The notes below the pieces were generated by a model. The model was given only the letters and a program-made list of their open reading frames with translations, was not told the origin of the DNA and ran no database searches. Positions 1 through 64,000 of a stretch of DNA of 64,000 bases are shown one piece after another. The DNA lies in assembly GCA_051859245.1 (NCBI GenBank), contig JBHYGA010000007.1, positions 1 through 64,000 on the forward strand, written 5' to 3'. The position numbers and the translations under genes are program-made. Each line of letters starts with the position of its first letter. Positions within the stretch are counted from its first letter, which is position 1. This DNA comes from Gemmatimonadaceae bacterium (GTDB lineage: Bacteria > Gemmatimonadota > Gemmatimonadetes > Gemmatimonadales > Gemmatimonadaceae).

Positions 1-140
1 CGCCCGCCCGGCGCTGGCCGACCGATAGCGCGCGGGACCGGCCCCCGCCCGACCTCGCAGGATAGCCCGCAGCAGAGCGCTGTCCGGGCCGGGTCGGGGT
101 AGGCTCGGCGGCGCTTCTGCCGGCCAGCGCCGGGCGGGCG
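1..140. repeat. GC-rich long nested inverted repeat (rod hairpin), possibly cut by the window edge
   Basis: 1-20 is the exact reverse complement of 121-140; inner pairs 27-31/111-115, 48-54/92-98, 60-66/79-85. Confidence 0.7.
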
Positions 141-190
141 CCTCGCCCGCTCCCGGCGCGCCCGGCCGGCAGTGGCTGATCCGACCACAC

Positions 191-241
191 CAAAACGCAA
201 ACGGCCCGCGATCACACCGAGAGGTGCAATCGCGGGCCGTT
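191..241 (-). terminator. Intrinsic terminator downstream of rho
   Basis: aacggcccgcgat...atcgcgggccgtt stem (about 200-241), followed on the minus strand by a T-rich tail (tgcgttttgg), 17 nt past the rho stop. Confidence 0.75.
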
Positions 242-257
242 CACCAATGGCAACTCT

Positions 258-1952
258 CTATAGTCCGTCGAGCAACGAATCGTTGTTCTGCGTTCCGGCC
301 ACTCGCTTGATGAGCCACTCCATGCCCGCCTGCGGCGGCATTTGCGCCAGACCGCGACGCAGCAGATGCACTTTCTGCAACTGGTCCGGACGATAGAGTT
401 TTTCTTCGCGACGCGTACCGCTGACCGCGATATCGAACGCCGGATAGATGCGACGGTCGGCCAGACTGCGGTCGAGTTTGATTTCGCAGTTACCCGTGCC
501 TTTGAACTCTTCGAAGATCACGTCATCCATGCGTGAACCCGTTTCCACGAGCGCGGTCGCAATAATGGTGAGCGATCCGCCGCCGTGTTCGGGGGCGATC
601 ATGCGGGCCGAACCAAAGAACGCCTTTGGTTTTTGCATGGCGGAGGAATCAAGACCACCGGAGAGCGTACGACCGGTGCCGCGTTCCACCGTGTTGTGCG
701 CACGTGCAAGACGTGTGATGGAGTCGAGCACGATCACCACGTCCTTGCCCTGTTCTACCAGGCGACGTGAACGCTCGAGCACCATGTCCGCGACTTCAAC
801 GTGACGCTTGGCCGGCATGTCGAAGCTCGACGCCACAACCTCGCCGTAACCCCACGTGATCATCTCACTCACTTCTTCCGGGCGTTCGTCCACCAGCAGC
901 ACAAAAAGCGCGGCTTGCGGATGATTAATTGAGACGCCTTCGACAATGGCTTGCAGCAATGTGGTCTTGCCGGCGCGTGCCGGCGCCACGATCAATGCGC
1001 GCTGACCATATCCAATTGGAGCGATCAGGTCGATGGCGCGCCGCGTAAGCTCCGGACCAGTCTTGGCGGGCTGCCCCGTTTCGAGCGTGAGCTTGCGGTC
1101 AGGATAGCTCGCCGTGAGCGTGTTAAAGTCGGGGCGCTTGCCCTCAACGATGGGCGCGCCGTCGTTGAGCGAGGTGATCTCAATGAGCACCGCACGACCG
1201 CGATGATCACGACCCCACGTGGCCTCGATCTTGTCGCCGCGACGCAGCGCATGGTTGCGCACGAGATGCGGCTGCACAAACGGATCGGTGGGCTCAGGCA
1301 GGTAGCTGAACTGCGCGCGTCGCACAAAGCCGGCGTCACGCTGCAAGTCGAACCAACCGGTGACGGTCCCTTCGACGATGGACGGCGGCGCGACGTCCCT
1401 CGGCTCGCGCGGTTCACGCGGCTCGCGGTGTCCACGATGCTCGCGTGGGCCACGTTCCGGGCGATCGTTCGTGCGCTCCGGACGTTCTCCCGTGCGCTCT
1501 TTGCGGAAACGACCACGTCCGCGGCGCGTGTTGCGGCGCCCGCCTGGTCGACCATCGGGACGTCCTTCTGGGCGACCGTCCGGTCGGCCTTCGGGGCGAC
1601 CGTCCTGACGAAAATCGGGGCGACCGTTCTCACGGAACTCTGTGGATCCGGCGGGTGCGCCGTTTGATGCTGGGGGGCCGCTGTCTGGAGCGGAGGCTGG
1701 CGCGCTTCGTTCGAACGCGGCCGGCGGAGCGGGAGGTGGCGCGGATGGCGCAGGCGGTGCGGCCGACTCGGCGGCTGCAGGCGGGGCGCTCCGGGGAGCT
1801 TGACGCCGACGCGGCGCGGGTGCGTCAGCGATCGGACCGCTTGATTCAGGGCCGTCGCGATACGGATTCGGCTCACCGCCGACGTCCGGGGCCTGAGGAT
1901 CACGGGTCCGGGGCCGACGGCCACGGCGAGAAGGGCGCTTGGGTTCAGTCAT
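258..1952 (-). CDS. rho: Transcription termination factor Rho with long disordered N-terminus
   Basis: IDLIAPIGYGQR, APARAGKT P-loop, DERPEEV, LDSITRLARAHN, GGSLTIIATALVETGSRMDDVIFEEFKGTGN, SGTRREE. Confidence 0.97.
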   Translation of the reverse strand: MTEPKRPSRRGRRPRTRDPQAPDVGGEPNPYRDGPESSGPIADAPAPRRRQAPRSAPPAAAESAAPPAPSAPPPAPPAAFERSAPASAPDSGPPASNGAPAGSTEFRENGRPDFRQDGRPEGRPDGRPEGRPDGRPGGRRNTRRGRGRFRKERTGERPERTNDRPERGPREHRGHREPREPREPRDVAPPSIVEGTVTGWFDLQRDAGFVRRAQFSYLPEPTDPFVQPHLVRNHALRRGDKIEATWGRDHRGRAVLIEITSLNDGAPIVEGKRPDFNTLTASYPDRKLTLETGQPAKTGPELTRRAIDLIAPIGYGQRALIVAPARAGKTTLLQAIVEGVSINHPQAALFVLLVDERPEEVSEMITWGYGEVVASSFDMPAKRHVEVADMVLERSRRLVEQGKDVVIVLDSITRLARAHNTVERGTGRTLSGGLDSSAMQKPKAFFGSARMIAPEHGGGSLTIIATALVETGSRMDDVIFEEFKGTGNCEIKLDRSLADRRIYPAFDIAVSGTRREEKLYRPDQLQKVHLLRRGLAQMPPQAGMEWLIKRVAGTQNNDSLLDGL

Positions 1953-2358
1953 GCTGTACTGCGTGTGGCGTGGAGGACCGATGACACCGTCATCGGCCCG
2001 GGGTGCGGCGCGGGTGCGCCGAATCGTGCATGTCGCACGGAATCAGTCGAAAGCCTCGAGAGCTTCGCTCGCGTGGGGACTGGAACTGGAACTGGACTCG
2101 ACGGAAGAATTTGAAGCCGTCTTGCTCGGAAGAAAAACAGATCTTCCGTTGGGCAGGTGCCGGACTGTATGCACCGCCTGCGGGCCGGGACCTTCAAGGG
2201 CCGTGGCGTTATTCACTCTTGTACGCCGACAACGCACGGAATGTTGCAGCGTTCGGCAAATCGCGCAAGCACCAGAACGCGCCAAAACGTCACGATCATG
2301 ACGAATCGCGGGCAACCAGCGTCACCTGGTCGCCGTGCCCTCGCTACATTTGACCACC

Positions 2359-2952
2359 ATGATTGCCCCTCAAACTGATCTGCGTACCGCCCTCGCCAAT
2401 GCCGTTGCTGCCTATGAAGCATCGGGCAACATGGGCGTGCTGATGGACCACCTCTATCACCTGCGCGACACCGCCACCGCCGACGCCCTCGTGGCCGCGG
2501 TGGAGCCGTGGCGCGAAATGCCGGAAGTGGCCGGCCCTATCTATGAAAGAGTGGTCGCGGAGCAGCCCAAAAACGCGCGGGCGCTCGTTATTCTGGCCAA
2601 CGCCTACTGGCTCAGCGGACGCGGACCGGAGATTGTCGGCGAACTCGCCGATCGCGCCATTGCCGCCGACCCGAAAAATCGCGGCGCCTGGCACATGTGG
2701 GCGTTGACCGAGGGAAATCAGCGCGATCGCACGATTCGCTGGATCCAGGTCACCGAGCGCTTTCCGGAAGACCAGCTGGCGAAAGCCGCGCTCGCCGATA
2801 ACGCCGCGTCACTCGCCAGCGCCGAACAGGACAAGGAAGCCATGGCGCTGGCAATCCGCATGTATGAAGAACTGCTGGCGCTCGCCACCAGCGATCAACA
2901 GAAACAGGCGCTTGAAACGGCGCTGACCACCCTTCGCAAGTGGACGATGTGA
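2359..2952 (+). CDS. Hypothetical alpha-helical (TPR-like) protein
   Basis: Helical repeats such as YERVVAEQPKNARALVILANAY and ADRAIAADPKNRGAWHMWAL; ATG at 2359. Confidence 0.7.
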   Translation: MIAPQTDLRTALANAVAAYEASGNMGVLMDHLYHLRDTATADALVAAVEPWREMPEVAGPIYERVVAEQPKNARALVILANAYWLSGRGPEIVGELADRAIAADPKNRGAWHMWALTEGNQRDRTIRWIQVTERFPEDQLAKAALADNAASLASAEQDKEAMALAIRMYEELLALATSDQQKQALETALTTLRKWTM

Positions 2953-3344
2953 GCCCCGATCACGATCAACATACGCCGGCGCCGAGCGAGTCCGAAGCGT
3001 CATCCTCGCTGGCCGAGTTCCGCGCGTTTCGCGAGCGCATGAACAGCCGGATTCTTGGCGAAAACAATCTCGTCATCAATCGGTTTTTCGCGCTCGATGG
3101 GCGCGCGTACGAAAACGGAGCGCTCGATGTGAAGACCAAAGAACTGCTGGGTCTTGTTGCGTCACTCGTGCTGCGCTGCGACGATTGTATCACGTATCAC
3201 ATTGTGCGGTGCGCCGAAGAAGGTGTCACGCGCGATGAAGCGTTTGAAACGATGAGCATTGGACTCATCGTGGGCGGCTCCATTGTGATTCCACACTTGC
3301 GGCGCGCCGTGGACCGTTGGGACGAGCTCACGGCAGCGCGCTAG
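2949..3344 (+). CDS. Carboxymuconolactone decarboxylase / AhpD-like protein
   Basis: GALDVKTKELLGLVASLVLRCDDCITYH with CxxC; GTGA overlap with the upstream stop. Confidence 0.88.
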   Translation: MSPDHDQHTPAPSESEASSSLAEFRAFRERMNSRILGENNLVINRFFALDGRAYENGALDVKTKELLGLVASLVLRCDDCITYHIVRCAEEGVTRDEAFETMSIGLIVGGSIVIPHLRRAVDRWDELTAAR

Positions 3345-3350
3345 CGCGTA

Positions 3351-4463
3351 CTATTGCGGGGGCAGCGGTCCACTCACTGTGCTGTTGTCTCCATCGCTCA
3401 CGTAACGACCAGTCGGCCCCTCTTTCTCGAGCGCGCGTAGCGTCGGGAAGAGGGGCATGTTCTTGCCGAGCGGAATGCGCGGCAGTGAGCGCGGATTGAA
3501 CTTTGCGTCGTACGGACTGCGCGCTGGTCCACCCGCGACTTCGAACACCGCGTCGTAGTTGTACTTGGAGACGCGCTGCGTTTTCGGATCCGTCCAGGAA
3601 CCGGCCCACGCGAGCGGTCGATTTTTGGGCCACATTCCAAGCGGCAGCGCGAACCCGCGCACTTTGTAACCGCTGATCGCTGAATCAATGGCGAGTTCAC
3701 CGCGCGCAATCTGCTCCTGCACAAACGCGTCGGGATATTTGTCGAGACGCGCGTGCCAGAGGGTGTGATTGCACAGCTCAAACCCCATCGAATCGAGCTG
3801 ACGCAGCTTGGCAAAGCGCCATTCGCTCTTTTGTCCTTCGATTCCCTTGTTGCCAAAGAACGAACGCCCCGCTTCAGCGCCTGAGAGGAGGCAAAACGCA
3901 CCGCGATTGCGCCAATCGGGTTTGTCCTTGGCAAAGTCTAACCAGATGCCGAGTGCACTCGACGGATCGATTTCAAGCGCCCCGTTGCGTTCGATATACC
4001 GGAACTGGCTGGGTGACGCGTCATCAAAGATGAAGAGCACCGGCGAGTGGCCGCGCGCGAGTTCGATCTTCTTGTCGAGCATTTCGCCGAGCGCGATCGG
4101 ACGATAGCCGCGCGCATAAAGCGTATCCAGCTCGGCGCGGAACCGCTCGCGGCTCACTTTGTACGTGCCGTCTTCCGCTTCGACGAGGTGGTACTCCACA
4201 ATCGGAATGCGTCCGTACTCATTCGGCGTTCGGTTCGCGCTGGCCGAATCGTTGGCCACCGGAACGGCGGCGGCCACTGGCTGATCTGCACTGGGACGAA
4301 CCGTGTCACCGTTCGAAGCGTCCAAGCGTACGGGAGCCATAGAGTCCGTATTCGCTACCTGGGCTTCAGCGCGCGGGGGCTCGCCGCCGCCGCAACCGGT
4401 GAGCAAGAAAACGATCAGCGCCGCGCCTGCGGACTGCGAAGTACGTGCGACGAAACTCGGCAT
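3351..4463 (-). CDS. Polysaccharide deacetylase family lipoprotein
   Basis: Lipobox FLLTGC, IPIVEYH, FIFDDA, NHTLWH (NodB/CE4-type motifs). Confidence 0.8.
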   Translation of the reverse strand: MPSFVARTSQSAGAALIVFLLTGCGGGEPPRAEAQVANTDSMAPVRLDASNGDTVRPSADQPVAAAVPVANDSASANRTPNEYGRIPIVEYHLVEAEDGTYKVSRERFRAELDTLYARGYRPIALGEMLDKKIELARGHSPVLFIFDDASPSQFRYIERNGALEIDPSSALGIWLDFAKDKPDWRNRGAFCLLSGAEAGRSFFGNKGIEGQKSEWRFAKLRQLDSMGFELCNHTLWHARLDKYPDAFVQEQIARGELAIDSAISGYKVRGFALPLGMWPKNRPLAWAGSWTDPKTQRVSKYNYDAVFEVAGGPARSPYDAKFNPRSLPRIPLGKNMPLFPTLRALEKEGPTGRYVSDGDNSTVSGPLPPQ

Positions 4464-4485
4464 GGTAAACGGGGTCAAAAGCACA

Positions 4486-6804
4486 GTGACGGAACCTGAA
4501 GAGAAGGCTAGCGGCAATCAGCACGAGCGGGCAGGGGAAGCGAAGCGCAAGGCGCGTCGCTTTGCCAGTCGCTTTGTGCGCCGCGCCACAGTCGTGCTTG
4601 TGCGGGCTCGCCGTGATCGCCGTGTATGGGTGAGCACGGCCGTGCTCATTGGCCTCAGTGGCGCCACCGGTGCCACGTGGTACCAGAGCTGCGGTTTTGA
4701 TGGATGCCCCACGCCGGCGGAGATTCGTGAGTGGAGACCTCGGGCTGGCGATCGATTGCTGGCGCACGACGGGCAACTACTTGGCATGATCGATCCGGTG
4801 CGACGCGTGCCCGTGGCGTTGGACAAAGTGCCGGTGCCTGTTCGCGAGGCGTTCATTGCGGTCGAGGACAAGCGCTTTCGCGAGCACTCCGGCATTGACT
4901 ACCGCGGCGTGGCGCGTGCTGCGGTGAAAAACGTGCTGTCTGGTGGTGTGCGTGAAGGGGCGAGCACCATCACCATGCAGCTGGCGCGCAACGCATTCCT
5001 CACTGAGAACACCCGTGGCTGGCGTCGCAAAGCACTCGAAGTGCGGTTCACGGGATTGCTCGAAGGCGCGTTGAGCAAAGACGAAATTCTTGAGCGCTAT
5101 CTCAATACGATCTACTTCGGGAACGGCATGTGGGGTGTGGAAGCTGCGAGCCGTGATTTGCTGGGCAAGAGTATTTCGAAAGCAACGATTGCCGACGCCG
5201 CGTTGCTTGCTGGCCTGCCCAAGGCACCCTCCTCGTATTCGCCGCGTCGTGACACACAGCGCGCGCGTGCCCGTCGTGATGTCGTGCTTGGTGTGTTGGT
5301 CAACGCCGAGCTGATGTCGAGTGCCGAGGCTGAACGTGTGCGGTCGCGACCCGTGCGCGTGCCGTCGCGCGCGTGGCGTCCGGACATTCCGGCGCACACT
5401 TGGGCTGTAGATGTCGTTCGCGCCACGCTCGATTCGCTGGAGTCGGCGGGTGTGTTGTCGGCACTTGATCGTCAGCGTGATCTCGCCATTCAAACCACCA
5501 TCGATGTGCGCGCACAGCGTGCGGCCGAACGTGCGGTTGCGACCGGTGCGGCGCGCGTGGATGGTGCGCGTCGAGATGCACGCGTGCACAAAACGCAGGC
5601 CGCGTTGGTTGCGCTCGACCCGGGCACGGGTGCGGTGCGCGCCGTGGCCGGTGGCCGCGCCGTTGAACCACGCGGATTCAATCGTGCGTTTGCGGCCAGT
5701 CGACAAGTGGGTTCGACGTTCAAACCGTTTGTGTACGCGGCCGCCATCGCCGACGGATACACGGGCAATCGCATGCTGTCCGACGAACCGCTGAGCATTC
5801 GCACCGGTCGCACGGTGTGGACGCCCACCAACTACGGCGGCGATCAATACGGACGTATGACAATGCGTACCGCGCTCACGCGTTCGTCGAATCTTGCCAC
5901 GGTACGGTTGGCGCAAGACATCGGAAATGATCGCATCATCGAGACCGCACGGGCCAACGGCATCACGTCAACGCTGCCCGATGTGCCGTCGTTGTCGCTC
6001 GGCAGTGCATCGTTAACACCTGTGGAGCTCACGGCGGCGTACGCGCCGTTTGCCAATGGTGGCTGGCGTGTGGTGCCACACGTTGTCACGCGCATTGAAA
6101 CCGCGGACGGCGAACTGCTGTGGGAGCGTGCGCCAAGCACGCGTGATCGCGCCATGAGCATTGAAGACGCGTTCATTGTGACCAGCATGCTGCGTTCCGC
6201 TGTTGACTACGGTACGGGACGCGCGGTGCGCGAACTTGGTGTGGAAGGCCCGGTCGCTGGCAAAACGGGCACCACGAACGATGGCGCCGACGCGTGGTTC
6301 GTGGGCTACTCTCCTTCGCTGGTAACCGGTGTGTGGCTCGGCACCGATACGCCGCGCTCGCTTGGCGCGGCCGCATCGGGCGGGCGTTACGCCGCGCCGG
6401 TGTGGGCGCAGTTCATGCGCAACGGCTGGCGTTCGCCGGAGCGTGATCGTGCGTGGCCGGCGCCGCCGTCACTGGTGCCGCGCACCATTGATATGAACAC
6501 CGGCTTGCTCGCTGGCGACTGGTGTGGTGAGCCGCAACTCGAGTGGTTCAAGGTGGGCACGGAGCCCAAGGAATCATGCGACGGCGGCTGGTTTCGCTTC
6601 GCAGGTGCGCTCGACGAACTGCCGGGTGACGCAATTGACGCGGCCGTCGAAGCACTCGGCGATGCAATTGGCGAGGGCCAGATTCGTCAGTCGCTGCTTC
6701 GCCGCATCGGCGCCGAAATGAGGCGTCAGGTGCGTGAAGCACCGCGCCCTGAGCCAGCGCCTGCGCCGCGCGCTCCACGCCCACCATCGCGTCCGCGTCC
6801 CTGA
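4486..6804 (+). CDS. Class A penicillin-binding protein (PBP1A family); start uncertain (4462 or 4486)
   Basis: GT51 motifs EDKRF, GASTITMQLARN, KDEILERYLN; transpeptidase GSTFK, SSN, KTGT. Confidence 0.93.
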   Translation: MTEPEEKASGNQHERAGEAKRKARRFASRFVRRATVVLVRARRDRRVWVSTAVLIGLSGATGATWYQSCGFDGCPTPAEIREWRPRAGDRLLAHDGQLLGMIDPVRRVPVALDKVPVPVREAFIAVEDKRFREHSGIDYRGVARAAVKNVLSGGVREGASTITMQLARNAFLTENTRGWRRKALEVRFTGLLEGALSKDEILERYLNTIYFGNGMWGVEAASRDLLGKSISKATIADAALLAGLPKAPSSYSPRRDTQRARARRDVVLGVLVNAELMSSAEAERVRSRPVRVPSRAWRPDIPAHTWAVDVVRATLDSLESAGVLSALDRQRDLAIQTTIDVRAQRAAERAVATGAARVDGARRDARVHKTQAALVALDPGTGAVRAVAGGRAVEPRGFNRAFAASRQVGSTFKPFVYAAAIADGYTGNRMLSDEPLSIRTGRTVWTPTNYGGDQYGRMTMRTALTRSSNLATVRLAQDIGNDRIIETARANGITSTLPDVPSLSLGSASLTPVELTAAYAPFANGGWRVVPHVVTRIETADGELLWERAPSTRDRAMSIEDAFIVTSMLRSAVDYGTGRAVRELGVEGPVAGKTGTTNDGADAWFVGYSPSLVTGVWLGTDTPRSLGAAASGGRYAAPVWAQFMRNGWRSPERDRAWPAPPSLVPRTIDMNTGLLAGDWCGEPQLEWFKVGTEPKESCDGGWFRFAGALDELPGDAIDAAVEALGDAIGEGQIRQSLLRRIGAEMRRQVREAPRPEPAPAPRAPRPPSRPRP

Positions 6805-6820
6805 CACTCCGCAAAGTCTT

Positions 6821-6974
6821 TTGCTCTTCTTTGTGTCCTTCGTGCTTTCGTGTCCTTCCCGTCCGCAGTTCCCCCAGCATTAGGAGCATCTCGCGTTGAA
6901 GCGCGCGTGCTCCGGTCCGAGAGGGAACAGCGGCGGGAAGGACACGAAAGCACGAAGGACACGAAGAAGGGCAA
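6821..6974. repeat. 154-nt rod-like inverted repeat between convergent genes (REP/MITE-like or bidirectional terminator)
   Basis: 41-nt arms 6821-6861 and 6934-6974 with 2 mismatches; inner stems gttccc/gggaac and ggagca/tgctcc. Confidence 0.8.
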
Positions 6975-6992
6975 CAGATTTTTGGTTAAGAA

Positions 6993-7751
6993 TTACGCGT
7001 CTTTCGGGGTGAAGTGACCGAGGAAGACGCGCTCTTGTGAGGTGAGGCTGCTCTCGCCGTTTTGCTGGATTTTGGCGAGGATGCGCTGCACTTCGTCGCG
7101 ATTGACTTCGTGTACACGGTTAATGTCGACGCCGCGCCAGTTGCCGATGGCCACTTTGTTTGGTGGGGGACCAGCAACTTTGGCTTGCCACTTGGCCGAT
7201 GGTGCCTGCTTCTTGGCCCATGCAAGATAGAGGAACGCACCCACGTAGCCGCCGAGATGGGCGAAGTGTGCAACACCGCCGCCGCCGCGGAAGCCGCCAT
7301 AGAGTGTCATCACCGTCATGATGATCACGAGCACGCGCGCTTCAACCGGGATAATGCCCCAGATGTAAATGCGATCGCGCGGATAAAACATCGCAAATGC
7401 CAGCTGCACCCCGAACACGGCGCCTGAGGCGCCAACGATTGATGCGTACGGTGTGAAGAAGAGCGACAGCAAACCGCCGGTGATGCCGGCGATCAGATAC
7501 ATGCGAATGAAATGCGCGCCGCCGAGCCGCAACTCAACGCGCGGCCCGAAAATGAACAGGGCGAACATGTTGAACAGAATGTGCGTCAGCCCGAATGTGC
7601 TGTGCGCAAACATGTACGTGATAATGGTCCACGGACGCATGAGCAGCGCGGCCGGGACGAGAGCAAACAGTCGCGTGATTCCCGGTACCGACATCTGTAC
7701 GAGATACACCGCGATGTTCGCGAAAATCAGTCGTTTGACCCAGGGTGTCAT
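6993..7751 (-). CDS. Rhomboid family intramembrane serine protease
   Basis: PWTIITYMFAH, HILFNM, GASG (catalytic Ser), AHFAHLGG (catalytic His), multiple TM segments. Confidence 0.92.
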   Translation of the reverse strand: MTPWVKRLIFANIAVYLVQMSVPGITRLFALVPAALLMRPWTIITYMFAHSTFGLTHILFNMFALFIFGPRVELRLGGAHFIRMYLIAGITGGLLSLFFTPYASIVGASGAVFGVQLAFAMFYPRDRIYIWGIIPVEARVLVIIMTVMTLYGGFRGGGGVAHFAHLGGYVGAFLYLAWAKKQAPSAKWQAKVAGPPPNKVAIGNWRGVDINRVHEVNRDEVQRILAKIQQNGESSLTSQERVFLGHFTPKDA

Positions 7752-7785
7752 GCACGCATTCTAACCAAAATGCACGCCGCACGCC

Positions 7786-8910
7786 TCAGTTCGTGGCCAG
7801 CGCCGCCTTAATAAACGGGATGACCGCTTGCTGCATGCGCACACTGAATCCCGTACCTCGGCCGTCTACTTGTTCCATTGCGATGGTGGCGTAGTAGCGT
7901 GCGTCGCGGTCGAGCCAGGGGGTGAAGCCAAACGCGCCCGGTGAGGAGATCACGGCGCAGCCAGTGGCCGGCGTGTTGCACTCCAGCCAGGCGGACAAGC
8001 CGTATCGAAATGTTTGTCCCAGATTGACCGCCGGCGACGCACCAACGGTGACGGTCGGGTACGGTTCTCTCGCTTGCGCGAGGAGCAGTGCGGGTGCGCC
8101 GATGGTGACGCCATCGTAGCGCCCAAGTTGATACGCAAGTGCGAGCATGCGGGCGTAATCGCGTGCAGACGCACGCAGTCCGCCAGCAACCAGTGGATTC
8201 GCTTCGCCGATGCCTTGGTTAGGAAACGTGAAGTAGCGGACCCCAGCAGGTAGCGCGAGGGGATCCGCGATGCGCTCGCGAAAGAGCGTGTTCCATGATT
8301 TGCCGGTCACCACTTCGGCCATTCGCGCGGCCACGTGCAGGTGCGTGCTGCCGTAGTCGTAACGCGTGCCGGGTGCGGCGCGCATTGGCACGCTGGCAAT
8401 GGTCGCAACACACGCGCTCAGCGTGGTGAGCGGATTCAGCGTGCAACCATTCTCGTTGTCCAGCCCGGATGTAAACGACAGCAAGTGACGCAGTGTGATC
8501 GTGCCTTGAACGCCTGTCCAACCGAGGACAGAAGCGGTGGTGCTCTCCAGGGTGAGTTCACCGCGCGCCACAGCATCGAGCAGCACCAATCCCGAAATCA
8601 GCTTGGATGCGCTGGCAACGGCGACACGCTGATCAGGGGCGAACGTGCCGTATGTACGTTCGAACACACGCTCGTTCTGATTGTTGTAGACAGAGACCGT
8701 GAGATTACCCGTACCGCCAGCGGTCGCGATTTGCGCGCGAATTACACTGTCAACCGCAAGCCATCGATCAATTGGTGGCTCGGGCATGGGCGGCGAAATG
8801 GTGTCGGTGCTGGTGCACGCCGCGAATGCAGCGGCGCACACCAGCAGAACCAATCGTGCTGTTCGCGACGGTACACGGTTCCCGGCACGCGGTATGACAC
8901 AGTTGCTCAC
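7786..8910 (-). CDS. Serine hydrolase, beta-lactamase/AmpC-like lipoprotein
   Basis: VASASK (SxxK), ITLRHLLSFTSG, PGTRYDYGS, lipobox-like AAFAAC; GTG start at 8910 inferred. Confidence 0.82.
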   Translation of the reverse strand: MSNCVIPRAGNRVPSRTARLVLLVCAAAFAACTSTDTISPPMPEPPIDRWLAVDSVIRAQIATAGGTGNLTVSVYNNQNERVFERTYGTFAPDQRVAVASASKLISGLVLLDAVARGELTLESTTASVLGWTGVQGTITLRHLLSFTSGLDNENGCTLNPLTTLSACVATIASVPMRAAPGTRYDYGSTHLHVAARMAEVVTGKSWNTLFRERIADPLALPAGVRYFTFPNQGIGEANPLVAGGLRASARDYARMLALAYQLGRYDGVTIGAPALLLAQAREPYPTVTVGASPAVNLGQTFRYGLSAWLECNTPATGCAVISSPGAFGFTPWLDRDARYYATIAMEQVDGRGTGFSVRMQQAVIPFIKAALATN

Positions 8911-8920
8911 GAGCGCCGAA

Positions 8921-10198
8921 TCACGCACGTGGCAGCAGTCCAAGCCACTCGGCTTCGCGCGTGCCGTAATCGGGGAACACACGATCCAGCGACTTGCCAC
9001 CGAGATGTCGTGCGGTGACTTCGCTGAATACCGCACGGAAATCGGTCGTGAGTGCGAGATCGCGCCCTTCGTACAACTGCTCGCGCTCGAGTCCGGGCCA
9101 CTTGCCGAGCACTTTCTGCTTGCTCGACAAGTTGCCGCCGAGCACAAACATTGCACCAGCGTGACCATGGTCTGTGCCGCCCGTACCGTTCTGGCGAACA
9201 GTGCGGCCAAACTCGGACATGGTGAGAATCACCACGTCATCCATGCGATCGCCAAGGTCCGTGACCAGCGCGGCGACGGACTGTGCGAAGTCGCCGAGAC
9301 GATTGGCAAGCTGACCCTGTGCGCCACCCTGGTTCACGTGCGTATCCCAGCCGCCCACGTCGGCAAAGGCCACTTCAAGGCCAACGTTCGACTTGATGAG
9401 CTGCGCGATTTGCTGCAGGCGCTGACCGAATGGTGAGCGCGGATAGTTAGCACCGGCAACCGGGCGATACTGCAACGGATTTGCTGAGCGCAGCATTTTC
9501 ATCGCTTCGAACATGTCGGAGCCAGAGCCGTGTACAAGATCCGCCTTGCCGGTGCGATACAGTGCTTCGAGACGCGCTTCACTGTCTCCGCCGGCCGAAC
9601 GAATCGAGAACTCTTCCAGCGAGTTCATTGCGACCACCGGCGCTGCGCCATCGAGGATGCGCGGCGTCTGCTGTGTCATGGACACGGCACGAAACGGTGA
9701 TGCGTGCGTATCGCAGTTCGCTTCGCAGGTGCCCTGCGTGGCGAGATATCGATTCAGCCAACCGTCGCGCGTACCTTTGCGATCTGGTGTGGCCGATTCC
9801 ATGTAATCTTGCGCGTCAAAGTGCGAGCGTGTTGCACTCGGGCTGCCAACGGCGTGAATCGGCACCAGCAGTCCGCGATCGTACAACGGCTTGAACGGCG
9901 CGAGCGACGGATGCAAGCCAAAGAATCCATCGAGATCAATCGCGCCCGCCGCTGCAGCGCCGCGCGTTGGCGCCGCGACAGCGAGCTGCGGACGAGCGCT
10001 GTAGTAGGCTTTTTCACCAAACGGCACCACAACGTTCAGTGCGTCGGCCGCGCCGCGCTGAAAGAGACAGATCAGCGTTTTCCCTTTGGCCGCTTGGGGT
10101 AGCGACATGCCCATCACGGTGCGTTCAAGGAACGAGGGCGACAGCCCCATCGTGACCAGTGCGAGCGCACCCGACTTCAAAAAGACTCGGCGTTGCAT
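8921..10198 (-). CDS. DUF1501 family protein with Tat signal
   Basis: MQRRVFLK twin-Arg, RSHFDAQ, GGWDTH, SEFGRT, GTDHG. Confidence 0.9.
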   Translation of the reverse strand: MQRRVFLKSGALALVTMGLSPSFLERTVMGMSLPQAAKGKTLICLFQRGAADALNVVVPFGEKAYYSARPQLAVAAPTRGAAAAGAIDLDGFFGLHPSLAPFKPLYDRGLLVPIHAVGSPSATRSHFDAQDYMESATPDRKGTRDGWLNRYLATQGTCEANCDTHASPFRAVSMTQQTPRILDGAAPVVAMNSLEEFSIRSAGGDSEARLEALYRTGKADLVHGSGSDMFEAMKMLRSANPLQYRPVAGANYPRSPFGQRLQQIAQLIKSNVGLEVAFADVGGWDTHVNQGGAQGQLANRLGDFAQSVAALVTDLGDRMDDVVILTMSEFGRTVRQNGTGGTDHGHAGAMFVLGGNLSSKQKVLGKWPGLEREQLYEGRDLALTTDFRAVFSEVTARHLGGKSLDRVFPDYGTREAEWLGLLPRA

Positions 10199-10228
10199 GT
10201 GTGTAGTCCTCTGTGTGTCGGTGTGTGA

Positions 10229-12271
10229 TTATCGGCGCTGAAACTCGGGCGCACCGATCGCGAGCCCAACGAGTTTCGGAAATCCGGTGAGTTCTGGCAG
10301 TGTCGCCGCGTTGGCACGACGGCGCTCCTGCCGTTCCTGTCGAATTTGTGCAGGCGGTGGTGTCATCATGTTGTTCGCCGCGCTCATGTCATCATCGTCG
10401 CGAAACAGGGAATCGGATCCAGCGGGCGCACGAGACAGCAGCGGATTATCACCGTTCGTCAGAATCGCCCGCGTATCGGCAGAGACATTGCCTCCAAAGA
10501 GCGCGCGCACCAATCCGTCCACTTGTTCATTCGGTGTTTTGTTCGCGAGTTCGCGTGCCGTTGTCCACTGTGCGAGACGCGCACCTGGCAAACGACCGGC
10601 ACCAACGGCGAGTCCAAAGTTCATGCGGTTGAGAATCGAGCCCGTATTGATCCATTCGTCGGCCATGTCGGGATAGCCATCGGGTGTGGCGCGACCGTAG
10701 ATCGGCTGCCCCATGCGGGCGATCAACTGCACGGTGCCCTGCGTGACATCGGGCTGACCACCGAGTGCGCGCGAGGCGCTGACCACGAGTTCAAACGGTG
10801 TCTTCACCTTGGCGCGATACGCGTCTTCGGCAAAAAACTCGTCGCTGGTGACGATCGTGCGCATCACTTCGCGCAGATCACCCTTGGTGCGTGTGAATGT
10901 GGCAGCTGCACGATCGATCAAACTCTCGGGTGGTTCGTCGCTCACGAACCGGCGCACAAGTTTTGTTGCAATGAAACGCGCGGTGCTTGGATGATTGGCC
11001 AGCAGATCGAGTACACGCTCGCCTTCATCCTGGCCTTTGCCAGCCGGAAATGCCTGACCAAGAATTGTCTTGGCTTCGGCGTCGTGCGTTTCCGGGCGGA
11101 AGACAAACTCACCGCCCTGAGCGGCTCCGCGGCTCAGTGTCCATCCGGTGAGCGCACGCGCGACTTCCATCACATCCTGTTGTGTATAGCCACCGTCCAC
11201 GCCAAGCGTGTGCAGTTCCATAAGCTCGCGTGCGTAGTTCTCGTTGATGCCGCGTGGACGACGCGGATTGGCCGCGAGCTGCGCCATGAACTCCTGCGCC
11301 TGCGTCAACGTCATGTCGCGCACGCGCTGATACTGTTCGGGCGGCAGCGCCATGATGCGCTGCTTCTGCTGCTCGGGCAGTCGGTCACGATCAATCAACT
11401 GTCCAACGGTGGTGCGATCCATCAATGCACGCTGACCCGCACGGATGTTGCGCTGCGGCGTGCGCGGCTGCACGAGCGTACGGCGTCCGCTGTCGGCGAC
11501 ACTCTGTGCCTGATCAAGGTACGTGAGCATGGCCGGGCTCTTGGCCACCGCACCGAGCAGCTCGCGGAAGTTGCCGAGCACGTGCGGACGAATGGCGGTG
11601 TGTTCAAACTCGGCCAGGTAGTATCGTGTTTGCTGTTTGCCAGCAAACACGTTGAAGTGATTGGCCCAGAAGTCGACCAGCACTTCCTGCAACTGTCGTT
11701 CACTGGCAACTGCGCGTCCGGTACGCGCAATAAACAACTCGGCGCTCGCCCGCTGTCCTTCACGCGCTTCCTCGCGCAGTTTCGCGGAATCTGCGGGCGA
11801 GAGCGTGAACGTACGCGCGGCGTCACCATTGGCGGGCGTCATGCCGGCACGTGGTGCGCCCATTTCGCGCTGCTGCTGCGCGAGCGCTTGTCGTACCTGT
11901 TGTCCTGGCGGCGGATACTTGGCCAGAAACTGCGCGCCCGTCATCGTGAGTGTCGGGAAACGTGTCAGCCACGTATCCATCGTGGCATCGTTGATTTTTT
12001 CGGGATAAAGTTGCTGCGTAATCCACGCGTCGACGCCCATGCTGCGCACCTTTTCCACGTCTCCCGGACGCGGACCGAAAGCGAGCCGGTTGAGCGCGTG
12101 CTGGACCTGCTGATCAGCGGTCTGTTCGCGGCCCGCCGGCGAGGCCGAGGCCATCTGCTGGGCGTGCAGCGGCGCCAGCGCGATCAGCGTGCTCATCGCG
12201 GTGGCGGCCATCGACGCGATTCGGAGGGTGGCCCAGCGCGAATCACGCGGGCGCATAACGGAAGATTTCAT
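10229..12271 (-). CDS. DUF1800 family protein
   Basis: HALNRLAFGPRPG, FWANHFNV, SPAMLTYLD, NENYARELMELHTLG; usual partner of DUF1501. Confidence 0.9.
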   Translation of the reverse strand: MKSSVMRPRDSRWATLRIASMAATAMSTLIALAPLHAQQMASASPAGREQTADQQVQHALNRLAFGPRPGDVEKVRSMGVDAWITQQLYPEKINDATMDTWLTRFPTLTMTGAQFLAKYPPPGQQVRQALAQQQREMGAPRAGMTPANGDAARTFTLSPADSAKLREEAREGQRASAELFIARTGRAVASERQLQEVLVDFWANHFNVFAGKQQTRYYLAEFEHTAIRPHVLGNFRELLGAVAKSPAMLTYLDQAQSVADSGRRTLVQPRTPQRNIRAGQRALMDRTTVGQLIDRDRLPEQQKQRIMALPPEQYQRVRDMTLTQAQEFMAQLAANPRRPRGINENYARELMELHTLGVDGGYTQQDVMEVARALTGWTLSRGAAQGGEFVFRPETHDAEAKTILGQAFPAGKGQDEGERVLDLLANHPSTARFIATKLVRRFVSDEPPESLIDRAAATFTRTKGDLREVMRTIVTSDEFFAEDAYRAKVKTPFELVVSASRALGGQPDVTQGTVQLIARMGQPIYGRATPDGYPDMADEWINTGSILNRMNFGLAVGAGRLPGARLAQWTTARELANKTPNEQVDGLVRALFGGNVSADTRAILTNGDNPLLSRAPAGSDSLFRDDDDMSAANNMMTPPPAQIRQERQERRRANAATLPELTGFPKLVGLAIGAPEFQRR

Positions 12272-12428
12272 GGTCAGGCTCGGGCAAGGAGGGCGAAGTC
12301 ATACTACCCCGGACACCTGAATGGACGTTCGCACCGCGGGCGCGTTAACGCACGTTCCGTTTCAAACGTTGTAACGATCCTTGCCGAGCGGCCTTGAGCT
12401 CGGCTGCGGTATCCGATTGCTTTGATCC

Positions 12429-12905
12429 ATGGCTCAGGTTTCCCGCGCACGTCCCGGCACGGCCGGATTGTTGGTTCTGATGGCGACTACGGGAGCCCTG
12501 CTCGCGTTTGGCTGGCAGGACGGCACTCCGAGCAAGGCATTTCGCAATGTTGGTCGCATGCTGCTGGAGTCGCGCGAGTTTCCCCCCGCGGCGCTACCGG
12601 CGGTGGCGACGGCCGTGGGGGTGACGCATCACCTGGTCTTGTCGGCGATCTGGGGTGCGCTCCTGATGCTGATCGTGCGCCGCTTTCACGGGCTCGCGTT
12701 CGTGCTGGCCGCGCTCCTTGTTTCGATGGTATTTGTGGCGCTGAATCTTTGGCTGATACCGCCGATACTCGGAGTTGGTTACGCGGTGGTGACCAGCCTG
12801 GCGCGCGCGATTCCGTTTGCGCTCGCGATTGCCGCTGCGTTGCTGGTCACCCCATGGGCTTCAGGGGTACCCGAAGAGCACCCGGCGCCGGCACCATTTG
12901 CCTGA
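12429..12905 (+). CDS. Hypothetical membrane protein
   Basis: About 4 hydrophobic segments; divergent from the DUF1800 gene. Confidence 0.65.
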   Translation: MAQVSRARPGTAGLLVLMATTGALLAFGWQDGTPSKAFRNVGRMLLESREFPPAALPAVATAVGVTHHLVLSAIWGALLMLIVRRFHGLAFVLAALLVSMVFVALNLWLIPPILGVGYAVVTSLARAIPFALAIAAALLVTPWASGVPEEHPAPAPFA

Positions 12906-13009
12906 TCAGGATCACACATTGTCGTGACCTGACGAGCCTCTCGTGGGGTACAGGGTGCAGCAACGTTGCTGTGACGCAATTGATGCCGACCACGTGATCT
13001 TCGTCACGC

Positions 13010-13024
13010 TGGCACCATCATTGC
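13010..13024 (+). promoter_or_regulatory. Sigma54 (RpoN) -24/-12 promoter
   Basis: TGGCAC-catca-TTGC is an exact TGGCAC-N5-TTGC match, about 105 nt upstream of an ATG with an AGGAGG RBS. Confidence 0.65.
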
Positions 13025-13128
13025 ACAGGATATCGTTGCGTAGTGGCGGTGCAGACCGTCTGCTCAGTGAATCGGCGCGCTCGGCGCTGCTTCACACCGC
13101 TCCTTTTCCCTTTGGCCAGGAGGCTGCA

Positions 13129-13686
13129 ATGGATGTGCTCGTCCGACTCGAGAATGGTCGGACCGATTCGCCGGTACTCGCGCACGTGAACTCGCTTCCC
13201 GTGCTCCCCTTCGGCACTCGTTCCCGTCGTGAAGTGGTCACGCTGTATGGTGTGGCGGACGCGAACGCACTCGCACTCGCGCTGGCCGCGACCGTGGAGA
13301 GTGAGCGGCTTGAAGAGGCGCGTAGTGGAGTGGTACGGCATCTTGGTGTCTGGTCAGATCGGGGCGCGTTGGGTGACTCGGCGTGGCGGGATGCCGCCGG
13401 TCGGTTGGTCACGCGTGATCTCGATATTCCGCTGGCTACGCTCCAGTTGCGTGCGGCCGAACTGCTCGGCGAGAATGGCCCCGCGCTTCGGCGTGTGGCG
13501 GCAGGTCTGTCCATGCCCGATTGGCCGGAAGGCACGGATCGGGCGCTCAGCTTTACGCTGGGCACGTTGTATGCGACAGCGGCCAGTGGTGGCTCGCTGA
13601 ATCGCCTTGATGACGCCGGCGCCGAGCATTGGCTCGATAACATGCGTGCCGCCGATGCATTCGCGTTTGATGTGGAGGGCGACTAA
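13129..13686 (+). CDS. Hypothetical protein
   Basis: Strong RBS aggagg before ATG 13129; 185 aa; no family recognised. Confidence 0.7.
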   Translation: MDVLVRLENGRTDSPVLAHVNSLPVLPFGTRSRREVVTLYGVADANALALALAATVESERLEEARSGVVRHLGVWSDRGALGDSAWRDAAGRLVTRDLDIPLATLQLRAAELLGENGPALRRVAAGLSMPDWPEGTDRALSFTLGTLYATAASGGSLNRLDDAGAEHWLDNMRAADAFAFDVEGD

Positions 13687-13733
13687 CGGATCCTGATTCG
13701 TCTGATTTGTTGGTCCATGTTCGCTGATGTGCG

Positions 13734-13764
13734 CGCGGGCCGCTCCTGACTGGAGCGGCCCGCG
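13734..13764. terminator. Hairpin between convergent genes, likely terminator
   Basis: cgcgggccgctcc-tgact-ggagcggcccgcg perfect 13-bp stem. Confidence 0.6.
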
Positions 13765-13789
13765 TTGCGTTACAGCGCTGATTCGCGCG

Positions 13790-14140
13790 TCAGCCTCGCC
13801 TGACAGCGGGACCCGGCAGCACCTCAACCGCCAGCGAGAATGATCGCGATTGCCCGCTTGGCAGCGCGCCAACCTCCACGAGCTGGCGCGTCACTTCCTC
13901 GCCATTGGCGTTCTTCACCACCACGAGCAGGTTGTACTCCCACGTTTCGCCCGTGGGTGGCTGAATCGTGCCCTCCACGCGAAATGGGGACACCGACGGT
14001 TTGGTGCGCGTATTCGCGTCGGGATCATGCCGCAAATGCTTCTGACATTGCGGACACCTCACGGCGCGCTCCAGCACGGTGGTTCGACAGTGTGGACACG
14101 TGCGCGTGGCGCCCGGCACCGCCGTGCGCGTGGTGCTCAT
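13790..14140 (-). CDS. Zinc-ribbon plus small beta-sandwich (FxLYD-like) protein
   Basis: CPHC-x10-CPQC, then VEGTI...VVVKNANGEEV...LPSGQSRSFSL. Confidence 0.65.
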   Translation of the reverse strand: MSTTRTAVPGATRTCPHCRTTVLERAVRCPQCQKHLRHDPDANTRTKPSVSPFRVEGTIQPPTGETWEYNLLVVVKNANGEEVTRQLVEVGALPSGQSRSFSLAVEVLPGPAVRRG

Positions 14141-14147
14141 GACGGGC

Positions 14148-14714
14148 TCATGATGTGCTGAGTGCCTCGCTGCCATTCTTCAACGCCTGATCGGTCGGCG
14201 CCGGATTGTTGATGGCATTGCTCACGCGCGATGGAGCGGTGCGTGCTTTGCCACTTCCTTCGACGGCGCCACAATCGATGTGTCCGCGCACGCGCGAGCC
14301 CGCCGCAATCGTCAGCGTATCGGCTTTCAGATCGCCGATCAGTGCGCCGGACGCGAGCACGTCCACACGTGACGCCTGCAGTACGTCGCCTTCCAGTTCG
14401 CCGGCAATTGTCACCGTTGTCGCGCGCACGCCGCCGGCGAGTTTCGCGCCGGGCTCAATGCTGACCGTGCCGTCTACGGTGACGTCGCCGGTGAAACGTC
14501 CCGCGAGTCGCACGCTGCCGTTGCCCGTGATGGATCCTTCGATCGCGAGGTCGGCGCCAATGATGGATTCCTTCCCCTCGGCGCTACTGCCACGGCTCGG
14601 TGCTGGTGGCGCGTATTCCGGCATGGCCGTGAACACCTCGTCGCGCGTTGCGTTGTCGAGCGGCTTGGGCGCGTCGCTGCGCGGGGGAGCGGTCTGATCT
14701 TTCCAGAGGGCCAT
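14148..14714 (-). CDS. Bactofilin (polymer-forming cytoskeletal protein)
   Basis: ESIIGADLAIEGSITGNGSVRLAGRFTGDV beta-helix repeats. Confidence 0.9.
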   Translation of the reverse strand: MALWKDQTAPPRSDAPKPLDNATRDEVFTAMPEYAPPAPSRGSSAEGKESIIGADLAIEGSITGNGSVRLAGRFTGDVTVDGTVSIEPGAKLAGGVRATTVTIAGELEGDVLQASRVDVLASGALIGDLKADTLTIAAGSRVRGHIDCGAVEGSGKARTAPSRVSNAINNPAPTDQALKNGSEALSTS

Positions 14715-14910
14715 GACGAAGTCTCCAAGAGGGGGAAACTGTAACGGTGGCCTGCACCGGCGGGCTCGGCTGTCACGCGGGTCACAGTGTGCTCAAGCCC
14801 ACTGAACGAGAGCGGCGTGCTTCGTAGGGGAAGACCTGCTTCACGTACGAAGGTGCGCTCGTAGCTTGACTGTCTGGTTTGTGTGCCGACACCTTTTCCC
14901 GCGAGAGCGC

Positions 14911-15450
14911 ATGTCTACGCCGTCGTCAATGTCCGCCGCAGTACGTGCCGTGTCTCCAGGTCTTGTGTTCGCCGTACTCACGTTACTGTTCGGTTTCGGA
15001 TTAGGCGTGGTATTCGGCCTGAATGAAGACGCCATCAAGTCGCGATTGAACGCGAGTGCGGCTGCCGTGGCAACAACCGCGTACAACGGTGACGCCGCAG
15101 CGCAGAAGGCGGTGGTCGACAAGTCGTGGGCCTACATGCAGCGCGCGCACTTGCACGCCGGGAGTCTTGGGGTCGTGGCAATTGCGTTGAGCCTGCTCAT
15201 GGTGTCGATTGGCACCGGTCGCGCTGTTGCGCGTGTGCTTGGCGTTGCGCTTGGCGCAGGATCGCTCGGCTACAGTGTGTTCTGGATGTGGGCGGGTTTT
15301 CGAGCGCCGGGACTTGGCGGCACTGGAGCGGCCAAGGAATCGCTTGCCTGGCTGGCTATTCCGTCGTCGGGCGCAGTGGTTGCCGCGACCACTGTTGTGC
15401 TGGTGCTGCTGATCCGCGCGTGGATGCGTTCTACGTCAGCCGATCAATGA
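14911..15450 (+). CDS. Hypothetical membrane protein
   Basis: 4 TM segments; RAHLHAG His motif. Confidence 0.7.
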   Translation: MSTPSSMSAAVRAVSPGLVFAVLTLLFGFGLGVVFGLNEDAIKSRLNASAAAVATTAYNGDAAAQKAVVDKSWAYMQRAHLHAGSLGVVAIALSLLMVSIGTGRAVARVLGVALGAGSLGYSVFWMWAGFRAPGLGGTGAAKESLAWLAIPSSGAVVAATTVVLVLLIRAWMRSTSADQ

Positions 15451-15545
15451 TGGCGGCAAGTTGTGCGAGGCGCACCGGCTTTTCGACCACGACCACATCA
15501 TCGCGGTCAAGAAACGCGCTGTATTCGTAATCCGCGTTGACCGAA
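15431..15545 (-). pseudogene. Possible C-terminal remnant of a response-regulator receiver domain
   Basis: AFLDRDDVVVVEKPVRLAQLAAIIDRL resembles the KP motif and final helix of REC domains; no N-terminal part seen. Confidence 0.35.
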
Positions 15546-15714
15546 GCCACGGTGCCACCTTGCTGCACGTGCCGTGCCGACAGATCACGCTGGGAATGCG
15601 TGCCAGCGTGGGTTGAACAGATGCCGCCGGGTACGTCGCACGGCATCTGTGAGGTGTGCTTTGACTGCTACTATCCAGACGACGAAAACTGGTAGCGGTG
15701 TGCGACAAGTACGA

Positions 15715-16224
15715 TCAGAAGGACACGCGACCGTGATCTGATTCCATGTCGCCAGCATCGCCAGTGATCGCACCCTTTACGAGCGATATCAGCGACGCAA
15801 CCTTGCCGCCGGGTGTGTCCCAGTACTCCGCTTCTTCGACGTCTACTCGCATCAGGCAGAGGTCAGGATCCTCGGCGCTGTCAAACCATGATTTCATCCA
15901 CACGCTCCACATGGCTCGCATGCGATCGCGATCATTGTCGATCGTTGCGGTGCCCACCACCGACAGATAGCTCTCGCTCGCGCTCTTCATATACACGACA
16001 TTGACCTGTGGGTTGTTCGTCACGTCGCGCACTTTCGGCGAGTTGCGATCGGTGAAGAACCAGAGCGTACCGCTAAACTCGTCTCCCTGTGTCGCCATGG
16101 GACGGCTGTTTGGTATGCCACGCTCGTCAATGGTAACGAGCATGGCCATGCGCTGATCCTTGATGAGTTCGGCGATCTTCTGCACGCCTTCCGCGTGATC
16201 GGGACGGGCCACTGGTTCGGACAT
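15715..16224 (-). CDS. General stress protein 26 / pyridoxamine 5'-phosphate oxidase-like
   Basis: AMLVT, SRPMATQ, LWFFT, AEYWD; RBS gggag before ATG 16224. Confidence 0.87.
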   Translation of the reverse strand: MSEPVARPDHAEGVQKIAELIKDQRMAMLVTIDERGIPNSRPMATQGDEFSGTLWFFTDRNSPKVRDVTNNPQVNVVYMKSASESYLSVVGTATIDNDRDRMRAMWSVWMKSWFDSAEDPDLCLMRVDVEEAEYWDTPGGKVASLISLVKGAITGDAGDMESDHGRVSF

Positions 16225-16379
16225 GATACGAACTCCCTGTTCGTGATGGCGACGCGCGTGCCCTGTTCCTGCCAAGCCCGTCGAGAGTGACGGATTCGCG
16301 CGAATCCTTGATCGTAGCGACGGCGAACGTACGTGCACATCTCCGCTGAGAGTGAAATGCACGTACGCCTTGCGGCCGA

Positions 16380-17189
16380 TCATCGACCTTGCAGCAGCTC
16401 CGCGGTCTTTGTTAACTGCTTCGTTCCGATCATATCCACACCCGCGTCGAAGAGTTGTGTGTACACATTCGCGTCGAGCGGCACGTTGTGCGCGCGCACC
16501 AGCACGTGAGGCGCGGAGTCCTTGGCGGCGCGAATGGCTGCGAGCCAGCGCCGTCGCGCGCCAGCAGTCACCCACCACCGCCCGATGGTCTTGCCGTAGT
16601 CAATGCTGTGCAGTTGAACGCGCGCATTGAGCGGCGCCGGCACAGATGAACGCGAAATGCGCTCCTGCCAGCCCAGTAGACTATCGACACCTGTGTTATC
16701 GGTGAGCGTACGCGGATGCCAGCCCACCAGCACGATCATAAGCGTTGGTGACTGGGCAGCGGCTGATCGTGTGGCGCGAAGAAGCGCTTCGTGACGTGCA
16801 AGCACGGACAGCAGCGAGTCATACGCCGCGGGGGATCGCTCCTTCAGCTCAATCGCGAGCACGAATGACACGCGTGAGTGTGGCACGGGTGCGCAACGCG
16901 CGATGAGCTCTTGCAACGGCCGCAGATACAGGAACTCAAGCGTGCTGCCATTACGTGCGGATCGTTTGTCATGACCAACACGTAACGCACCATCAACAAG
17001 AAAAACATCGGCTTCGACGCCACGAAAGCCGAGTGAAACGGCATCAGCGAGCGGCCGCGCGTTTTCGTAGTCGTTGTGCGAGTACGCGGGCAGCTGGCCG
17101 CTCAGGCAATCGCTTTGCGCGGTGACGCGCGTGGAGATTGCCAGCAACAGCGGGGGAATCGTACACAACCGAAGAAGGAGCGTGCGCAC
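16380..17189 (-). CDS. Secreted PLC-like / GDPD-like phosphodiesterase
   Basis: Signal peptide, YSHNDY, GFRGVEADVFL, VGHD, TLEFLYL, IELK, GVDMIGT. Confidence 0.75.
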   Translation of the reverse strand: MRTLLLRLCTIPPLLLAISTRVTAQSDCLSGQLPAYSHNDYENARPLADAVSLGFRGVEADVFLVDGALRVGHDKRSARNGSTLEFLYLRPLQELIARCAPVPHSRVSFVLAIELKERSPAAYDSLLSVLARHEALLRATRSAAAQSPTLMIVLVGWHPRTLTDNTGVDSLLGWQERISRSSVPAPLNARVQLHSIDYGKTIGRWWVTAGARRRWLAAIRAAKDSAPHVLVRAHNVPLDANVYTQLFDAGVDMIGTKQLTKTAELLQGR

Positions 17190-17349
17190 GGCGGCTCACA
17201 AAAGCGTGGCGAATACTGACTCTCGCAACATACTGCGACGTACGCCACGCGTGCTGGACGTGGCGGGTTCATTCCGCCTGGAGCGCGCAGCGTTTGCGCT
17301 GCCGGTAAACCCGCCGCCGCATAGACCGCGAAACTCAGCGGCAATCGGG

Positions 17350-17450
17350 CCCACGGGTCGTTGAGCACGCCGTTCCCACCGTAATCCGGGGTGGTGCCGG
17401 CGCGAGCCCAGTACTCCCACTCCGCGAAGCGCCACTTCGTCATCGTCACC
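17350..17450 (-). pseudogene. Fragment of a formylglycine-generating enzyme (FGE-sulfatase) domain
   Basis: AEWEYWARAGTTPDYGGNGVLND matches the EAEWEYAARAGTT signature; no other FGE motifs around it. Confidence 0.55.
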
Positions 17451-17609
17451 GGTGGTGGACCCCAGTTAAAATCGCCACCCCTCGCCTTGGCGAACTGTTC
17501 GTCGCCAAAGCCGACGCCGGGTTCGAGCATAGGGAAGACCACGGTCACCGTTCAGTTGTTGGCCGTTGAGCTCATGGCGTGCGAAATTCCAGATTCCTGG
17601 GCTCCATGC

Positions 17610-17640
17610 TTGACACCGATCCGCCAGATCGGAGATTCGT
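17610..17640 (+). promoter_or_regulatory. Possible sigma70 promoter with palindromic spacer, upstream of the DyP/P450 operon
   Basis: TTGACA at 17610 followed by CCGATC-cgcca-GATCGG; -10 element weak. Confidence 0.3.
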
Positions 17641-17670
17641 ACAGCTGAGTTCGCCTACAAATCCCTCCCA

Positions 17671-18447
17671 ATGCCCAACCTTTCCGGCAAGTCGTACGCG
17701 TTCAACGCGATCACTCCGATCTCCACCGGGCGACTGTGGCGCGTGCGGCTCGCGTTTTTCCTGATCTGGCTCGCCTCATTCCGCGTGATTCAGAAGCTGC
17801 TGGGCTTCATTACGTTGGTGGCAGACCAGCAGCGTCTGATCGATCTGTCGTTTATTCACTTTGCGCGATGGACGGTAATTCGTCGGCGCAACTGGGCAAA
17901 CTTTGGCGGGCGACAGCCGTCCAGCTGGCCGCGGTACAACTACATTCTCTTCTGCTCCAACTTCAACGGTGACTGGGAGCAGTACATCGAGGCGTTTTCG
18001 GAAGTGGTGCCCGATGGCATGAACCTCATCTGGGGCAGCAACATCCGGTTTCCTGGCGCCAAGCCGATCACGCCGTTCCTGCAGTACATCCGTCAGAATC
18101 AACTGGATACCGACTACTACTACACGGCGTATCCTGGTGCGTCGGCCACTGACATTCGCGGCGCGCTGGACCTCTCCACGTCGCTCGATCAGTTCGCACG
18201 TACCTCGCTTGCGTTGCCGCCGGATCAGTTTCGTGCCGCATTCGAGCAGTTCCTGAGCGGCATGGCGCGCAATCTGTCCACGACCGGTCCCAATCCGTGG
18301 ATCGTGGATTCAGAGGAACCCATCGAAACGCCGCCATCACGCGGCTCGCTCGCGATGGATCGTAGTGTACGTGCCGTAAACACAGCGCCTTTCGCGTTCT
18401 CATCCGCGCCCGCACCGCGTTCTTCAACCGCAGGGAGCGCGTCGTGA
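17671..18447 (+). CDS. Uncharacterised DyP-associated protein A
   Basis: IHFARW, YILFCSNFNGDW, YYYTAYPGAS; colinear with the next ORF. Confidence 0.8.
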   Translation: MPNLSGKSYAFNAITPISTGRLWRVRLAFFLIWLASFRVIQKLLGFITLVADQQRLIDLSFIHFARWTVIRRRNWANFGGRQPSSWPRYNYILFCSNFNGDWEQYIEAFSEVVPDGMNLIWGSNIRFPGAKPITPFLQYIRQNQLDTDYYYTAYPGASATDIRGALDLSTSLDQFARTSLALPPDQFRAAFEQFLSGMARNLSTTGPNPWIVDSEEPIETPPSRGSLAMDRSVRAVNTAPFAFSSAPAPRSSTAGSAS

Positions 18448-19058
18448 GCAATCGGGTCAAACAAGCTTATGCGGTGACCGTGCTCGCGCCGATTCGCAAC
18501 GGACGCACCGAGGGCGTGCATCACGCATCGGCACTGCGCGCCCTGCTCGCCAATCTGCTCCAACACAGCGACAGTCCGTTCAGCGATCTGGGCATCGTGC
18601 ACACCGCGCGCCTGCTGGTGATCGACGATCTGATCAGCGAGTCATTGCCCGGCAAAGAAGATCACATCGCTTCCCGCTATCTGTTGATGGTGGCTGATGT
18701 GGACGGCGATTTGCGACAGTTTGCGCGTGCGTTGGTGCATGCGCACGCGGACTTCGCGAACGCCGTGTGGGGACACTGTGTGGGATGGCCAGGCGCGCTC
18801 GATGCGGACGCCGTGGTGCAGTACTTTCGAGACTGTGAAGTGAACACGGCGCTCTACTTCACGGGCTATCCTGGCGCGACGGCGGTTCAGGTGCTGCGCG
18901 CGCTTGCGCAACAGAAAGCATTCATCGAGTTCGCGAGTGAGACGCGTGGCCTGCCCTCTGGTGAGCTGCAGCAGGCGTTTCTGGAGTTTCGCGCGCGCAT
19001 GGAAAAAGCGCCAACACCCCTGCCGGGTGATCTGGTGTCACAGCGAGTGCTCACATGA
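18444..19058 (+). CDS. Uncharacterised DyP-associated protein B (paralog of A)
   Basis: VHTARLLVI, YLLMVADVDGD, WGHCVGWPG, YFTGYPGAT; GTGA overlap. Confidence 0.8.
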   Translation: MSNRVKQAYAVTVLAPIRNGRTEGVHHASALRALLANLLQHSDSPFSDLGIVHTARLLVIDDLISESLPGKEDHIASRYLLMVADVDGDLRQFARALVHAHADFANAVWGHCVGWPGALDADAVVQYFRDCEVNTALYFTGYPGATAVQVLRALAQQKAFIEFASETRGLPSGELQQAFLEFRARMEKAPTPLPGDLVSQRVLT

Positions 19059-20491
19059 CCATGTCCACCCGGCCGCTCGATCTCGCCGACATTCAGGGTA
19101 ATGTGCTGCGCGGCTATCGGTTTCCGGTTGCCACGCATCGCTTCTATCGCGTGCGCGATGTGCTGCGGGCGCGCGATACGATCCGTGCCCTTATTCCACA
19201 CGTGACGCACTCTGAAAACGAGCATCACGACGGTGGTCGCTGGTCAGACGGTGTCAAACCCCGCTCCGCGCTCAACATTGCCTTCACCTGGCGCGGACTC
19301 GAAGCGCTCGGCGTGCCGCAGCCGGCCCTCTGGGCGTTTCCTGAGGAGTTTCGCGCTGGCATGCAGGCACGCGCACGCGTGTTGGTGGATCTGGAGCGCA
19401 GTGCGCCAGAGCATTGGGAATCCATGTGGCGCGATGCGCAGGTGCACGTGGTGGTGATGTTGATGGCCAACAGTCCAACATCCCTTGAAGATCGCCTGCA
19501 CGAGCTGCAGGTGATTGTTCACACGCACGACGGCCTGGTTGAAGTCGGATCGCAGGACGCACAGATGGAATCGGTCGGCGGAAAAATGCGCGAGCACTTT
19601 GGGTATCTGGACGGCTTTGGCAATCCGGAAATCGCTGGTGCACCGGGCACGATGCGTCCCGGTCGCGGCAAACTCTCGGGCAAGAACGGTTGGGCGCCGC
19701 TCGCAGCCGGCGAGTTTGTGCTTGGGCAACGCAACGAAGCCGGCGAGGTGGCGCCCACGCCACAACCCTCCATGCTGTTTCGCAACGGCACGTTCATGGT
19801 GTATCGCAAACTGCACCAGAACGTGGCCACCTTTCGCCGATTTTTGCGCGAAGAAGGCGCCCGCTTTCCCGGTGGTCCGGAGTTGCTGGCGGCGAAACTC
19901 ATGGGGCGCTGGATGGATGGGACCCCTGTGATGCTCTCGCCCGATCATCCCGACGCGGAGCTGGCCGCCGACAACACGCGCAACACGGACTTTCGGTACG
20001 GCAGCGACCCGCACGGCGCGGTGTGTCCACTCGGGGCGCATGTGCGTCGCGCCAATCCACGTGATGCCATTGGATTTGATGGCGTGACGGTCAATCGCCG
20101 TCGCATGATTCGTCGTGGGCTGCCCTACGGTGCGTACACGCCGCCCGATTCGCCCGGTGACGATCGCACATCACAAGGCCTGTTGTTCATTGCGTTTGTG
20201 GCCAGTATTGCGGAACAGTTTGAGTTTGTGCAGCAACAGTGGATGAACTACGGCAATGACTTTGCGCTGGGCAACGACAAAGACACGGTCGTGGGGCTTC
20301 GCACGAGCGACCGGGATCGCCTGCTGATTCCGGGCGACCCGAAACGCCCGGACCGTCGCCCTACGCACTTTTGCTTTTCGCTCCCACAGTTCGTGGAAAC
20401 ACGCGGTGGTGACTACTTCTTTCTTCCCAGCCTCGCCGGACTCGGCGTGATTGCTGGCCCCTCTACGTCCAGCCCGTTGGAGACACGTTGA
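19055..20491 (+). CDS. Dyp-type (dye-decolorizing) heme peroxidase
   Basis: DIQGN, EHFGYLDG (GxxDG), NGTFMVYRKL, GAHVRRANPR (proximal His), RRGLPYG, QFEFVQ; no export signal. Confidence 0.92.
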   Translation: MTMSTRPLDLADIQGNVLRGYRFPVATHRFYRVRDVLRARDTIRALIPHVTHSENEHHDGGRWSDGVKPRSALNIAFTWRGLEALGVPQPALWAFPEEFRAGMQARARVLVDLERSAPEHWESMWRDAQVHVVVMLMANSPTSLEDRLHELQVIVHTHDGLVEVGSQDAQMESVGGKMREHFGYLDGFGNPEIAGAPGTMRPGRGKLSGKNGWAPLAAGEFVLGQRNEAGEVAPTPQPSMLFRNGTFMVYRKLHQNVATFRRFLREEGARFPGGPELLAAKLMGRWMDGTPVMLSPDHPDAELAADNTRNTDFRYGSDPHGAVCPLGAHVRRANPRDAIGFDGVTVNRRRMIRRGLPYGAYTPPDSPGDDRTSQGLLFIAFVASIAEQFEFVQQQWMNYGNDFALGNDKDTVVGLRTSDRDRLLIPGDPKRPDRRPTHFCFSLPQFVETRGGDYFFLPSLAGLGVIAGPSTSSPLETR

Positions 20492-21804
20492 TGTCACTGC
20501 TTGGATCTGTTGCCAAGACCATCGGAGATGGCGCGCGTTTGCTGCCGGCCGATCTGGGCGCGTTGTTTTCGCAGGCGAATACCACGTTGCACGACGATGT
20601 CCAGGACATGGTCGCCAATCTCAAGGCGTGGGCCCAGCAGAAGAATGCGGAACCCGTATTCCGACTGTTGCGATCGGTCGATCCGATTCTTGTTCTGAAA
20701 GACATCGCGATCGTCACACGATTTACGGATGTGCAGGAGGTGCTCAATCGCGATAGCATCTTTCATGTGCCTTACGCACAACACTTTGATCGACTGTGCG
20801 ACGGACACAACTTCTTTCTTGGCATGGAGAACACACCGGAGTACGCGCGCGACGTCGCCACCATGCGGCTAGCCATCAGGCGTGAAGACATTCCGCAAAT
20901 CGTGTCGCCGTTCGTGAAGCAGCGTGCCGAAGCGATCGTGAACGCGAGTGATGGGCGTATTGATGTGGTCACGGAACTGGCCGACATGGTTCCGTCGGCA
21001 CTTGTGGCGCAGTATCTGGGCTGTCCCTCGGGTCCAGGGCCCCACGATTTTGCGGAACAGGCGGCCGCGATTTCCGGGTTCTTGTTTCTCCCCTCTACTC
21101 CAGAGCTGGAGCAGAAGGCGCTGCGCGATGCGCAGCAGATGCGTAACTCGCTCCGCGCCACGATCGCGGCGCGCAAAGCAATGTCGGAGCCCGGAGACGA
21201 CGTGCTCGGCCGCCTGCTCTCCATGCAGGCGAACAACATGCCTGGTCTCTCGGACGAGGATGTCCTGAATAAACTGTTCGGTATTGTGGTGGCAATTATT
21301 CCCACGACATCGGGCGCTGTGGCGCGCGCACTGGATGAACTGTTTCGTCGACCTGACATGCTCGCCCGAGCGCAGGCTGCGGCCGCCGTCGACGACTATG
21401 TCACCATTCAGCAGTTTATACTCGAATCACTTCGGTTCAATCCGATTGGTCCGGGCGTGTTTCGTGTGGCGAGTGCGGACTACACGGTGGCGGCCGACAC
21501 GCGTCGTGCCACGACGATTCCGCAGGGCAAGCTGGTGTTGGTGGCACTTGAGTCCGCCATGATGGACGGCGATGTCATTGAAGATCCCAGGAGCTTTCGT
21601 CTGGATCGACCGGCCTGGCAGTATCTGCACTTTGGCTACGGACTTCACACGTGTTTCGGCCAGTATATCAATGCGGTCCAACTGCCGCGCATTCTCGGCG
21701 CCGTGCTGAAACAGAAGAATTTGCGACGCGCACCTGGCGTTGCCGGTACGTTGCAGCTGGATGGACCATTCCCTGCACATCTTGTCGTGGAGTTTGATGC
21801 TTGA
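20491..21804 (+). CDS. Cytochrome P450 with atypical I-helix
   Basis: ESLRF (ExxR), DPRSFRLDR, FGYGLHTCFG heme-thiolate motif; TGATG overlap with the DyP stop. Confidence 0.93.
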   Translation: MSLLGSVAKTIGDGARLLPADLGALFSQANTTLHDDVQDMVANLKAWAQQKNAEPVFRLLRSVDPILVLKDIAIVTRFTDVQEVLNRDSIFHVPYAQHFDRLCDGHNFFLGMENTPEYARDVATMRLAIRREDIPQIVSPFVKQRAEAIVNASDGRIDVVTELADMVPSALVAQYLGCPSGPGPHDFAEQAAAISGFLFLPSTPELEQKALRDAQQMRNSLRATIAARKAMSEPGDDVLGRLLSMQANNMPGLSDEDVLNKLFGIVVAIIPTTSGAVARALDELFRRPDMLARAQAAAAVDDYVTIQQFILESLRFNPIGPGVFRVASADYTVAADTRRATTIPQGKLVLVALESAMMDGDVIEDPRSFRLDRPAWQYLHFGYGLHTCFGQYINAVQLPRILGAVLKQKNLRRAPGVAGTLQLDGPFPAHLVVEFDA

Positions 21805-24800
21805 TCGATTGCGATCGCTGCCCCTTGATACGGGCAGCGACTCTCCATCATCCCCTCGCTTTGATGTCGTTCGTCCGCTAGGTGTTGGTGGAATGGGTGT
21901 GGTGTATGAAGCAGTCGACCACGCGATGAATGCGCGGGTCGCGGTGAAGCTGTTGCCGGAAAGCAACGCCCGTGGTGTACTCATGTTCAAGCGTGAGTTC
22001 CGGTCACTCGCGCGCATTGTGCACCCGCACCTTGTTGCACTGTACGAGCTGATTGCGCACGCGGGTGAGTGGTGCTTCACCATGGAACTCGTCGACGGCG
22101 TTGACTTTGAAACGTGGGTGCGGCCTCAAGGCGTGGTGGATGTGCCGCGCGTATTGCGCGCCACGCGCCAGCTGGTCGAAGGTTTGCGATATTTGCATGC
22201 CAAGGGTGTAATCCACCGGGATGTGAAGCCATCGAACGTGCTTGTGACAAGCGATGGGCAAGTAAAGATTCTTGACTTCGGTCTCGCCGAAGATGTGGAT
22301 TCGCGCAACAACTCCGACGACAGTAGTTGGGGAACGCTCGTCTTCATGTCGCCGGAACAGCTGTCCGGGGAGCCGGTATCGCCCGAAAGCGATTTCTACG
22401 CGGTCGGCGCGATGCTTGTGGAGGTGCTGGCGGGCGAGCCACCGTTCGTGGGCAATCCGATGCGCGTGCTCGCCGACAAGATGTTGCAACGCGTTCCCGC
22501 GCTTGACGCGATTCCCGATACGGTGCCCGCGGCGCTGGTCTCACTCGTTCGCGAGCTGCTCGATCCGACCGCTTCCGAGCGACCTGGCGCCGACGAAATC
22601 CTGCGTCAGCTTGCGGCGATGACGCCAAGTACGGCGGGCGTGGTTGATGTGGCGGAGCGACCCACGTCAACACGAGCGCGCGTTTCGCCGGTGATTGGAC
22701 GTGCCACCGAGTTCGCAGCGTTACAGGATGCACTCGACGACGTCCACGCCGGAGCAACCGTTGTACTCGGCGCGCGTGGCCGCTCGGGCAGTGGCAAGAG
22801 TGTGCTGATCTCGCACTTCCTGAAGCAGCTACGCGGCAATGATGTGCTGTTGCTCACGGGCCGTTGTTATGAGCAGGAGTCGGTGCCCTACAAAGGGATT
22901 GATGCCGTGGTGGATTCCCTCACGCGGCACTTGCACGGTCTTGATCGCGAGACGCGAGAACAGTTGTTGCCCGATGGCATGGGATTGCTGGCGCAGCTGT
23001 TCCCGGTAATGCAGCGCGTTGACGGCATGGAAGAGCTGGCGCGTACGGCGCCGGTAATTCCCGATCGCCGACAGCGTCGCCGAATAGCGTTCGCCGCCTT
23101 CCGTGAGCTGATGAGTCGACTTGCGACGCAGTACACGGTTGTGCTGCACATTGACGACCTGCATTGGGGCGACACGGATAGTGCGGCGTTGCTGCTCGAC
23201 ATGCTGCAGCCGCCGGATGCGCCGCCACTGTTGTTGCTCCTGTCGTACCGAAGTGAGTATGAGGACAGCAGCGCCTGCCTGCGCATGCTGCTGCAGTCGG
23301 AGTCGCTGGCTGCCTGTCGCCGCTACCTTGATGTCGGTCCGCTTGCAGAGCGTGACGCGACGGAACTTGCCTTGGTACTACTGGGAGACGATCCAGCCGC
23401 TGAAGAACACGCCGCGCTCATTGCGCACGAAGCCAAGGGAAGTCCGTACTTCATTGCGGAGCTGGCGCGCGATGTGCGCGAGCGTTCGAGTGAGGGATCG
23501 ATTGCGACCGGCACAGGTTTTTCCCTCGACGATGTGCTGCGACAGCGCGTCTCACGACTTCCGGTTGAAGATCGCGATCTGATTGACCTGCTGAGTGTGT
23601 CTGCCCGGCCGTTGCGTTTGCGTCACGCGCGCGATGCCATGGGTTCCGGTGCGTTCACGCCGCAACTGATTGCCCGGTTGCGGGCGCAGAATCTGGTGCG
23701 CAGCACGGGGCCGTCGCAGGACGATGAGCTTGAGCTGTATCACGATCGTGTGCGCGAATCCGTGTTTGCGCGCATGCCTGATCCCCGTCAGCAGCAGTGT
23801 CACGCGCGGCTTGCGCACACGCTCGCGCCGGACACACGCATTGATGCGGAAACGGTGGCCGTGCATTTCGAGCGTGCTGGCGAGCGCGAACAGGCCGGTG
23901 CATTCTACGCGCGCGCAGCGGTTGGCGCGGCCTCGGCACTGGCGTTCGAACGCGCGGTCAAACTGTACCGACTCGCCATCGAGCTGCGACCGGCTCACGG
24001 CGAGAACGTCGCCGCGTTGCAGGTGCAACTTGGGCATGCGCTCGCGAATGCGGGCCGCAGCGGCGAGTCGGGAGACGCATTTCTCACGGCCGCGAAGTCG
24101 GCTGAGGACGGATCTGAGAAAACGGATCTGCTGCGACTCGCCGCCACCCAGCTTTGCATTGCCGGTCGCGTTGATGAAGGACGCGCAATTTTTCGTGACG
24201 CGATGCGTCGTGCCGGCCTCTCGCTGCCAAACGCAGGCATGGGAATTCTGCCGTCGCTGCTGTTTCGGCGCGCCCGTGTTGAACTCAGCAATCTGGAAGC
24301 TGCGCGCGACGCCAATGGTTCGGGCTCGTCAACGCAGTTGTCGCGAATTGACATGCTGTGGTCAGCCAGTACGTCGCTTTCAGGGGTTGATCATGTTGGC
24401 GTGGCGTCGCTGCAAGCGAAGGCGCTGCTCATCGCACTGCGCGCCCGTGAACCACAGCGGTTGGCGCGCTGCCTGAGCTGGGAGGCGGTGCTGCGTGCCA
24501 GTGCAGGGGTTACGAACGAGCGCACAGTTGAGCGCCTGCTCACCGTTGCGGACGAGCTGGCCAATCGCATCGGTGAGCCACACGCCCAGGGCATGGTGGG
24601 GCTGGCGCGCGCGTGGTCGGCATTCCTGCAAGGGAACTTTCCGAAGGCGCTGCAGCATGCGGTGCCGGCTGTTCGCGTCTTTCGTGAGAACTGCACCGGC
24701 GTTGCGTGGGAGCTCGTGATGAGTGAAACGGCGATTTCGTGGTCGCACGTACACATCGGAGATACCGAAGGCGCTCGGCAAAGCATTCGCGAGCACTACG

Positions 24801-25480
24801 GTGATGGTGTTGGGCGTGGCAATACGGTGCTCATCACCAACTTTTTGTCGGTCGTGCAGCCCTTTGTTGCGCTGGTCGAAGACGACGCCGATGCCTCCGC
24901 CGAGTATCTTCGCGAAGCGCTCGCCATGTGGCCGCATGCGGGTTATCACGTACAACACGTCTCGTTGCTGTGGAGCTGGTCGCGTCTCCACTTGTATCGC
25001 GGTGAAGCAGAGGCGTCACTGGCGCGATACGAGCGCGAGTGGTCACCAATGCGCAATGCGTTGCATTTGCGCGGGCAGCTGTCCCGGGTAACGCAGCTTG
25101 ATTCGCGCGGTCGCAGTGCGCTCACGGTTGCGATCGGTCGCAGCAACGCCTCGGGTGACCTGGTAAAGCGAGCCAAGCGCGACGCTGAGGCACTGCGACG
25201 TGAGCAAGCGACGTTTGTGCGACCGTATGCTGACCGAATGTTCGGCTTGCTGGCGCGACACGAGCAGAACGAAGTCGAGGCCGCGCGTCTTTTCAAATCA
25301 GCGTATGCGGGATTCACGCGATCCGGTGCGTTGCTTGATGCGGCCGTGGCGCAGCGCTGTTACGGCGAGACGATCGGGGGCGATGAGGGACAGCAGCATG
25401 TTGCCGCGGCGAACAACGCCATGCACGCGCTCGGCGTGAAGAACACCGATGCGATCACTCGTATGTTGAGTGTACGCTGA
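21797..25480 (+). CDS. Ser/Thr protein kinase - AAA/STAND-like ATPase - TPR-like protein
   Basis: GVGGMG, VAVK, HRDVKPSN, DFG, GTLVFMSPE; Walker A GRSGSGKS, Walker B LHIDDLHW; helical repeat C-terminus. Confidence 0.92.
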   Translation: MLDRLRSLPLDTGSDSPSSPRFDVVRPLGVGGMGVVYEAVDHAMNARVAVKLLPESNARGVLMFKREFRSLARIVHPHLVALYELIAHAGEWCFTMELVDGVDFETWVRPQGVVDVPRVLRATRQLVEGLRYLHAKGVIHRDVKPSNVLVTSDGQVKILDFGLAEDVDSRNNSDDSSWGTLVFMSPEQLSGEPVSPESDFYAVGAMLVEVLAGEPPFVGNPMRVLADKMLQRVPALDAIPDTVPAALVSLVRELLDPTASERPGADEILRQLAAMTPSTAGVVDVAERPTSTRARVSPVIGRATEFAALQDALDDVHAGATVVLGARGRSGSGKSVLISHFLKQLRGNDVLLLTGRCYEQESVPYKGIDAVVDSLTRHLHGLDRETREQLLPDGMGLLAQLFPVMQRVDGMEELARTAPVIPDRRQRRRIAFAAFRELMSRLATQYTVVLHIDDLHWGDTDSAALLLDMLQPPDAPPLLLLLSYRSEYEDSSACLRMLLQSESLAACRRYLDVGPLAERDATELALVLLGDDPAAEEHAALIAHEAKGSPYFIAELARDVRERSSEGSIATGTGFSLDDVLRQRVSRLPVEDRDLIDLLSVSARPLRLRHARDAMGSGAFTPQLIARLRAQNLVRSTGPSQDDELELYHDRVRESVFARMPDPRQQQCHARLAHTLAPDTRIDAETVAVHFERAGEREQAGAFYARAAVGAASALAFERAVKLYRLAIELRPAHGENVAALQVQLGHALANAGRSGESGDAFLTAAKSAEDGSEKTDLLRLAATQLCIAGRVDEGRAIFRDAMRRAGLSLPNAGMGILPSLLFRRARVELSNLEAARDANGSGSSTQLSRIDMLWSASTSLSGVDHVGVASLQAKALLIALRAREPQRLARCLSWEAVLRASAGVTNERTVERLLTVADELANRIGEPHAQGMVGLARAWSAFLQGNFPKALQHAVPAVRVFRENCTGVAWELVMSETAISWSHVHIGDTEGARQSIREHYGDGVGRGNTVLITNFLSVVQPFVALVEDDADASAEYLREALAMWPHAGYHVQHVSLLWSWSRLHLYRGEAEASLARYEREWSPMRNALHLRGQLSRVTQLDSRGRSALTVAIGRSNASGDLVKRAKRDAEALRREQATFVRPYADRMFGLLARHEQNEVEAARLFKSAYAGFTRSGALLDAAVAQRCYGETIGGDEGQQHVAAANNAMHALGVKNTDAITRMLSVR

Positions 25481-25501
25481 GCGCTGTCTCCGGGCCGCCC
25501 A

Positions 25502-25942
25502 TCATGACGGTGAACTGCGCAGCGCGCCGCGAATCAGCGTGCGACCCTGGGGGCCCAGTGCGCCGGCCGTGTAGAGAGCGAACAGGAGGTTCAGGATCGA
25601 CAAAACGAGCAGCGGCCAGTGACGCTCGGGCAAGTGAAATGCAAACCACGCGGCGTAGAATGCGGCACCCATCAGGCGACCGAGAATACCACCAATCACG
25701 ATGCCGATGTGTCGCACCGGATCAACCGCGCCGATGAGATAGAAGCACGGCAGAACAAACAGAAATACCGATGAATAATACGGCCAAAAATGCTGCGTTG
25801 CGCTGACCGGCGTACCGAGCCACTGCGCCGTTGCTTCGGGCGCGAACACCAGCGGCAGGCCGCCGGTCATGTCAACGAGAGCGCCAAGCACAAGCGCAAT
25901 GCGCATGGGACGCACGGGGAAAGGTGTCGGTTCGGCTGACAC
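25502..25942 (-). CDS. Hypothetical 4-TM membrane protein
   Basis: Hydrophobic segments, FYLIGAVDPVRH; convergent on the kinase. Confidence 0.7.
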   Translation of the reverse strand: MSAEPTPFPVRPMRIALVLGALVDMTGGLPLVFAPEATAQWLGTPVSATQHFWPYYSSVFLFVLPCFYLIGAVDPVRHIGIVIGGILGRLMGAAFYAAWFAFHLPERHWPLLVLSILNLLFALYTAGALGPQGRTLIRGALRSSPS

Positions 25943-26107
25943 AGCGCCTCAGATTCTGGAATGAAAAGCGGGCGTACGGATCGCGCTAAGTATGCGGCTT
26001 GTGTGACCGTCTCGCCACACGGCGTGCGACGAACGCGTCTGGTAGCGATTTCGTCACGGGTAAGTGCCAGCGCTATCCGGCCTCTGGGCGGCGCCTACAC
26101 TTGAGGC

Positions 26108-27601
26108 ATGCCTACCCATTTTACGTTTCCGCGTCGGTCACGATACCTGGTCGCACTGACCGTGCTGGGAGGAGCCGGCGCCGCCTGCTCCGTATTCACT
26201 CCGCGAGGCGCCGAACTCGCACGCGAAGCCGACGGCCGCGAGTGGCTCGCCGGTGATCATCACATTCACAGCGAGTTCAGCACTGGATACGCGTTGCCAG
26301 TGGAAGGTAGTTCCGAGCCACCGGCTCCGATACTTGGCGCCGATGGACGTTACGCCATTTCCATGAACGCCAGCAAAGCGCGTGAGCATGGATTGCGGTG
26401 GATGGTGTCGACCGACCACGGTGGGCCCAATCATTCGAAGCTGAACTATGAGCAGGCGTATCCAGCGCTGCTCCAGTCGCGCGAAGCCGTGCCTGAGGTG
26501 GTGCAGTTCTATGGTATGGAGTTTGACACGCCGGGCGCCGATCACAGCAGCATGATCATGCCAAACTCTCCGGTCGAGCGGCAGATGCTGCGCGACATTG
26601 AGTCCCGCTTCTCCAAACGCGATGCGTATCCGCGCGATACGATGCGTGAGACCGAGCCCAAAATGCTCGAAGCGCTCACGTACATGCGCGCCTTGCCGAA
26701 CCAGCCCGTTGTGATCGCCAATCATCCATCGCGCTCAGCGCGTGGGGTACGGCAATACGGTCAGGATGCGCCCAAAGAGTTTCGTGATTGGAACGACACG
26801 GCGCCCCGCGTTGCGATTGGCATGGAAGGTGCGCCCGGTCACCAGGCGAGTGCGCTGAATCGTGATGGGTCCGTTGACTCAACAGGAGCACGGGGCGGCT
26901 ACAGCAGCTCACCGACGCTTGGTGGTTTTGATCAGATGACCGCAATCCTTGGCGGCTTCTGGGACTCCATGCTCGGTGAAGGACGCAAATGGTTCATCAC
27001 GTCCACGTCTGATTCCCACCGCAACTATCGCGAGGGCGGAAGCGATTTCTGGCCTGGCGAATATTCGAAGACGTACGTGCATGCGCGGGCGACCCACGCT
27101 GACATTCTCGACGGCATTCGGAACGGCCGCGTGTTTGTGACCACGGGTGACCTGATCAACGCGCTTGATGTCACCGTGAAGCGTGTGGGTCAGGGATCGG
27201 CCGTGGCATCGATTGGTGGGACCCTGTCGCTTGGTGGCACGCAAGACATTGAGGTGACCATTCGTGTTCGTGATCCGCTGGCCGCGAATCATCGGGGCGA
27301 CACGCCAAGTGTGGTGCGTGTGGATCTGATCATGGGTGACGTGGTTGGGCCGTCGGCGGATCGCACGCTGGATCGCAACCCGACCACACGTGTTGTGCAG
27401 CGCTTTTCACCGAACCAGTGGACCGTAGACGGCGAGTATCTCGTGATGTCGCATGTGGTGCGCGACGTGCAGCGGAACAGCTATCTGCGTGTGCGTGGTA
27501 CCAGCACCAACGAGCTTGAACCATCGCCCGATCCGCTGGGTGAGAACATGTGGAAGGATCTGTGGTTCTATTCCAATCCGATCTGGATCAACGTGCGCTG
27601 A
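26108..27601 (+). CDS. PHP-domain phosphoesterase (exported, likely lipoprotein)
   Basis: GDHHIHS, STDH, ANHP, SDSH, WFYSNPI; N-terminal GAAC lipobox. Confidence 0.82.
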   Translation: MPTHFTFPRRSRYLVALTVLGGAGAACSVFTPRGAELAREADGREWLAGDHHIHSEFSTGYALPVEGSSEPPAPILGADGRYAISMNASKAREHGLRWMVSTDHGGPNHSKLNYEQAYPALLQSREAVPEVVQFYGMEFDTPGADHSSMIMPNSPVERQMLRDIESRFSKRDAYPRDTMRETEPKMLEALTYMRALPNQPVVIANHPSRSARGVRQYGQDAPKEFRDWNDTAPRVAIGMEGAPGHQASALNRDGSVDSTGARGGYSSSPTLGGFDQMTAILGGFWDSMLGEGRKWFITSTSDSHRNYREGGSDFWPGEYSKTYVHARATHADILDGIRNGRVFVTTGDLINALDVTVKRVGQGSAVASIGGTLSLGGTQDIEVTIRVRDPLAANHRGDTPSVVRVDLIMGDVVGPSADRTLDRNPTTRVVQRFSPNQWTVDGEYLVMSHVVRDVQRNSYLRVRGTSTNELEPSPDPLGENMWKDLWFYSNPIWINVR

Positions 27602-27617
27602 CCCGAAGCGACACCGC

Positions 27618-27665
27618 AAAAAAGGAACGCGCCGAGTCACGCTGATGTGACTCGGCGCGTTCTTG
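27618..27665. terminator. Bidirectional intrinsic terminator
   Basis: Perfect 16-bp stem gaacgcgccgagtcac/gtgactcggcgcgttc, A-run on the left, between convergent genes. Confidence 0.8.
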
Positions 27666-27696
27666 CAGAGTGTGTGTTGATCTGCGATTCGTGTGT

Positions 27697-29142
27697 TTAG
27701 CGGTTGTCGGCCGGCGGTGCAGCGCGGCGATACGCCGGGATCGACTTCATGGTGCGTGTCTCCACTCCCAGCGGTGCGCGCTCAATGAAGCGATTGGCCT
27801 TACCTTCGCGGCGAACCAGATCAAACGCATCGTAGAGCGAACCCGTGGCGGTGCGTGCTTCGTACCGCAGCGTATCACCAGCCACGCGGATCACCTGAAA
27901 GAGCTGCGTGTTTTCAGCTTTGCGATCAATCTTTGCCTCAAAGCGCTCCCACCCACCAGGCTTGGCATCGTACATCTTGCCGCCGCTAACGGACACCACA
28001 TACACCGGGCCGGTCTCGCCCTCGCGTGCGTTGACGCCGGTTGGCACGTTCTTCACGCTTGGGCCAGTGAGGTCGGTGCGTCCACGGGCGTAGGTATGGT
28101 CGTGACCCTGCAGGACGAGATCCACGCCGAACTCTTCAAGAATGGGCTTCCATGCTTCACGCAGGGCGGCATTATCGCGCTCCGTTGCTGCTGAGAACAC
28201 CGGGTGATGAAAGGTGGCCACGGTCCAGGCGCGCGGGTTATCACGGAGTGCTTCGCGCATCCACGCGGTTTGCGACTCGCGGTCACGGTTGGAATTGAGC
28301 ACGAGGATGCGTGTGTTCTCGTAGTCCATCCAGTAGTTCGATTCTTCAAGGCCCTTCACGCCATTCTGCGGCAACGTGAACTGCGGCTTCCAGTACAGCG
28401 AAAGGCTGCTGGTGTTTTTTGCGGCTTCCTCTGCGGTCGCGGCGCGATACTCGTGATTGCCCGTGACGGGAATACTCGGAACCATCGCGTGAATGAACCC
28501 ACCGGCGTGGAACCATTCACCCCACTGCCAGTCGCTGTTGCCATCGTTCACGAGGTCGCCCGCGTGAATGATGAACCGCATGTCGGGCGCATGGCGAAAG
28601 CCTTCGCGAATCACACGTGAGAAGAGCGAGAGGATGTCATTCTGGGCATCGCCAAGATACAAAAAGCTGAAAGGCTTGTTCCGGGTGCTGCTTGCTGTAC
28701 GAAACTGGAACCACTCACTCCATCGATTGCCGTCGCCCACGCGATACGCGTACAGTGTATCGGGCTGCAGTCCGGCAAATGTCACCGAGTGAAAATGTGC
28801 GACACCGCCCTTGGTCGGTGCGTTGCGCGTATCCAGTCGTTCAGTCGCGGCGGTGTCGGTGCGCGCAATATCCGCCATTTTTGGACCTTCCGATGCGATC
28901 ACGATCTGTGCGATCGCCTTCGTAACACTGGTGTCGGTCCGCCACGTGACGCTTTGTGTTGAGGATGGATCGGCAGACCAGGTGAGTACGATGCGGTCTG
29001 GATCAGGAGAAGGTTTGTCGCGTTGACGATCAGTCGCGGCCGTCTGCGCACCCGCGCCCGCACTCGCGATCATCATGATCGCGAGTGCGGACGTGGCTGC
29101 GTGCAGTGCGGAGCGCGACACTGTGCGCATGGCTGGAAACAT
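27697..29142 (-). CDS. Purple acid phosphatase-like metallophosphoesterase with FN3 N-domain
   Basis: GDAQ, GDLV, GNHE, FHHP, GHDH motifs; signal peptide. Confidence 0.9.
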   Translation of the reverse strand: MFPAMRTVSRSALHAATSALAIMMIASAGAGAQTAATDRQRDKPSPDPDRIVLTWSADPSSTQSVTWRTDTSVTKAIAQIVIASEGPKMADIARTDTAATERLDTRNAPTKGGVAHFHSVTFAGLQPDTLYAYRVGDGNRWSEWFQFRTASSTRNKPFSFLYLGDAQNDILSLFSRVIREGFRHAPDMRFIIHAGDLVNDGNSDWQWGEWFHAGGFIHAMVPSIPVTGNHEYRAATAEEAAKNTSSLSLYWKPQFTLPQNGVKGLEESNYWMDYENTRILVLNSNRDRESQTAWMREALRDNPRAWTVATFHHPVFSAATERDNAALREAWKPILEEFGVDLVLQGHDHTYARGRTDLTGPSVKNVPTGVNAREGETGPVYVVSVSGGKMYDAKPGGWERFEAKIDRKAENTQLFQVIRVAGDTLRYEARTATGSLYDAFDLVRREGKANRFIERAPLGVETRTMKSIPAYRRAAPPADNR

Positions 29143-29173
29143 CAGTATCGACTCCAAAAGGATAGGCGAAACG

Positions 29174-32023
29174 TTAGCGCGTGGTGCGCAGACCGATCGA
29201 GAAGGTGCGGCCGGTGAGCACGTGCAGGTCGTAGCGGTCAGGAGTGCCCTGATAACGCACTTCCGGAGCGTTGCTCAGGTTGCGGCCCGTCGCGATGATT
29301 TCCCAGCGCGGGCCTCGCACCTGGTAGCGCAAGTTCAGATCATACGTCTCACGGGCGGCCGTAAACCGATCAAAGCCAACGCGCGTGTCTACCGACGAGA
29401 GGAAATCGCTACGACGGGCATACGCGAGGCGAACCTCAAACGGACCACGCTGAAAGTACGGCGTGACGTTGATGACGTTATCCGGCTGCCCGAGGAAAGG
29501 CAGCGATCCATCGCGGCCCTCGATTTCAAGCGACGACGTGATGAAGGCAACGTTGGCGTTGATGCCCAAGCCGTTCAACACGCCGGGGAGGAAGTACAGC
29601 GGCTGCGACCACGAAAGTTCAACGCCGCCGAGAGAGCCGGCATCACCGTTACGCTGTTGTGTGTACTGCAAACGGGTGAAGAACAGGCCTTCGTACGTGG
29701 TATCGCGCACCGTGGAACGGAACGTAAAGATCGGGTTGTCGATGTTCTTGTAGAAGTACGCCGCCGAGAGCGAGCCGCCGGTGCTCGGGTAGTACTCAAT
29801 CGAGGCGTCGTAGTTCTGCGACTCGTACGGCTGCAGGTCCGGATTGTTGTCGGAGACCGTGCCGTCGAATGCGTTCGGGATAGTCTGATCCGGGATGTAA
29901 TTGGCGCGCGTGAAGCTCGCCAACTGCGTAAACTGCGGACGTGCGATGGTGCCCGTGTAGGCGGCGCGCACGAGCAGATTGTTCGTCACGTCAAGTTTGA
30001 GAATCGCCGCCGGCAATACGTTCGTGTACGAGTTGTTTCGTGTTGTGCGCGCGGTCGGAAACTCGTAGCGCTGGCCGGCCGGGAGGCGGGAGTTTTCCTT
30101 GAGTTCCCAGAACTCGGCGTCCGAATCCGTGCGCTCCACACGCACACCGGTCAAGACGTTCAGCTTGCCGAACTCGGCTGAGCCCATCATGTAGCCGGCG
30201 GAGATGCGCTCGCGCACATACGCATCGCCGTCGATTGCCTGAATGGCCGAGTTGATCATGTCCTTGGGGAACGTGTCTCGCTCGAAGTTGCGATAGGCAA
30301 ACTCTGCGAAGCGATTCACCGAGCCCTGCTGGAAGGGCGTGGCGCCGCCCTGAAGTCCGCCAACGACTGGTTCGTTGTACTGGTCGAGCGTCACGCGGAT
30401 CGGGAACTGGAAACGGTCCGACGTATCATCAATATCGCGATCGCGGGAGGTCATCTTGCCGCCAAACTTCAGAAACGCAGGAAAGCGGCCAAGCTTGCCA
30501 TCCATGCGCAGGTCGCCGGAGGCGATCTGTGTATTGTCAATTACATAGCGCTCGTTGCGCGACATTCCCTGCAACGGGAAGTTTGCGGCGTTGTTGATAA
30601 ACGTGCGGTCCTCCGGCTCTACGCCGTAGAAGTACCGCGAGAAATCGAGCGACACCGGAACCTGAACGTTCGTGGCACTCGGGTTCTCGAACGTCGCGTC
30701 CACGCCACGGCCATACGACTCACCACGCGTTCCCACCGCTGACACATCGAGCGTCACATTCTTCCAGCGGCGCGTGCCGCCAAACTGAAGCGAATACAGG
30801 TCTTCGTCTTCTTCCGGGTTGCTGATGTCGAGTTCGATCGAGCTCGCGGTGTTGCGACCCACGCGTGAGTTGCCGGGGAACTGGTAGGCGCCCGTAAACG
30901 TGATTTCGAACTCGGAGTTGAGCTCTTTTTCATTCGTTCGCGTGTAGAGGCCGCGCAAAAACATGTCCGTCGACGCCGACGGACGCCAGTCAAGACTACT
31001 CGTCAAGCTGTAACGTGTACGATCGTTATCGCCCACCTGTAGTTCGAGTTCGTTGGAGACGTCGATCGAGTCCCCGGTGCTGCTGTTGCGCACACGAATC
31101 CATCCGTCGGGATCAGCAACGGCGACGGAGTTGTCGCGCTGTGAAGCACTGCCTGAAAGCACAATACCGAACGTTTCATTCGGACCGAACCGACGACCGG
31201 TTGTTACGTCCAACTCGTACGGCTGCTTCTGCGGGCCGTAGTCCACCTGCCGGCTGGTGAACAGACCTTCAGCAATGCCAAAGAAGAACGGACGTGGACG
31301 GTCAAACGCAGACAGCGTTCGCAGGTTCACGGTACCGCCGATCGTGTTGGCGTCCATGTCAGGCGTCACGGCCTTGATGACTTCAATATTGGACACCATG
31401 GATGCCGGCAGCAGATCGAGCGTCTGCGAACGATCCGATGATGTGGTCGCCATCTGCTGGCCATTCAGCGTGACGTTGTTCAGGTTCGGCGCGATGCCGC
31501 GAATGGAAACGGTGGTTCCTTCACCGCGACTGGTCTCAACGTAGACGCCTGAAATACGCTGCACCGCTTCCGCCACGTTCTGGTCGGGCAACAACCCGAT
31601 TTCGTCGCCGGATGTGACATCGCTGATGGTTGCCGAGCGCCGCTTCTGTTCCGCAGAACGAATCTGGCCGCCGCGCTCACCCGTGACGGTGATACCGGTG
31701 AGTTCGACAACGGACAACTCGGCGGCGATCGAAAGCGTGACGGTTTCACCGGCGACAACAGTCACGGTGCGCTCAATCGGTTTCTTGCCGATGGAACGAA
31801 TCGTAATGCGCTGCGTACCAGCGGGAACGGCTGGTAAACGGAACACACCCTCGCGGTCCGTCGATGTGGTGAGGCTTGTCCCGAGAACCGCAACCGCGGC
31901 CGCGCCGAGCGGGTTGCCGTCTGGACCGGTAACGCGTCCTGTCACGACGCCGGTGGATTGCGCAGCAAGTGTGAGCGGGCTGACTGCGAGCAGCAGCGAG
32001 AGGAACCAACGGACGGTAGGCAT
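29174..32023 (-). CDS. TonB-dependent receptor with carboxypeptidase regulatory-like N-domain
   Basis: Signal peptide, GVVTGRVT, LPDQNVAEAVQRISG plug, IEVIKAVTPDMDA, GRTFSIGLR C-terminus. Confidence 0.92.
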   Translation of the reverse strand: MPTVRWFLSLLLAVSPLTLAAQSTGVVTGRVTGPDGNPLGAAAVAVLGTSLTTSTDREGVFRLPAVPAGTQRITIRSIGKKPIERTVTVVAGETVTLSIAAELSVVELTGITVTGERGGQIRSAEQKRRSATISDVTSGDEIGLLPDQNVAEAVQRISGVYVETSRGEGTTVSIRGIAPNLNNVTLNGQQMATTSSDRSQTLDLLPASMVSNIEVIKAVTPDMDANTIGGTVNLRTLSAFDRPRPFFFGIAEGLFTSRQVDYGPQKQPYELDVTTGRRFGPNETFGIVLSGSASQRDNSVAVADPDGWIRVRNSSTGDSIDVSNELELQVGDNDRTRYSLTSSLDWRPSASTDMFLRGLYTRTNEKELNSEFEITFTGAYQFPGNSRVGRNTASSIELDISNPEEDEDLYSLQFGGTRRWKNVTLDVSAVGTRGESYGRGVDATFENPSATNVQVPVSLDFSRYFYGVEPEDRTFINNAANFPLQGMSRNERYVIDNTQIASGDLRMDGKLGRFPAFLKFGGKMTSRDRDIDDTSDRFQFPIRVTLDQYNEPVVGGLQGGATPFQQGSVNRFAEFAYRNFERDTFPKDMINSAIQAIDGDAYVRERISAGYMMGSAEFGKLNVLTGVRVERTDSDAEFWELKENSRLPAGQRYEFPTARTTRNNSYTNVLPAAILKLDVTNNLLVRAAYTGTIARPQFTQLASFTRANYIPDQTIPNAFDGTVSDNNPDLQPYESQNYDASIEYYPSTGGSLSAAYFYKNIDNPIFTFRSTVRDTTYEGLFFTRLQYTQQRNGDAGSLGGVELSWSQPLYFLPGVLNGLGINANVAFITSSLEIEGRDGSLPFLGQPDNVINVTPYFQRGPFEVRLAYARRSDFLSSVDTRVGFDRFTAARETYDLNLRYQVRGPRWEIIATGRNLSNAPEVRYQGTPDRYDLHVLTGRTFSIGLRTTR

Positions 32024-32193
32024 GAGAACTCCGGAGAGGGAAGAGGGAACCCTCCGAAGTTCGCGCGATCAGGCGACGAATCGACCTGTCTACTGTATCG
32101 CTCGCATGACGCTGTCGTCACGAACGCGGTGACCGCGCCAGCGCGTGATCGACTGTTCGTTCGCCTCAAGTAGTGTGTGTGAGCGGTGGCCGC

Positions 32194-32862
32194 TCAATCC
32201 AGGCGAATGAATCCTCGTCGAAGTGCGGTGGTCACCGCCTCTGTGCGATCGTGTACATCAAGTTTCTGCAGAATGTTCTTGAGGTGAACCTTCACGGTGC
32301 CTTCGGTTCGCCCGATACGCGTCGCGACTTCTGCGTTGCTGAGACCATCAGCAACCAGTCGCAAGACTTCCAACTCGCGAGGCGTGAGACCAACACGCGG
32401 CGTATGTTCGGCTAAACGCGCGGCCACTGGCGCTGGAATGCCGCGCAGTCCGCGATGCACCGTGCGCACAACGCCGAGCAAGTCGGTGCGCAGCATGTCC
32501 TTGAGCAGATAACCACGCGCTCCGGCGGAAAGCGCTCGATGAATGTCTTCGTCACCGTCGTACGTGGTGAGGACAATGATGCGGGCGTTGGGATCCTCCG
32601 CAAGGATCGCGCGCGTGGCCGCCAGTCCGTCCATGACCGGCATCCGCAGGTCCATCAGCACGATGTCGGGTCTCAAGCGTGAGTAGGCTTCGATCGCCTC
32701 CTCGCCATTCGACGCTTCGGCGACAACTTGCAGGTCGCTCTCCGCGCGCAGCACGGCGGACAGTCCGTCGCGGATCAACGGATGGTCATCGGCGGTCAGC
32801 ACCGTAATGGAAGCAGCCGAAGGATCGGTCACGATTGAATGATATTCCCAGGTCTCGGACAC
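32194..32862 (-). CDS. NarL/LuxR family response regulator; start may be 32832
   Basis: ADDHPL, LMDLRMP, GYLLK, LTPRELEVL HTH. Confidence 0.93.
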   Translation of the reverse strand: MSETWEYHSIVTDPSAASITVLTADDHPLIRDGLSAVLRAESDLQVVAEASNGEEAIEAYSRLRPDIVLMDLRMPVMDGLAATRAILAEDPNARIIVLTTYDGDEDIHRALSAGARGYLLKDMLRTDLLGVVRTVHRGLRGIPAPVAARLAEHTPRVGLTPRELEVLRLVADGLSNAEVATRIGRTEGTVKVHLKNILQKLDVHDRTEAVTTALRRGFIRLD

Positions 32863-32902
32863 GGAATCCCTATTTCTAGGTATTCGCCTTGGCTGCGTTG
32901 GA

Positions 32903-35900
32903 GTGCATGATATTGTCGTGCCAGGACTGAGGATTTTTTGGCCGCTCCATTGCCCGTGGCGACGCGCGCGACCGCTCGCGGCGATTGGTGTGTGTGCATT
33001 TGCCAGCGTCGGCAGCGCGAGCGCTCAGTCGCAGACACCACCTCCACTACCGCTGGCACAGTATCACCATCAGTCCTGGAGTGAGCTTGAAGGCCTGAAG
33101 CCTGCGGTTCGTGAGCGTCTGCTGCGCAGCCCCGATGGATATCTCTGGCTGAGTGGTCCCGACGCGTTGGTTCGATTCGACGGCGTTCGCTTTACGAGCT
33201 TCGATGGAGCCACCACGCCCGAGCTTGCCAGCCCCGTGTCGGGATCGGTGTCGCCGCTGTTGGTCGCTCGCGATGGTGCAATGTGGATCTCGCGGCCTGA
33301 CGGTGCACTGGTCCAGTATCGTGACGGACGATTTCGCGAAGTCGTGAAGGCTCGAGGCGCCGGGTGGAGCGCCACATACATCGCCGAAGATCGTTCGGGC
33401 AACATCTGGGTCATGGTCTCCGCGCCGCACGGCTTGCACACGGTGTCAGGAGATTCGCTCGTGCCGGCGAACACGCCACCCGAGCTTCGACGCGCAGACA
33501 TGGGTGGTGTCATCGCCGATCGCGGCGACGGCGTGTGGTTCGGAATGCGAGACTTGCGCCTGGCGTATCTCTCGTCTCGCGGAGTAAAAGTCTTCTCGCC
33601 GCCGAGCACCGTCGGTATCGCGCGAGTGACACCGCTGCTGCAGTCAAGTGATGGAGCCGTGTGGGTGTTTGGTGACGGATTGCAGGTCCTGCGCGATGGC
33701 ACGTGGACCACCGTGTGGAGACCCGACGGAAGTCGCATCTTGCCCACGAGCGCTGCAGAAGATGCGAGCGGCGCCGTGTGGGTTGGTACACGTGGGCATG
33801 GCGTGTTGCGATTCCGGGGAGCCCTGCAGGAGCAGTTCTCAGAGGCGCACGCACTATCGGATGCGATGGTGCGAGCGATTCTCCCCGACGTCGAAGGCAA
33901 CCGTTGGCTGCTCACCGATGCCGGACTGGATCGTCTGCGCGAGGCGCCGTTTTCTTCCGTGGGCACCGCGCAAGGCATGCCAATCGAATCACCGCATTGG
34001 CTGGGTCTGGACTCGTTCGGCGCACTCTGGATGCGTACGTACCTGGAACCTGCGCTGTACGTCGTCAGCGGAGGTGCGGTGCGCGGCGAATCCGGATTGG
34101 TCACCTCTACGGTGCTGCCGGGGAGCGCGTCGCGGCGCTACGTCATTCACACTCGCGCACGCGAGGGGGGATTCTGGGTCTCCACGGAAGGGGCGTCACT
34201 CTGGCGGGCGACGCTCGGCGGTGTCTTTCCGGCTGGTCGAGGTGGAGGCCAGGCGGCGACTGCACCGTACGCCGTGCTGGAGGATGGCGCGGGCGCGCTG
34301 TGGGTCACCGATAGACGCTTGGGATTGACCCGGCGGTTTCGCGCAACGGAGACGCACTTCACACCTGCCGGCAACATTGCCGCGATGCCACCCCGCGTGC
34401 TGTTTGAGGACGACGTTGGCCGTGTTGTCGTATCGACACCGAGCGATACGAGCCTGCTTTACCTTCGCGGTGATTCGCTACTCCGACGCATCGGCCGCGC
34501 CAACGGCTTGCGCTGGCCGCTGCAACACGCGGTGAGCGACGGCAACGACACGCTGTGGGGCCACGCCGGTGACGGCGGGCTGATCCGAGTGATTGGTAGC
34601 TCGGTCACTCGCATCGACCATCCCGAGCTGAGTGCACTGCTCAAATCGAACAGCATCGCGATGCTCGCGGTCGGTGAGCGCTTCTTTATTGCGAGCACCT
34701 CCGGAATTACGAGTGTCCCACGTGCGGCGCTGCACCGAGCGGCCGATGGTCGGGGGCCATTGCCCACGTTGCGACGCTATTCGTCGCCTGATGGAGTGCG
34801 TTCCGGACGACTGACGACAATGAATCGAAGTCCTGCGGTCGTCTCAAGCGATGGACGTGTTTGGTTCAGTACGCCTGGCGGGCTCGTTGTCTTCGATGAG
34901 CGTTACGACGTGCCGAACCGGATCGCACCACACGTTCACATCGAAGAGCTGTTGGCGAACGGCGAGCGACTTGCCCTCGATTCGCTGGTACGCGTACCCG
35001 CGGGCAGTGCACCACTTGAGATTCGATTTACGGCGACCGCGCTGCGTATGCCGGAGCGTGCCAGGCTGGAGTTTCGTATGGACGGTGTCGATCCACAGTG
35101 GCGTACCGCTGACGCGACACGTCGCGTAACCTATCCACAGCTGCGCCCCAGGACGTACACCTTTCGAGTTCGTGCCTGGAACGAGGATGGTGTAGCCGCA
35201 GGCAAGGAAGCCTTTGTGCGACTGCGTGTGCTGCCGCTCTGGTTTCAGTCATCGTGGTTTCTCGTCTCAGCTGCGATCGCCGGGTTGGTGGCTATTGTGT
35301 TTGTGGTTGCGTTCACGCTGCGTGACAAACAACGACGTGCTGCAGAGAGGCTGGCGGCACGGTTCGAAGCGACACTCACCGAACGCACGCGCGTCGCGGG
35401 CGAACTACACGACACCTTGTTGCAGGGCTTCACGGGCATCACGCTGCAACTGCAGGCGCTACGCAGCCGGATGGTGAGCGCCCCCGATCAGGCCGAGCGC
35501 GAACTCGGTCGCGTACTGACGGTCGCTGACCACACGTTGCGTGAGGCGCGATCGATGGTGTGGGATATGCGGGCGCCAGAGCTCGATGGGCAAGACGTGG
35601 CTGCCGCGCTCGAAAACGCGACGCGTGAGGCTCACGCGGCACACCGACTCGGTGGCGGCGCGCCGGTGGAGTTACAGGTCACAATACGTGGGGCACGGAG
35701 GCGTGTCTCGCCCACCTCCGAAACAACGGCGCTCCGGATCGGCCGTGAGGCGGTCACGAATGCGCTGCGACACGCTCGGGCAACGCGTATTGATGTGCAA
35801 ATCGACTTTGACGCAGAGTCGTTGCGCGTGAGCGTCGTGGACAACGGCATGGGCTTCGACGTGGCGGAGTCGCAACCGGCAGCAGGCGTCGGACACTGGG

Positions 35901-36007
35901 GATTGATCGGCATGCAGGAACGCGCTCGACGCGCCTCAGGCTCCGTGAGCGTCACGAGCAGTGTTGGCGCGGGCACTTCCGTCGACGTGCGATTGCCCGT
36001 CAGCTGA
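32903..36007 (+). CDS. Sensor histidine kinase (beta-propeller, Y_Y_Y, HisKA_3); start uncertain
   Basis: Repeated EDxxGxxW propeller units, YTFRVRAWN, ERTRVAGELHDTLLQG, EAVTNALRH, DNGMGF, GLIGMQER. Confidence 0.9.
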   Translation: MHDIVVPGLRIFWPLHCPWRRARPLAAIGVCAFASVGSASAQSQTPPPLPLAQYHHQSWSELEGLKPAVRERLLRSPDGYLWLSGPDALVRFDGVRFTSFDGATTPELASPVSGSVSPLLVARDGAMWISRPDGALVQYRDGRFREVVKARGAGWSATYIAEDRSGNIWVMVSAPHGLHTVSGDSLVPANTPPELRRADMGGVIADRGDGVWFGMRDLRLAYLSSRGVKVFSPPSTVGIARVTPLLQSSDGAVWVFGDGLQVLRDGTWTTVWRPDGSRILPTSAAEDASGAVWVGTRGHGVLRFRGALQEQFSEAHALSDAMVRAILPDVEGNRWLLTDAGLDRLREAPFSSVGTAQGMPIESPHWLGLDSFGALWMRTYLEPALYVVSGGAVRGESGLVTSTVLPGSASRRYVIHTRAREGGFWVSTEGASLWRATLGGVFPAGRGGGQAATAPYAVLEDGAGALWVTDRRLGLTRRFRATETHFTPAGNIAAMPPRVLFEDDVGRVVVSTPSDTSLLYLRGDSLLRRIGRANGLRWPLQHAVSDGNDTLWGHAGDGGLIRVIGSSVTRIDHPELSALLKSNSIAMLAVGERFFIASTSGITSVPRAALHRAADGRGPLPTLRRYSSPDGVRSGRLTTMNRSPAVVSSDGRVWFSTPGGLVVFDERYDVPNRIAPHVHIEELLANGERLALDSLVRVPAGSAPLEIRFTATALRMPERARLEFRMDGVDPQWRTADATRRVTYPQLRPRTYTFRVRAWNEDGVAAGKEAFVRLRVLPLWFQSSWFLVSAAIAGLVAIVFVVAFTLRDKQRRAAERLAARFEATLTERTRVAGELHDTLLQGFTGITLQLQALRSRMVSAPDQAERELGRVLTVADHTLREARSMVWDMRAPELDGQDVAAALENATREAHAAHRLGGGAPVELQVTIRGARRRVSPTSETTALRIGREAVTNALRHARATRIDVQIDFDAESLRVSVVDNGMGFDVAESQPAAGVGHWGLIGMQERARRASGSVSVTSSVGAGTSVDVRLPVS

Positions 36008-36166
36008 GTGGCAGCTGTAACCCTTTGTTTCGACCGAGCGGATCACGGGCACGTCGAAGACCAGTGCCGCTTTGGCCAACGTGATGTTTGCATCGATGAT
36101 CGCGTGCCGGTCCGAACCCGCGACACCAAAGAGCATCTGTGGCTGGATGTCGATGAGCAGTCCCTT
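36008..36166 (-). pseudogene. Remnant of a YcaC-like isochorismatase family hydrolase
   Basis: LLIDIQPQMLFGV...LAKAALVFDVPVI.SVETKGYS matches the YcaC N-terminus; in-frame TAA upstream, similarity ends at the kinase 3' end. Confidence 0.7.
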
Positions 36167-36444
36167 TTAGCTGAGAGTCGGTCACGGCGTTGTCATTGAT
36201 GTGTGCATCATGCGGTGCAACGCATCATGCGGTGCGGAGTGCACGCACAAGCGGTGGTCGTCTGGCGCGCACAGCATCTGGAGATCGGAGACTCTTTGCC
36301 TAACCCGTTCGAGGCACTTGAGTCGACCCTACCGAATCCGGTGTAGCGGAAGACTCCCCGACGGTCAGATGTGTGCACGTGATAGCGGGCGTATCGTGGC
36401 CGCACACGTTGGTTTCACGCCTCACGCCGCACGCAGGAGCGCAC

Positions 36445-37290
36445 ATGAGTCACACGGTGGAGCACACATCAGGCAGTTTGATCACCATGAGAGACGGCAC
36501 GCAGATCTACTACAAGGACTGGGGTGCAGGTCAACCCGTCGTCTTCTGTCACGGCTGGCCACTGAACTCGGATAGCTGGGAAGCCCAGATGTTGTTCATC
36601 GCGAGTCACGGATTTCGAGCGATTGCGCACGACCGACGCGGTCACGGCCGATCCTCGCAGCCATGGCACGGTAACGAGATGGACACCTATGCCGACGACC
36701 TCGCGCAGGTGCTTGATACGCTCGACGTGCGCGATGCGGTGTTGGTCGGCTTCTCCACGGGCGGCGGTGAGGTCGCGCGGTACATCGGACGTCACGGAAC
36801 CTCGCGCGTTGCGAAGGTGGTGCTCGTAAGTGCGGTGCCGCCGCTGATGCTGCAGACCGCAGCGAATCCCGGTGGTCTTCCGATTGCTGTGTTCGACGGT
36901 ATCCGCGCTGGCGTGACAGCGGATCGCAGTCAGTTCTACAAAGACGTCAGTGCGGCCTTCTACGGAGCGAATCGAACGGAAACGCGCGCCACGCAGGGCA
37001 TGCGCGACGCATTCTGGCTCCAGGGAATGCAGTCGGGGCACAAGGCGCAGCTCGACTGCATCAAGGCCTTCTCCGAAACCGATTTCACTGAAGACCTGAA
37101 GCGGTTCGATGTGCCCACACTGATCATTCACGGTGACGACGATCAGATCGTGCCGATCGGTGCCGCTGCGCTCAAAAGTGCGCAGCTCGTGAAGCACGCG
37201 ACACTCAAAGTGTACGCTGGTGCACCGCACGGAATCACGGACACGCACAAAAACGAACTCTGTCAGGATTTGCTCGAGTTCTTGCGCTGA
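36445..37290 (+). CDS. cpo: Non-heme chloroperoxidase / perhydrolase (alpha/beta hydrolase)
   Basis: [45 protein letters not shown] aggag. Confidence 0.9.
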
Positions 37291-37346
37291 GCAGGTAGAT
37301 GTTGGAAACGAGGCACATCCTGCAACTTCAATTCACGAGGCTTCAA

Positions 37347-38144
37347 ATGTCGAATAGCATCCTGGCTCGAGTTGTGCTCATCGCTGCTGTGCTCGTAACG
37401 GCCACGTCCGCACACGCACAACCCTCGGCTCGCAGCAACTCTACGCAATCCAACTCGGCAAAACCTTCAATCGTACTCGTGCACGGCGCGTTCGCTGACG
37501 CGTCAGGTTGGGAGCCCGTCATTCGGATCCTGCAGAGCAAAGGATACAACGTCACGGCGGTACAGAATCCATTGAGTGCGTACGCCGCCGACATCGAGAC
37601 AACAAAACGCGTACTCGACGCACAATCAGGTCCTATCGTTGCAGTGGGGCATTCGTATGGCGGCGCGGTGATCACAGGCGCGGCAGCCGGCAATGCAAAC
37701 GTGAAAGCACTCGTGTATGTCGCCGCATTTGCGAACGACGCGAACGAACCGATCGGCGCATTCATTGAAAAGTATCCCTCGCTGCTCGGGCACGCGTTGC
37801 GTCCCGACGCCGCCGGCTTCGTAACGATTGACCGCGCACAGTTCCACGACGTCTTTGCCAAGGACCTGCCGCGCGCGCAGACCAGCGTGATGGCCGCCAC
37901 ACAGAAGCCGGTAATCGGTTCCGGATTCGGTGCCTCAACCCCCGTAGCCGCGTGGCGCACAAAGCCTTCGTGGTACGTCGTTGCTCAGGAGGACAACGTG
38001 ATCAATCCCGAGCTCTCACGTTTCTACGCCAAGCGTATGGGTGCAACCATCACCGAGATCAAATCAAGCCATGTGGTATTCATCTCGCACGCGAGAGAAG
38101 TGGCGGCGGTGATTGAGGAAGCCGCTGCGGCGGCGCAGCGTTGA
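37347..38144 (+). CDS. Secreted alpha/beta hydrolase
   Basis: Signal peptide, LVHGAFAD, GHSYGG, SSH. Confidence 0.88.
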   Translation: MSNSILARVVLIAAVLVTATSAHAQPSARSNSTQSNSAKPSIVLVHGAFADASGWEPVIRILQSKGYNVTAVQNPLSAYAADIETTKRVLDAQSGPIVAVGHSYGGAVITGAAAGNANVKALVYVAAFANDANEPIGAFIEKYPSLLGHALRPDAAGFVTIDRAQFHDVFAKDLPRAQTSVMAATQKPVIGSGFGASTPVAAWRTKPSWYVVAQEDNVINPELSRFYAKRMGATITEIKSSHVVFISHAREVAAVIEEAAAAAQR

Positions 38145-38146
38145 TC

Positions 38147-39178
38147 ATGACACCGCGTCAATCCGGATCCTCGGCGCCGGCATTTTCCCTGCCTGCGTCG
38201 GGAGGATCAGACGAAGCGATCACCTTGTCACTCGGCGACTATCGGGGACGACCGCTCGTGATCGCGTTCTATCCTGCCGACTGGAGCCCCGTGTGTGGCG
38301 ATCAGATGGCGCTCTACAATCAGATCCTTCCAGAGTTTCAGCGGTACGGCGCAGAACTCGTCGGTGTCTCTGTGGACGGACCCTACTGTCACCAGGCCTT
38401 CGCCGAGAACCGTCGGCTTCGTTTCCCGTTACTCTCCGACTTCGAACCAAAGGGACAAATGGCGAGAGACTACGGCGTGTATCGCGCTGCAGACGGCACC
38501 TCGGAGCGCGCTCTTTTCGTGATCGACGCGGACGGTGTGATTCGATGGAGCTACGTGTCGCCCGTGGACATCAATCCCGGCGCGGACCATATACTCCGGG
38601 AACTGTCTGCGCTAGCCCAGCCAGAGATCGAAACGGTGGCGCAGGCAACGATCAGCGAAGCACCTGCTGGGGTAGTCACGCTGATTGAATACGGCGATTA
38701 GAAGTGTCCGCATTGTCGTCGAGCGCATCCAATCGTTCAGAACCTGCGCAACCGCTTTGGTGATCCGCTGCACTTTGAGTTCCGCAACTTTCCGCTCTCG
38801 CAGATCCACTCACACGCTGAGCACGCGGCCGAGGCAGCCGTAAGCGTTCGAACACACGCCGGAATGATTGCATTTGAGCGGATGCACGACGCGATTTTTG
38901 CACACCAGCGAGACGGTGCAGATTCTTTGGACGACGCGAGCTTGGCGCGCTACGCCGCGGAAAGTGGAGCAAGTTCGGAGCAAACTGCGGCCGACCTGCG
39001 AAGCGGCGCGTTTACGGCCTCGGTGCGCGCGGAGTTTATGGAGGGCGTACGTAGCGGCGTGAACGGTACGCCCACCTTCTTTATAGACGGTGAACGTTTC
39101 GACGGCGACTGGCGGAATACCGAGTTGCTCGCTGGAGTGATCACGAGCGCGTTGCACGCTACACCGACTCGCGTGTGA
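38147..39178 (+). pseudogene. Peroxiredoxin (AhpE-like)-DsbA fusion interrupted by an in-frame TAG at 38699-38701
   Basis: FYPADWSPVC Prx domain, then VTLIEYGD*KCPHC...FRNFPL...GVNGTPTFFIDG in the same frame to the stop at 39178. Confidence 0.8.
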
Positions 39179-39200
39179 TACTTGAGCAGGCTCGGCGTGC

Positions 39201-40022
39201 CTATACGGTAAACTCCGTGGGCACGCCGGGCGCAATCCATCGCAACGCGCGCCGCAGCGCTTCGGCGTTTCGTGCTTGCGCAACTTCTGTTTCGATCGCG
39301 AGCCGTCCCTCGTGGAAGTGCGACCACCCCTCGTAGTGCAGGGGAATCACGGTTCGCGGTCGGATTGACTCACACAGCTCGGCCGCTTCACGCGCGTTGA
39401 GCGTGTAGCGAAGTGGGCCAGTGAGTGGGAACCGCACACCGCCCAAATGCAGAATTGCGGTACCAATCTGCAAACGGCTCGAGACCTGACGAACGCCGGA
39501 GTACAGTACGGTATCTCCAGAGATCCAAACTGCGCCGTGCTGTTGCCCCTCCCATGCGAGCGAAAAGCCAATGACGTCGCCGGAGATCAGATGTCCGATG
39601 GGCGGGCCATGTCGACACGGTGTGGCGGTGATTTCAATTGGTGTAGCGCCGGGCTTTTCGAGGCGCGTTGTGCGCCACGGTGCGAGCCCTCGTGCATTGG
39701 CGGAGCGACGCAGGCGGTGGGCGCCCGATTCTGTTGTCACGACAACTACCGCACTGGGCAAGAGCGCACGACCGGCATCATCGAGATTGTCGGCGTGCTG
39801 ATCGTGCGAGAGAAGCACTGCATCAATATCGCCAAGATCGCGAGCGGCAATCGCGGGTCCTGACAGCTTTTGCGACGACGTGCCGAGCGCGAAGGGATAT
39901 CTGCGCCCCGGCGCGTCGAAGGTGGGGTCGGTCAGCAGCCGCCACGGTCCGACCTCAATCAGCGCGGTCGGACCGCCAATGTGCGTGATGCACATTGTGC
40001 TGGCGGTGCCGTGGGCAGACAT
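39201..40022 (-). CDS. MBL-fold metallo-hydrolase
   Basis: HIGGPTALIE, LTDPTFD, SHDQHADNLD, PCRHG, SGDT, PLHYEGWSHF. Confidence 0.87.
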   Translation of the reverse strand: MSAHGTASTMCITHIGGPTALIEVGPWRLLTDPTFDAPGRRYPFALGTSSQKLSGPAIAARDLGDIDAVLLSHDQHADNLDDAGRALLPSAVVVVTTESGAHRLRRSANARGLAPWRTTRLEKPGATPIEITATPCRHGPPIGHLISGDVIGFSLAWEGQQHGAVWISGDTVLYSGVRQVSSRLQIGTAILHLGGVRFPLTGPLRYTLNAREAAELCESIRPRTVIPLHYEGWSHFHEGRLAIETEVAQARNAEALRRALRWIAPGVPTEFTV

Positions 40023-40038
40023 GCTCACGGCACGCGTC

Positions 40039-40887
40039 TCACACGCCTGCTTGTTCGCGCGCGCGCGTGACCGATCCGGTCGCGTGCCGCTCCGCCCAGT
40101 CGAGCGCGAAGTCCGCCACTTTCTCCCAACCGGTTTGCGCAGGCAGAAGGTGCGAGAAACCCGCAAATTGCTTCACTTCGGTGATTGTGTTCGGTGATTT
40201 GTAGTGCGCTGCATTCGAGCGCTGCACCGCAGGCGGCATCAGGTTGTCCTTCTCGCCGGAGATAAAAAGCAACGGTGCGCGCTTGTCGTTGTGGTAATCG
40301 ACCCACGTTTCCTGATGACCAGGAATAACGTTCGCGAGAATGCTTCCGAACAGCACGTGCCCGGACGCGGGGACATGATATCGCGTGTACACAGCGCGCG
40401 ACTCTTCCTCAGTGAAGGTATTGGTGAACGCGTAGTGCCACTGATCGTGTGTGAACCCCACCGCGCGATTGTAGTTGGCCGGGTTCTTGAGCACGGGGAA
40501 CGTGGCCTTGAGCTGTGTAAGTGGTGCGACAATCACTCCCTCGGTAGGTGCGGAATTGATCGCAACGCCGGCCGCTCCCCAACCCTTGTCAAGCAACAGC
40601 TGTACCATCACCCCGCCCGCCGAGTGACCGATCAGAATGGGTGGTGCGTCCAGCTTGCGAATGATTCCTTCAAGGCGCGCAATGATTTCTGGCACCTTGA
40701 GCGACTGGATTGCGGACGAGTCAGCATTCAGCGCTTCGACCTCCACATCGAACCCAGGATACGCGGGCGCGATCACATCGTAGCCTCGCGCCTCATAGTA
40801 CGGAATCCAGTGCTCCCACGAACGTGGCGTCACCCAGAAGCCGTGAATCAATACGATCGTTTTCTTTCCGGATCCATTCGTACGCAT
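40039..40887 (-). CDS. Alpha/beta hydrolase
   Basis: LIHGFW, GHSAGG, GEKD, SH; RBS aggag. Confidence 0.88.
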   Translation of the reverse strand: MRTNGSGKKTIVLIHGFWVTPRSWEHWIPYYEARGYDVIAPAYPGFDVEVEALNADSSAIQSLKVPEIIARLEGIIRKLDAPPILIGHSAGGVMVQLLLDKGWGAAGVAINSAPTEGVIVAPLTQLKATFPVLKNPANYNRAVGFTHDQWHYAFTNTFTEEESRAVYTRYHVPASGHVLFGSILANVIPGHQETWVDYHNDKRAPLLFISGEKDNLMPPAVQRSNAAHYKSPNTITEVKQFAGFSHLLPAQTGWEKVADFALDWAERHATGSVTRAREQAGV

Positions 40888-40956
40888 GGCGCTACTCCTG
40901 TTTGGTTGTGGTCGGGATTGCGCACAACCATACGGCGCGCCGGTTCGTACTCGCAT

Positions 40957-41139
40957 CTACTGGTCGAGGATTCTTCTGCTAACCCGTTCGGGGGATGCTG
41001 TCGTGCGGCACCCGAGCGGTGTGTCACAACCAACATCCGCCGTTTGCATTGCGCCGATACCTGCCACGGCGCCGGTGATCGCGCCGATGATCAGCCCGCG
41101 CTTGATTGGCGAAGCGCCCTGGGCGGGCAAAACGCGCAT
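40957..41139 (-). CDS. Small hypothetical protein or fragment with a Gly-rich TM helix
   Basis: KRGLIIGAITGAVAGIGA; fills the gap between co-oriented genes. Confidence 0.3.
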   Translation of the reverse strand: MRVLPAQGASPIKRGLIIGAITGAVAGIGAMQTADVGCDTPLGCRTTASPERVSRRILDQ

Positions 41140-41160
41140 CCCGCCTCTCCCTGCAGATAA

Positions 41161-42060
41161 CTAGTCGCGCTCAATGACTGACACTTCCACGCGTACGGCA
41201 CGATCAGTTGGCACAATCTCGCGCCCGCGCGCACTCGCCAGCACCTGTGTGAACTCAGCCCCGAAGAGCAGAATGATCGAAGAGTAGTACACCCACAGCA
41301 GAATGAGCACCAGCGCACCGGCGGAGCCGTAACTGGACGACGTGGCCTCGCGCCCAAGGTACCAGCTGAGCACGAACTCACCCAGCGCGAAGAGCAGCGA
41401 TGTGGCCAGCGCACCCAGCCACACATCTCGCCAGGCGATCTCGGCGTCTGGCAACACGCGCAGTATGGTGGCAAACAGCAGCGTCACCACTACAAACGAC
41501 GCGACACTGCCGAACAGACTCCACACCGCAGGATGCAATGGTGCGACGTCGGCCAGCCACCGATTGGCGGCGTGAAGCGCTGTGCTCAACACCAGCGACA
41601 CGAGCAGCAAGAATCCGGCGCCAAGCACCATGGAAAATGACAGCGAGCGATTCCTGATCAGCCCGCGAATACCTGCTCCCTCGCGCGCCCTCAAGCCCCA
41701 CACCGTGTTCAGGGCATCCTGCAACTGCAGAAACACACCGCTGCCGCCAAACAACAACATGGCCACACCTACACTTGCGGCGAGCACGTTGTCCGCTGGT
41801 CGACGTGAGTTCTTGATCAACTCCTGCACCGTTTCGGCCGCCCGTTCTCCCATACTTGCGGTCAACTCATCCGCGAGTACTCCCGAAGCGGCGTCTGCGC
41901 CGAACACGAGCCCTGCGACAGACACCGCGATGAGCAACAACGGTGCCAGCGAAAAAATTGCATAGTACGAAAGAGCCGCGCTGAGCCGCAGCAAGTTGTC
42001 TTCAAGCGATTCAGTGACGGTGCGACGCAGCACCTTCCAGAGAAACTGAAGTGCGCGCAT
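41161..42060 (-). CDS. YihY/virulence factor BrkB family membrane protein
   Basis: AALSYYAIFSLAP, LQDALNTVW, YGSAGALV, LLWVYYSS, GAEF. Confidence 0.9.
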   Translation of the reverse strand: MRALQFLWKVLRRTVTESLEDNLLRLSAALSYYAIFSLAPLLLIAVSVAGLVFGADAASGVLADELTASMGERAAETVQELIKNSRRPADNVLAASVGVAMLLFGGSGVFLQLQDALNTVWGLRAREGAGIRGLIRNRSLSFSMVLGAGFLLLVSLVLSTALHAANRWLADVAPLHPAVWSLFGSVASFVVVTLLFATILRVLPDAEIAWRDVWLGALATSLLFALGEFVLSWYLGREATSSSYGSAGALVLILLWVYYSSIILLFGAEFTQVLASARGREIVPTDRAVRVEVSVIERD

Positions 42061-42104
42061 GACTACCTGCCAACCAGGCGACGTTCATCTCGGTGCAGCA
42101 CCAG

Positions 42105-42551
42105 TCAGACATCCGGCATCGAAAGCGCCGCTCGAACCGTACGCAGCAGATGAAGCGGTTCAACGGGCTTCGCGAGATACCCGTCGCAGCCTGCCGCCAA
42201 CGCTTGTTCTCGATCGCTGGGAAGCGCATGTGCAGTGTAGGCGAGCACTACGATATCACGTGTGTCGACGTCAGCCTTCAGCAGCCGAGTCGCCTCCCAA
42301 CCGTCAATGTCAGGCATGCCGACATCCATGAGAATGAGCGACGGATGCTCCGCGCGTGCTATCTGCACCGCGTCGCTACCCGTAGACGCGGCGATCACCC
42401 GAAACCCGAAATGACGGAGCAGCGTGACTGCAATGATCCGATTGTCTTCGTTATCCTCGGCGACAAGAATCAGCGGAGCGTCCTGGTGGAGCGAGGAGTC
42501 GTTCACGGCGGGAGACGGTGGGAAATGACGAAGCGCCTGTTCCACTATCAC
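42105..42551 (-). CDS. Single-domain response regulator (DivK-like); start may be 42506
   Basis: AEDNEDN, LMDVGMP, TAHA, GCDGYLAKP. Confidence 0.88.
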   Translation of the reverse strand: MIVEQALRHFPPSPAVNDSSLHQDAPLILVAEDNEDNRIIAVTLLRHFGFRVIAASTGSDAVQIARAEHPSLILMDVGMPDIDGWEATRLLKADVDTRDIVVLAYTAHALPSDREQALAAGCDGYLAKPVEPLHLLRTVRAALSMPDV

Positions 42552-43303
42552 CCCGCCAAGGCGCGGAGGTTCGCTGTGCGGCCAACTTCAAACTGCACAA
42601 TGCGATGCGAGTCGGCAAAATGTGCACGCACTTCCGCACCCATGGAGCGCGCGAGTGCACGCGCGCGCGGCAGCGCCAGCGCGCTGCCGGGTAAGCTCAG
42701 CGGGCGCCCGTCGGTATCGCGCGCGTAGGGTACAAACAGGAGATCGGCAGAATGCTCGGCGGTCGCGGGCCCTCGACTCTCCATCACGACGCGCAGCCAT
42801 TCCTTGGTGTGATGCAGGCGCACTTGCAGCACACTCGATGGTTCGCTGTGTGCCAACGCATCCTGGAGCAGAATTGCGAGCACTTCATGGGTTGTCCGCT
42901 CACTCACGAGTGCCACATCAGCGAATGAACGCTTGGCGGGCCCGTCATTCGCGTCACTGAGGCCGTCCGCATCAGACCAGTGAATCTGTACATCACGCTC
43001 GCGCGCTGCTTCTTCCAGATTGGCCACTTGCTGCGCAATGATCGGACGCAGTGCACATTCTTCCACGGAGTGCGTCAGCGCTCCAGATGCCGCTTCTGCG
43101 TAGGTGAGCAAATGACCGATCAGAGCAATCATCTGTTGTTTGTTCGCTTCGATCCGATTGAGGGCGTGAGCTTGTGCCTCCGTCAACGGACCATGCGCGC
43201 CGAGCGACAGGAGCGACGAATGCCCCGCGATTGCACTCAGCGGAGTGCGCAGCTCGTGGGCGAATCCCTCCAGTAGCTGCAGCGTGTCTCGATCCATGAG
43301 CAT
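42548..43303 (-). CDS. Histidine kinase-like protein with intact H-box and degenerate HATPase
   Basis: AHELRTPL kept; N, G1 and G2 boxes replaced by LLQDAL, ESRGP, GSALAL. Confidence 0.75.
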   Translation of the reverse strand: MLMDRDTLQLLEGFAHELRTPLSAIAGHSSLLSLGAHGPLTEAQAHALNRIEANKQQMIALIGHLLTYAEAASGALTHSVEECALRPIIAQQVANLEEAARERDVQIHWSDADGLSDANDGPAKRSFADVALVSERTTHEVLAILLQDALAHSEPSSVLQVRLHHTKEWLRVVMESRGPATAEHSADLLFVPYARDTDGRPLSLPGSALALPRARALARSMGAEVRAHFADSHRIVQFEVGRTANLRALAG

Positions 43304-43310
43304 CAACGTC

Positions 43311-45251
43311 CTAGTTCGCAGCGCCGACAAGCGCAGACTGCGCAGACAATTGGTCGGTCGGCGCGTGATCGTCACGCGGCAGCGTCACGCTGAAAGTAGA
43401 GCCAACTCCGAGTGTGCTTTCCACGTCAACACTGCCACCCATTGCCGTTGCCAACTGCCGCACGATGGCCAGGCCGAGTCCCGCGCCACCCGCGCGCCGG
43501 GTGAGCGTATTGTCGCCCTGCACAAACGCCTCAAAAATGGACTTCTGTTCCTCCGTCGCGATGCCAACACCCGTGTCACGCACAAACAGCGTGACGGCGC
43601 TGTTCGACATCTCGGCGTACATGTCTACGCGTCCGCCGGCTGGCGTGTACTGAAGTGCATTCGATACAAGGTTGATCAGAATCTGCTGCATACGTACGGG
43701 ATCGGCGTGGATCGTGGCATCTGTCGCTCTCGTTACAAGCTGTACGCCTTTGCGCGCAAACTGCTCGCCAACCGTTTCGCGTACCGCGTCGAACTGGCTC
43801 TTCACGGAGATGGATTCGCGCGACAGTCGAAGTGGAGCAGCCTCAAGGCGAGCGTAGCTGAGAATGTCGGACACCAGGTGCAGCAGTTGGTCGCGGCTGC
43901 GTCCGATCCGCTCGAGTGCGACCCGCTGGTCATCTGTGGTTGGGCCGTACACACCGAGCGCCATCAGGTCACCATAGCCACCAATCGCATTGAGCGGTGT
44001 TCGCAGCTCATGACTCATTACGGCGAGAAATCGCGCCTTCGCTTCATTGGCCTGAATGAGCGCCTGATTTTGTGCCGCCAGCGTTGCGTGCACGCCGCTT
44101 ATTCGAATGGACATGGTATTGAAGGCATCCGCGAGCGCCGCTGTTTCTTCGGCACCGGCGGGCGTTACGATTTGCTTGTATTCGCCGCTGGCCATCGCCT
44201 CAGCGGCGTTACGCAACGCCGTCAATGGACGCGTTTCGAGATGGCTCAACCACCACGCGCCGAGTGTCCCGAGCAGTAGCACCGTGACTGCGATCACGAT
44301 CAGGCGGCGAAGCAGCGCACGCGGCCGTTCGAGAATGGAATCTTCGCCTTCCGTTAACACAATGCGCCATGGCGCACCGCTCACGGGCGCAGACGCGACA
44401 TAGCGCGCACTGTCGTTGCCAACAACCAGACGTACGGTGCCGGTGTCTGGAAGCGTGCTCAGCGCGTGTGGTCCAAGCGGTGACGGAATGCGCTGTCCGC
44501 GCACGGACGACCACTCTTCGGAGCCGCGACTGGCGTAGGCCACGCTCGCGTTCTGCCCGGTGATTCGCGTGACGGCGCCCTCGATCGAGTCAGTGCCGAG
44601 CACCACGCGTTGTGCTGCAATCACCCCCAGCGGTTCGCCGTCGTCGAGCGCCACTGGCACGGCAACGAATAGCCGGACCTGCGACTCCGATTCATAAAGC
44701 ACGGAGTGGACCACCGAGTCGGTGCGAAGCGCTTTCCCGACAACGATGGACAGCTCGAGCGAATCGCGGGTCGCCAGTGGCGAGCCGTGCAGTCGCTCGC
44801 CGCCCGCCGAGAGTACGTGCCAACCGAGCACAGCGGTATCAGCGCGAGTGCGTCGTCGCGCAAACAACGAATCGAGCGATGCCCGATGCGTGTCGAGTGT
44901 CGTCGCCTGTACGGCCATCGAACCGACCGCGTCGAGCGATCGCGCCAGCGGCTTGTCCTGAGGTATGCGCGCCGCACTCAGCGCGCGCACGATCGTGCTA
45001 TCACGCGCCAGCAGGCGCATCGCATTCCTTCGCACAACCACACCGCGAGAAACGCTGGCCGCCAGCTCGCGTGCAACGCTGGCCAACCGTTCCGACGAGC
45101 GTTCGACCGCGGATTCTCGCACCCCGACGTAGGCGGAAGTGCCAAACGCGCCAACAACCAGCGTCAGCAAAATGAAGAACAGAGCGGCGAGTCGTCGCGC
45201 GAGCGACCAACGCGAGCGTCGTGGGCCGACCGAAAGAGATGAGTGGAGCAT
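43311..45251 (-). CDS. Membrane sensor histidine kinase with HAMP domain
   Basis: 2 TM, HAMP, SHELRTPL, NLVSNA, DTGVGI, GLGL. Confidence 0.92.
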   Translation of the reverse strand: MLHSSLSVGPRRSRWSLARRLAALFFILLTLVVGAFGTSAYVGVRESAVERSSERLASVARELAASVSRGVVVRRNAMRLLARDSTIVRALSAARIPQDKPLARSLDAVGSMAVQATTLDTHRASLDSLFARRRTRADTAVLGWHVLSAGGERLHGSPLATRDSLELSIVVGKALRTDSVVHSVLYESESQVRLFVAVPVALDDGEPLGVIAAQRVVLGTDSIEGAVTRITGQNASVAYASRGSEEWSSVRGQRIPSPLGPHALSTLPDTGTVRLVVGNDSARYVASAPVSGAPWRIVLTEGEDSILERPRALLRRLIVIAVTVLLLGTLGAWWLSHLETRPLTALRNAAEAMASGEYKQIVTPAGAEETAALADAFNTMSIRISGVHATLAAQNQALIQANEAKARFLAVMSHELRTPLNAIGGYGDLMALGVYGPTTDDQRVALERIGRSRDQLLHLVSDILSYARLEAAPLRLSRESISVKSQFDAVRETVGEQFARKGVQLVTRATDATIHADPVRMQQILINLVSNALQYTPAGGRVDMYAEMSNSAVTLFVRDTGVGIATEEQKSIFEAFVQGDNTLTRRAGGAGLGLAIVRQLATAMGGSVDVESTLGVGSTFSVTLPRDDHAPTDQLSAQSALVGAAN

Positions 45252-45366
45252 CGCGCAATGAATCCGGTCGACAGGTGATTCGACGCAGCGAAAGGACCCT
45301 GCGAGAAGGCGTGTATACCGCCTATGAGTAGGGTTTCTGACGCCCGGGCGCTATCTCTCTTAGGGA

Positions 45367-47910
45367 CTATGCTGCCCCTGGCAGCAGCACGGTGAAGGTG
45401 CTCCCAACGCCCCGCGTGCTCTCAACCGTGAGGTCTCCGCCCATGCCGCGCGCGAGCTCACGACTGATCGCCAAACCAAGCCCGGTGCCCTCCTGGGTTC
45501 TGGTCAACCGTGCATCCACTTGCACAAAGGCCTGAAAAATGCGTTCCAGCTGATCAGGAGAAATGCCGCGACCCGTATCCGTGACACGAATCGCGATCTG
45601 CGGGTCGTGACCGTCGCGTGTGGCCGTCGCACATGAGAGTGAGACGCTGCCACCCGGATCCGTAAACTTCAGCGCATTCGAGAGCAGGTTGAGTACGACC
45701 TGCCGCACCTTCTCCGGATCGGCGCGGGCGCGCAGTTCCGTATCGCAGTCGGTGAAGATCAGTGCGATCTGTTTCGCGGTTGCTTGAGGAGAAACCAGTG
45801 CTTCGCAGGTCGCGAGCAGTTCGTCGAGCGGAACATCGATCACCTCGTACGACACGGCGCCGGCGTCGAGCATTGCAAAGTTCAGCACGCGGTTGATGAG
45901 CGCCAGGAGGTGATTCTGACTGACCTGAATGCGCTGCAGATCGGACAGCTGCGCCTCAGTCACCGGGCCACGCAGCCCCATGGCGATCAGCTGCGCATAT
46001 CCGCCGATGGCGTTGAGCGGCGTGCGTAGCTCGTGACTCATCACGGCCAGAAAATCACTCTTCCCACGATTCGCCGTCTCCGCTTCGACGCGCGCCACGT
46101 CGGCATCGGCGCGCGCCCGTTCACTCTCGCGCAGCAAACGCTCGATTTCGTGCCTCGCCTCGACCTGCTCGGTAACGTCTGTGCCGTGCGCAATAATCCC
46201 CGATCGCGCGCCGTCAGCCTCAACGAGCGGCAAGTATACAAAGTCGACGAAGCGAGCCTCAGGCTCGGCACCGGGCGTACGGGCAAGGCGAATCGGTACC
46301 TCGCGTCCGATGTACGGTACGCCAGTCGCGAGCACGCCATCGATCAGGTCGAGGAAACCCTGGTCGCGCACTTCCGGAAGTGCCACGAAGAGCGGCTTGC
46401 CAATCAGGTCGCGCTTTCCGACCAGTTCGTAATACGCGTCGTTGGCCAGTTCGAACACGTGCGTTGGTCCACGAAGGATTGCGAGAAATGCCGGGGCGTG
46501 CTGGAAGACGTAGGCGAGACGCGCGCGCTCGACATTAAGCGCGTGCAGCAGTCGTTCACGTTCTGCTGTGGCGCGATGCACGGAGCTCATGTCGGTGAGC
46601 ACCGTCACAACGCCGGTGACGACTCCATTGGATGTAATGATTGGTGCGGCGGCGGCGCGGATGGGCAGCAGCTCGCCGCTACTGCCGCGCGCGTGCAGCA
46701 GATATTGACCATGCGAACGCGCGCCGCGAAATGCCGCACCGATGGGGGTCGTTTCGAGCGGTAGCGGTGCGCCCGTGCGTTCATCGCGAAGCAAATGTTC
46801 GTACGGAAGCAAATCCCTCAGCAGTCCTGCTGCATCGACTGTTTCCGCACGTACACCAAACAGGTGACGCGCCGCGCCGTTGGCCAGAAACACACCGTCT
46901 CGATGTCCCACGAGCAACGCGTCAGGAATGCTCTGGAAGATTGCGGTGAGCGTGGCGGCGCGTGATTCCGCATCGACACGGGCAGCTTCGGCCGCCGCCT
47001 CCAGTCGCATACGCTCCGAGACGTCGCGCCAGAATACAGCAACGCCTCCTCCAGCGGCTGGATAGGCATCAATCTCGAGGTACACGTCGCCACCATCGCG
47101 CACGTGATGGTGCACGAAGTGCAGGTCCGTACGATCAGCCGCCACACGCCGGAGTGTGTGCTCGATCTGAAAACCAGAAGCGTCTGGAAACGCTTCCGCA
47201 CAGGGTCGCTGTACAACGTCGGCCCGCACACAGTTCAGGAGACGCTCACCGCTTGGATTGATCGTGCTGATGCGAAAATCAGCGTCAAGCAGCATGTAGG
47301 CATCGCGGGTCTGGTCGAGGACGAGGGCCGCTTCGAGCAGCGCGCCGTTGAGCTGCGCCGCGAGCGCATCGCGTTCCGCCTGAATGGCACGCCCGAGAAC
47401 GATCGCCGTGGTATCGGTGAGCGTAACCAACACACCGCCGACACCGCCCGCTCCGTCGGGAAGCGGACTGTAGGAGAGTGTGATATATCGGTGCTCAACC
47501 GGACCCGCTGGCCCATCGGGTTGCAGCGGAAAGTGCGCGTCTTCGAGCGTGACCGTTTCTCCCGCCAGCACGCGATCGTAGATGGGTGCGTTGATGTGCC
47601 ACACTTCCGGCCAACATGCACGCGTGGGCTGTCCGAGCGCGTGCTCATGTTTGGCGCCAAGAAACGTCAGATAGCCATCATTAAAAATCTGCACCAGCTC
47701 GGATCCCCACAGCACAATCATTGAGAACCCACCACCGAGCACGGTCAGCGCTGCAGTGGTCAGGCTGACGGGCCACGAGGCCACGTCTCCAAGCGGTGTT
47801 TGTGCCCAATCCATGGCGCGACAGCGTGCGCGCATTTCCCCCGGTCCAGCGAAGAGACGGGCCGCACCTGATTGTTCGGCCGTCGCCGAGACCATTTCCC
47901 GTTCTCGCAT
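45367..47910 (-). CDS. Cytoplasmic multi-PAS sensor histidine kinase
   Basis: N-terminal DWAQTPLG region, several PAS folds, SHELRTPL, NLLSNA, DTGRGI, GTGLGL. Confidence 0.92.
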   Translation of the reverse strand: MREREMVSATAEQSGAARLFAGPGEMRARCRAMDWAQTPLGDVASWPVSLTTAALTVLGGGFSMIVLWGSELVQIFNDGYLTFLGAKHEHALGQPTRACWPEVWHINAPIYDRVLAGETVTLEDAHFPLQPDGPAGPVEHRYITLSYSPLPDGAGGVGGVLVTLTDTTAIVLGRAIQAERDALAAQLNGALLEAALVLDQTRDAYMLLDADFRISTINPSGERLLNCVRADVVQRPCAEAFPDASGFQIEHTLRRVAADRTDLHFVHHHVRDGGDVYLEIDAYPAAGGGVAVFWRDVSERMRLEAAAEAARVDAESRAATLTAIFQSIPDALLVGHRDGVFLANGAARHLFGVRAETVDAAGLLRDLLPYEHLLRDERTGAPLPLETTPIGAAFRGARSHGQYLLHARGSSGELLPIRAAAAPIITSNGVVTGVVTVLTDMSSVHRATAERERLLHALNVERARLAYVFQHAPAFLAILRGPTHVFELANDAYYELVGKRDLIGKPLFVALPEVRDQGFLDLIDGVLATGVPYIGREVPIRLARTPGAEPEARFVDFVYLPLVEADGARSGIIAHGTDVTEQVEARHEIERLLRESERARADADVARVEAETANRGKSDFLAVMSHELRTPLNAIGGYAQLIAMGLRGPVTEAQLSDLQRIQVSQNHLLALINRVLNFAMLDAGAVSYEVIDVPLDELLATCEALVSPQATAKQIALIFTDCDTELRARADPEKVRQVVLNLLSNALKFTDPGGSVSLSCATATRDGHDPQIAIRVTDTGRGISPDQLERIFQAFVQVDARLTRTQEGTGLGLAISRELARGMGGDLTVESTRGVGSTFTVLLPGAA

Positions 47911-47920
47911 GCCGAGCGGT

Positions 47921-48316
47921 TCAGTCCTCGACCGTCAACAAGGCGTGCTCCACAGCGCGAACCAGTCGCTGCGGACTCACCGGTTTGGTCAGATAGCCAT
48001 CGCTACCAACTTTCAGCGCTATTTCGCGGTCGCCGGAAAATGTGTGGCCGGTGACGATCAGAATGATAATGTTCGCCGTCGCCGGGTCCTCCTTGAGCTG
48101 CTGCGTCGCGGAGAGTCCATCTCCACCCGGCATACCGATGTCCATCAGAATCAACGACGGTCGATGCTCGCGGGCGACCCGCAGCACTTCATCGCCGCGC
48201 GTGACTTCCATCACGCGGAATCCCGCGTGTCGCAGAACGTCCGAAGCGATGGCGCGATTGTCATCATGATCTTCAGCAATGAGTATCAGTGCTGCCGTGG
48301 AGTTGTCGGGAGTCAT
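47921..48316 (-). CDS. Single-domain response regulator (DivK-like)
   Basis: AEDHDDN, LMDIGMP, TGH, GYLTKP. Confidence 0.88.
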   Translation of the reverse strand: MTPDNSTAALILIAEDHDDNRAIASDVLRHAGFRVMEVTRGDEVLRVAREHRPSLILMDIGMPGGDGLSATQQLKEDPATANIIILIVTGHTFSGDREIALKVGSDGYLTKPVSPQRLVRAVEHALLTVED

Positions 48317-48576
48317 CGCGTTCGTCCAGGTGACGGCTCTTCGAGTGGTCATGCCGTACGATACCAATCGGCGCAATCGTGACCATCGCTCCGAAGAGTG
48401 ATATCGACTTCCCACCTTGAAGCAGACTACAAACATTCGACGCTCCTAGCCGAAAGGAGCAGACATAAATCGATCTGTCGGTTAGTCGCGCGGAACACTG
48501 GCAAATCCGAACTTGCAGGTGCCCCGGATTAACGAAAAGGAACACTTCGGGTCTTCCCGCGTCGTCATCCCGTATT

Positions 48577-49032
48577 GTGAACGCACGCATGCATCCCATC
48601 GGCGAGCAGTACTGCACACAGCAGAGATTCTCCCACGCGGTGTGCATCAGTCGACCCGCGATCAAGGTGTTCTCCGCGTGGACGGATCTAGCGCGCCGAC
48701 CATCGAGACTGCTTCAAACACTCGATGCGTTCGGTCGCGAACAGCAGGTCAACGTGATCAAAGCGCCGTGCATCGGTGAACCCAGCGCACTGCTGGTAGA
48801 CCAGATTCCGGGCGTGTTTATCGCGTGGCGATCACTCCCGCACGCACGCGTTCGGGAGAATGGCGAAGTGTGGTTTCACCAGACGTCGGACGCTGACATG
48901 ACTGAGGTGCGCATCACGCTATTGTGGGAAGTCGCTCAAGGCGCTGCCGCGGAATCGACGCTCGACTTCGAGCACGTGCGCGCAAAGATCGCGCAGCATC
49001 TGGATGCGTTCCGTCGTCTCGTGGAACAGTAA
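48577..49032 (+). CDS. SRPBCC/cyclase-like protein, divergent or degenerate
   Basis: ISRPAIKVFSAW, IAWRSLP, ENGEVWF, TEVRITL, LDAFRRLVE. Confidence 0.6.
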   Translation: MNARMHPIGEQYCTQQRFSHAVCISRPAIKVFSAWTDLARRPSRLLQTLDAFGREQQVNVIKAPCIGEPSALLVDQIPGVFIAWRSLPHARVRENGEVWFHQTSDADMTEVRITLLWEVAQGAAAESTLDFEHVRAKIAQHLDAFRRLVEQ

Positions 49033-49203
49033 GAGTTTTAGAGAGCGCCGCATGATAGCCGCCCAATATGCGGTGCTGCAAATCGTCCTTCTGACGAATG
49101 GCGAAGCACTCTCGGTTGTCGTATTCCTTATTTGACAAGAATACCAACGACGTCACACCGACTGTGATTGTTGTTTTCCGCCATCATCCAAGAGGAGTAC
49201 ATC

Positions 49204-49542
49204 GTGGAATCACAAACATTTGATCGTGACCCGTTGAGCATTTCAGGCACTGCTGATGCAATCAATACGGGTGCACACAATCTCAAGGACAAGGCGTCGC
49301 ACGCGCTCGATGGCGCAGCCGGGCAGCTTGAGCGCGCTGGACACAGTGTGAGTGATCGTGTTGCCACCTATGCCGACAAGGCGGCGGGTGCGCTGGGTTC
49401 AACCGCGCAGTACGTTCGCGAGATCGACTCGCGCGATGTCATGCAGGATATCACGGCGATGGCAAAGCGTCATCCGGGCGTAACGCTGGCGGCCGCCGCA
49501 GTGGTCGGGTTTCTCGCTGGCAGAGCAGCCACACGGTCATGA
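49204..49542 (+). CDS. DUF883/ElaB-like small membrane-anchored protein
   Basis: Helical body then KRHPGVTLAAAAVVGFLAGR; RBS gaggag. Confidence 0.72.
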   Translation: MESQTFDRDPLSISGTADAINTGAHNLKDKASHALDGAAGQLERAGHSVSDRVATYADKAAGALGSTAQYVREIDSRDVMQDITAMAKRHPGVTLAAAAVVGFLAGRAATRS

Positions 49543-49889
49543 TTGAACGCTGGCTTGATTCCACGCTGACCGCCACGCCTTCGCGGTCGGTGGCCGAGGT
49601 GCTGCAAAGTACCGCAGCACTCACCGAGAATGTCGTACGCGGCGAGATCAGGCTGGCCGTTGTACGCGTGCAGGAGCAGTTGCTAGCGCAGACGCGCCGT
49701 GTGGTCATGACGTTAGTTGCCGCCGTGCTCGGCCTCGTCGCCTTCGTGATTCTGCTCGTTGGTGGGATTCTCCGGTTGTCCTACCATTTTGACATGTGGC
49801 TCGTGACGCTGGGCGCCGGTGTTATTGTGGCAGCGCTGGCGCTGATCGTGTTCTTGCTCTCAGCTCGTACGAAAGGAGCAGAATCATGA
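49539..49889 (+). CDS. YqjE-like / phage holin 3_6 family membrane protein
   Basis: VRGEIRLA plus 2 TM; ATGA overlap; typical position after DUF883. Confidence 0.7.
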   Translation: MIERWLDSTLTATPSRSVAEVLQSTAALTENVVRGEIRLAVVRVQEQLLAQTRRVVMTLVAAVLGLVAFVILLVGGILRLSYHFDMWLVTLGAGVIVAALALIVFLLSARTKGAES

Positions 49890-50317
49890 GTGATGCTACC
49901 GCCAGGCGCACCAGTGAATTCGCCGACAATCTGCCGGACTCTGCAGATGAGCTTGAAGTTGTTGTCCTTGCCGAGCGACAAAAGCTGAAGCGATCACTTG
50001 ATGAACTCAGCACCACTGTACGCGATCGACTGGATGTTCGCACCCGGCTCCGGGAACATCCGCTGGTGGCTGTGGGAGCGGCAGCTGCTGTGGGCGTTGC
50101 GCTCGGTGTGCTGAGTAATCGCAGCAGCAAACATTCGCTCGCGTCGGGCGCGATTGAACGCGACCCGAGACCAATGCGAGTCGCCGCCGGTTCACAGTCC
50201 GGTCAGTTGCTTGGCAGTATGGCATTGACCGTATCCACGTTGGTTGGTCAACGACTCGCAGATCTGGTAACCGATAGTGTACGAAAATCGCTGGGTCCGC
50301 GTTCAAGTCGCACGTGA
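49886..50317 (+). CDS. DUF3618/YqjK-like protein
   Basis: ERQKLKRSLDEL...REHPLVAVGAAAAVG; RBS aggag. Confidence 0.6.
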   Translation: MSDATARRTSEFADNLPDSADELEVVVLAERQKLKRSLDELSTTVRDRLDVRTRLREHPLVAVGAAAAVGVALGVLSNRSSKHSLASGAIERDPRPMRVAAGSQSGQLLGSMALTVSTLVGQRLADLVTDSVRKSLGPRSSRT

Positions 50318-50349
50318 CCGAGTTTTCTTTCAACTCCAGGACATACACC

Positions 50350-50955
50350 ATGCAGGACACCAAGGACGCACGCGAAGCGATCGCGAGCTACATCACCGAT
50401 ATGCTCGCACTTGAAAAGCACATTGTGCAGGCATTCGAAGGGCAGATCGCGGATCTTGATGAGCATCCCGACGTGGTTCAGCAGCTGCAGCCGATCCACG
50501 CGCAGTGCGAGGCGCATGTTGTCACGCTTGAACAGATGGCGGAGCAGCGCGAAGGGGGCGGGCAGGGAATTGCTGGCACCGTGAAGAAGGCGGCATCAGC
50601 CCTTCTTGGCGTTGGAGCCGCTGGCATTGATTTCATTCGTGCCGAAAAACTTCCGAAGAATCTGCGTGACGACTATACCGCGCTTTCACTGGCATGCATC
50701 GGCTACGTCATGCTGCACACGACGGCTGCTTCACTCGACGATGAATCCGTCGCGGTGATGGCCAAACGGCATCTAGAAGAACATGCACGCAACGTGATGA
50801 CGTTGCACAACATGATTCCCGCCGCCGTAATGACTTTCCTCAAAGACGAAGGCTTCCCCGTGCGAACCGAACGTCTGGAAGAAATCGGGCGCGTCACTCA
50901 ACGAGTATGGGACTCTGAAGCGGGCGTTGTGCAGCCCTCGCAGATGCCCGTCTGA
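50350..50955 (+). CDS. Ferritin-like DUF892 (YciE/YciF) protein
   Basis: YITDMLALEKH, EAH, LRDDY, HLEE di-metal-type ligands. Confidence 0.72.
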   Translation: MQDTKDAREAIASYITDMLALEKHIVQAFEGQIADLDEHPDVVQQLQPIHAQCEAHVVTLEQMAEQREGGGQGIAGTVKKAASALLGVGAAGIDFIRAEKLPKNLRDDYTALSLACIGYVMLHTTAASLDDESVAVMAKRHLEEHARNVMTLHNMIPAAVMTFLKDEGFPVRTERLEEIGRVTQRVWDSEAGVVQPSQMPV

Positions 50956-50967
50956 ACAGGAGATCAA

Positions 50968-51168
50968 ATGGCTGAGCTTCACGTGCAGAAGAAAGAGACG
51001 AACATCTGGCCCTGGATCATTGGCTTGATCGTTGTTGCCGCCGTGGTGTGGTATGCGTTCGGTCGGTCCGCGACAACCGACAGCATGACGTCCCGTACAG
51101 CTGACTCGACATATCAGACGCCGGGAGCGGCTGGTACGGCGACCAATCCAAATCCGGGCACGCCGTAG
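50968..51168 (+). CDS. Small single-pass membrane protein
   Basis: RBS aggag; MAELHVQKK..IWPWIIGLIVV. Confidence 0.7.
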   Translation: MAELHVQKKETNIWPWIIGLIVVAAVVWYAFGRSATTDSMTSRTADSTYQTPGAAGTATNPNPGTP

Positions 51169-51201
51169 CTGGTCGCCAAAGGCTGGCTACTGGATATCGG
51201 G

Positions 51202-51240
51202 AACGCGCGCAGCAAGTGGCTGCGCGCGTTGTCGTGTTTC
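51202..51240 (+). terminator. Intrinsic terminator-like hairpin
   Basis: aacgcgcgcagc-aagtg-gctgcgcgcgtt then gtcgtgttt. Confidence 0.55.
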
Positions 51241-51278
51241 GTGTCGTGAAGTTCATGTTATACACCTAGGGTGAGATC

Positions 51279-53522
<2,244 letters not shown>

Positions 53523-53533
53523 GCCCGCCGAGC

Positions 53534-54493
53534 GTGGATAATCTGCCGACGGTGTCCGAGACACAGGCGCGTTTTGATATCGCCATTGTTGGCGGTGGTC
53601 CGGCGGGGCTCAGCGCCGGCGTGTGGAGCGCGCGATACGGGCACTCGGTCGTGGTGATTGATCGCGGGGACCCACGCAACTGGGAATCACGAGGTATCAA
53701 CGGTTACCTCGGGCTGCCGCAGGTGCTGCCGTCGGAGCTGCGCGCGCGCGGGCGGGATGAGTGCAGGAGTTACGGCGTTGTGTTGTTGGACGAACAGGTG
53801 CTGAACGCTTCAATCGACGGCGACGACGAGATCCGATTGGAACTCGGTACTGGTCGCACGCTGGTCGCGTCGAGATTACTCATTGCGGTGGGCATACGTG
53901 ACGTCTGGCCAACCGTGCCCGGACTGGAACAAGTGTACGGCGCGAATGCCCACGTCTGTCCCGACTGTGATGGTCACGAAGCGAGTGGGTTGCGCGTGGT
54001 GGTGATTGGCAGCGGCAAGCGTGCGGTGTCAATGGCGCTGGCTCTCACGACCTGGACCGAACACATCACGATTTGCACCCACGGCGAAGCGCCCGAGATC
54101 AACGAATCCGAACTCTGCGAAAAACTGGACGCGTGCAATATCTCGATTGTCACTGAGCGAATCGTTGAGCTCGGGCGCAATGGCGAGCATATCAACAGCG
54201 TCACTCTCGCCAATGGCGCGCGGATCGAGACGGACAAGATATTCTTCACGTTGGCACAGCATCCGGCAGATGACCTTGGCGTACAGCTCGGCTGCGAACG
54301 GGACAGTGGCGAACACATTCTGGTCAGCGAGCACGGTGCCACGTCTGTGTCTGGCGTGTTCGCCGCGGGTGATATTACGCCCGGTCCGCAGCTCGCGGTG
54401 CGCGCCGCGTGTGCAGGCGCGATCGCGGCCATGGCCATGCACCGGTCGTTGCTGCCGGAACATCGTACGCTGGCCACCAGCCCCCGATCGTGA
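53534..54493 (+). CDS. Thioredoxin reductase-like FAD/NAD(P) oxidoreductase
   Basis: GGGPAG, CPDCDG, VIGSG, GVFAAGD. Confidence 0.88.
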   Translation: MDNLPTVSETQARFDIAIVGGGPAGLSAGVWSARYGHSVVVIDRGDPRNWESRGINGYLGLPQVLPSELRARGRDECRSYGVVLLDEQVLNASIDGDDEIRLELGTGRTLVASRLLIAVGIRDVWPTVPGLEQVYGANAHVCPDCDGHEASGLRVVVIGSGKRAVSMALALTTWTEHITICTHGEAPEINESELCEKLDACNISIVTERIVELGRNGEHINSVTLANGARIETDKIFFTLAQHPADDLGVQLGCERDSGEHILVSEHGATSVSGVFAAGDITPGPQLAVRAACAGAIAAMAMHRSLLPEHRTLATSPRS

Positions 54494-54518
54494 CCGGACG
54501 CCGGGTGCAGGTAAGTTC

Positions 54519-55919
54519 GTGAGTGCATCCGGCGTGCACTCGTGGAGGGACACGTGGGCTGATCTTCGGCGCTCCGTGAGCGATTTTCTGGTCGTGCCAT
54601 CCGCCACCATTTTGGTGTGCGTGTTGTTGGCATGGGCCACGCACCAGCTGGACGGCTCGCGTGGCGCGACCATGCGTACGGTGCGGGACGTGCTTTCCGC
54701 GCGATTGTTCACGAGCGAAGGCGCAATCGATACGCTTTTGTCGACGCTCGCTGGTGGTATGATCACACTGACGTCGATCACCTTCTCCATGTTGTTGCTG
54801 GCCGTACAACAGTCTGCGGGATCGCTCACCACACAGGTGCTTGATCAGTTCATACGGCGCCGTCTCAACCAGTTCTACTTCGGTGTTTTCGTAGGTGTCT
54901 CCCTCCACGTGTTGGTGGTGATGGCCACGCTGGAGTCAGATCCTGCGCCGGTGTTCAGTGCGCTGATGGCGCTGATTCTCACCTGCGCATCGTTGGTTAC
55001 GCTGATTTTCTTGCAGTACACCACGGTGAATCAGATGCGGGCCAATCGCATTGTTGAGGCGATCCACGATCTGGCGCTGGATTCACGCGAACGGCAACAC
55101 CGACTACTCTCCCGCACGCGAAGGGTTTCGCAGCTGCAGAGCGCGCCAGTCTCTCACCGTGTGCTGTCAAACAACAACGGGTACATGGCCAATCTGCACC
55201 TCGATCGCCTGGCCGAAGTGCTCGGTGAAGCTGACGGCAGTGAAGTTGAGCTGCATGTATCGATTGGCGACTACGTGTGCTTCCAAGACGTCATAGCTGA
55301 GGTCCGCACCACCAGCGCCGCGCGTGCTCAGGACATCGGACACGCGGTGCTGCATGCCGTCGATCTTGAACGCCAGCGCAACATGCATCTCGATCCCGGA
55401 TACGGCGTGACGCAGCTTGGCACCATCGGCTGGACCGCGACATCAACGGCCAAATCCAATCCGTCTCCGGCGCTCGCGTGTTTGCGCAACCTCAGGGATC
55501 TGACGGCCCGTTGGTCGCGTGATCCCGCGCCCGCACCAGCTACTGATCGTGTACCAGTCGTGTATCGCGACGATTTGCTCAGTAGTGTGATTGATGCATT
55601 TGAGTCGATCGGCGTTGCGGCGTCCGAGTCGATGCAGCACCGCTGCTGCGCGGAAGTGTTGTACGCGTTCTCCAGTACCTTTGCTCAGCTTCCTGTTGCT
55701 CTGCAGTCGCGCGCGGAGGACGCGGTGCGGCGCACGCTGACTGCCCTCGGCGACCATGTGCCTACCGCAGACGTGGACCACGCACTGCGCGAACTGGGTC
55801 TTGTACTTGAGCGGGAAGGACGCACGCACGCCGCGGGAGAAGTGCGCACCGCACACGCAAGACTGACCGCAACAGTGGGAACGCTGCATTCGCGTTCCAC
55901 GCGAGTCACTCGAGATTGA
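54519..55919 (+). CDS. DUF2254 family membrane protein
   Basis: LSTLAGGMIT..SITFS, NGY, IGDYV, DPGYGV.QL, SNPSPA; GTG start inferred. Confidence 0.75.
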   Translation: MSASGVHSWRDTWADLRRSVSDFLVVPSATILVCVLLAWATHQLDGSRGATMRTVRDVLSARLFTSEGAIDTLLSTLAGGMITLTSITFSMLLLAVQQSAGSLTTQVLDQFIRRRLNQFYFGVFVGVSLHVLVVMATLESDPAPVFSALMALILTCASLVTLIFLQYTTVNQMRANRIVEAIHDLALDSRERQHRLLSRTRRVSQLQSAPVSHRVLSNNNGYMANLHLDRLAEVLGEADGSEVELHVSIGDYVCFQDVIAEVRTTSAARAQDIGHAVLHAVDLERQRNMHLDPGYGVTQLGTIGWTATSTAKSNPSPALACLRNLRDLTARWSRDPAPAPATDRVPVVYRDDLLSSVIDAFESIGVAASESMQHRCCAEVLYAFSSTFAQLPVALQSRAEDAVRRTLTALGDHVPTADVDHALRELGLVLEREGRTHAAGEVRTAHARLTATVGTLHSRSTRVTRD

Positions 55920-56083
55920 TGGTGCGCAGTGCATCGAAGTGCCACACAGATCGCAGCGTGACCAATGTCACGTTACGGATGAGGCTGGTTCCGACAGCCG
56001 CCTCTGGCACGCAACGCACGATCGGCGTAACGTAGAGGAACCGCAGCGGATTCGAGGCTCACCACTCTCAGCGCGAGGAAGCG

Positions 56084-56740
56084 ATGAGTGAACTCAACAG
56101 CGTTTCACCGACCGCCCCACGCATTCGCATTTTGATCGTTGACGACCACGCGATTCTGCGGGAAGGTCTGGCGGCACTTCTGACACAGAATGGCATGGAT
56201 GTCGTTGGGCAATCCGGCGACGGCGAAAGTGCGATCGCGATGCTTGATGCGTGCCAGCCTGATGTGTGCATTGCCGATGTGCGCATGTCGCCAATGGACG
56301 GAACCGACGTCACGCGCGCGATTCGCGAACGTCGCCCTGAGTGCAAGGTACTCGTACTCAGTGCCTATGACACCGACGAGGATGTGTTTCGCGCGCTGCA
56401 GGCAGGAGCGTCAAGCTATCTGCTTAAGGACACGCCGTCTGCCGAGCTCGTGCAAACAATTCGCGATGTGCACGCAGGGCATAAAGTATTTAATGCCGAC
56501 GTCGCGTCACGACTGGCCGAACATGTCGCCAGCCCGAGTCTGACACCGCGCCAGCAGGAGGTGCTGGTATGTCTCGCGCGTGGCAAGTCCAATCAGGAAG
56601 TTGCATCGACGCTGTTCATCAGTGAAGGAACGGTCAAAGCGCACGTCAAAGCCATTCTCGCCAAGCTGGATGCGCGCGATCGCACGCAGGCGATTATCAC
56701 GGCGATGCGAAGAGGCCTGCTGCGAGAAACAGTCGGGTAA
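56084..56740 (+). CDS. NarL/LuxR family response regulator (orphan)
   Basis: VDDHAI, DVRM, SYLLK, LTPRQQEVL HTH. Confidence 0.92.
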   Translation: MSELNSVSPTAPRIRILIVDDHAILREGLAALLTQNGMDVVGQSGDGESAIAMLDACQPDVCIADVRMSPMDGTDVTRAIRERRPECKVLVLSAYDTDEDVFRALQAGASSYLLKDTPSAELVQTIRDVHAGHKVFNADVASRLAEHVASPSLTPRQQEVLVCLARGKSNQEVASTLFISEGTVKAHVKAILAKLDARDRTQAIITAMRRGLLRETVG

Positions 56741-57954
56741 TGCACGTCGCGTCCACTGATCAGCTTTGTGGGAACGCCGCTTACAGATACGGTACGCGCA
56801 GGGCGGGGAACCATGCGCCCCCTCGACCTCAGCACACCGACTCGTGAAATGTTTGGGCAACGAGTTCGCGTCGATCAACTCGGCGATGCGGCGCGTCGGC
56901 TGATGCCGGTGAATGTGCGTGAGGTGGTGCTGGTACCATGGAATATTGGCGGTGACTGTCAGCCCATACCCTGGAGTGCGAGCGCGAGATGGTTGTCGGA
57001 AGCCAGAGCTGGACTCTTCCGGGCAACGTTGCGTGAGCCGGAGTTCTGGGCGAGCGGTTTGCCTACCTTCGACATTGTCACCACACGCGAACAGCCGTAT
57101 CAGGAAAACGCAGTGGTACCTCGGCAAATGCCACGCTTGAGTACCAGCGCCTTGCTCCGCTTCTACGACATGCTGCCAAATAATGGCGAAGATCGGATTC
57201 CGTTGCGGCCCTGGAGTTTGTGAAGCGCGTGCGGGCAGACTCGGTGCTGCGGTCGAGTTTCCCGTCGAACACGTTCCTGTCGTACGCGCGAAACGATATC
57301 AATAACGCGCGTTTGCGCGGCGTACGCGTGCCAATCGGCGGCACGTATCGCATGGAAGTGATCCTCGATGGCGAGCCGCGCGTGTTCTACATGCGCGTTG
57401 CATCGAGTGTACGGTCATTACAACTCTGGGCTCGCGGCGTGCTGGATACGGCGTTGACTCCGCGCGAACCGGAGGGCTACTACGTGCAGGCCGCAGCGGC
57501 ACCCTCAGTCGCGCAGCTGGCGTCGTCGTGCGAGAGCCGTACTCCGTTGGAATCGCGCAGCGTGGTGGCGTACGTAGATCTCGATTGGCATGGAGCTGGT
57601 TCAGCCGATACGTCGCGCGAGTGGAGAGGCGGTCTCGACCCGCGATTGCTCGAGAGTGTGCTGAGTGCGGAAGAACGTTCGGCATGGAGACAGCGTCAAC
57701 GTGACGGCGCCATGCTTCGCGTACAGCAGATGCGCGCACAGGCGGACTCACTGCGCCGTGCGGCATCTTCAGCAACTGCGGTGAATGCCGAAGCCACACG
57801 ACAGCCGTTCGTCTTCATTCCACAACGTCCACTGCGTGTGTGGCATGATGCGGCCGGCACGTTGCGGATCGACGGTGTCATGCAAATCGATCAGCTCGGC
57901 GCGATCAGCTATCGCGGTGAACGATTGTCGCTGGACGCGCTGCCGTGTTCGTAA
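56741..57954 (+). pseudogene. Hypothetical protein, probably split by a frameshift near 57183 (ORFs 56768-57223 and 57220-57954)
   Basis: The second frame is open from 57184; one added base would join the two; no start codon or signal peptide at the 5' end. Confidence 0.45.
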
Positions 57955-57972
57955 CGATGCTCGTTAACCGTA

Positions 57973-58737
57973 TCAACTGCCGCTAGCACGATCGCGTGCG
58001 ACACCGTGCGCCCGGACCAGCAGTGTGAGCAACACGAACATCGAAACCCACACGGTGGTTGCTGGCTCCGGAACTTCCACGGCATCACCGACCGCTCGAA
58101 TGTTGTCGATGCCGAGCGAGGCGAGTGTTGACTCCCCTGGAAACGTCGCCGTCGTGCTGTGATAAATTCGCGCAACGGTCGCGTTGGTCAGCGCCCCTTC
58201 CACTGTTCCCATTACGGGCGTCAAGCCGCCGGCGCCAAAGAGCGGGAGCACGATGGATTGCCAGCCTCCCCCAGCGAACAGCGTCGCGGCGGCCGATGAC
58301 ACCGCAATATTTGTCGGCGGTGACATGTTCGGATCTTCGAGCAGGAAGCGCAGCGCAATGTCTGTCTGACCGAGATTGATCGCGTCAAACTGAATATGCG
58401 TGATGCCCGCGTCGAGATAGTTGCCGCCCCAGCTCATGGGGTTGATCGCAACAAGCCGACTTCCTGCTCCGCTCCCGCCGAGAGACGTGAGTCGCAGGTA
58501 GTTGTCGTTCGCTCCGGTCGGACCACCAGACGACACATTTGTTGGCAGCACTTCAGGCGGCAGACCGCCGTTGCCGAGCAAGTTGGTGATCCACCCCTGC
58601 GTCGAACCGTCTTCAAAATCATTGATGAACCCGGCGGTGATTTGCGCTGTCGCCGCTACCGGCGTGTGCGCGATCAACAGCAGACCGGTCACAACTTGAA
58701 GAACCAAGGCGGTTAACACGCGCCGCGTCGCAAACAT
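57973..58737 (-). CDS. PEP-CTERM sorting domain protein
   Basis: Signal peptide; C-terminal VPEPATT, TM helix, Arg tail; RBS aggagg. Confidence 0.8.
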   Translation of the reverse strand: MFATRRVLTALVLQVVTGLLLIAHTPVAATAQITAGFINDFEDGSTQGWITNLLGNGGLPPEVLPTNVSSGGPTGANDNYLRLTSLGGSGAGSRLVAINPMSWGGNYLDAGITHIQFDAINLGQTDIALRFLLEDPNMSPPTNIAVSSAAATLFAGGGWQSIVLPLFGAGGLTPVMGTVEGALTNATVARIYHSTTATFPGESTLASLGIDNIRAVGDAVEVPEPATTVWVSMFVLLTLLVRAHGVARDRASGS

Positions 58738-58850
58738 GTGGCACCCTCCTGAAGTGAGAGTCCGTCCAAACGGGGCGGAAAAACGTAACGCACGCCGAGG
58801 TGCTTGGTCAGAGCCGACTTTTGGGGGCATCGGCTTGCGCTCAGGACGAA

Positions 58851-58892
58851 TTGACTATATGGTTAATCCATAAAGATTAATCATTTGGTTAA
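58851..58892 (+). promoter_or_regulatory. Promoter with two tandem palindromic operators (likely TetR)
   Basis: TTGACTATATGGTTAA (58851-58866) and TTAATCATTTGGTTAA (58877-58892); AT-rich island overlapping a TTGACT -35. Confidence 0.7.
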
Positions 58893-58962
58893 CACTCCAT
58901 CGGTCGATTGCCGAGTGCACCCGAAATCACCGTTTGCCGCGTCCCTCGACGACATACCGTCC

Positions 58963-59583
58963 ATGCGCGATGCGTCGACCACGGACCTCGAAACCCGCGA
59001 GCGCATCCTCGCCGCTGCGCATCGCGTCTTCCTGCGCTCCGGGACGGCCAAGGCACGCACGCAGGAAATCGCGAACGAAGCCGGCGTGAACAAGGCGCTG
59101 CTTCACTACTACTTCGGCACCAAAGCGGCTCTCGCGGACGCGGTCTTCAAGCATCACTTGATGAGCTTTATGCCGCGCATCTTCGGACTGCTTGGCGATC
59201 CGCAACTGGAGATCCCCGACAAGGTGCGCGCCATCGTGCGCGAACAGATCGAGTTCCACCGTGCACGACCGTATCTCGCCGGCTTTCTGGCAGCGGAGTT
59301 TCACGCCGAGCCGGAGCGCATGTCGGCCATGATGGCGCCTGTTGGCGCGCCGCCGCTGCATGTGCTGGCGATGCAGCTTGCACGGGCCGCCGACGCCGGC
59401 ACGATGCGAAGAATCTCCGTTGAGCAGTTTGTCATTACGCTCATTGGTGCGATCGTGCTGCCCTTCGTACTGCGACCGCTCGTGACCAACCTGTTGGGGT
59501 TGCAGGAGGATCGCTTCGACGCGTTTCTCGACGAACGCACCGTGGTGTTGCCGGACTTTATCCTCGCGGGGCTACGGCCATGA
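58963..59583 (+). CDS. TetR/AcrR family regulator
   Basis: RERILAAA..VF...G, IANEAGVNKALLHYYFGTK. Confidence 0.93.
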   Translation: MRDASTTDLETRERILAAAHRVFLRSGTAKARTQEIANEAGVNKALLHYYFGTKAALADAVFKHHLMSFMPRIFGLLGDPQLEIPDKVRAIVREQIEFHRARPYLAGFLAAEFHAEPERMSAMMAPVGAPPLHVLAMQLARAADAGTMRRISVEQFVITLIGAIVLPFVLRPLVTNLLGLQEDRFDAFLDERTVVLPDFILAGLRP

Positions 59584-60908
59584 CACGCGAGCTGACATAC
59601 AGCGCGGAAGCGCCGAACGTTGCATTGTACCGTCGCGCAGCCCGGTTTGTGCTGGCGGTCTTGTTCGTACTTCCGAGCCTTGCAGTTCGGGCGCAAGACA
59701 CCGTCTCCTTGCAACAACTGTACGTCGACGCCATGTCGCGCGATGCGCGCAGTCAGACGACGGCTTTGCTTCGCTCATCGTTTGCCTTGCGTGATCGCGT
59801 GCTTGCCACGGATCGCTTCGCGCAACCGCAACTCAATGCGCAGACGACGCACCAGTCAGATGTCACCGAAGTGCCGATTCGCATTCCCGGCTCGAACATT
59901 CCCACGCCGCCCTATACGCGCTACCAGCTCACACTCGATCTCGACCAACCGCTGTACGATGCCGGGGCTGTAGCAGCACGGCGCGCAATCGAACGCGGAC
60001 GTCTGGGGGAAGCGGAGTCCGATGTCGCGTTACAACTCTACAGGTTGCGCTTCGACGTGAACGCGGCGCTGTTCTCGGCACTGCTGCAGCAGGAACAACT
60101 CGACGCGATCGATGCTACACGAACCGTGGTTGACGAACGCATGCGTGAGGCCACGGCGCGCGTGAAAGAAGGCAGCGCGCTCGCTCGCGATACGAACACT
60201 ATTCGCGCCGAGCTATTGCGACTGGAGGAGGCGCGCGCCGAGGTCATCGCTCGTCATCGAAGCGCCCTGCGTGTGCTCTCCAGCTTGACGGGGCGCTCGT
60301 TCGATCCGGCAGTCCGTCTGGCCGCGCCGATCGTGCGCGCGGGACCAGCGGTTATGACAACGCAGCGACCGGAGTACGCTCGGTTCGACGCAACACGCAA
60401 TCGACTGGAGCTCGAAGCGCGCGCTGCCGCAGTGGACGCCCGCCCGCGGATCAGTGCGTTTGTGCAAGCAGGTGTTGGTCAACCCGGACTCAATCAACTA
60501 CGTCCCGACACCGACGCGTTCTACCTCGCAGGCGTTCGCGCAACATGGCGTCCGCTGGCGCGGCATGACGCTGGGCGGCGCGCCGAACAGGCCCGCGTGC
60601 AACAACGCATCACCGATCTCGAAGAACGCGCGTTCAGTGAGTCTTTGGAGCGCGGCACGTACGCCGATCGCGAAGAGATATCCTCACTGGAAGCAGCGCT
60701 CGTGCGAGACGCCCTGCTGGTCCGCGTGCGCGAAGACATTGAGCGAGTGGCTCGGCTCGAGTTTGAAGAAGGCGCGGTCACTGCGGCCGTCTGGGTGGCC
60801 GCACAGAGCGATTTGCTGTCCGCACAAATCGCTGCACGTCGGCACAATGTCGAACTCGCGTACGCGCGCGTTCGACTTCTTACCACACTTGGCGCACCAC
60901 TTCCATGA
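59580..60908 (+). CDS. TolC family outer membrane efflux protein
   Basis: Signal peptide, LDQPLYDAG, two OEP-like halves; ATGA overlap. Confidence 0.85.
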   Translation: MTRELTYSAEAPNVALYRRAARFVLAVLFVLPSLAVRAQDTVSLQQLYVDAMSRDARSQTTALLRSSFALRDRVLATDRFAQPQLNAQTTHQSDVTEVPIRIPGSNIPTPPYTRYQLTLDLDQPLYDAGAVAARRAIERGRLGEAESDVALQLYRLRFDVNAALFSALLQQEQLDAIDATRTVVDERMREATARVKEGSALARDTNTIRAELLRLEEARAEVIARHRSALRVLSSLTGRSFDPAVRLAAPIVRAGPAVMTTQRPEYARFDATRNRLELEARAAAVDARPRISAFVQAGVGQPGLNQLRPDTDAFYLAGVRATWRPLARHDAGRRAEQARVQQRITDLEERAFSESLERGTYADREEISSLEAALVRDALLVRVREDIERVARLEFEEGAVTAAVWVAAQSDLLSAQIAARRHNVELAYARVRLLTTLGAPLP

Positions 60909-61837
60909 ATCCCTTGTTGAATCCAGCGCCGCGCCTGATTCTGCTCGCTGTTCTTGCTGCACTCACGGCGTGCGGTGAACCGCCGGCCGACGCGAACGGT
61001 CGCTTTGAATCCACAGAAATCACGGTCAGCAGTGAAACAAGCGGCCCATTGCTCGCGCTCACCGTGCGAGACGGCGATCAGCTAACGGCCGGCGACGTGG
61101 TTGGCGTGATCGATACCGCTCTGCTGGTGCAGTCACGCGATGAGCTTGCGGCGCGAGATCTGGTGATTGCGGCTCGTGGAGACGAAATCGATGCGCAGAC
61201 AAACGTACTGCGCACACAACAGGCGCTGGCAACGCGAGAGCTTGCCCGACTGGAACGACTCGCTGCCGCTGGCGCGGCCACGGCGCAGCAACTTGATCGC
61301 GCTCAGCGCGATGCGGCAACCTACGGTGATCAAATTCTGGCGGCCGGAGCCTCTCGGCGGGCACTCAGCGCCGAACGCAACGCGCTGGCCGCGCAGAATG
61401 CGCTGCTCGTCGAGCGGTTACGGCGTACGCAGGTGATCAGTCCGATCAGTGGCGTGGTGCTCATGCGCTACGTCGAAGCCGGCGAACTGGTGCAGCCTGG
61501 CACTCCGCTCTTCAAGATTGCAGCGCTCGACTCGCTCACACTTCGTGCGTACGTGAGTGACGCGCAGCTTCGAAACGTCAGTGTCGGTCAACTGGCAACC
61601 GTGCAGGTAGACGAGGCGGGCGGTGGGTTTCTGCAGTTGCCCGCCCGGATCACATGGATTGCCAACGCCGCCGAGTTCACGCCAACTCCAATTCAGACAC
61701 GAGAAGAACGGGTGGCGCAGGTGTACGCCTTGACCGCTGTCGTGGCCAATCCGAACGGTCGTCTTCGAATCGGCATGCCGGGCGAACTGCTGTTCACGCC
61801 TCCGGCAACGGCCTCAAACGCTCCAGCGAAAGACTGA
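60905..61837 (+). CDS. HlyD family periplasmic adaptor
   Basis: Lipobox LTAC, SPISGVV, AEFTPTPIQTREER. Confidence 0.9.
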   Translation: MNPLLNPAPRLILLAVLAALTACGEPPADANGRFESTEITVSSETSGPLLALTVRDGDQLTAGDVVGVIDTALLVQSRDELAARDLVIAARGDEIDAQTNVLRTQQALATRELARLERLAAAGAATAQQLDRAQRDAATYGDQILAAGASRRALSAERNALAAQNALLVERLRRTQVISPISGVVLMRYVEAGELVQPGTPLFKIAALDSLTLRAYVSDAQLRNVSVGQLATVQVDEAGGGFLQLPARITWIANAAEFTPTPIQTREERVAQVYALTAVVANPNGRLRIGMPGELLFTPPATASNAPAKD

Positions 61838-61840
61838 GTC

Positions 61841-62797
61841 ATGAGCAGCGAATCGGACGTTGTCGTACACGAGGTCAGCAAACGATTCGGAACGGTTGCC
61901 GCGCTTGATTCGGTGTCATTTCGCACGGGAAATGGCGAACTGTTTGGCCTGATTGGACCGGACGGCGCTGGCAAGACTACGCTGCTTCGTGTGCTCACCA
62001 CGCTTATTGTGCCCGATCGCGGCGCGGCACGTGTGCTGGGCTATGATACGGTCACCGACTATCGCGCACTGCGCCAGCGATTGGGCTACATGCCGGGGCG
62101 CTTCGCGTTGTACCCGGATCTTAGCGTATCAGAGAATCTCGAGTTCTACGCAACAGTGTTCGGTACCACGATCGCCAAGGGAATGCCCGTAATTGCTCCC
62201 GTGTGGACGCAGCTCGAACGATTCAGCGATCGGCGCGCGGGTGCACTGTCCGGCGGTATGAAGCAGAAGCTCGCCCTGTGTTGCGCGCTGGTGCACTCAC
62301 CCGATCTGCTCGTGCTCGACGAACCCACTACGGGCGTGGACGCCGTGTCACGCAACGAATTCTGGGATCTGCTCGGCCGGCTGCGTAACGGCGGGCTGTC
62401 GATCATTGTATCAACGCCCTACATGGATGAGGCTTCGCGCTGCGATCGTGTGGCGTTGATGCACAGCGGCACGCTACGGCGTATTGATACACCAGCGGCG
62501 CTCGCGGCCAGCTACGGCAAGCCACTGTTCGCTGTGCGCGGCAGCAATAAACTCGGAATGCTTGCGGCACTGCGTGCCTTTGCGCACGCAAGTTCGGCGT
62601 GGCCCTTTGGCGAGGTATTGCATTACACCGACCGGCGAACTGGGCTCGACCCACAAACGATCGCTGCCGAGTTGCACGAGCACCTGCAGCAGCTCGGCTT
62701 GTCGGACACGGTACTGACGCCGATTCCCGCGTCAATCGAAGACGTGTTCATGGCGCTTGAACCGGACGCCACATCAAGCGCTGGGATCGCAGCGTGA
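61841..62797 (+). CDS. ABC transporter ATP-binding protein
   Basis: GPDGAGKT, LSGGMKQK, LDEPTTGVD. Confidence 0.93.
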   Translation: MSSESDVVVHEVSKRFGTVAALDSVSFRTGNGELFGLIGPDGAGKTTLLRVLTTLIVPDRGAARVLGYDTVTDYRALRQRLGYMPGRFALYPDLSVSENLEFYATVFGTTIAKGMPVIAPVWTQLERFSDRRAGALSGGMKQKLALCCALVHSPDLLVLDEPTTGVDAVSRNEFWDLLGRLRNGGLSIIVSTPYMDEASRCDRVALMHSGTLRRIDTPAALAASYGKPLFAVRGSNKLGMLAALRAFAHASSAWPFGEVLHYTDRRTGLDPQTIAAELHEHLQQLGLSDTVLTPIPASIEDVFMALEPDATSSAGIAA

Positions 62798-63543
62798 CCT
62801 CGGCCCTCACCGAATCGCTTGCGATAGACGCGAGCGCATTGACCAGACGGTTTGGCGCTTTCACGGCCGTGGACGCGATCACGTTCAGCGTGAAGCGCGG
62901 AGAAGTGTTCGGATTTCTCGGAGCCAATGGTGCGGGTAAGACTACCGCCATGCGCATGCTGATCGGTCTGCTGTCGCCAAGCGAGGGCGGGGCGCTGGTT
63001 GCCGGAATAGATGTGGTGCGCGATCCCGAAGGTGTGCGGCGACGCATTGGATACATGAGTCAGCGTTTCTCGCTTTATGACGACCTGACGGTGCAGGAGA
63101 ACATCACGCTCTTTGGCACCATCTACGGCTTGAATGATCGTGCCATCCGTGAACGCGCTGATCTGCTCCTCGATCGCATCGGCTTACGTCACGCGCGCAA
63201 GGAGCTGGTACGGCGCATTCCGCTCGGCTGGCGTCAGCAGCTCGCGTTTTCTGTCGCGCTGCTTCATGAACCCCAGGTGCTGTTTCTTGATGAGCCCACG
63301 GGCGGTGTGGATCCCATCACGCGTCGTCGCTTCTGGGAACTGATCTATAGTACGGCCGCCGAAGGCACCACCGTGCTCGTGACCACGCACTACCTCGACG
63401 AAGCCGAGTACTGTGATCGCCTCACGATCATGGTAGACGGTGCGATTGCGGTGGCGGGCACGCCAAGCGACGTCAAGCGCACATACAACGCCTCGTCTCT
63501 CGACGATGTATTTCTCCGTCTGACGCGTCCGGCAGTGGTATGA
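62794..63543 (+). CDS. ABC transporter ATP-binding protein
   Basis: GANGAGKT, IPLGWRQ, LDEPTGGVD, TTH. Confidence 0.93.
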   Translation: MTSALTESLAIDASALTRRFGAFTAVDAITFSVKRGEVFGFLGANGAGKTTAMRMLIGLLSPSEGGALVAGIDVVRDPEGVRRRIGYMSQRFSLYDDLTVQENITLFGTIYGLNDRAIRERADLLLDRIGLRHARKELVRRIPLGWRQQLAFSVALLHEPQVLFLDEPTGGVDPITRRRFWELIYSTAAEGTTVLVTTHYLDEAEYCDRLTIMVDGAIAVAGTPSDVKRTYNASSLDDVFLRLTRPAVV

Positions 63544-64000
63544 ATCGCGTGTCTTCAACCCTCGCCGCGCTGCGCGGAATCGTTGTGAAGGAAACGCACC
63601 ACGTGCTGCGGGATCGGCAGACGCTTGTGATTCTGCTCCTCATGCCGCTGGTGCAGGTGCTGCTCTACGGCTACGCCATTCGCACCGACGTTCGTGGGAT
63701 CCGAACCGTGGTGGTGGATCCTACACCGGATGATGCAACGCGCGGACTCACCGCGCGGTTGAGCGCGTCAACGCGACACCAGGTCCTTGAAGTGCAGCCC
63801 ACGACCACCGCACTCGAACAGGGATTCGCCGCCGGTACATGGCGTCAGGCCATCGTGTTGCCTACCGATGTCTCGCGCCGGCTTGCGCGCCGAGAACCGC
63901 TCGCGGTGCAGGTGATCACCGATGGTAGTGATCCCAATGCGGGCAACGCCATGAAAGCGTACGCCGAGGCGATCATTCGTCGATGGTACGTAGAATCAAC
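63540..64000 (+). CDS. ABC-2 type permease (partial, runs off the window)
   Basis: MNRVSS...KETHHVLRDRQTL...MPLVQVLLYGYAI...VQVITDGSDPN; ATGA overlap. Confidence 0.85.
   Translation, partial: MNRVSSTLAALRGIVVKETHHVLRDRQTLVILLLMPLVQVLLYGYAIRTDVRGIRTVVVDPTPDDATRGLTARLSASTRHQVLEVQPTTTALEQGFAAGTWRQAIVLPTDVSRRLARREPLAVQVITDGSDPNAGNAMKAYAEAIIRRWYVES

Follow-up and report, generated by a model that had tools for sequence, protein, structure and literature searches.

What kind of machinery is encoded when a dye-decolorizing peroxidase (DyP), a cytochrome P450 and a Ser/Thr kinase share one gene cluster with two proteins of no named family? The question is raised by a locus in a 64,000-nucleotide stretch of DNA from a Gemmatimonadaceae bacterium (contig JBHYGA010000007.1), which is referred to here as the window. 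The original prediction, made from the sequence, was of a coupled operon that makes or turns over an oxidised small molecule or lipid and is read or controlled by the kinase. In this study, we examined the gene products, their conservation across genomes and the predicted complex of the peroxidase with the two unnamed proteins, A and B.

Gene layout and products of the locus

Table 1. Features of the locus in window coordinates
Feature	Position	Strand	Remarks
Leader/intergenic region 5' of gene A	17549..17670	+	After divergent minus-strand ORF; presumed promoter region
Gene A	17671-18447	+	258 aa
Gene B	18444-19058	+	204 aa
DyP gene	19055-20491	+	478 aa
P450 gene	20488/20491-21804	+	438/437 aa by start chosen
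Kinase gene	21740/21797-25480	+	Ser/Thr kinase-AAA_16 fusion
Small hydrophobic multi-pass protein, 146 aa	25502-25942	-	Outside the coordinates of the original prediction

The five predicted co-oriented, overlapping genes (17671-25480, forward strand; Table 1) were borne out by the ORF list, the translations and the junction letters. Start and stop codons overlap at all four junctions, which were read in the DNA as claimed: GTGA at 18444 (A/B), ATGA at 19055 (B/DyP), TGATG at 20489-20493 (DyP/P450) and ATGCTTGA at 21797-21804, an 8-nt overlap (P450/kinase). The ATG at 21797 fits the N-termini of kinase orthologues. The region 5' of gene A gave no match in Rfam; a single weak sigma-70-like match lies farther upstream (17443-17472), in a count not above shuffles. 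The cluster had been noted to lack a ferredoxin or P450 reductase, and 0 of 22 flanking ORFs (4303-38144) matched such a family, several of them having no match at all. Many ordinary bacterial P450 genes likewise lack an adjacent ferredoxin. Export signals had also been called absent, in agreement with a rough check, a Kyte-Doolittle scan in which no hydrophobic stretch was seen at the N-termini. The hydropathy scan found no strongly hydrophobic (TM-like) stretch in the window proteins; A has one internal hydrophobic helix or segment at residues 29-47 (Kyte-Doolittle).

A and B had been described as paralogs without a family, and both points held. BLASTP aligned them at 30% identity over 143 aa (E 6e-23), and their family alignments matched in hhalign with probability 100 (E 1e-46). 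Neither protein matched a Pfam or NCBIfam family, and a PDB sequence search gave no match. Relatives of A number 1337 at E<=1e-3, every named one being 'hypothetical'. AF2 models were obtained with pLDDT 71 for A and 82 for B; the model of A suggests a ferredoxin-like alpha+beta core followed by a disordered C-terminal tail (207-258). Foldseek matches were weak, comprising dimeric ferredoxin-like, TcmI and ABM proteins for A (E 0.03-0.2, probability up to 0.97), and YgiN (probability 0.97, E 0.085) and the ABM-like WhiE-ORFI (probability 0.96, E 0.071) for B. The best relevant matches were 1tuw (E 0.049, probability 0.97), 3bb5 (E 0.039) and 1r6y (E 0.085, probability 0.97); nothing was found at E<=0.001, and the ferredoxin-like fold assignment is weak. 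Structurally, A and B come closest, though weakly, to dimeric alpha+beta barrel proteins (ABM, TcmI, Dabb, EthD-like). In that group, small ferredoxin-like domains pair with one another, and several members act without a cofactor on hydrophobic ring compounds. No sequence similarity between A or B and these proteins was detectable. A and B have about double their length, with additional helices, and, unlike them, exist as an obligate pair of paralogs linked to a haem peroxidase. In an alignment of 28 sequences, B has conserved H27, H74, H111, C112 and C131, which are absent from A; this His/Cys set is a possible metal, haem or redox site.

Judged by its sequence, the third product is a DyP-type haem peroxidase of the long class V (C/D-like) form. 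It matched DyP_N (60.1 bits, cut-off 27.5) and Dyp_perox_C (30.1 bits, cut-off 20) in Pfam and TIGR01413 (109.2 bits, cut-off 100.5) in NCBIfam. The catalytic Asp186 in GYLDG (GxxDG), the proximal His329 in GAHVRR and the distal Arg354 in RRGLPYG are invariant in 30 of 30 aligned DyP homologs. The protein is nearest to the D-type DyPs of fungi and the class C DyPs of bacteria, and its best solved relative is DrDyP of Deinococcus radiodurans (8re3, E 4e-80). DrDyP (DR_A0145; PDB 8RE2, 8RE3; PMC10820274) is a cytoplasmic long DyP like that of the window, and differs from it at the fifth residue of GxxDG, which is Met. According to the passages of that report available to us, DrDyP is inactive at neutral pH with a six-coordinate low-spin haem, and what switches it on was posed as a question (PMC10820274). 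DR_A0145 adjoins DR_A0146, a catalase-like gene, whose product was described, in the part of the source at hand, as a non-canonical haem protein without catalase activity (PMC6300522).

Conservation and predicted assembly of A, B and DyP

A genome scan for A gave at least 576 tblastn-confirmed relatives among at least 599 pattern matches, and the best 80 were examined. These 80 have the highest scores among at least 576 loci and were not drawn at random, so more distant members of the A family may break the triad. The 80 loci comprise Acidobacteriota (50), Gemmatimonadota (12), Alpha- (10), Gamma- (4) and Betaproteobacteria (1), Planctomycetota (2) and Eremiobacterota (1), so that A-B-DyP spans at least five phyla among the 80 loci: Acidobacteriota, Gemmatimonadota, Pseudomonadota, Planctomycetota and Eremiobacterota. 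Cultured hosts of the module include Granulicella aggregans (L027) and Acidicapsa dinghuensis (L022). Within these best 80 of at least 576, wherever there was room, A was followed by B (79 of 79 loci) and A-B by DyP (78 of 78, the DyP of L039 being on the opposite strand). In all-against-all clustering, every other neighbour family was confined to 13 or fewer of the 80 loci. The same gene order is met again in other genomes and is more than a chance arrangement. H2O2-forming oxidase families lie directly 3' of the module in three loci out of about 70: a GMC oxidoreductase gene is directly downstream in L010 and L023, and a gene for a glyoxal/galactose-oxidase-like protein overlaps the P450 stop in L051.

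Natural fusions were also found. A B-profile search of 1.84 billion representatives returned 2920 matches at E<=1e-3, that is, about 2900 clusters at 50% identity. Tandem A-B-type proteins made up 43 of 150 among the matches listed, and DyP domains were present in 5 of 12 long matches scanned with Pfam; three of the proteins are A-B-DyP fusions (P0277, P0285, P0384) and two are B-DyP fusions (P0317, P0360).

The complex of A(1-205), B and DyP was predicted with DyP as the partner. The median score, which expresses the confidence of the model and is no measurement of binding, was 0.80, compared to 0.00 for the best of three controls. Among solved complexes, 116 of 157 attain the calibration mark for this score, as do 2 of 215 mismatched pairs; the mark is a rough guide here since our own alignments were used. 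The runs had at least 91% of contacts in common, with partner pLDDT of at least 87. The predicted interface of A comprises residues 55-61, 99-112, 131-134, 158-164 and 189-205, and A is predicted to be the main contact partner of DyP. The conserved order, the fusions of A, B and DyP and the score of 0.80 against 0.00 suggest that the core is one enzyme of three proteins, a DyP and two ferredoxin-like subunits of an undescribed kind. The claim of one coupled unit in which A, B, DyP and P450 go together was likewise upheld by conserved order, natural fusions and the complex prediction, which passed.

We consider it probable that the product of the locus as a whole is a haem peroxidase machine of several subunits, located in the cytoplasm or at the membrane periphery and consisting of an A-B-DyP core, a frequent P450 and, in Gemmatimonadota, a kinase and a membrane protein. 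From the model and the natural fusions, we infer that A and B (about 200 aa, ferredoxin-like and of an undescribed family) dock on the C-terminal domain of the class V DyP. The three proteins would then act as one enzyme, in which peroxide is used to oxidise a small molecule, probably a hydrophobic one. A link to the membrane is hinted at by two long-form A homologs (P0073, P0082), each with two strongly hydrophobic inserted segments, and by P0156, which is laid out as DyP, a multi-TM region and a catalase-like domain (27 bits, cut-off 25). EfeUOB and the encapsulin-packaged DyPs similarly combine a DyP with dedicated partners from the same operon. Those partners, a permease and a cupredoxin protein or a capsid-like shell, are unrelated to A and B, and the DyPs concerned belong to classes A and B and, unlike the window DyP, bear a Tat signal or a tail that targets them to the encapsulin. 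The physiological substrates and roles of DyPs are a long-standing question, on which a large long-DyP branch with two dedicated undescribed partners bears. Our results suggest that long DyPs of this branch have so far been studied without their natural subunits, and A and B form a new protein family for database curation.

The P450 and the lineage-specific kinase

The P450 matched Pfam p450 (PF00067) with 61.3 bits (cut-off 22.8); its weak relatives are natural-product tailoring enzymes. The haem-thiolate loop FGYGLHTCFG (C389) and the ExxR motif ESLR (E313, R316) are invariant in 22 of 22 sequences. The I-helix reads AIIPTT and departs from the canonical (A/G)Gx(D/E)T, Pro272 standing in place of the acid of the acid-alcohol pair. 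It aligns with AGHETT or AAHDTT of 3wvs, 3r9b and 5it1, with Pro272 opposite E/D, and both P272 and T273, the retained I-helix Thr, are invariant in all 22 sequences. The distal Asn of plant AOS, PGIS and LDS is replaced by Thr273 at the aligned position; the review sections available describe some self-sufficient AOS with Thr or a non-polar residue there (PMC13049297). The change from acid to Pro is compatible with peroxide-driven chemistry that needs no redox partner. Lacking the acid required for normal O2 activation, the P450 would most likely be ferredoxin-free and may act on peroxide or on the already oxidised product of the DyP step. A P450 was present in 27 of 70 evaluable loci and is an optional but frequent add-on to the A-B-DyP core. 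As a fourth component it is either fused or translationally coupled to DyP: PF00067 was carried by 76 of 120 long DyP relatives listed, in the order DyP then P450 and often fused to the DyP C-terminus.

The joining of a class V DyP to a P450 has been described before, as subclass V4 in the 2022 survey 'Unexpected diversity of dye-decolorizing peroxidases' (PMC9719856). In the sections of that survey available to us, V4 is listed as unexplored with no characterised member, and its two domains are proposed either to scavenge H2O2 together or to carry out a synthesis in two steps like that of Ppo (PMC9719856). In the V4 description given there, the P450 lies at the N-terminus and the DyP at the C-terminus, with transmembrane regions as well, whereas the window and its 76 fused relatives have DyP then P450; the same description makes no mention of A/B partners or a kinase (PMC9719856). 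Fungal DOX-CYP enzymes (linoleate diol synthases, Ppo) also have two haem domains per protein or operon in the accounts available (PMC13049297, PMC4420034). As described there, the P450 of DOX-CYP needs no redox partner because the peroxide made by its partner gets rearranged (PMC13049297), and one LDS is regulated via a protein kinase A pathway (PMC4420034). The DOX-CYP partner is, in contrast, a cyclooxygenase-like dioxygenase with a fold unrelated to DyP, and A/B-type subunits do not occur there. We found no paper on A/B subunits or on the kinase link in the literature. The many natural DyP-P450 fusions documented here may be self-sufficient two-haem biocatalysts.

The fifth gene encodes a kinase with Pkinase (179.5 bits) and AAA_16 (74.3 bits, cut-off 32.6) domains in Pfam. 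Its translation contains the Gly loop GVGGMGVVY, VAVK, HRDVKPSN, DFG and SPE, and the NTPase part has Walker A GRSGSGKS and Walker B hhhhDD as VVLHIDDLHW. A helical region of about 650 aa follows the STAND-type NTPase (AAA_16). The TPR repeats proposed for this region were not confirmed: the C-terminal 687 aa gave TPR_1 only (E 0.036, 14.3 bits, cut-off 27.8). Bacterial STAND Ser/Thr kinases such as mycobacterial PknK, with a kinase, an AAA_16/MalT-like NTPase and helical repeats, share this layout, in which a Hanks-type kinase at the N-terminus precedes the AAA_16 NTPase with its Walker A and B motifs and the C-terminus is long and helical. We know of no member whose gene belongs to a DyP or P450 operon.

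The kinase had been expected to stay beside DyP/P450 homologs, and this was largely contradicted, as it was kept in 4 of 24 evaluable P450-bearing loci, all from Gemmatimonadota. Among further P450 loci, those of Gemmatimonadota have an orthologue 3' of the P450 in 4 of 5 cases and those from elsewhere in 0 of 19; the module is followed by one in 0 of 43 evaluable loci without a P450. These results indicate that the kinase is a lineage-specific addition outside the conserved system. Full-length orthologues (39.5-42% identity) were found in L005, L006 and L014 and a fragment at the end of L001, in loci sharing a mere 45-55% identity in A. Two of them (L001, L005) have an extra Pkinase gene abutting A on the upstream side. 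L008, a Gemmatimonadales locus with a fused DyP-P450, has no kinase in the 6.5 kb available downstream. Because Ser/Thr kinases abound in the phyla concerned, the adjacency could partly be chance. The small hydrophobic protein encoded after the kinase gene is homologous to an ORF between P450 and kinase in L001, L005 and L014 (tblastn 28-31% identity, E 2e-8 to 2e-9), which makes its gene a sixth part of the Gemmatimonadota version. Because the small membrane gene separates P450 and kinase in those three loci, co-transcription of the two is not obligatory. The small protein has no Pfam match and its relatives fall only in 'hypothetical protein' clusters. The kinase is a candidate lineage-specific regulator. 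The Gemmatimonadota module would have gained it together with the small membrane protein, and the two most likely act through phosphorylation, either as regulators of the module or as reporters of its substrate or product.

Possible functions of the module

By analogy, the module might make or turn over an oxidised, oxylipin-like lipid at the membrane, with DyP and P450 acting like the fungal dioxygenase-P450 fusions and the STAND kinase sensing the product in signalling or defence. The Ppo analogy has already been raised in the available part of the V4 survey (PMC9719856), and the DyP-P450 fusions do mirror the two-haem DOX-CYP design with its self-sufficient CYP, as outlined in the review sections at hand (PMC13049297). 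The I-helix acid is missing from all 22 P450 sequences, membrane hints occur in A homologs and P0156, and a few loci have lipid- or acid-related neighbours (an AMP-binding ligase in L025, L028, L034 and L045; GDPD in L020). Catalase-related haem proteins and CYP74 enzymes share the same hydroperoxide chemistry, and in sister architectures a catalase-like domain replaces P450 or DyP. It passes the cut-off of 25 bits in P0156, stays below it at 20.6-21.9 bits in P0245, P0387 and P0396, and is apparent by eye with no Pfam match in P0248; DR_A0145, the closest solved DyP, has a catalase-like neighbour. DyPs are, to our knowledge, consumers of peroxide and not makers of hydroperoxides, however, and no lipoxygenase or fatty-acid dioxygenase is present in the window cluster or recurrent near the module. 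Of the evaluable loci, 20 of the 24 that bear a P450 and all 43 that lack one have no kinase, and the P450 has Thr and not the Asn described for plant AOS or PGIS in the available sections (PMC13049297). The predicted defence role was not supported either: A, B, DyP and P450 matched 0 PADLOC-DB v2 families, and the kinase matched only through its kinase domain, residues 35-310 (mad6, PD-T4-6, Stk2). We regard the oxylipin-like reading as quite improbable. Iron or haem homeostasis, or protection from oxidative stress, would follow if A and B were IsdG-like haem binders, degraders or chaperones and DyP a deferrochelatase-type enzyme or peroxide scavenger. The ABM-like fold is common to IsdG-type haem oxygenases, weak Foldseek matches point to such a fold in A and B, and the conserved His/Cys residues of B and the catalase-like fusion partners are in keeping with it. 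In the parts of the literature at hand, the family members EfeB and YfeX are proposed deferrochelatases (PMC6300522), although the claim for YfeX is disputed (PMC3215433), and H2O2 scavenging is proposed for DyP with P450 (PMC9719856). Neither IsdG nor MhuD was among the Foldseek matches listed, haem or iron transport genes were not recurrent in the clustering of the 80 loci, and a dedicated P450 and STAND kinase would be left unexplained. Such a function seems very improbable indeed.

Intracellular catabolism or detoxification of aromatic, quinone-type or lignin-derived compounds is another reading, in which A and B would be cofactor-free ABM-/TcmI-like enzymes or binders, DyP would oxidise with H2O2 and the P450 would hydroxylate or couple. 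The nearest folds, all weak matches, are those of ABM monooxygenases, of YgiN, a quinol monooxygenase, and of two polyketide cyclases, TcmI and WhiE-ORFI, and D-type fungal and class C bacterial DyPs are oxidisers of dyes and phenolics. The GMC and glyoxal-oxidase-like neighbours recall the peroxide supply of fungal ligninolytic systems, the P450 is weakly related to natural-product tailoring enzymes, and the hosts are chiefly soil Acidobacteriota and Gemmatimonadota. The fold matches are, however, all non-significant; lignin is extracellular, yet export signals are absent by the hydropathy scan, and clustering of the 80 loci revealed no conserved ring-cleavage, transporter or regulator genes alongside the module. 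A, B and DyP are coupled in strict stoichiometry and also occur fused, which fits one enzyme better than a pathway. We consider this reading unlikely, and favour the multi-subunit haem peroxidase machine.

A more specific form of that machine can be drawn, to which we give a slim chance. The A/B pair would sit beside W396, a conserved surface Trp of DyP, and the haem would oxidise a substrate held in an A/B pocket at the His/Cys site of B. The redox-partner-free P450, fused or coupled, would then rearrange the oxidised product to a lipid-like signal read by the Gemmatimonadota STAND kinase and its small membrane partner, and the whole would be a peroxide-fuelled radical enzyme of a new kind. 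If true, bacteria would have, assembled from unrelated parts, their own counterpart of the oxylipin signalling of eukaryotes. The presence of a STAND kinase in one lineage may reveal what the system responds to. In one relative (P0247), an nSTAND1 NTPase is fused to a full A domain within one protein.

The five-gene block and its conserved core

Five ORFs lie on the + strand at 17671-25480 of the window, which has a G+C content of ~61%. The ORF listing and translations confirmed the original prediction of five co-oriented genes, and the junction DNA matched its four overlaps exactly, as shown in the table. In Pfam and NCBIfam searches, a DyP-type peroxidase was recognized in gene 3 and a cytochrome P450 in gene 4; gene 5 encodes a Ser/Thr kinase with an AAA_16 NTPase C-terminal to it. 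The first two genes, here called A and B, matched no family in either database. They had been described as two unknown paralogs, and their relationship was verified by BLASTP (E 6e-23) and profile-profile comparison (probability 100, E 1e-46). The absence of a ferredoxin or P450 reductase also held among the 22 ORFs from 4303 to 38144. The TPR label of the kinase C-terminus was not upheld, as the TPR match (E 0.036) was under the cut-off. The claim that no protein has an export signal was examined by hydropathy scan only, in which a single hydrophobic segment showed up inside A (residues 29-47). No Rfam match at E<=1 was obtained for window 17000-26200. Predicted promoters (2 vs 1.8 in shuffles) and terminators (12 vs 9.6) did not exceed the shuffled background and argued neither for nor against a single transcript.

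Features of the five-gene block and its borders
Feature	Position	Strand	Sequence or remark
Gene A	17671-18447	+	
Gene B	18444-19058	+	
DyP gene	19055-20491	+	
P450 gene	20491-21804	+	
Kinase gene	21797-25480	+	
Junction A/B	18444	+	GTGA, read from DNA
Junction B/DyP	19055	+	ATGA, read from DNA
Junction DyP/P450	20489-20493	+	TGATG, read from DNA
Junction P450/kinase	21797-21804	+	ATGCTTGA, read from DNA
ORF bounding the block upstream	17102-17548	-	
Small membrane protein, bounding the block downstream	25502-25942	-	146 aa, hydrophobic, directly after kinase; homolog of a 165-aa ORF of related loci (E 2e-8 to 2e-9)

In a 90%-clustered protein set, 1337 proteins were related to A at E<=1e-3, and every named one is annotated as hypothetical. 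A pattern scan for A in one genome per species gave at least 599 matches, and tblastn confirmed at least 576 of them. The 80 best-scoring loci were analyzed; being the closest of at least 576, they are not a random sample. Judged by record title, they came from Acidobacteriota (50), Gemmatimonadota (12), Alphaproteobacteria (10), Gammaproteobacteria (4), Planctomycetota (2), Betaproteobacteria (1), and Eremiobacterota (1). All ORFs of these loci were translated, and the five proteins of the window and profiles of A and B served as queries against them. Among these best 80, a B-type gene followed A in 79/79 loci with room (L026 had none), and DyP lay downstream in 78/78 (L003 and L026 had no room). 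All-against-all BLAST clustering of their 3977 ORFs showed no family in more than 13 loci beyond A, B, DyP, P450, and overlapping-frame shadows.

B in Alphaproteobacteria and Burkholderia was longer and diverged, and was detected by profile alone. Two other descriptions of the alphaproteobacterial loci were rejected. A B-like N-terminal extension of DyP found no support when the B profile was compared by hhalign with the in-frame upstream stretch of locus L028 (probability 0.05). B had also appeared to be missing or fused; the profile search showed that in all of them it is a gene of its own, carrying an insertion and read in a different frame. Some single loci departed from the common layout. 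The DyP of L039 (11240-12829, -; Gemmatimonadota) lies directly after A and B on the opposite strand, the sole inverted case of the 78. In L008, the A ORF continues in frame into part of DyP. DyP is broken into 2-3 adjacent ORFs in the MAG loci L018, L041, L044, and L078, which could reflect frameshifts, pseudogenes, or assembly errors.

Predicted association of A and B with DyP

We searched 1.84 billion representatives with the B profile and obtained 2920 matches at E<=1e-3 (1621 at E<=1e-10). Tandem A-B proteins, taken as those of 320 aa or more in which two or more stretches matched, made up 43 of the 150 matches listed. Twelve long B matches were scanned with Pfam. Three were A-B-DyP fusions (P0277, P0285, and P0384) and two were B-DyP fusions (P0317 and P0360); P0387 and P0396 carried a catalase-like stretch at 20.6-20.8 bits, under the cut-off of 25, and the remaining five showed nothing further.

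The complex of A(1-205), B, and DyP was then modeled. Scored on DyP, the prediction gave a median of 0.80, and the best of three controls gave 0.00. This level was reached by 116/157 solved complexes and 2/215 mismatched pairs, a calibration that is only rough here because custom alignments were supplied. The runs had at least 91% of contacts in common, with partner pLDDT of at least 87. These models support binding of A and B to DyP. Most of the predicted contacts link two stretches of A (158-164 and 189-205) to the C-terminal domain of DyP (319-326, 400-408, and 420-441). In the alignment with D-type fungal DyPs, W396 of DyP falls on their FIQxSW Trp, the surface radical site of those enzymes; the predicted A contacts start four residues past W396.

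The distal Asp186 (GYLDG), proximal His329, and distal Arg354 of DyP were invariant in 30/30 homologs. Among solved structures, DrDyP of Deinococcus radiodurans (8re3, E 4e-80) came closest, with D-type fungal DyPs next. A review states that the DrDyP gene, DR_A0145, adjoins the catalase-like DR_A0146, described as being without catalase activity (PMC6300522). Catalase-like domains were also found in fusion proteins. P0156, one of the DyP relatives of at least 838 aa, consists of DyP, about seven hydrophobic segments (multi-TM), and a catalase-like domain (27 bits vs cut-off 25). P0245 is an A-B-catalase-like fusion at 21.9 bits, under the same cut-off, and P0248 shows this layout by eye only, with no Pfam match. 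Taken with the P450 described below and with DR_A0146, these fusions show that DyPs of this branch recurrently have another haem protein, a non-canonical one, as partner. Since A and B are also fused to distant catalase-like domains, they pair with haem domains of different kinds.

AF2 models of A (pLDDT 71) and B (pLDDT 82) showed a beta-alpha-beta-beta-alpha core with extra helices. Neither model had a Foldseek match in the PDB at E<=0.001, and neither sequence matched a solved structure at E<=1. The most consistent weak Foldseek matches were ferredoxin-like dimeric alpha+beta barrels (probability up to 0.97, E 0.04-0.1), including TcmI cyclase, ABM monooxygenases, YgiN, and WhiE-ORFI. On these models, A and B likely belong to this fold class, and we treat their family as new. 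The alignment showed that H27, H74, H111, C112, and C131 of B are invariant or near-invariant and absent from A; they could form a putative metal, haem, or redox site. Three A homologs of ~300 aa (P0073, P0082, and P0095) carry a ~100-residue insertion after the first strand, at the place where window A has its single hydrophobic helix. The insertion contains a pair of segments of strong hydrophobicity, with KD19 reaching 2.4 in P0073 and P0082 and the pair of P0095 seen in the alignment alone; judged from its sequence, it looks like a transmembrane hairpin. Such segments hint at membrane association.

Distribution of the P450 and the kinase

Both ExxR and the Cys loop are preserved in the P450. 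The I-helix sequence is AIIPTT, vs AGxETT in canonical P450s; Pro272 aligned to the acid in three solved P450s, and the Pro-Thr pair was invariant in 22/22 family members. The I-helix acid of P450s relays protons for O2 activation. Its loss would be compatible with peroxide-driven or substrate-peroxide chemistry. Among the best 80 loci, P450 followed DyP in 27 of the 70 evaluable: Gemmatimonadota 6/9, Acidobacteriota 13/44, Alphaproteobacteria 4/9, Gammaproteobacteria 1/4, Betaproteobacteria 1/1, Planctomycetota 1/2, and Eremiobacterota 1/1. DyP and P450 formed a single ORF in L001, L004, L005, L006, L008, and L012, and occupied overlapping frames in L014. DyP relatives of at least 838 aa numbered 254 at E<=0.001, and a P450 domain was present in 76 of the 120 listed. 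In both L010 (1212-3137) and L023 (2-1921), an ORF of ~640 aa lies upstream of A and resembles P450 over a short stretch (query residues ~78-181, E 3e-12 to 5e-13).

Every Hanks motif is present in the kinase translation, along with both Walker motifs (A and B). Full-length orthologues lay downstream of P450 in L005, L006, and L014 (39.5-42% identity over ~1200 aa), and L001 holds the start of one at its contig end. The kinase was thus found in 4/24 evaluable P450-bearing loci (at least 800 bp after P450). By lineage, it was present in 4/5 such loci of Gemmatimonadota and 0/19 of other phyla, and in none of the 43 evaluable loci without P450. L008, also from Gemmatimonadota, has a TPR protein in place of the kinase. 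L054 has, directly downstream, a simple kinase-domain gene that is broken into two ORFs, and an additional separate Pkinase gene abuts A upstream in L001 and L005.

In L001, L005, and L014, a hydrophobic ORF of 165 aa stands between the P450 and kinase genes; its window homolog belongs to no known family in Pfam or Protein Atlas. Both this homolog and B fell into Protein Atlas clusters of 'hypothetical protein' only. A relation to the TM region of P0156 was rejected, with no BLASTP match below E 0.99. Because of this distribution among evaluable loci, we regard kinase and membrane protein as a conserved add-on of one Gemmatimonadota sub-lineage. A identity among the kinase-bearing loci is just 45-55%, and retention of the add-on at this distance argues for a functional link to the module in that sub-lineage only, not for the whole system. 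In P0247, a metagenomic protein of 726 aa, an nSTAND1/AAA_16 NTPase is fused to a full A domain, which spans residues 531-723 and is 37% identical to window A. This protein hints independently at a connection between STAND and A; it comes from a single cluster and could be a gene-calling artefact.

Interpretation and neighboring genes

These findings are probably best explained by a three-subunit DyP holoenzyme with an optional P450 and a lineage-specific STAND-kinase regulator. A, B, and DyP would form one three-subunit holoenzyme using peroxide. The P450 would be an optional component, probably free of a redox partner, and the STAND kinase may act as a regulator in the Gemmatimonadota lineage of the window. 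The substrate is possibly hydrophobic or membrane-associated. Intracellular oxidation of aromatic or quinone compounds is an unlikely alternative role.

The original prediction had pointed to an oxylipin-like signaling or defence system, a reading to which we give only a small chance. Its defence part found no support in PADLOC, which matched the generic kinase domain only. The fungal analogy behind it has a precedent: a 2022 phylogenetic survey describes DyP subclass V4 with a P450 domain, terms it unexplored, and proposes H2O2 scavenging or Ppo-like synthesis as its role (PMC9719856). The pairing of DyP with P450 and the fungal analogy are thus already in print there, though uncharacterised. 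The V4 layout is N-terminal P450, transmembrane regions, and C-terminal DyP, whereas DyP precedes P450 here. Haem or peroxide handling is, in our judgment, very improbable. Our literature search, thin on subscription journals, retrieved DyP with P450 from this survey only, no paper on A or B proteins, and neither a DyP with two small partner subunits nor a kinase-linked DyP operon. The enzyme families are already known; what is new is the obligate pair of subunits, whose family had not been described, the many fusions with DyP ahead of P450, and the STAND-kinase module of one lineage.

Pfam was also run on co-oriented downstream ORFs near the module (49 proteins of 118 candidates, mainly + strand). 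GMC oxidoreductases lay directly after DyP in two methanotroph loci (L010 6205-8010 and L023 5024-6778), and a 1343-aa glyoxal/galactose-oxidase-like protein overlaps the P450 stop in L051 (13909-17937, Acidobacteriota). Both are H2O2-forming oxidase families. AMP-binding ligases adjoin the module in L025, L028, L034, and L045, a GDPD occurs in L020, and GST-like proteins occur in L043 and L072. Since few loci are concerned, these neighbors are hints only; most genes around the module are unrelated housekeeping genes. Elsewhere in the window, a DUF1501/DUF1800 gene pair lies at 8921-12271 (-), and a 683-aa ORF without family at 10346-12397 (+) is probably an opposite-strand shadow of the DUF1800 gene. 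At 32194-36007, ~7 kb from the module, a LuxR-type response regulator (-) and a hybrid sensor kinase of 1034 aa (+) are divergently oriented, and the latter carries Reg_prop/Y_Y_Y propeller domains.
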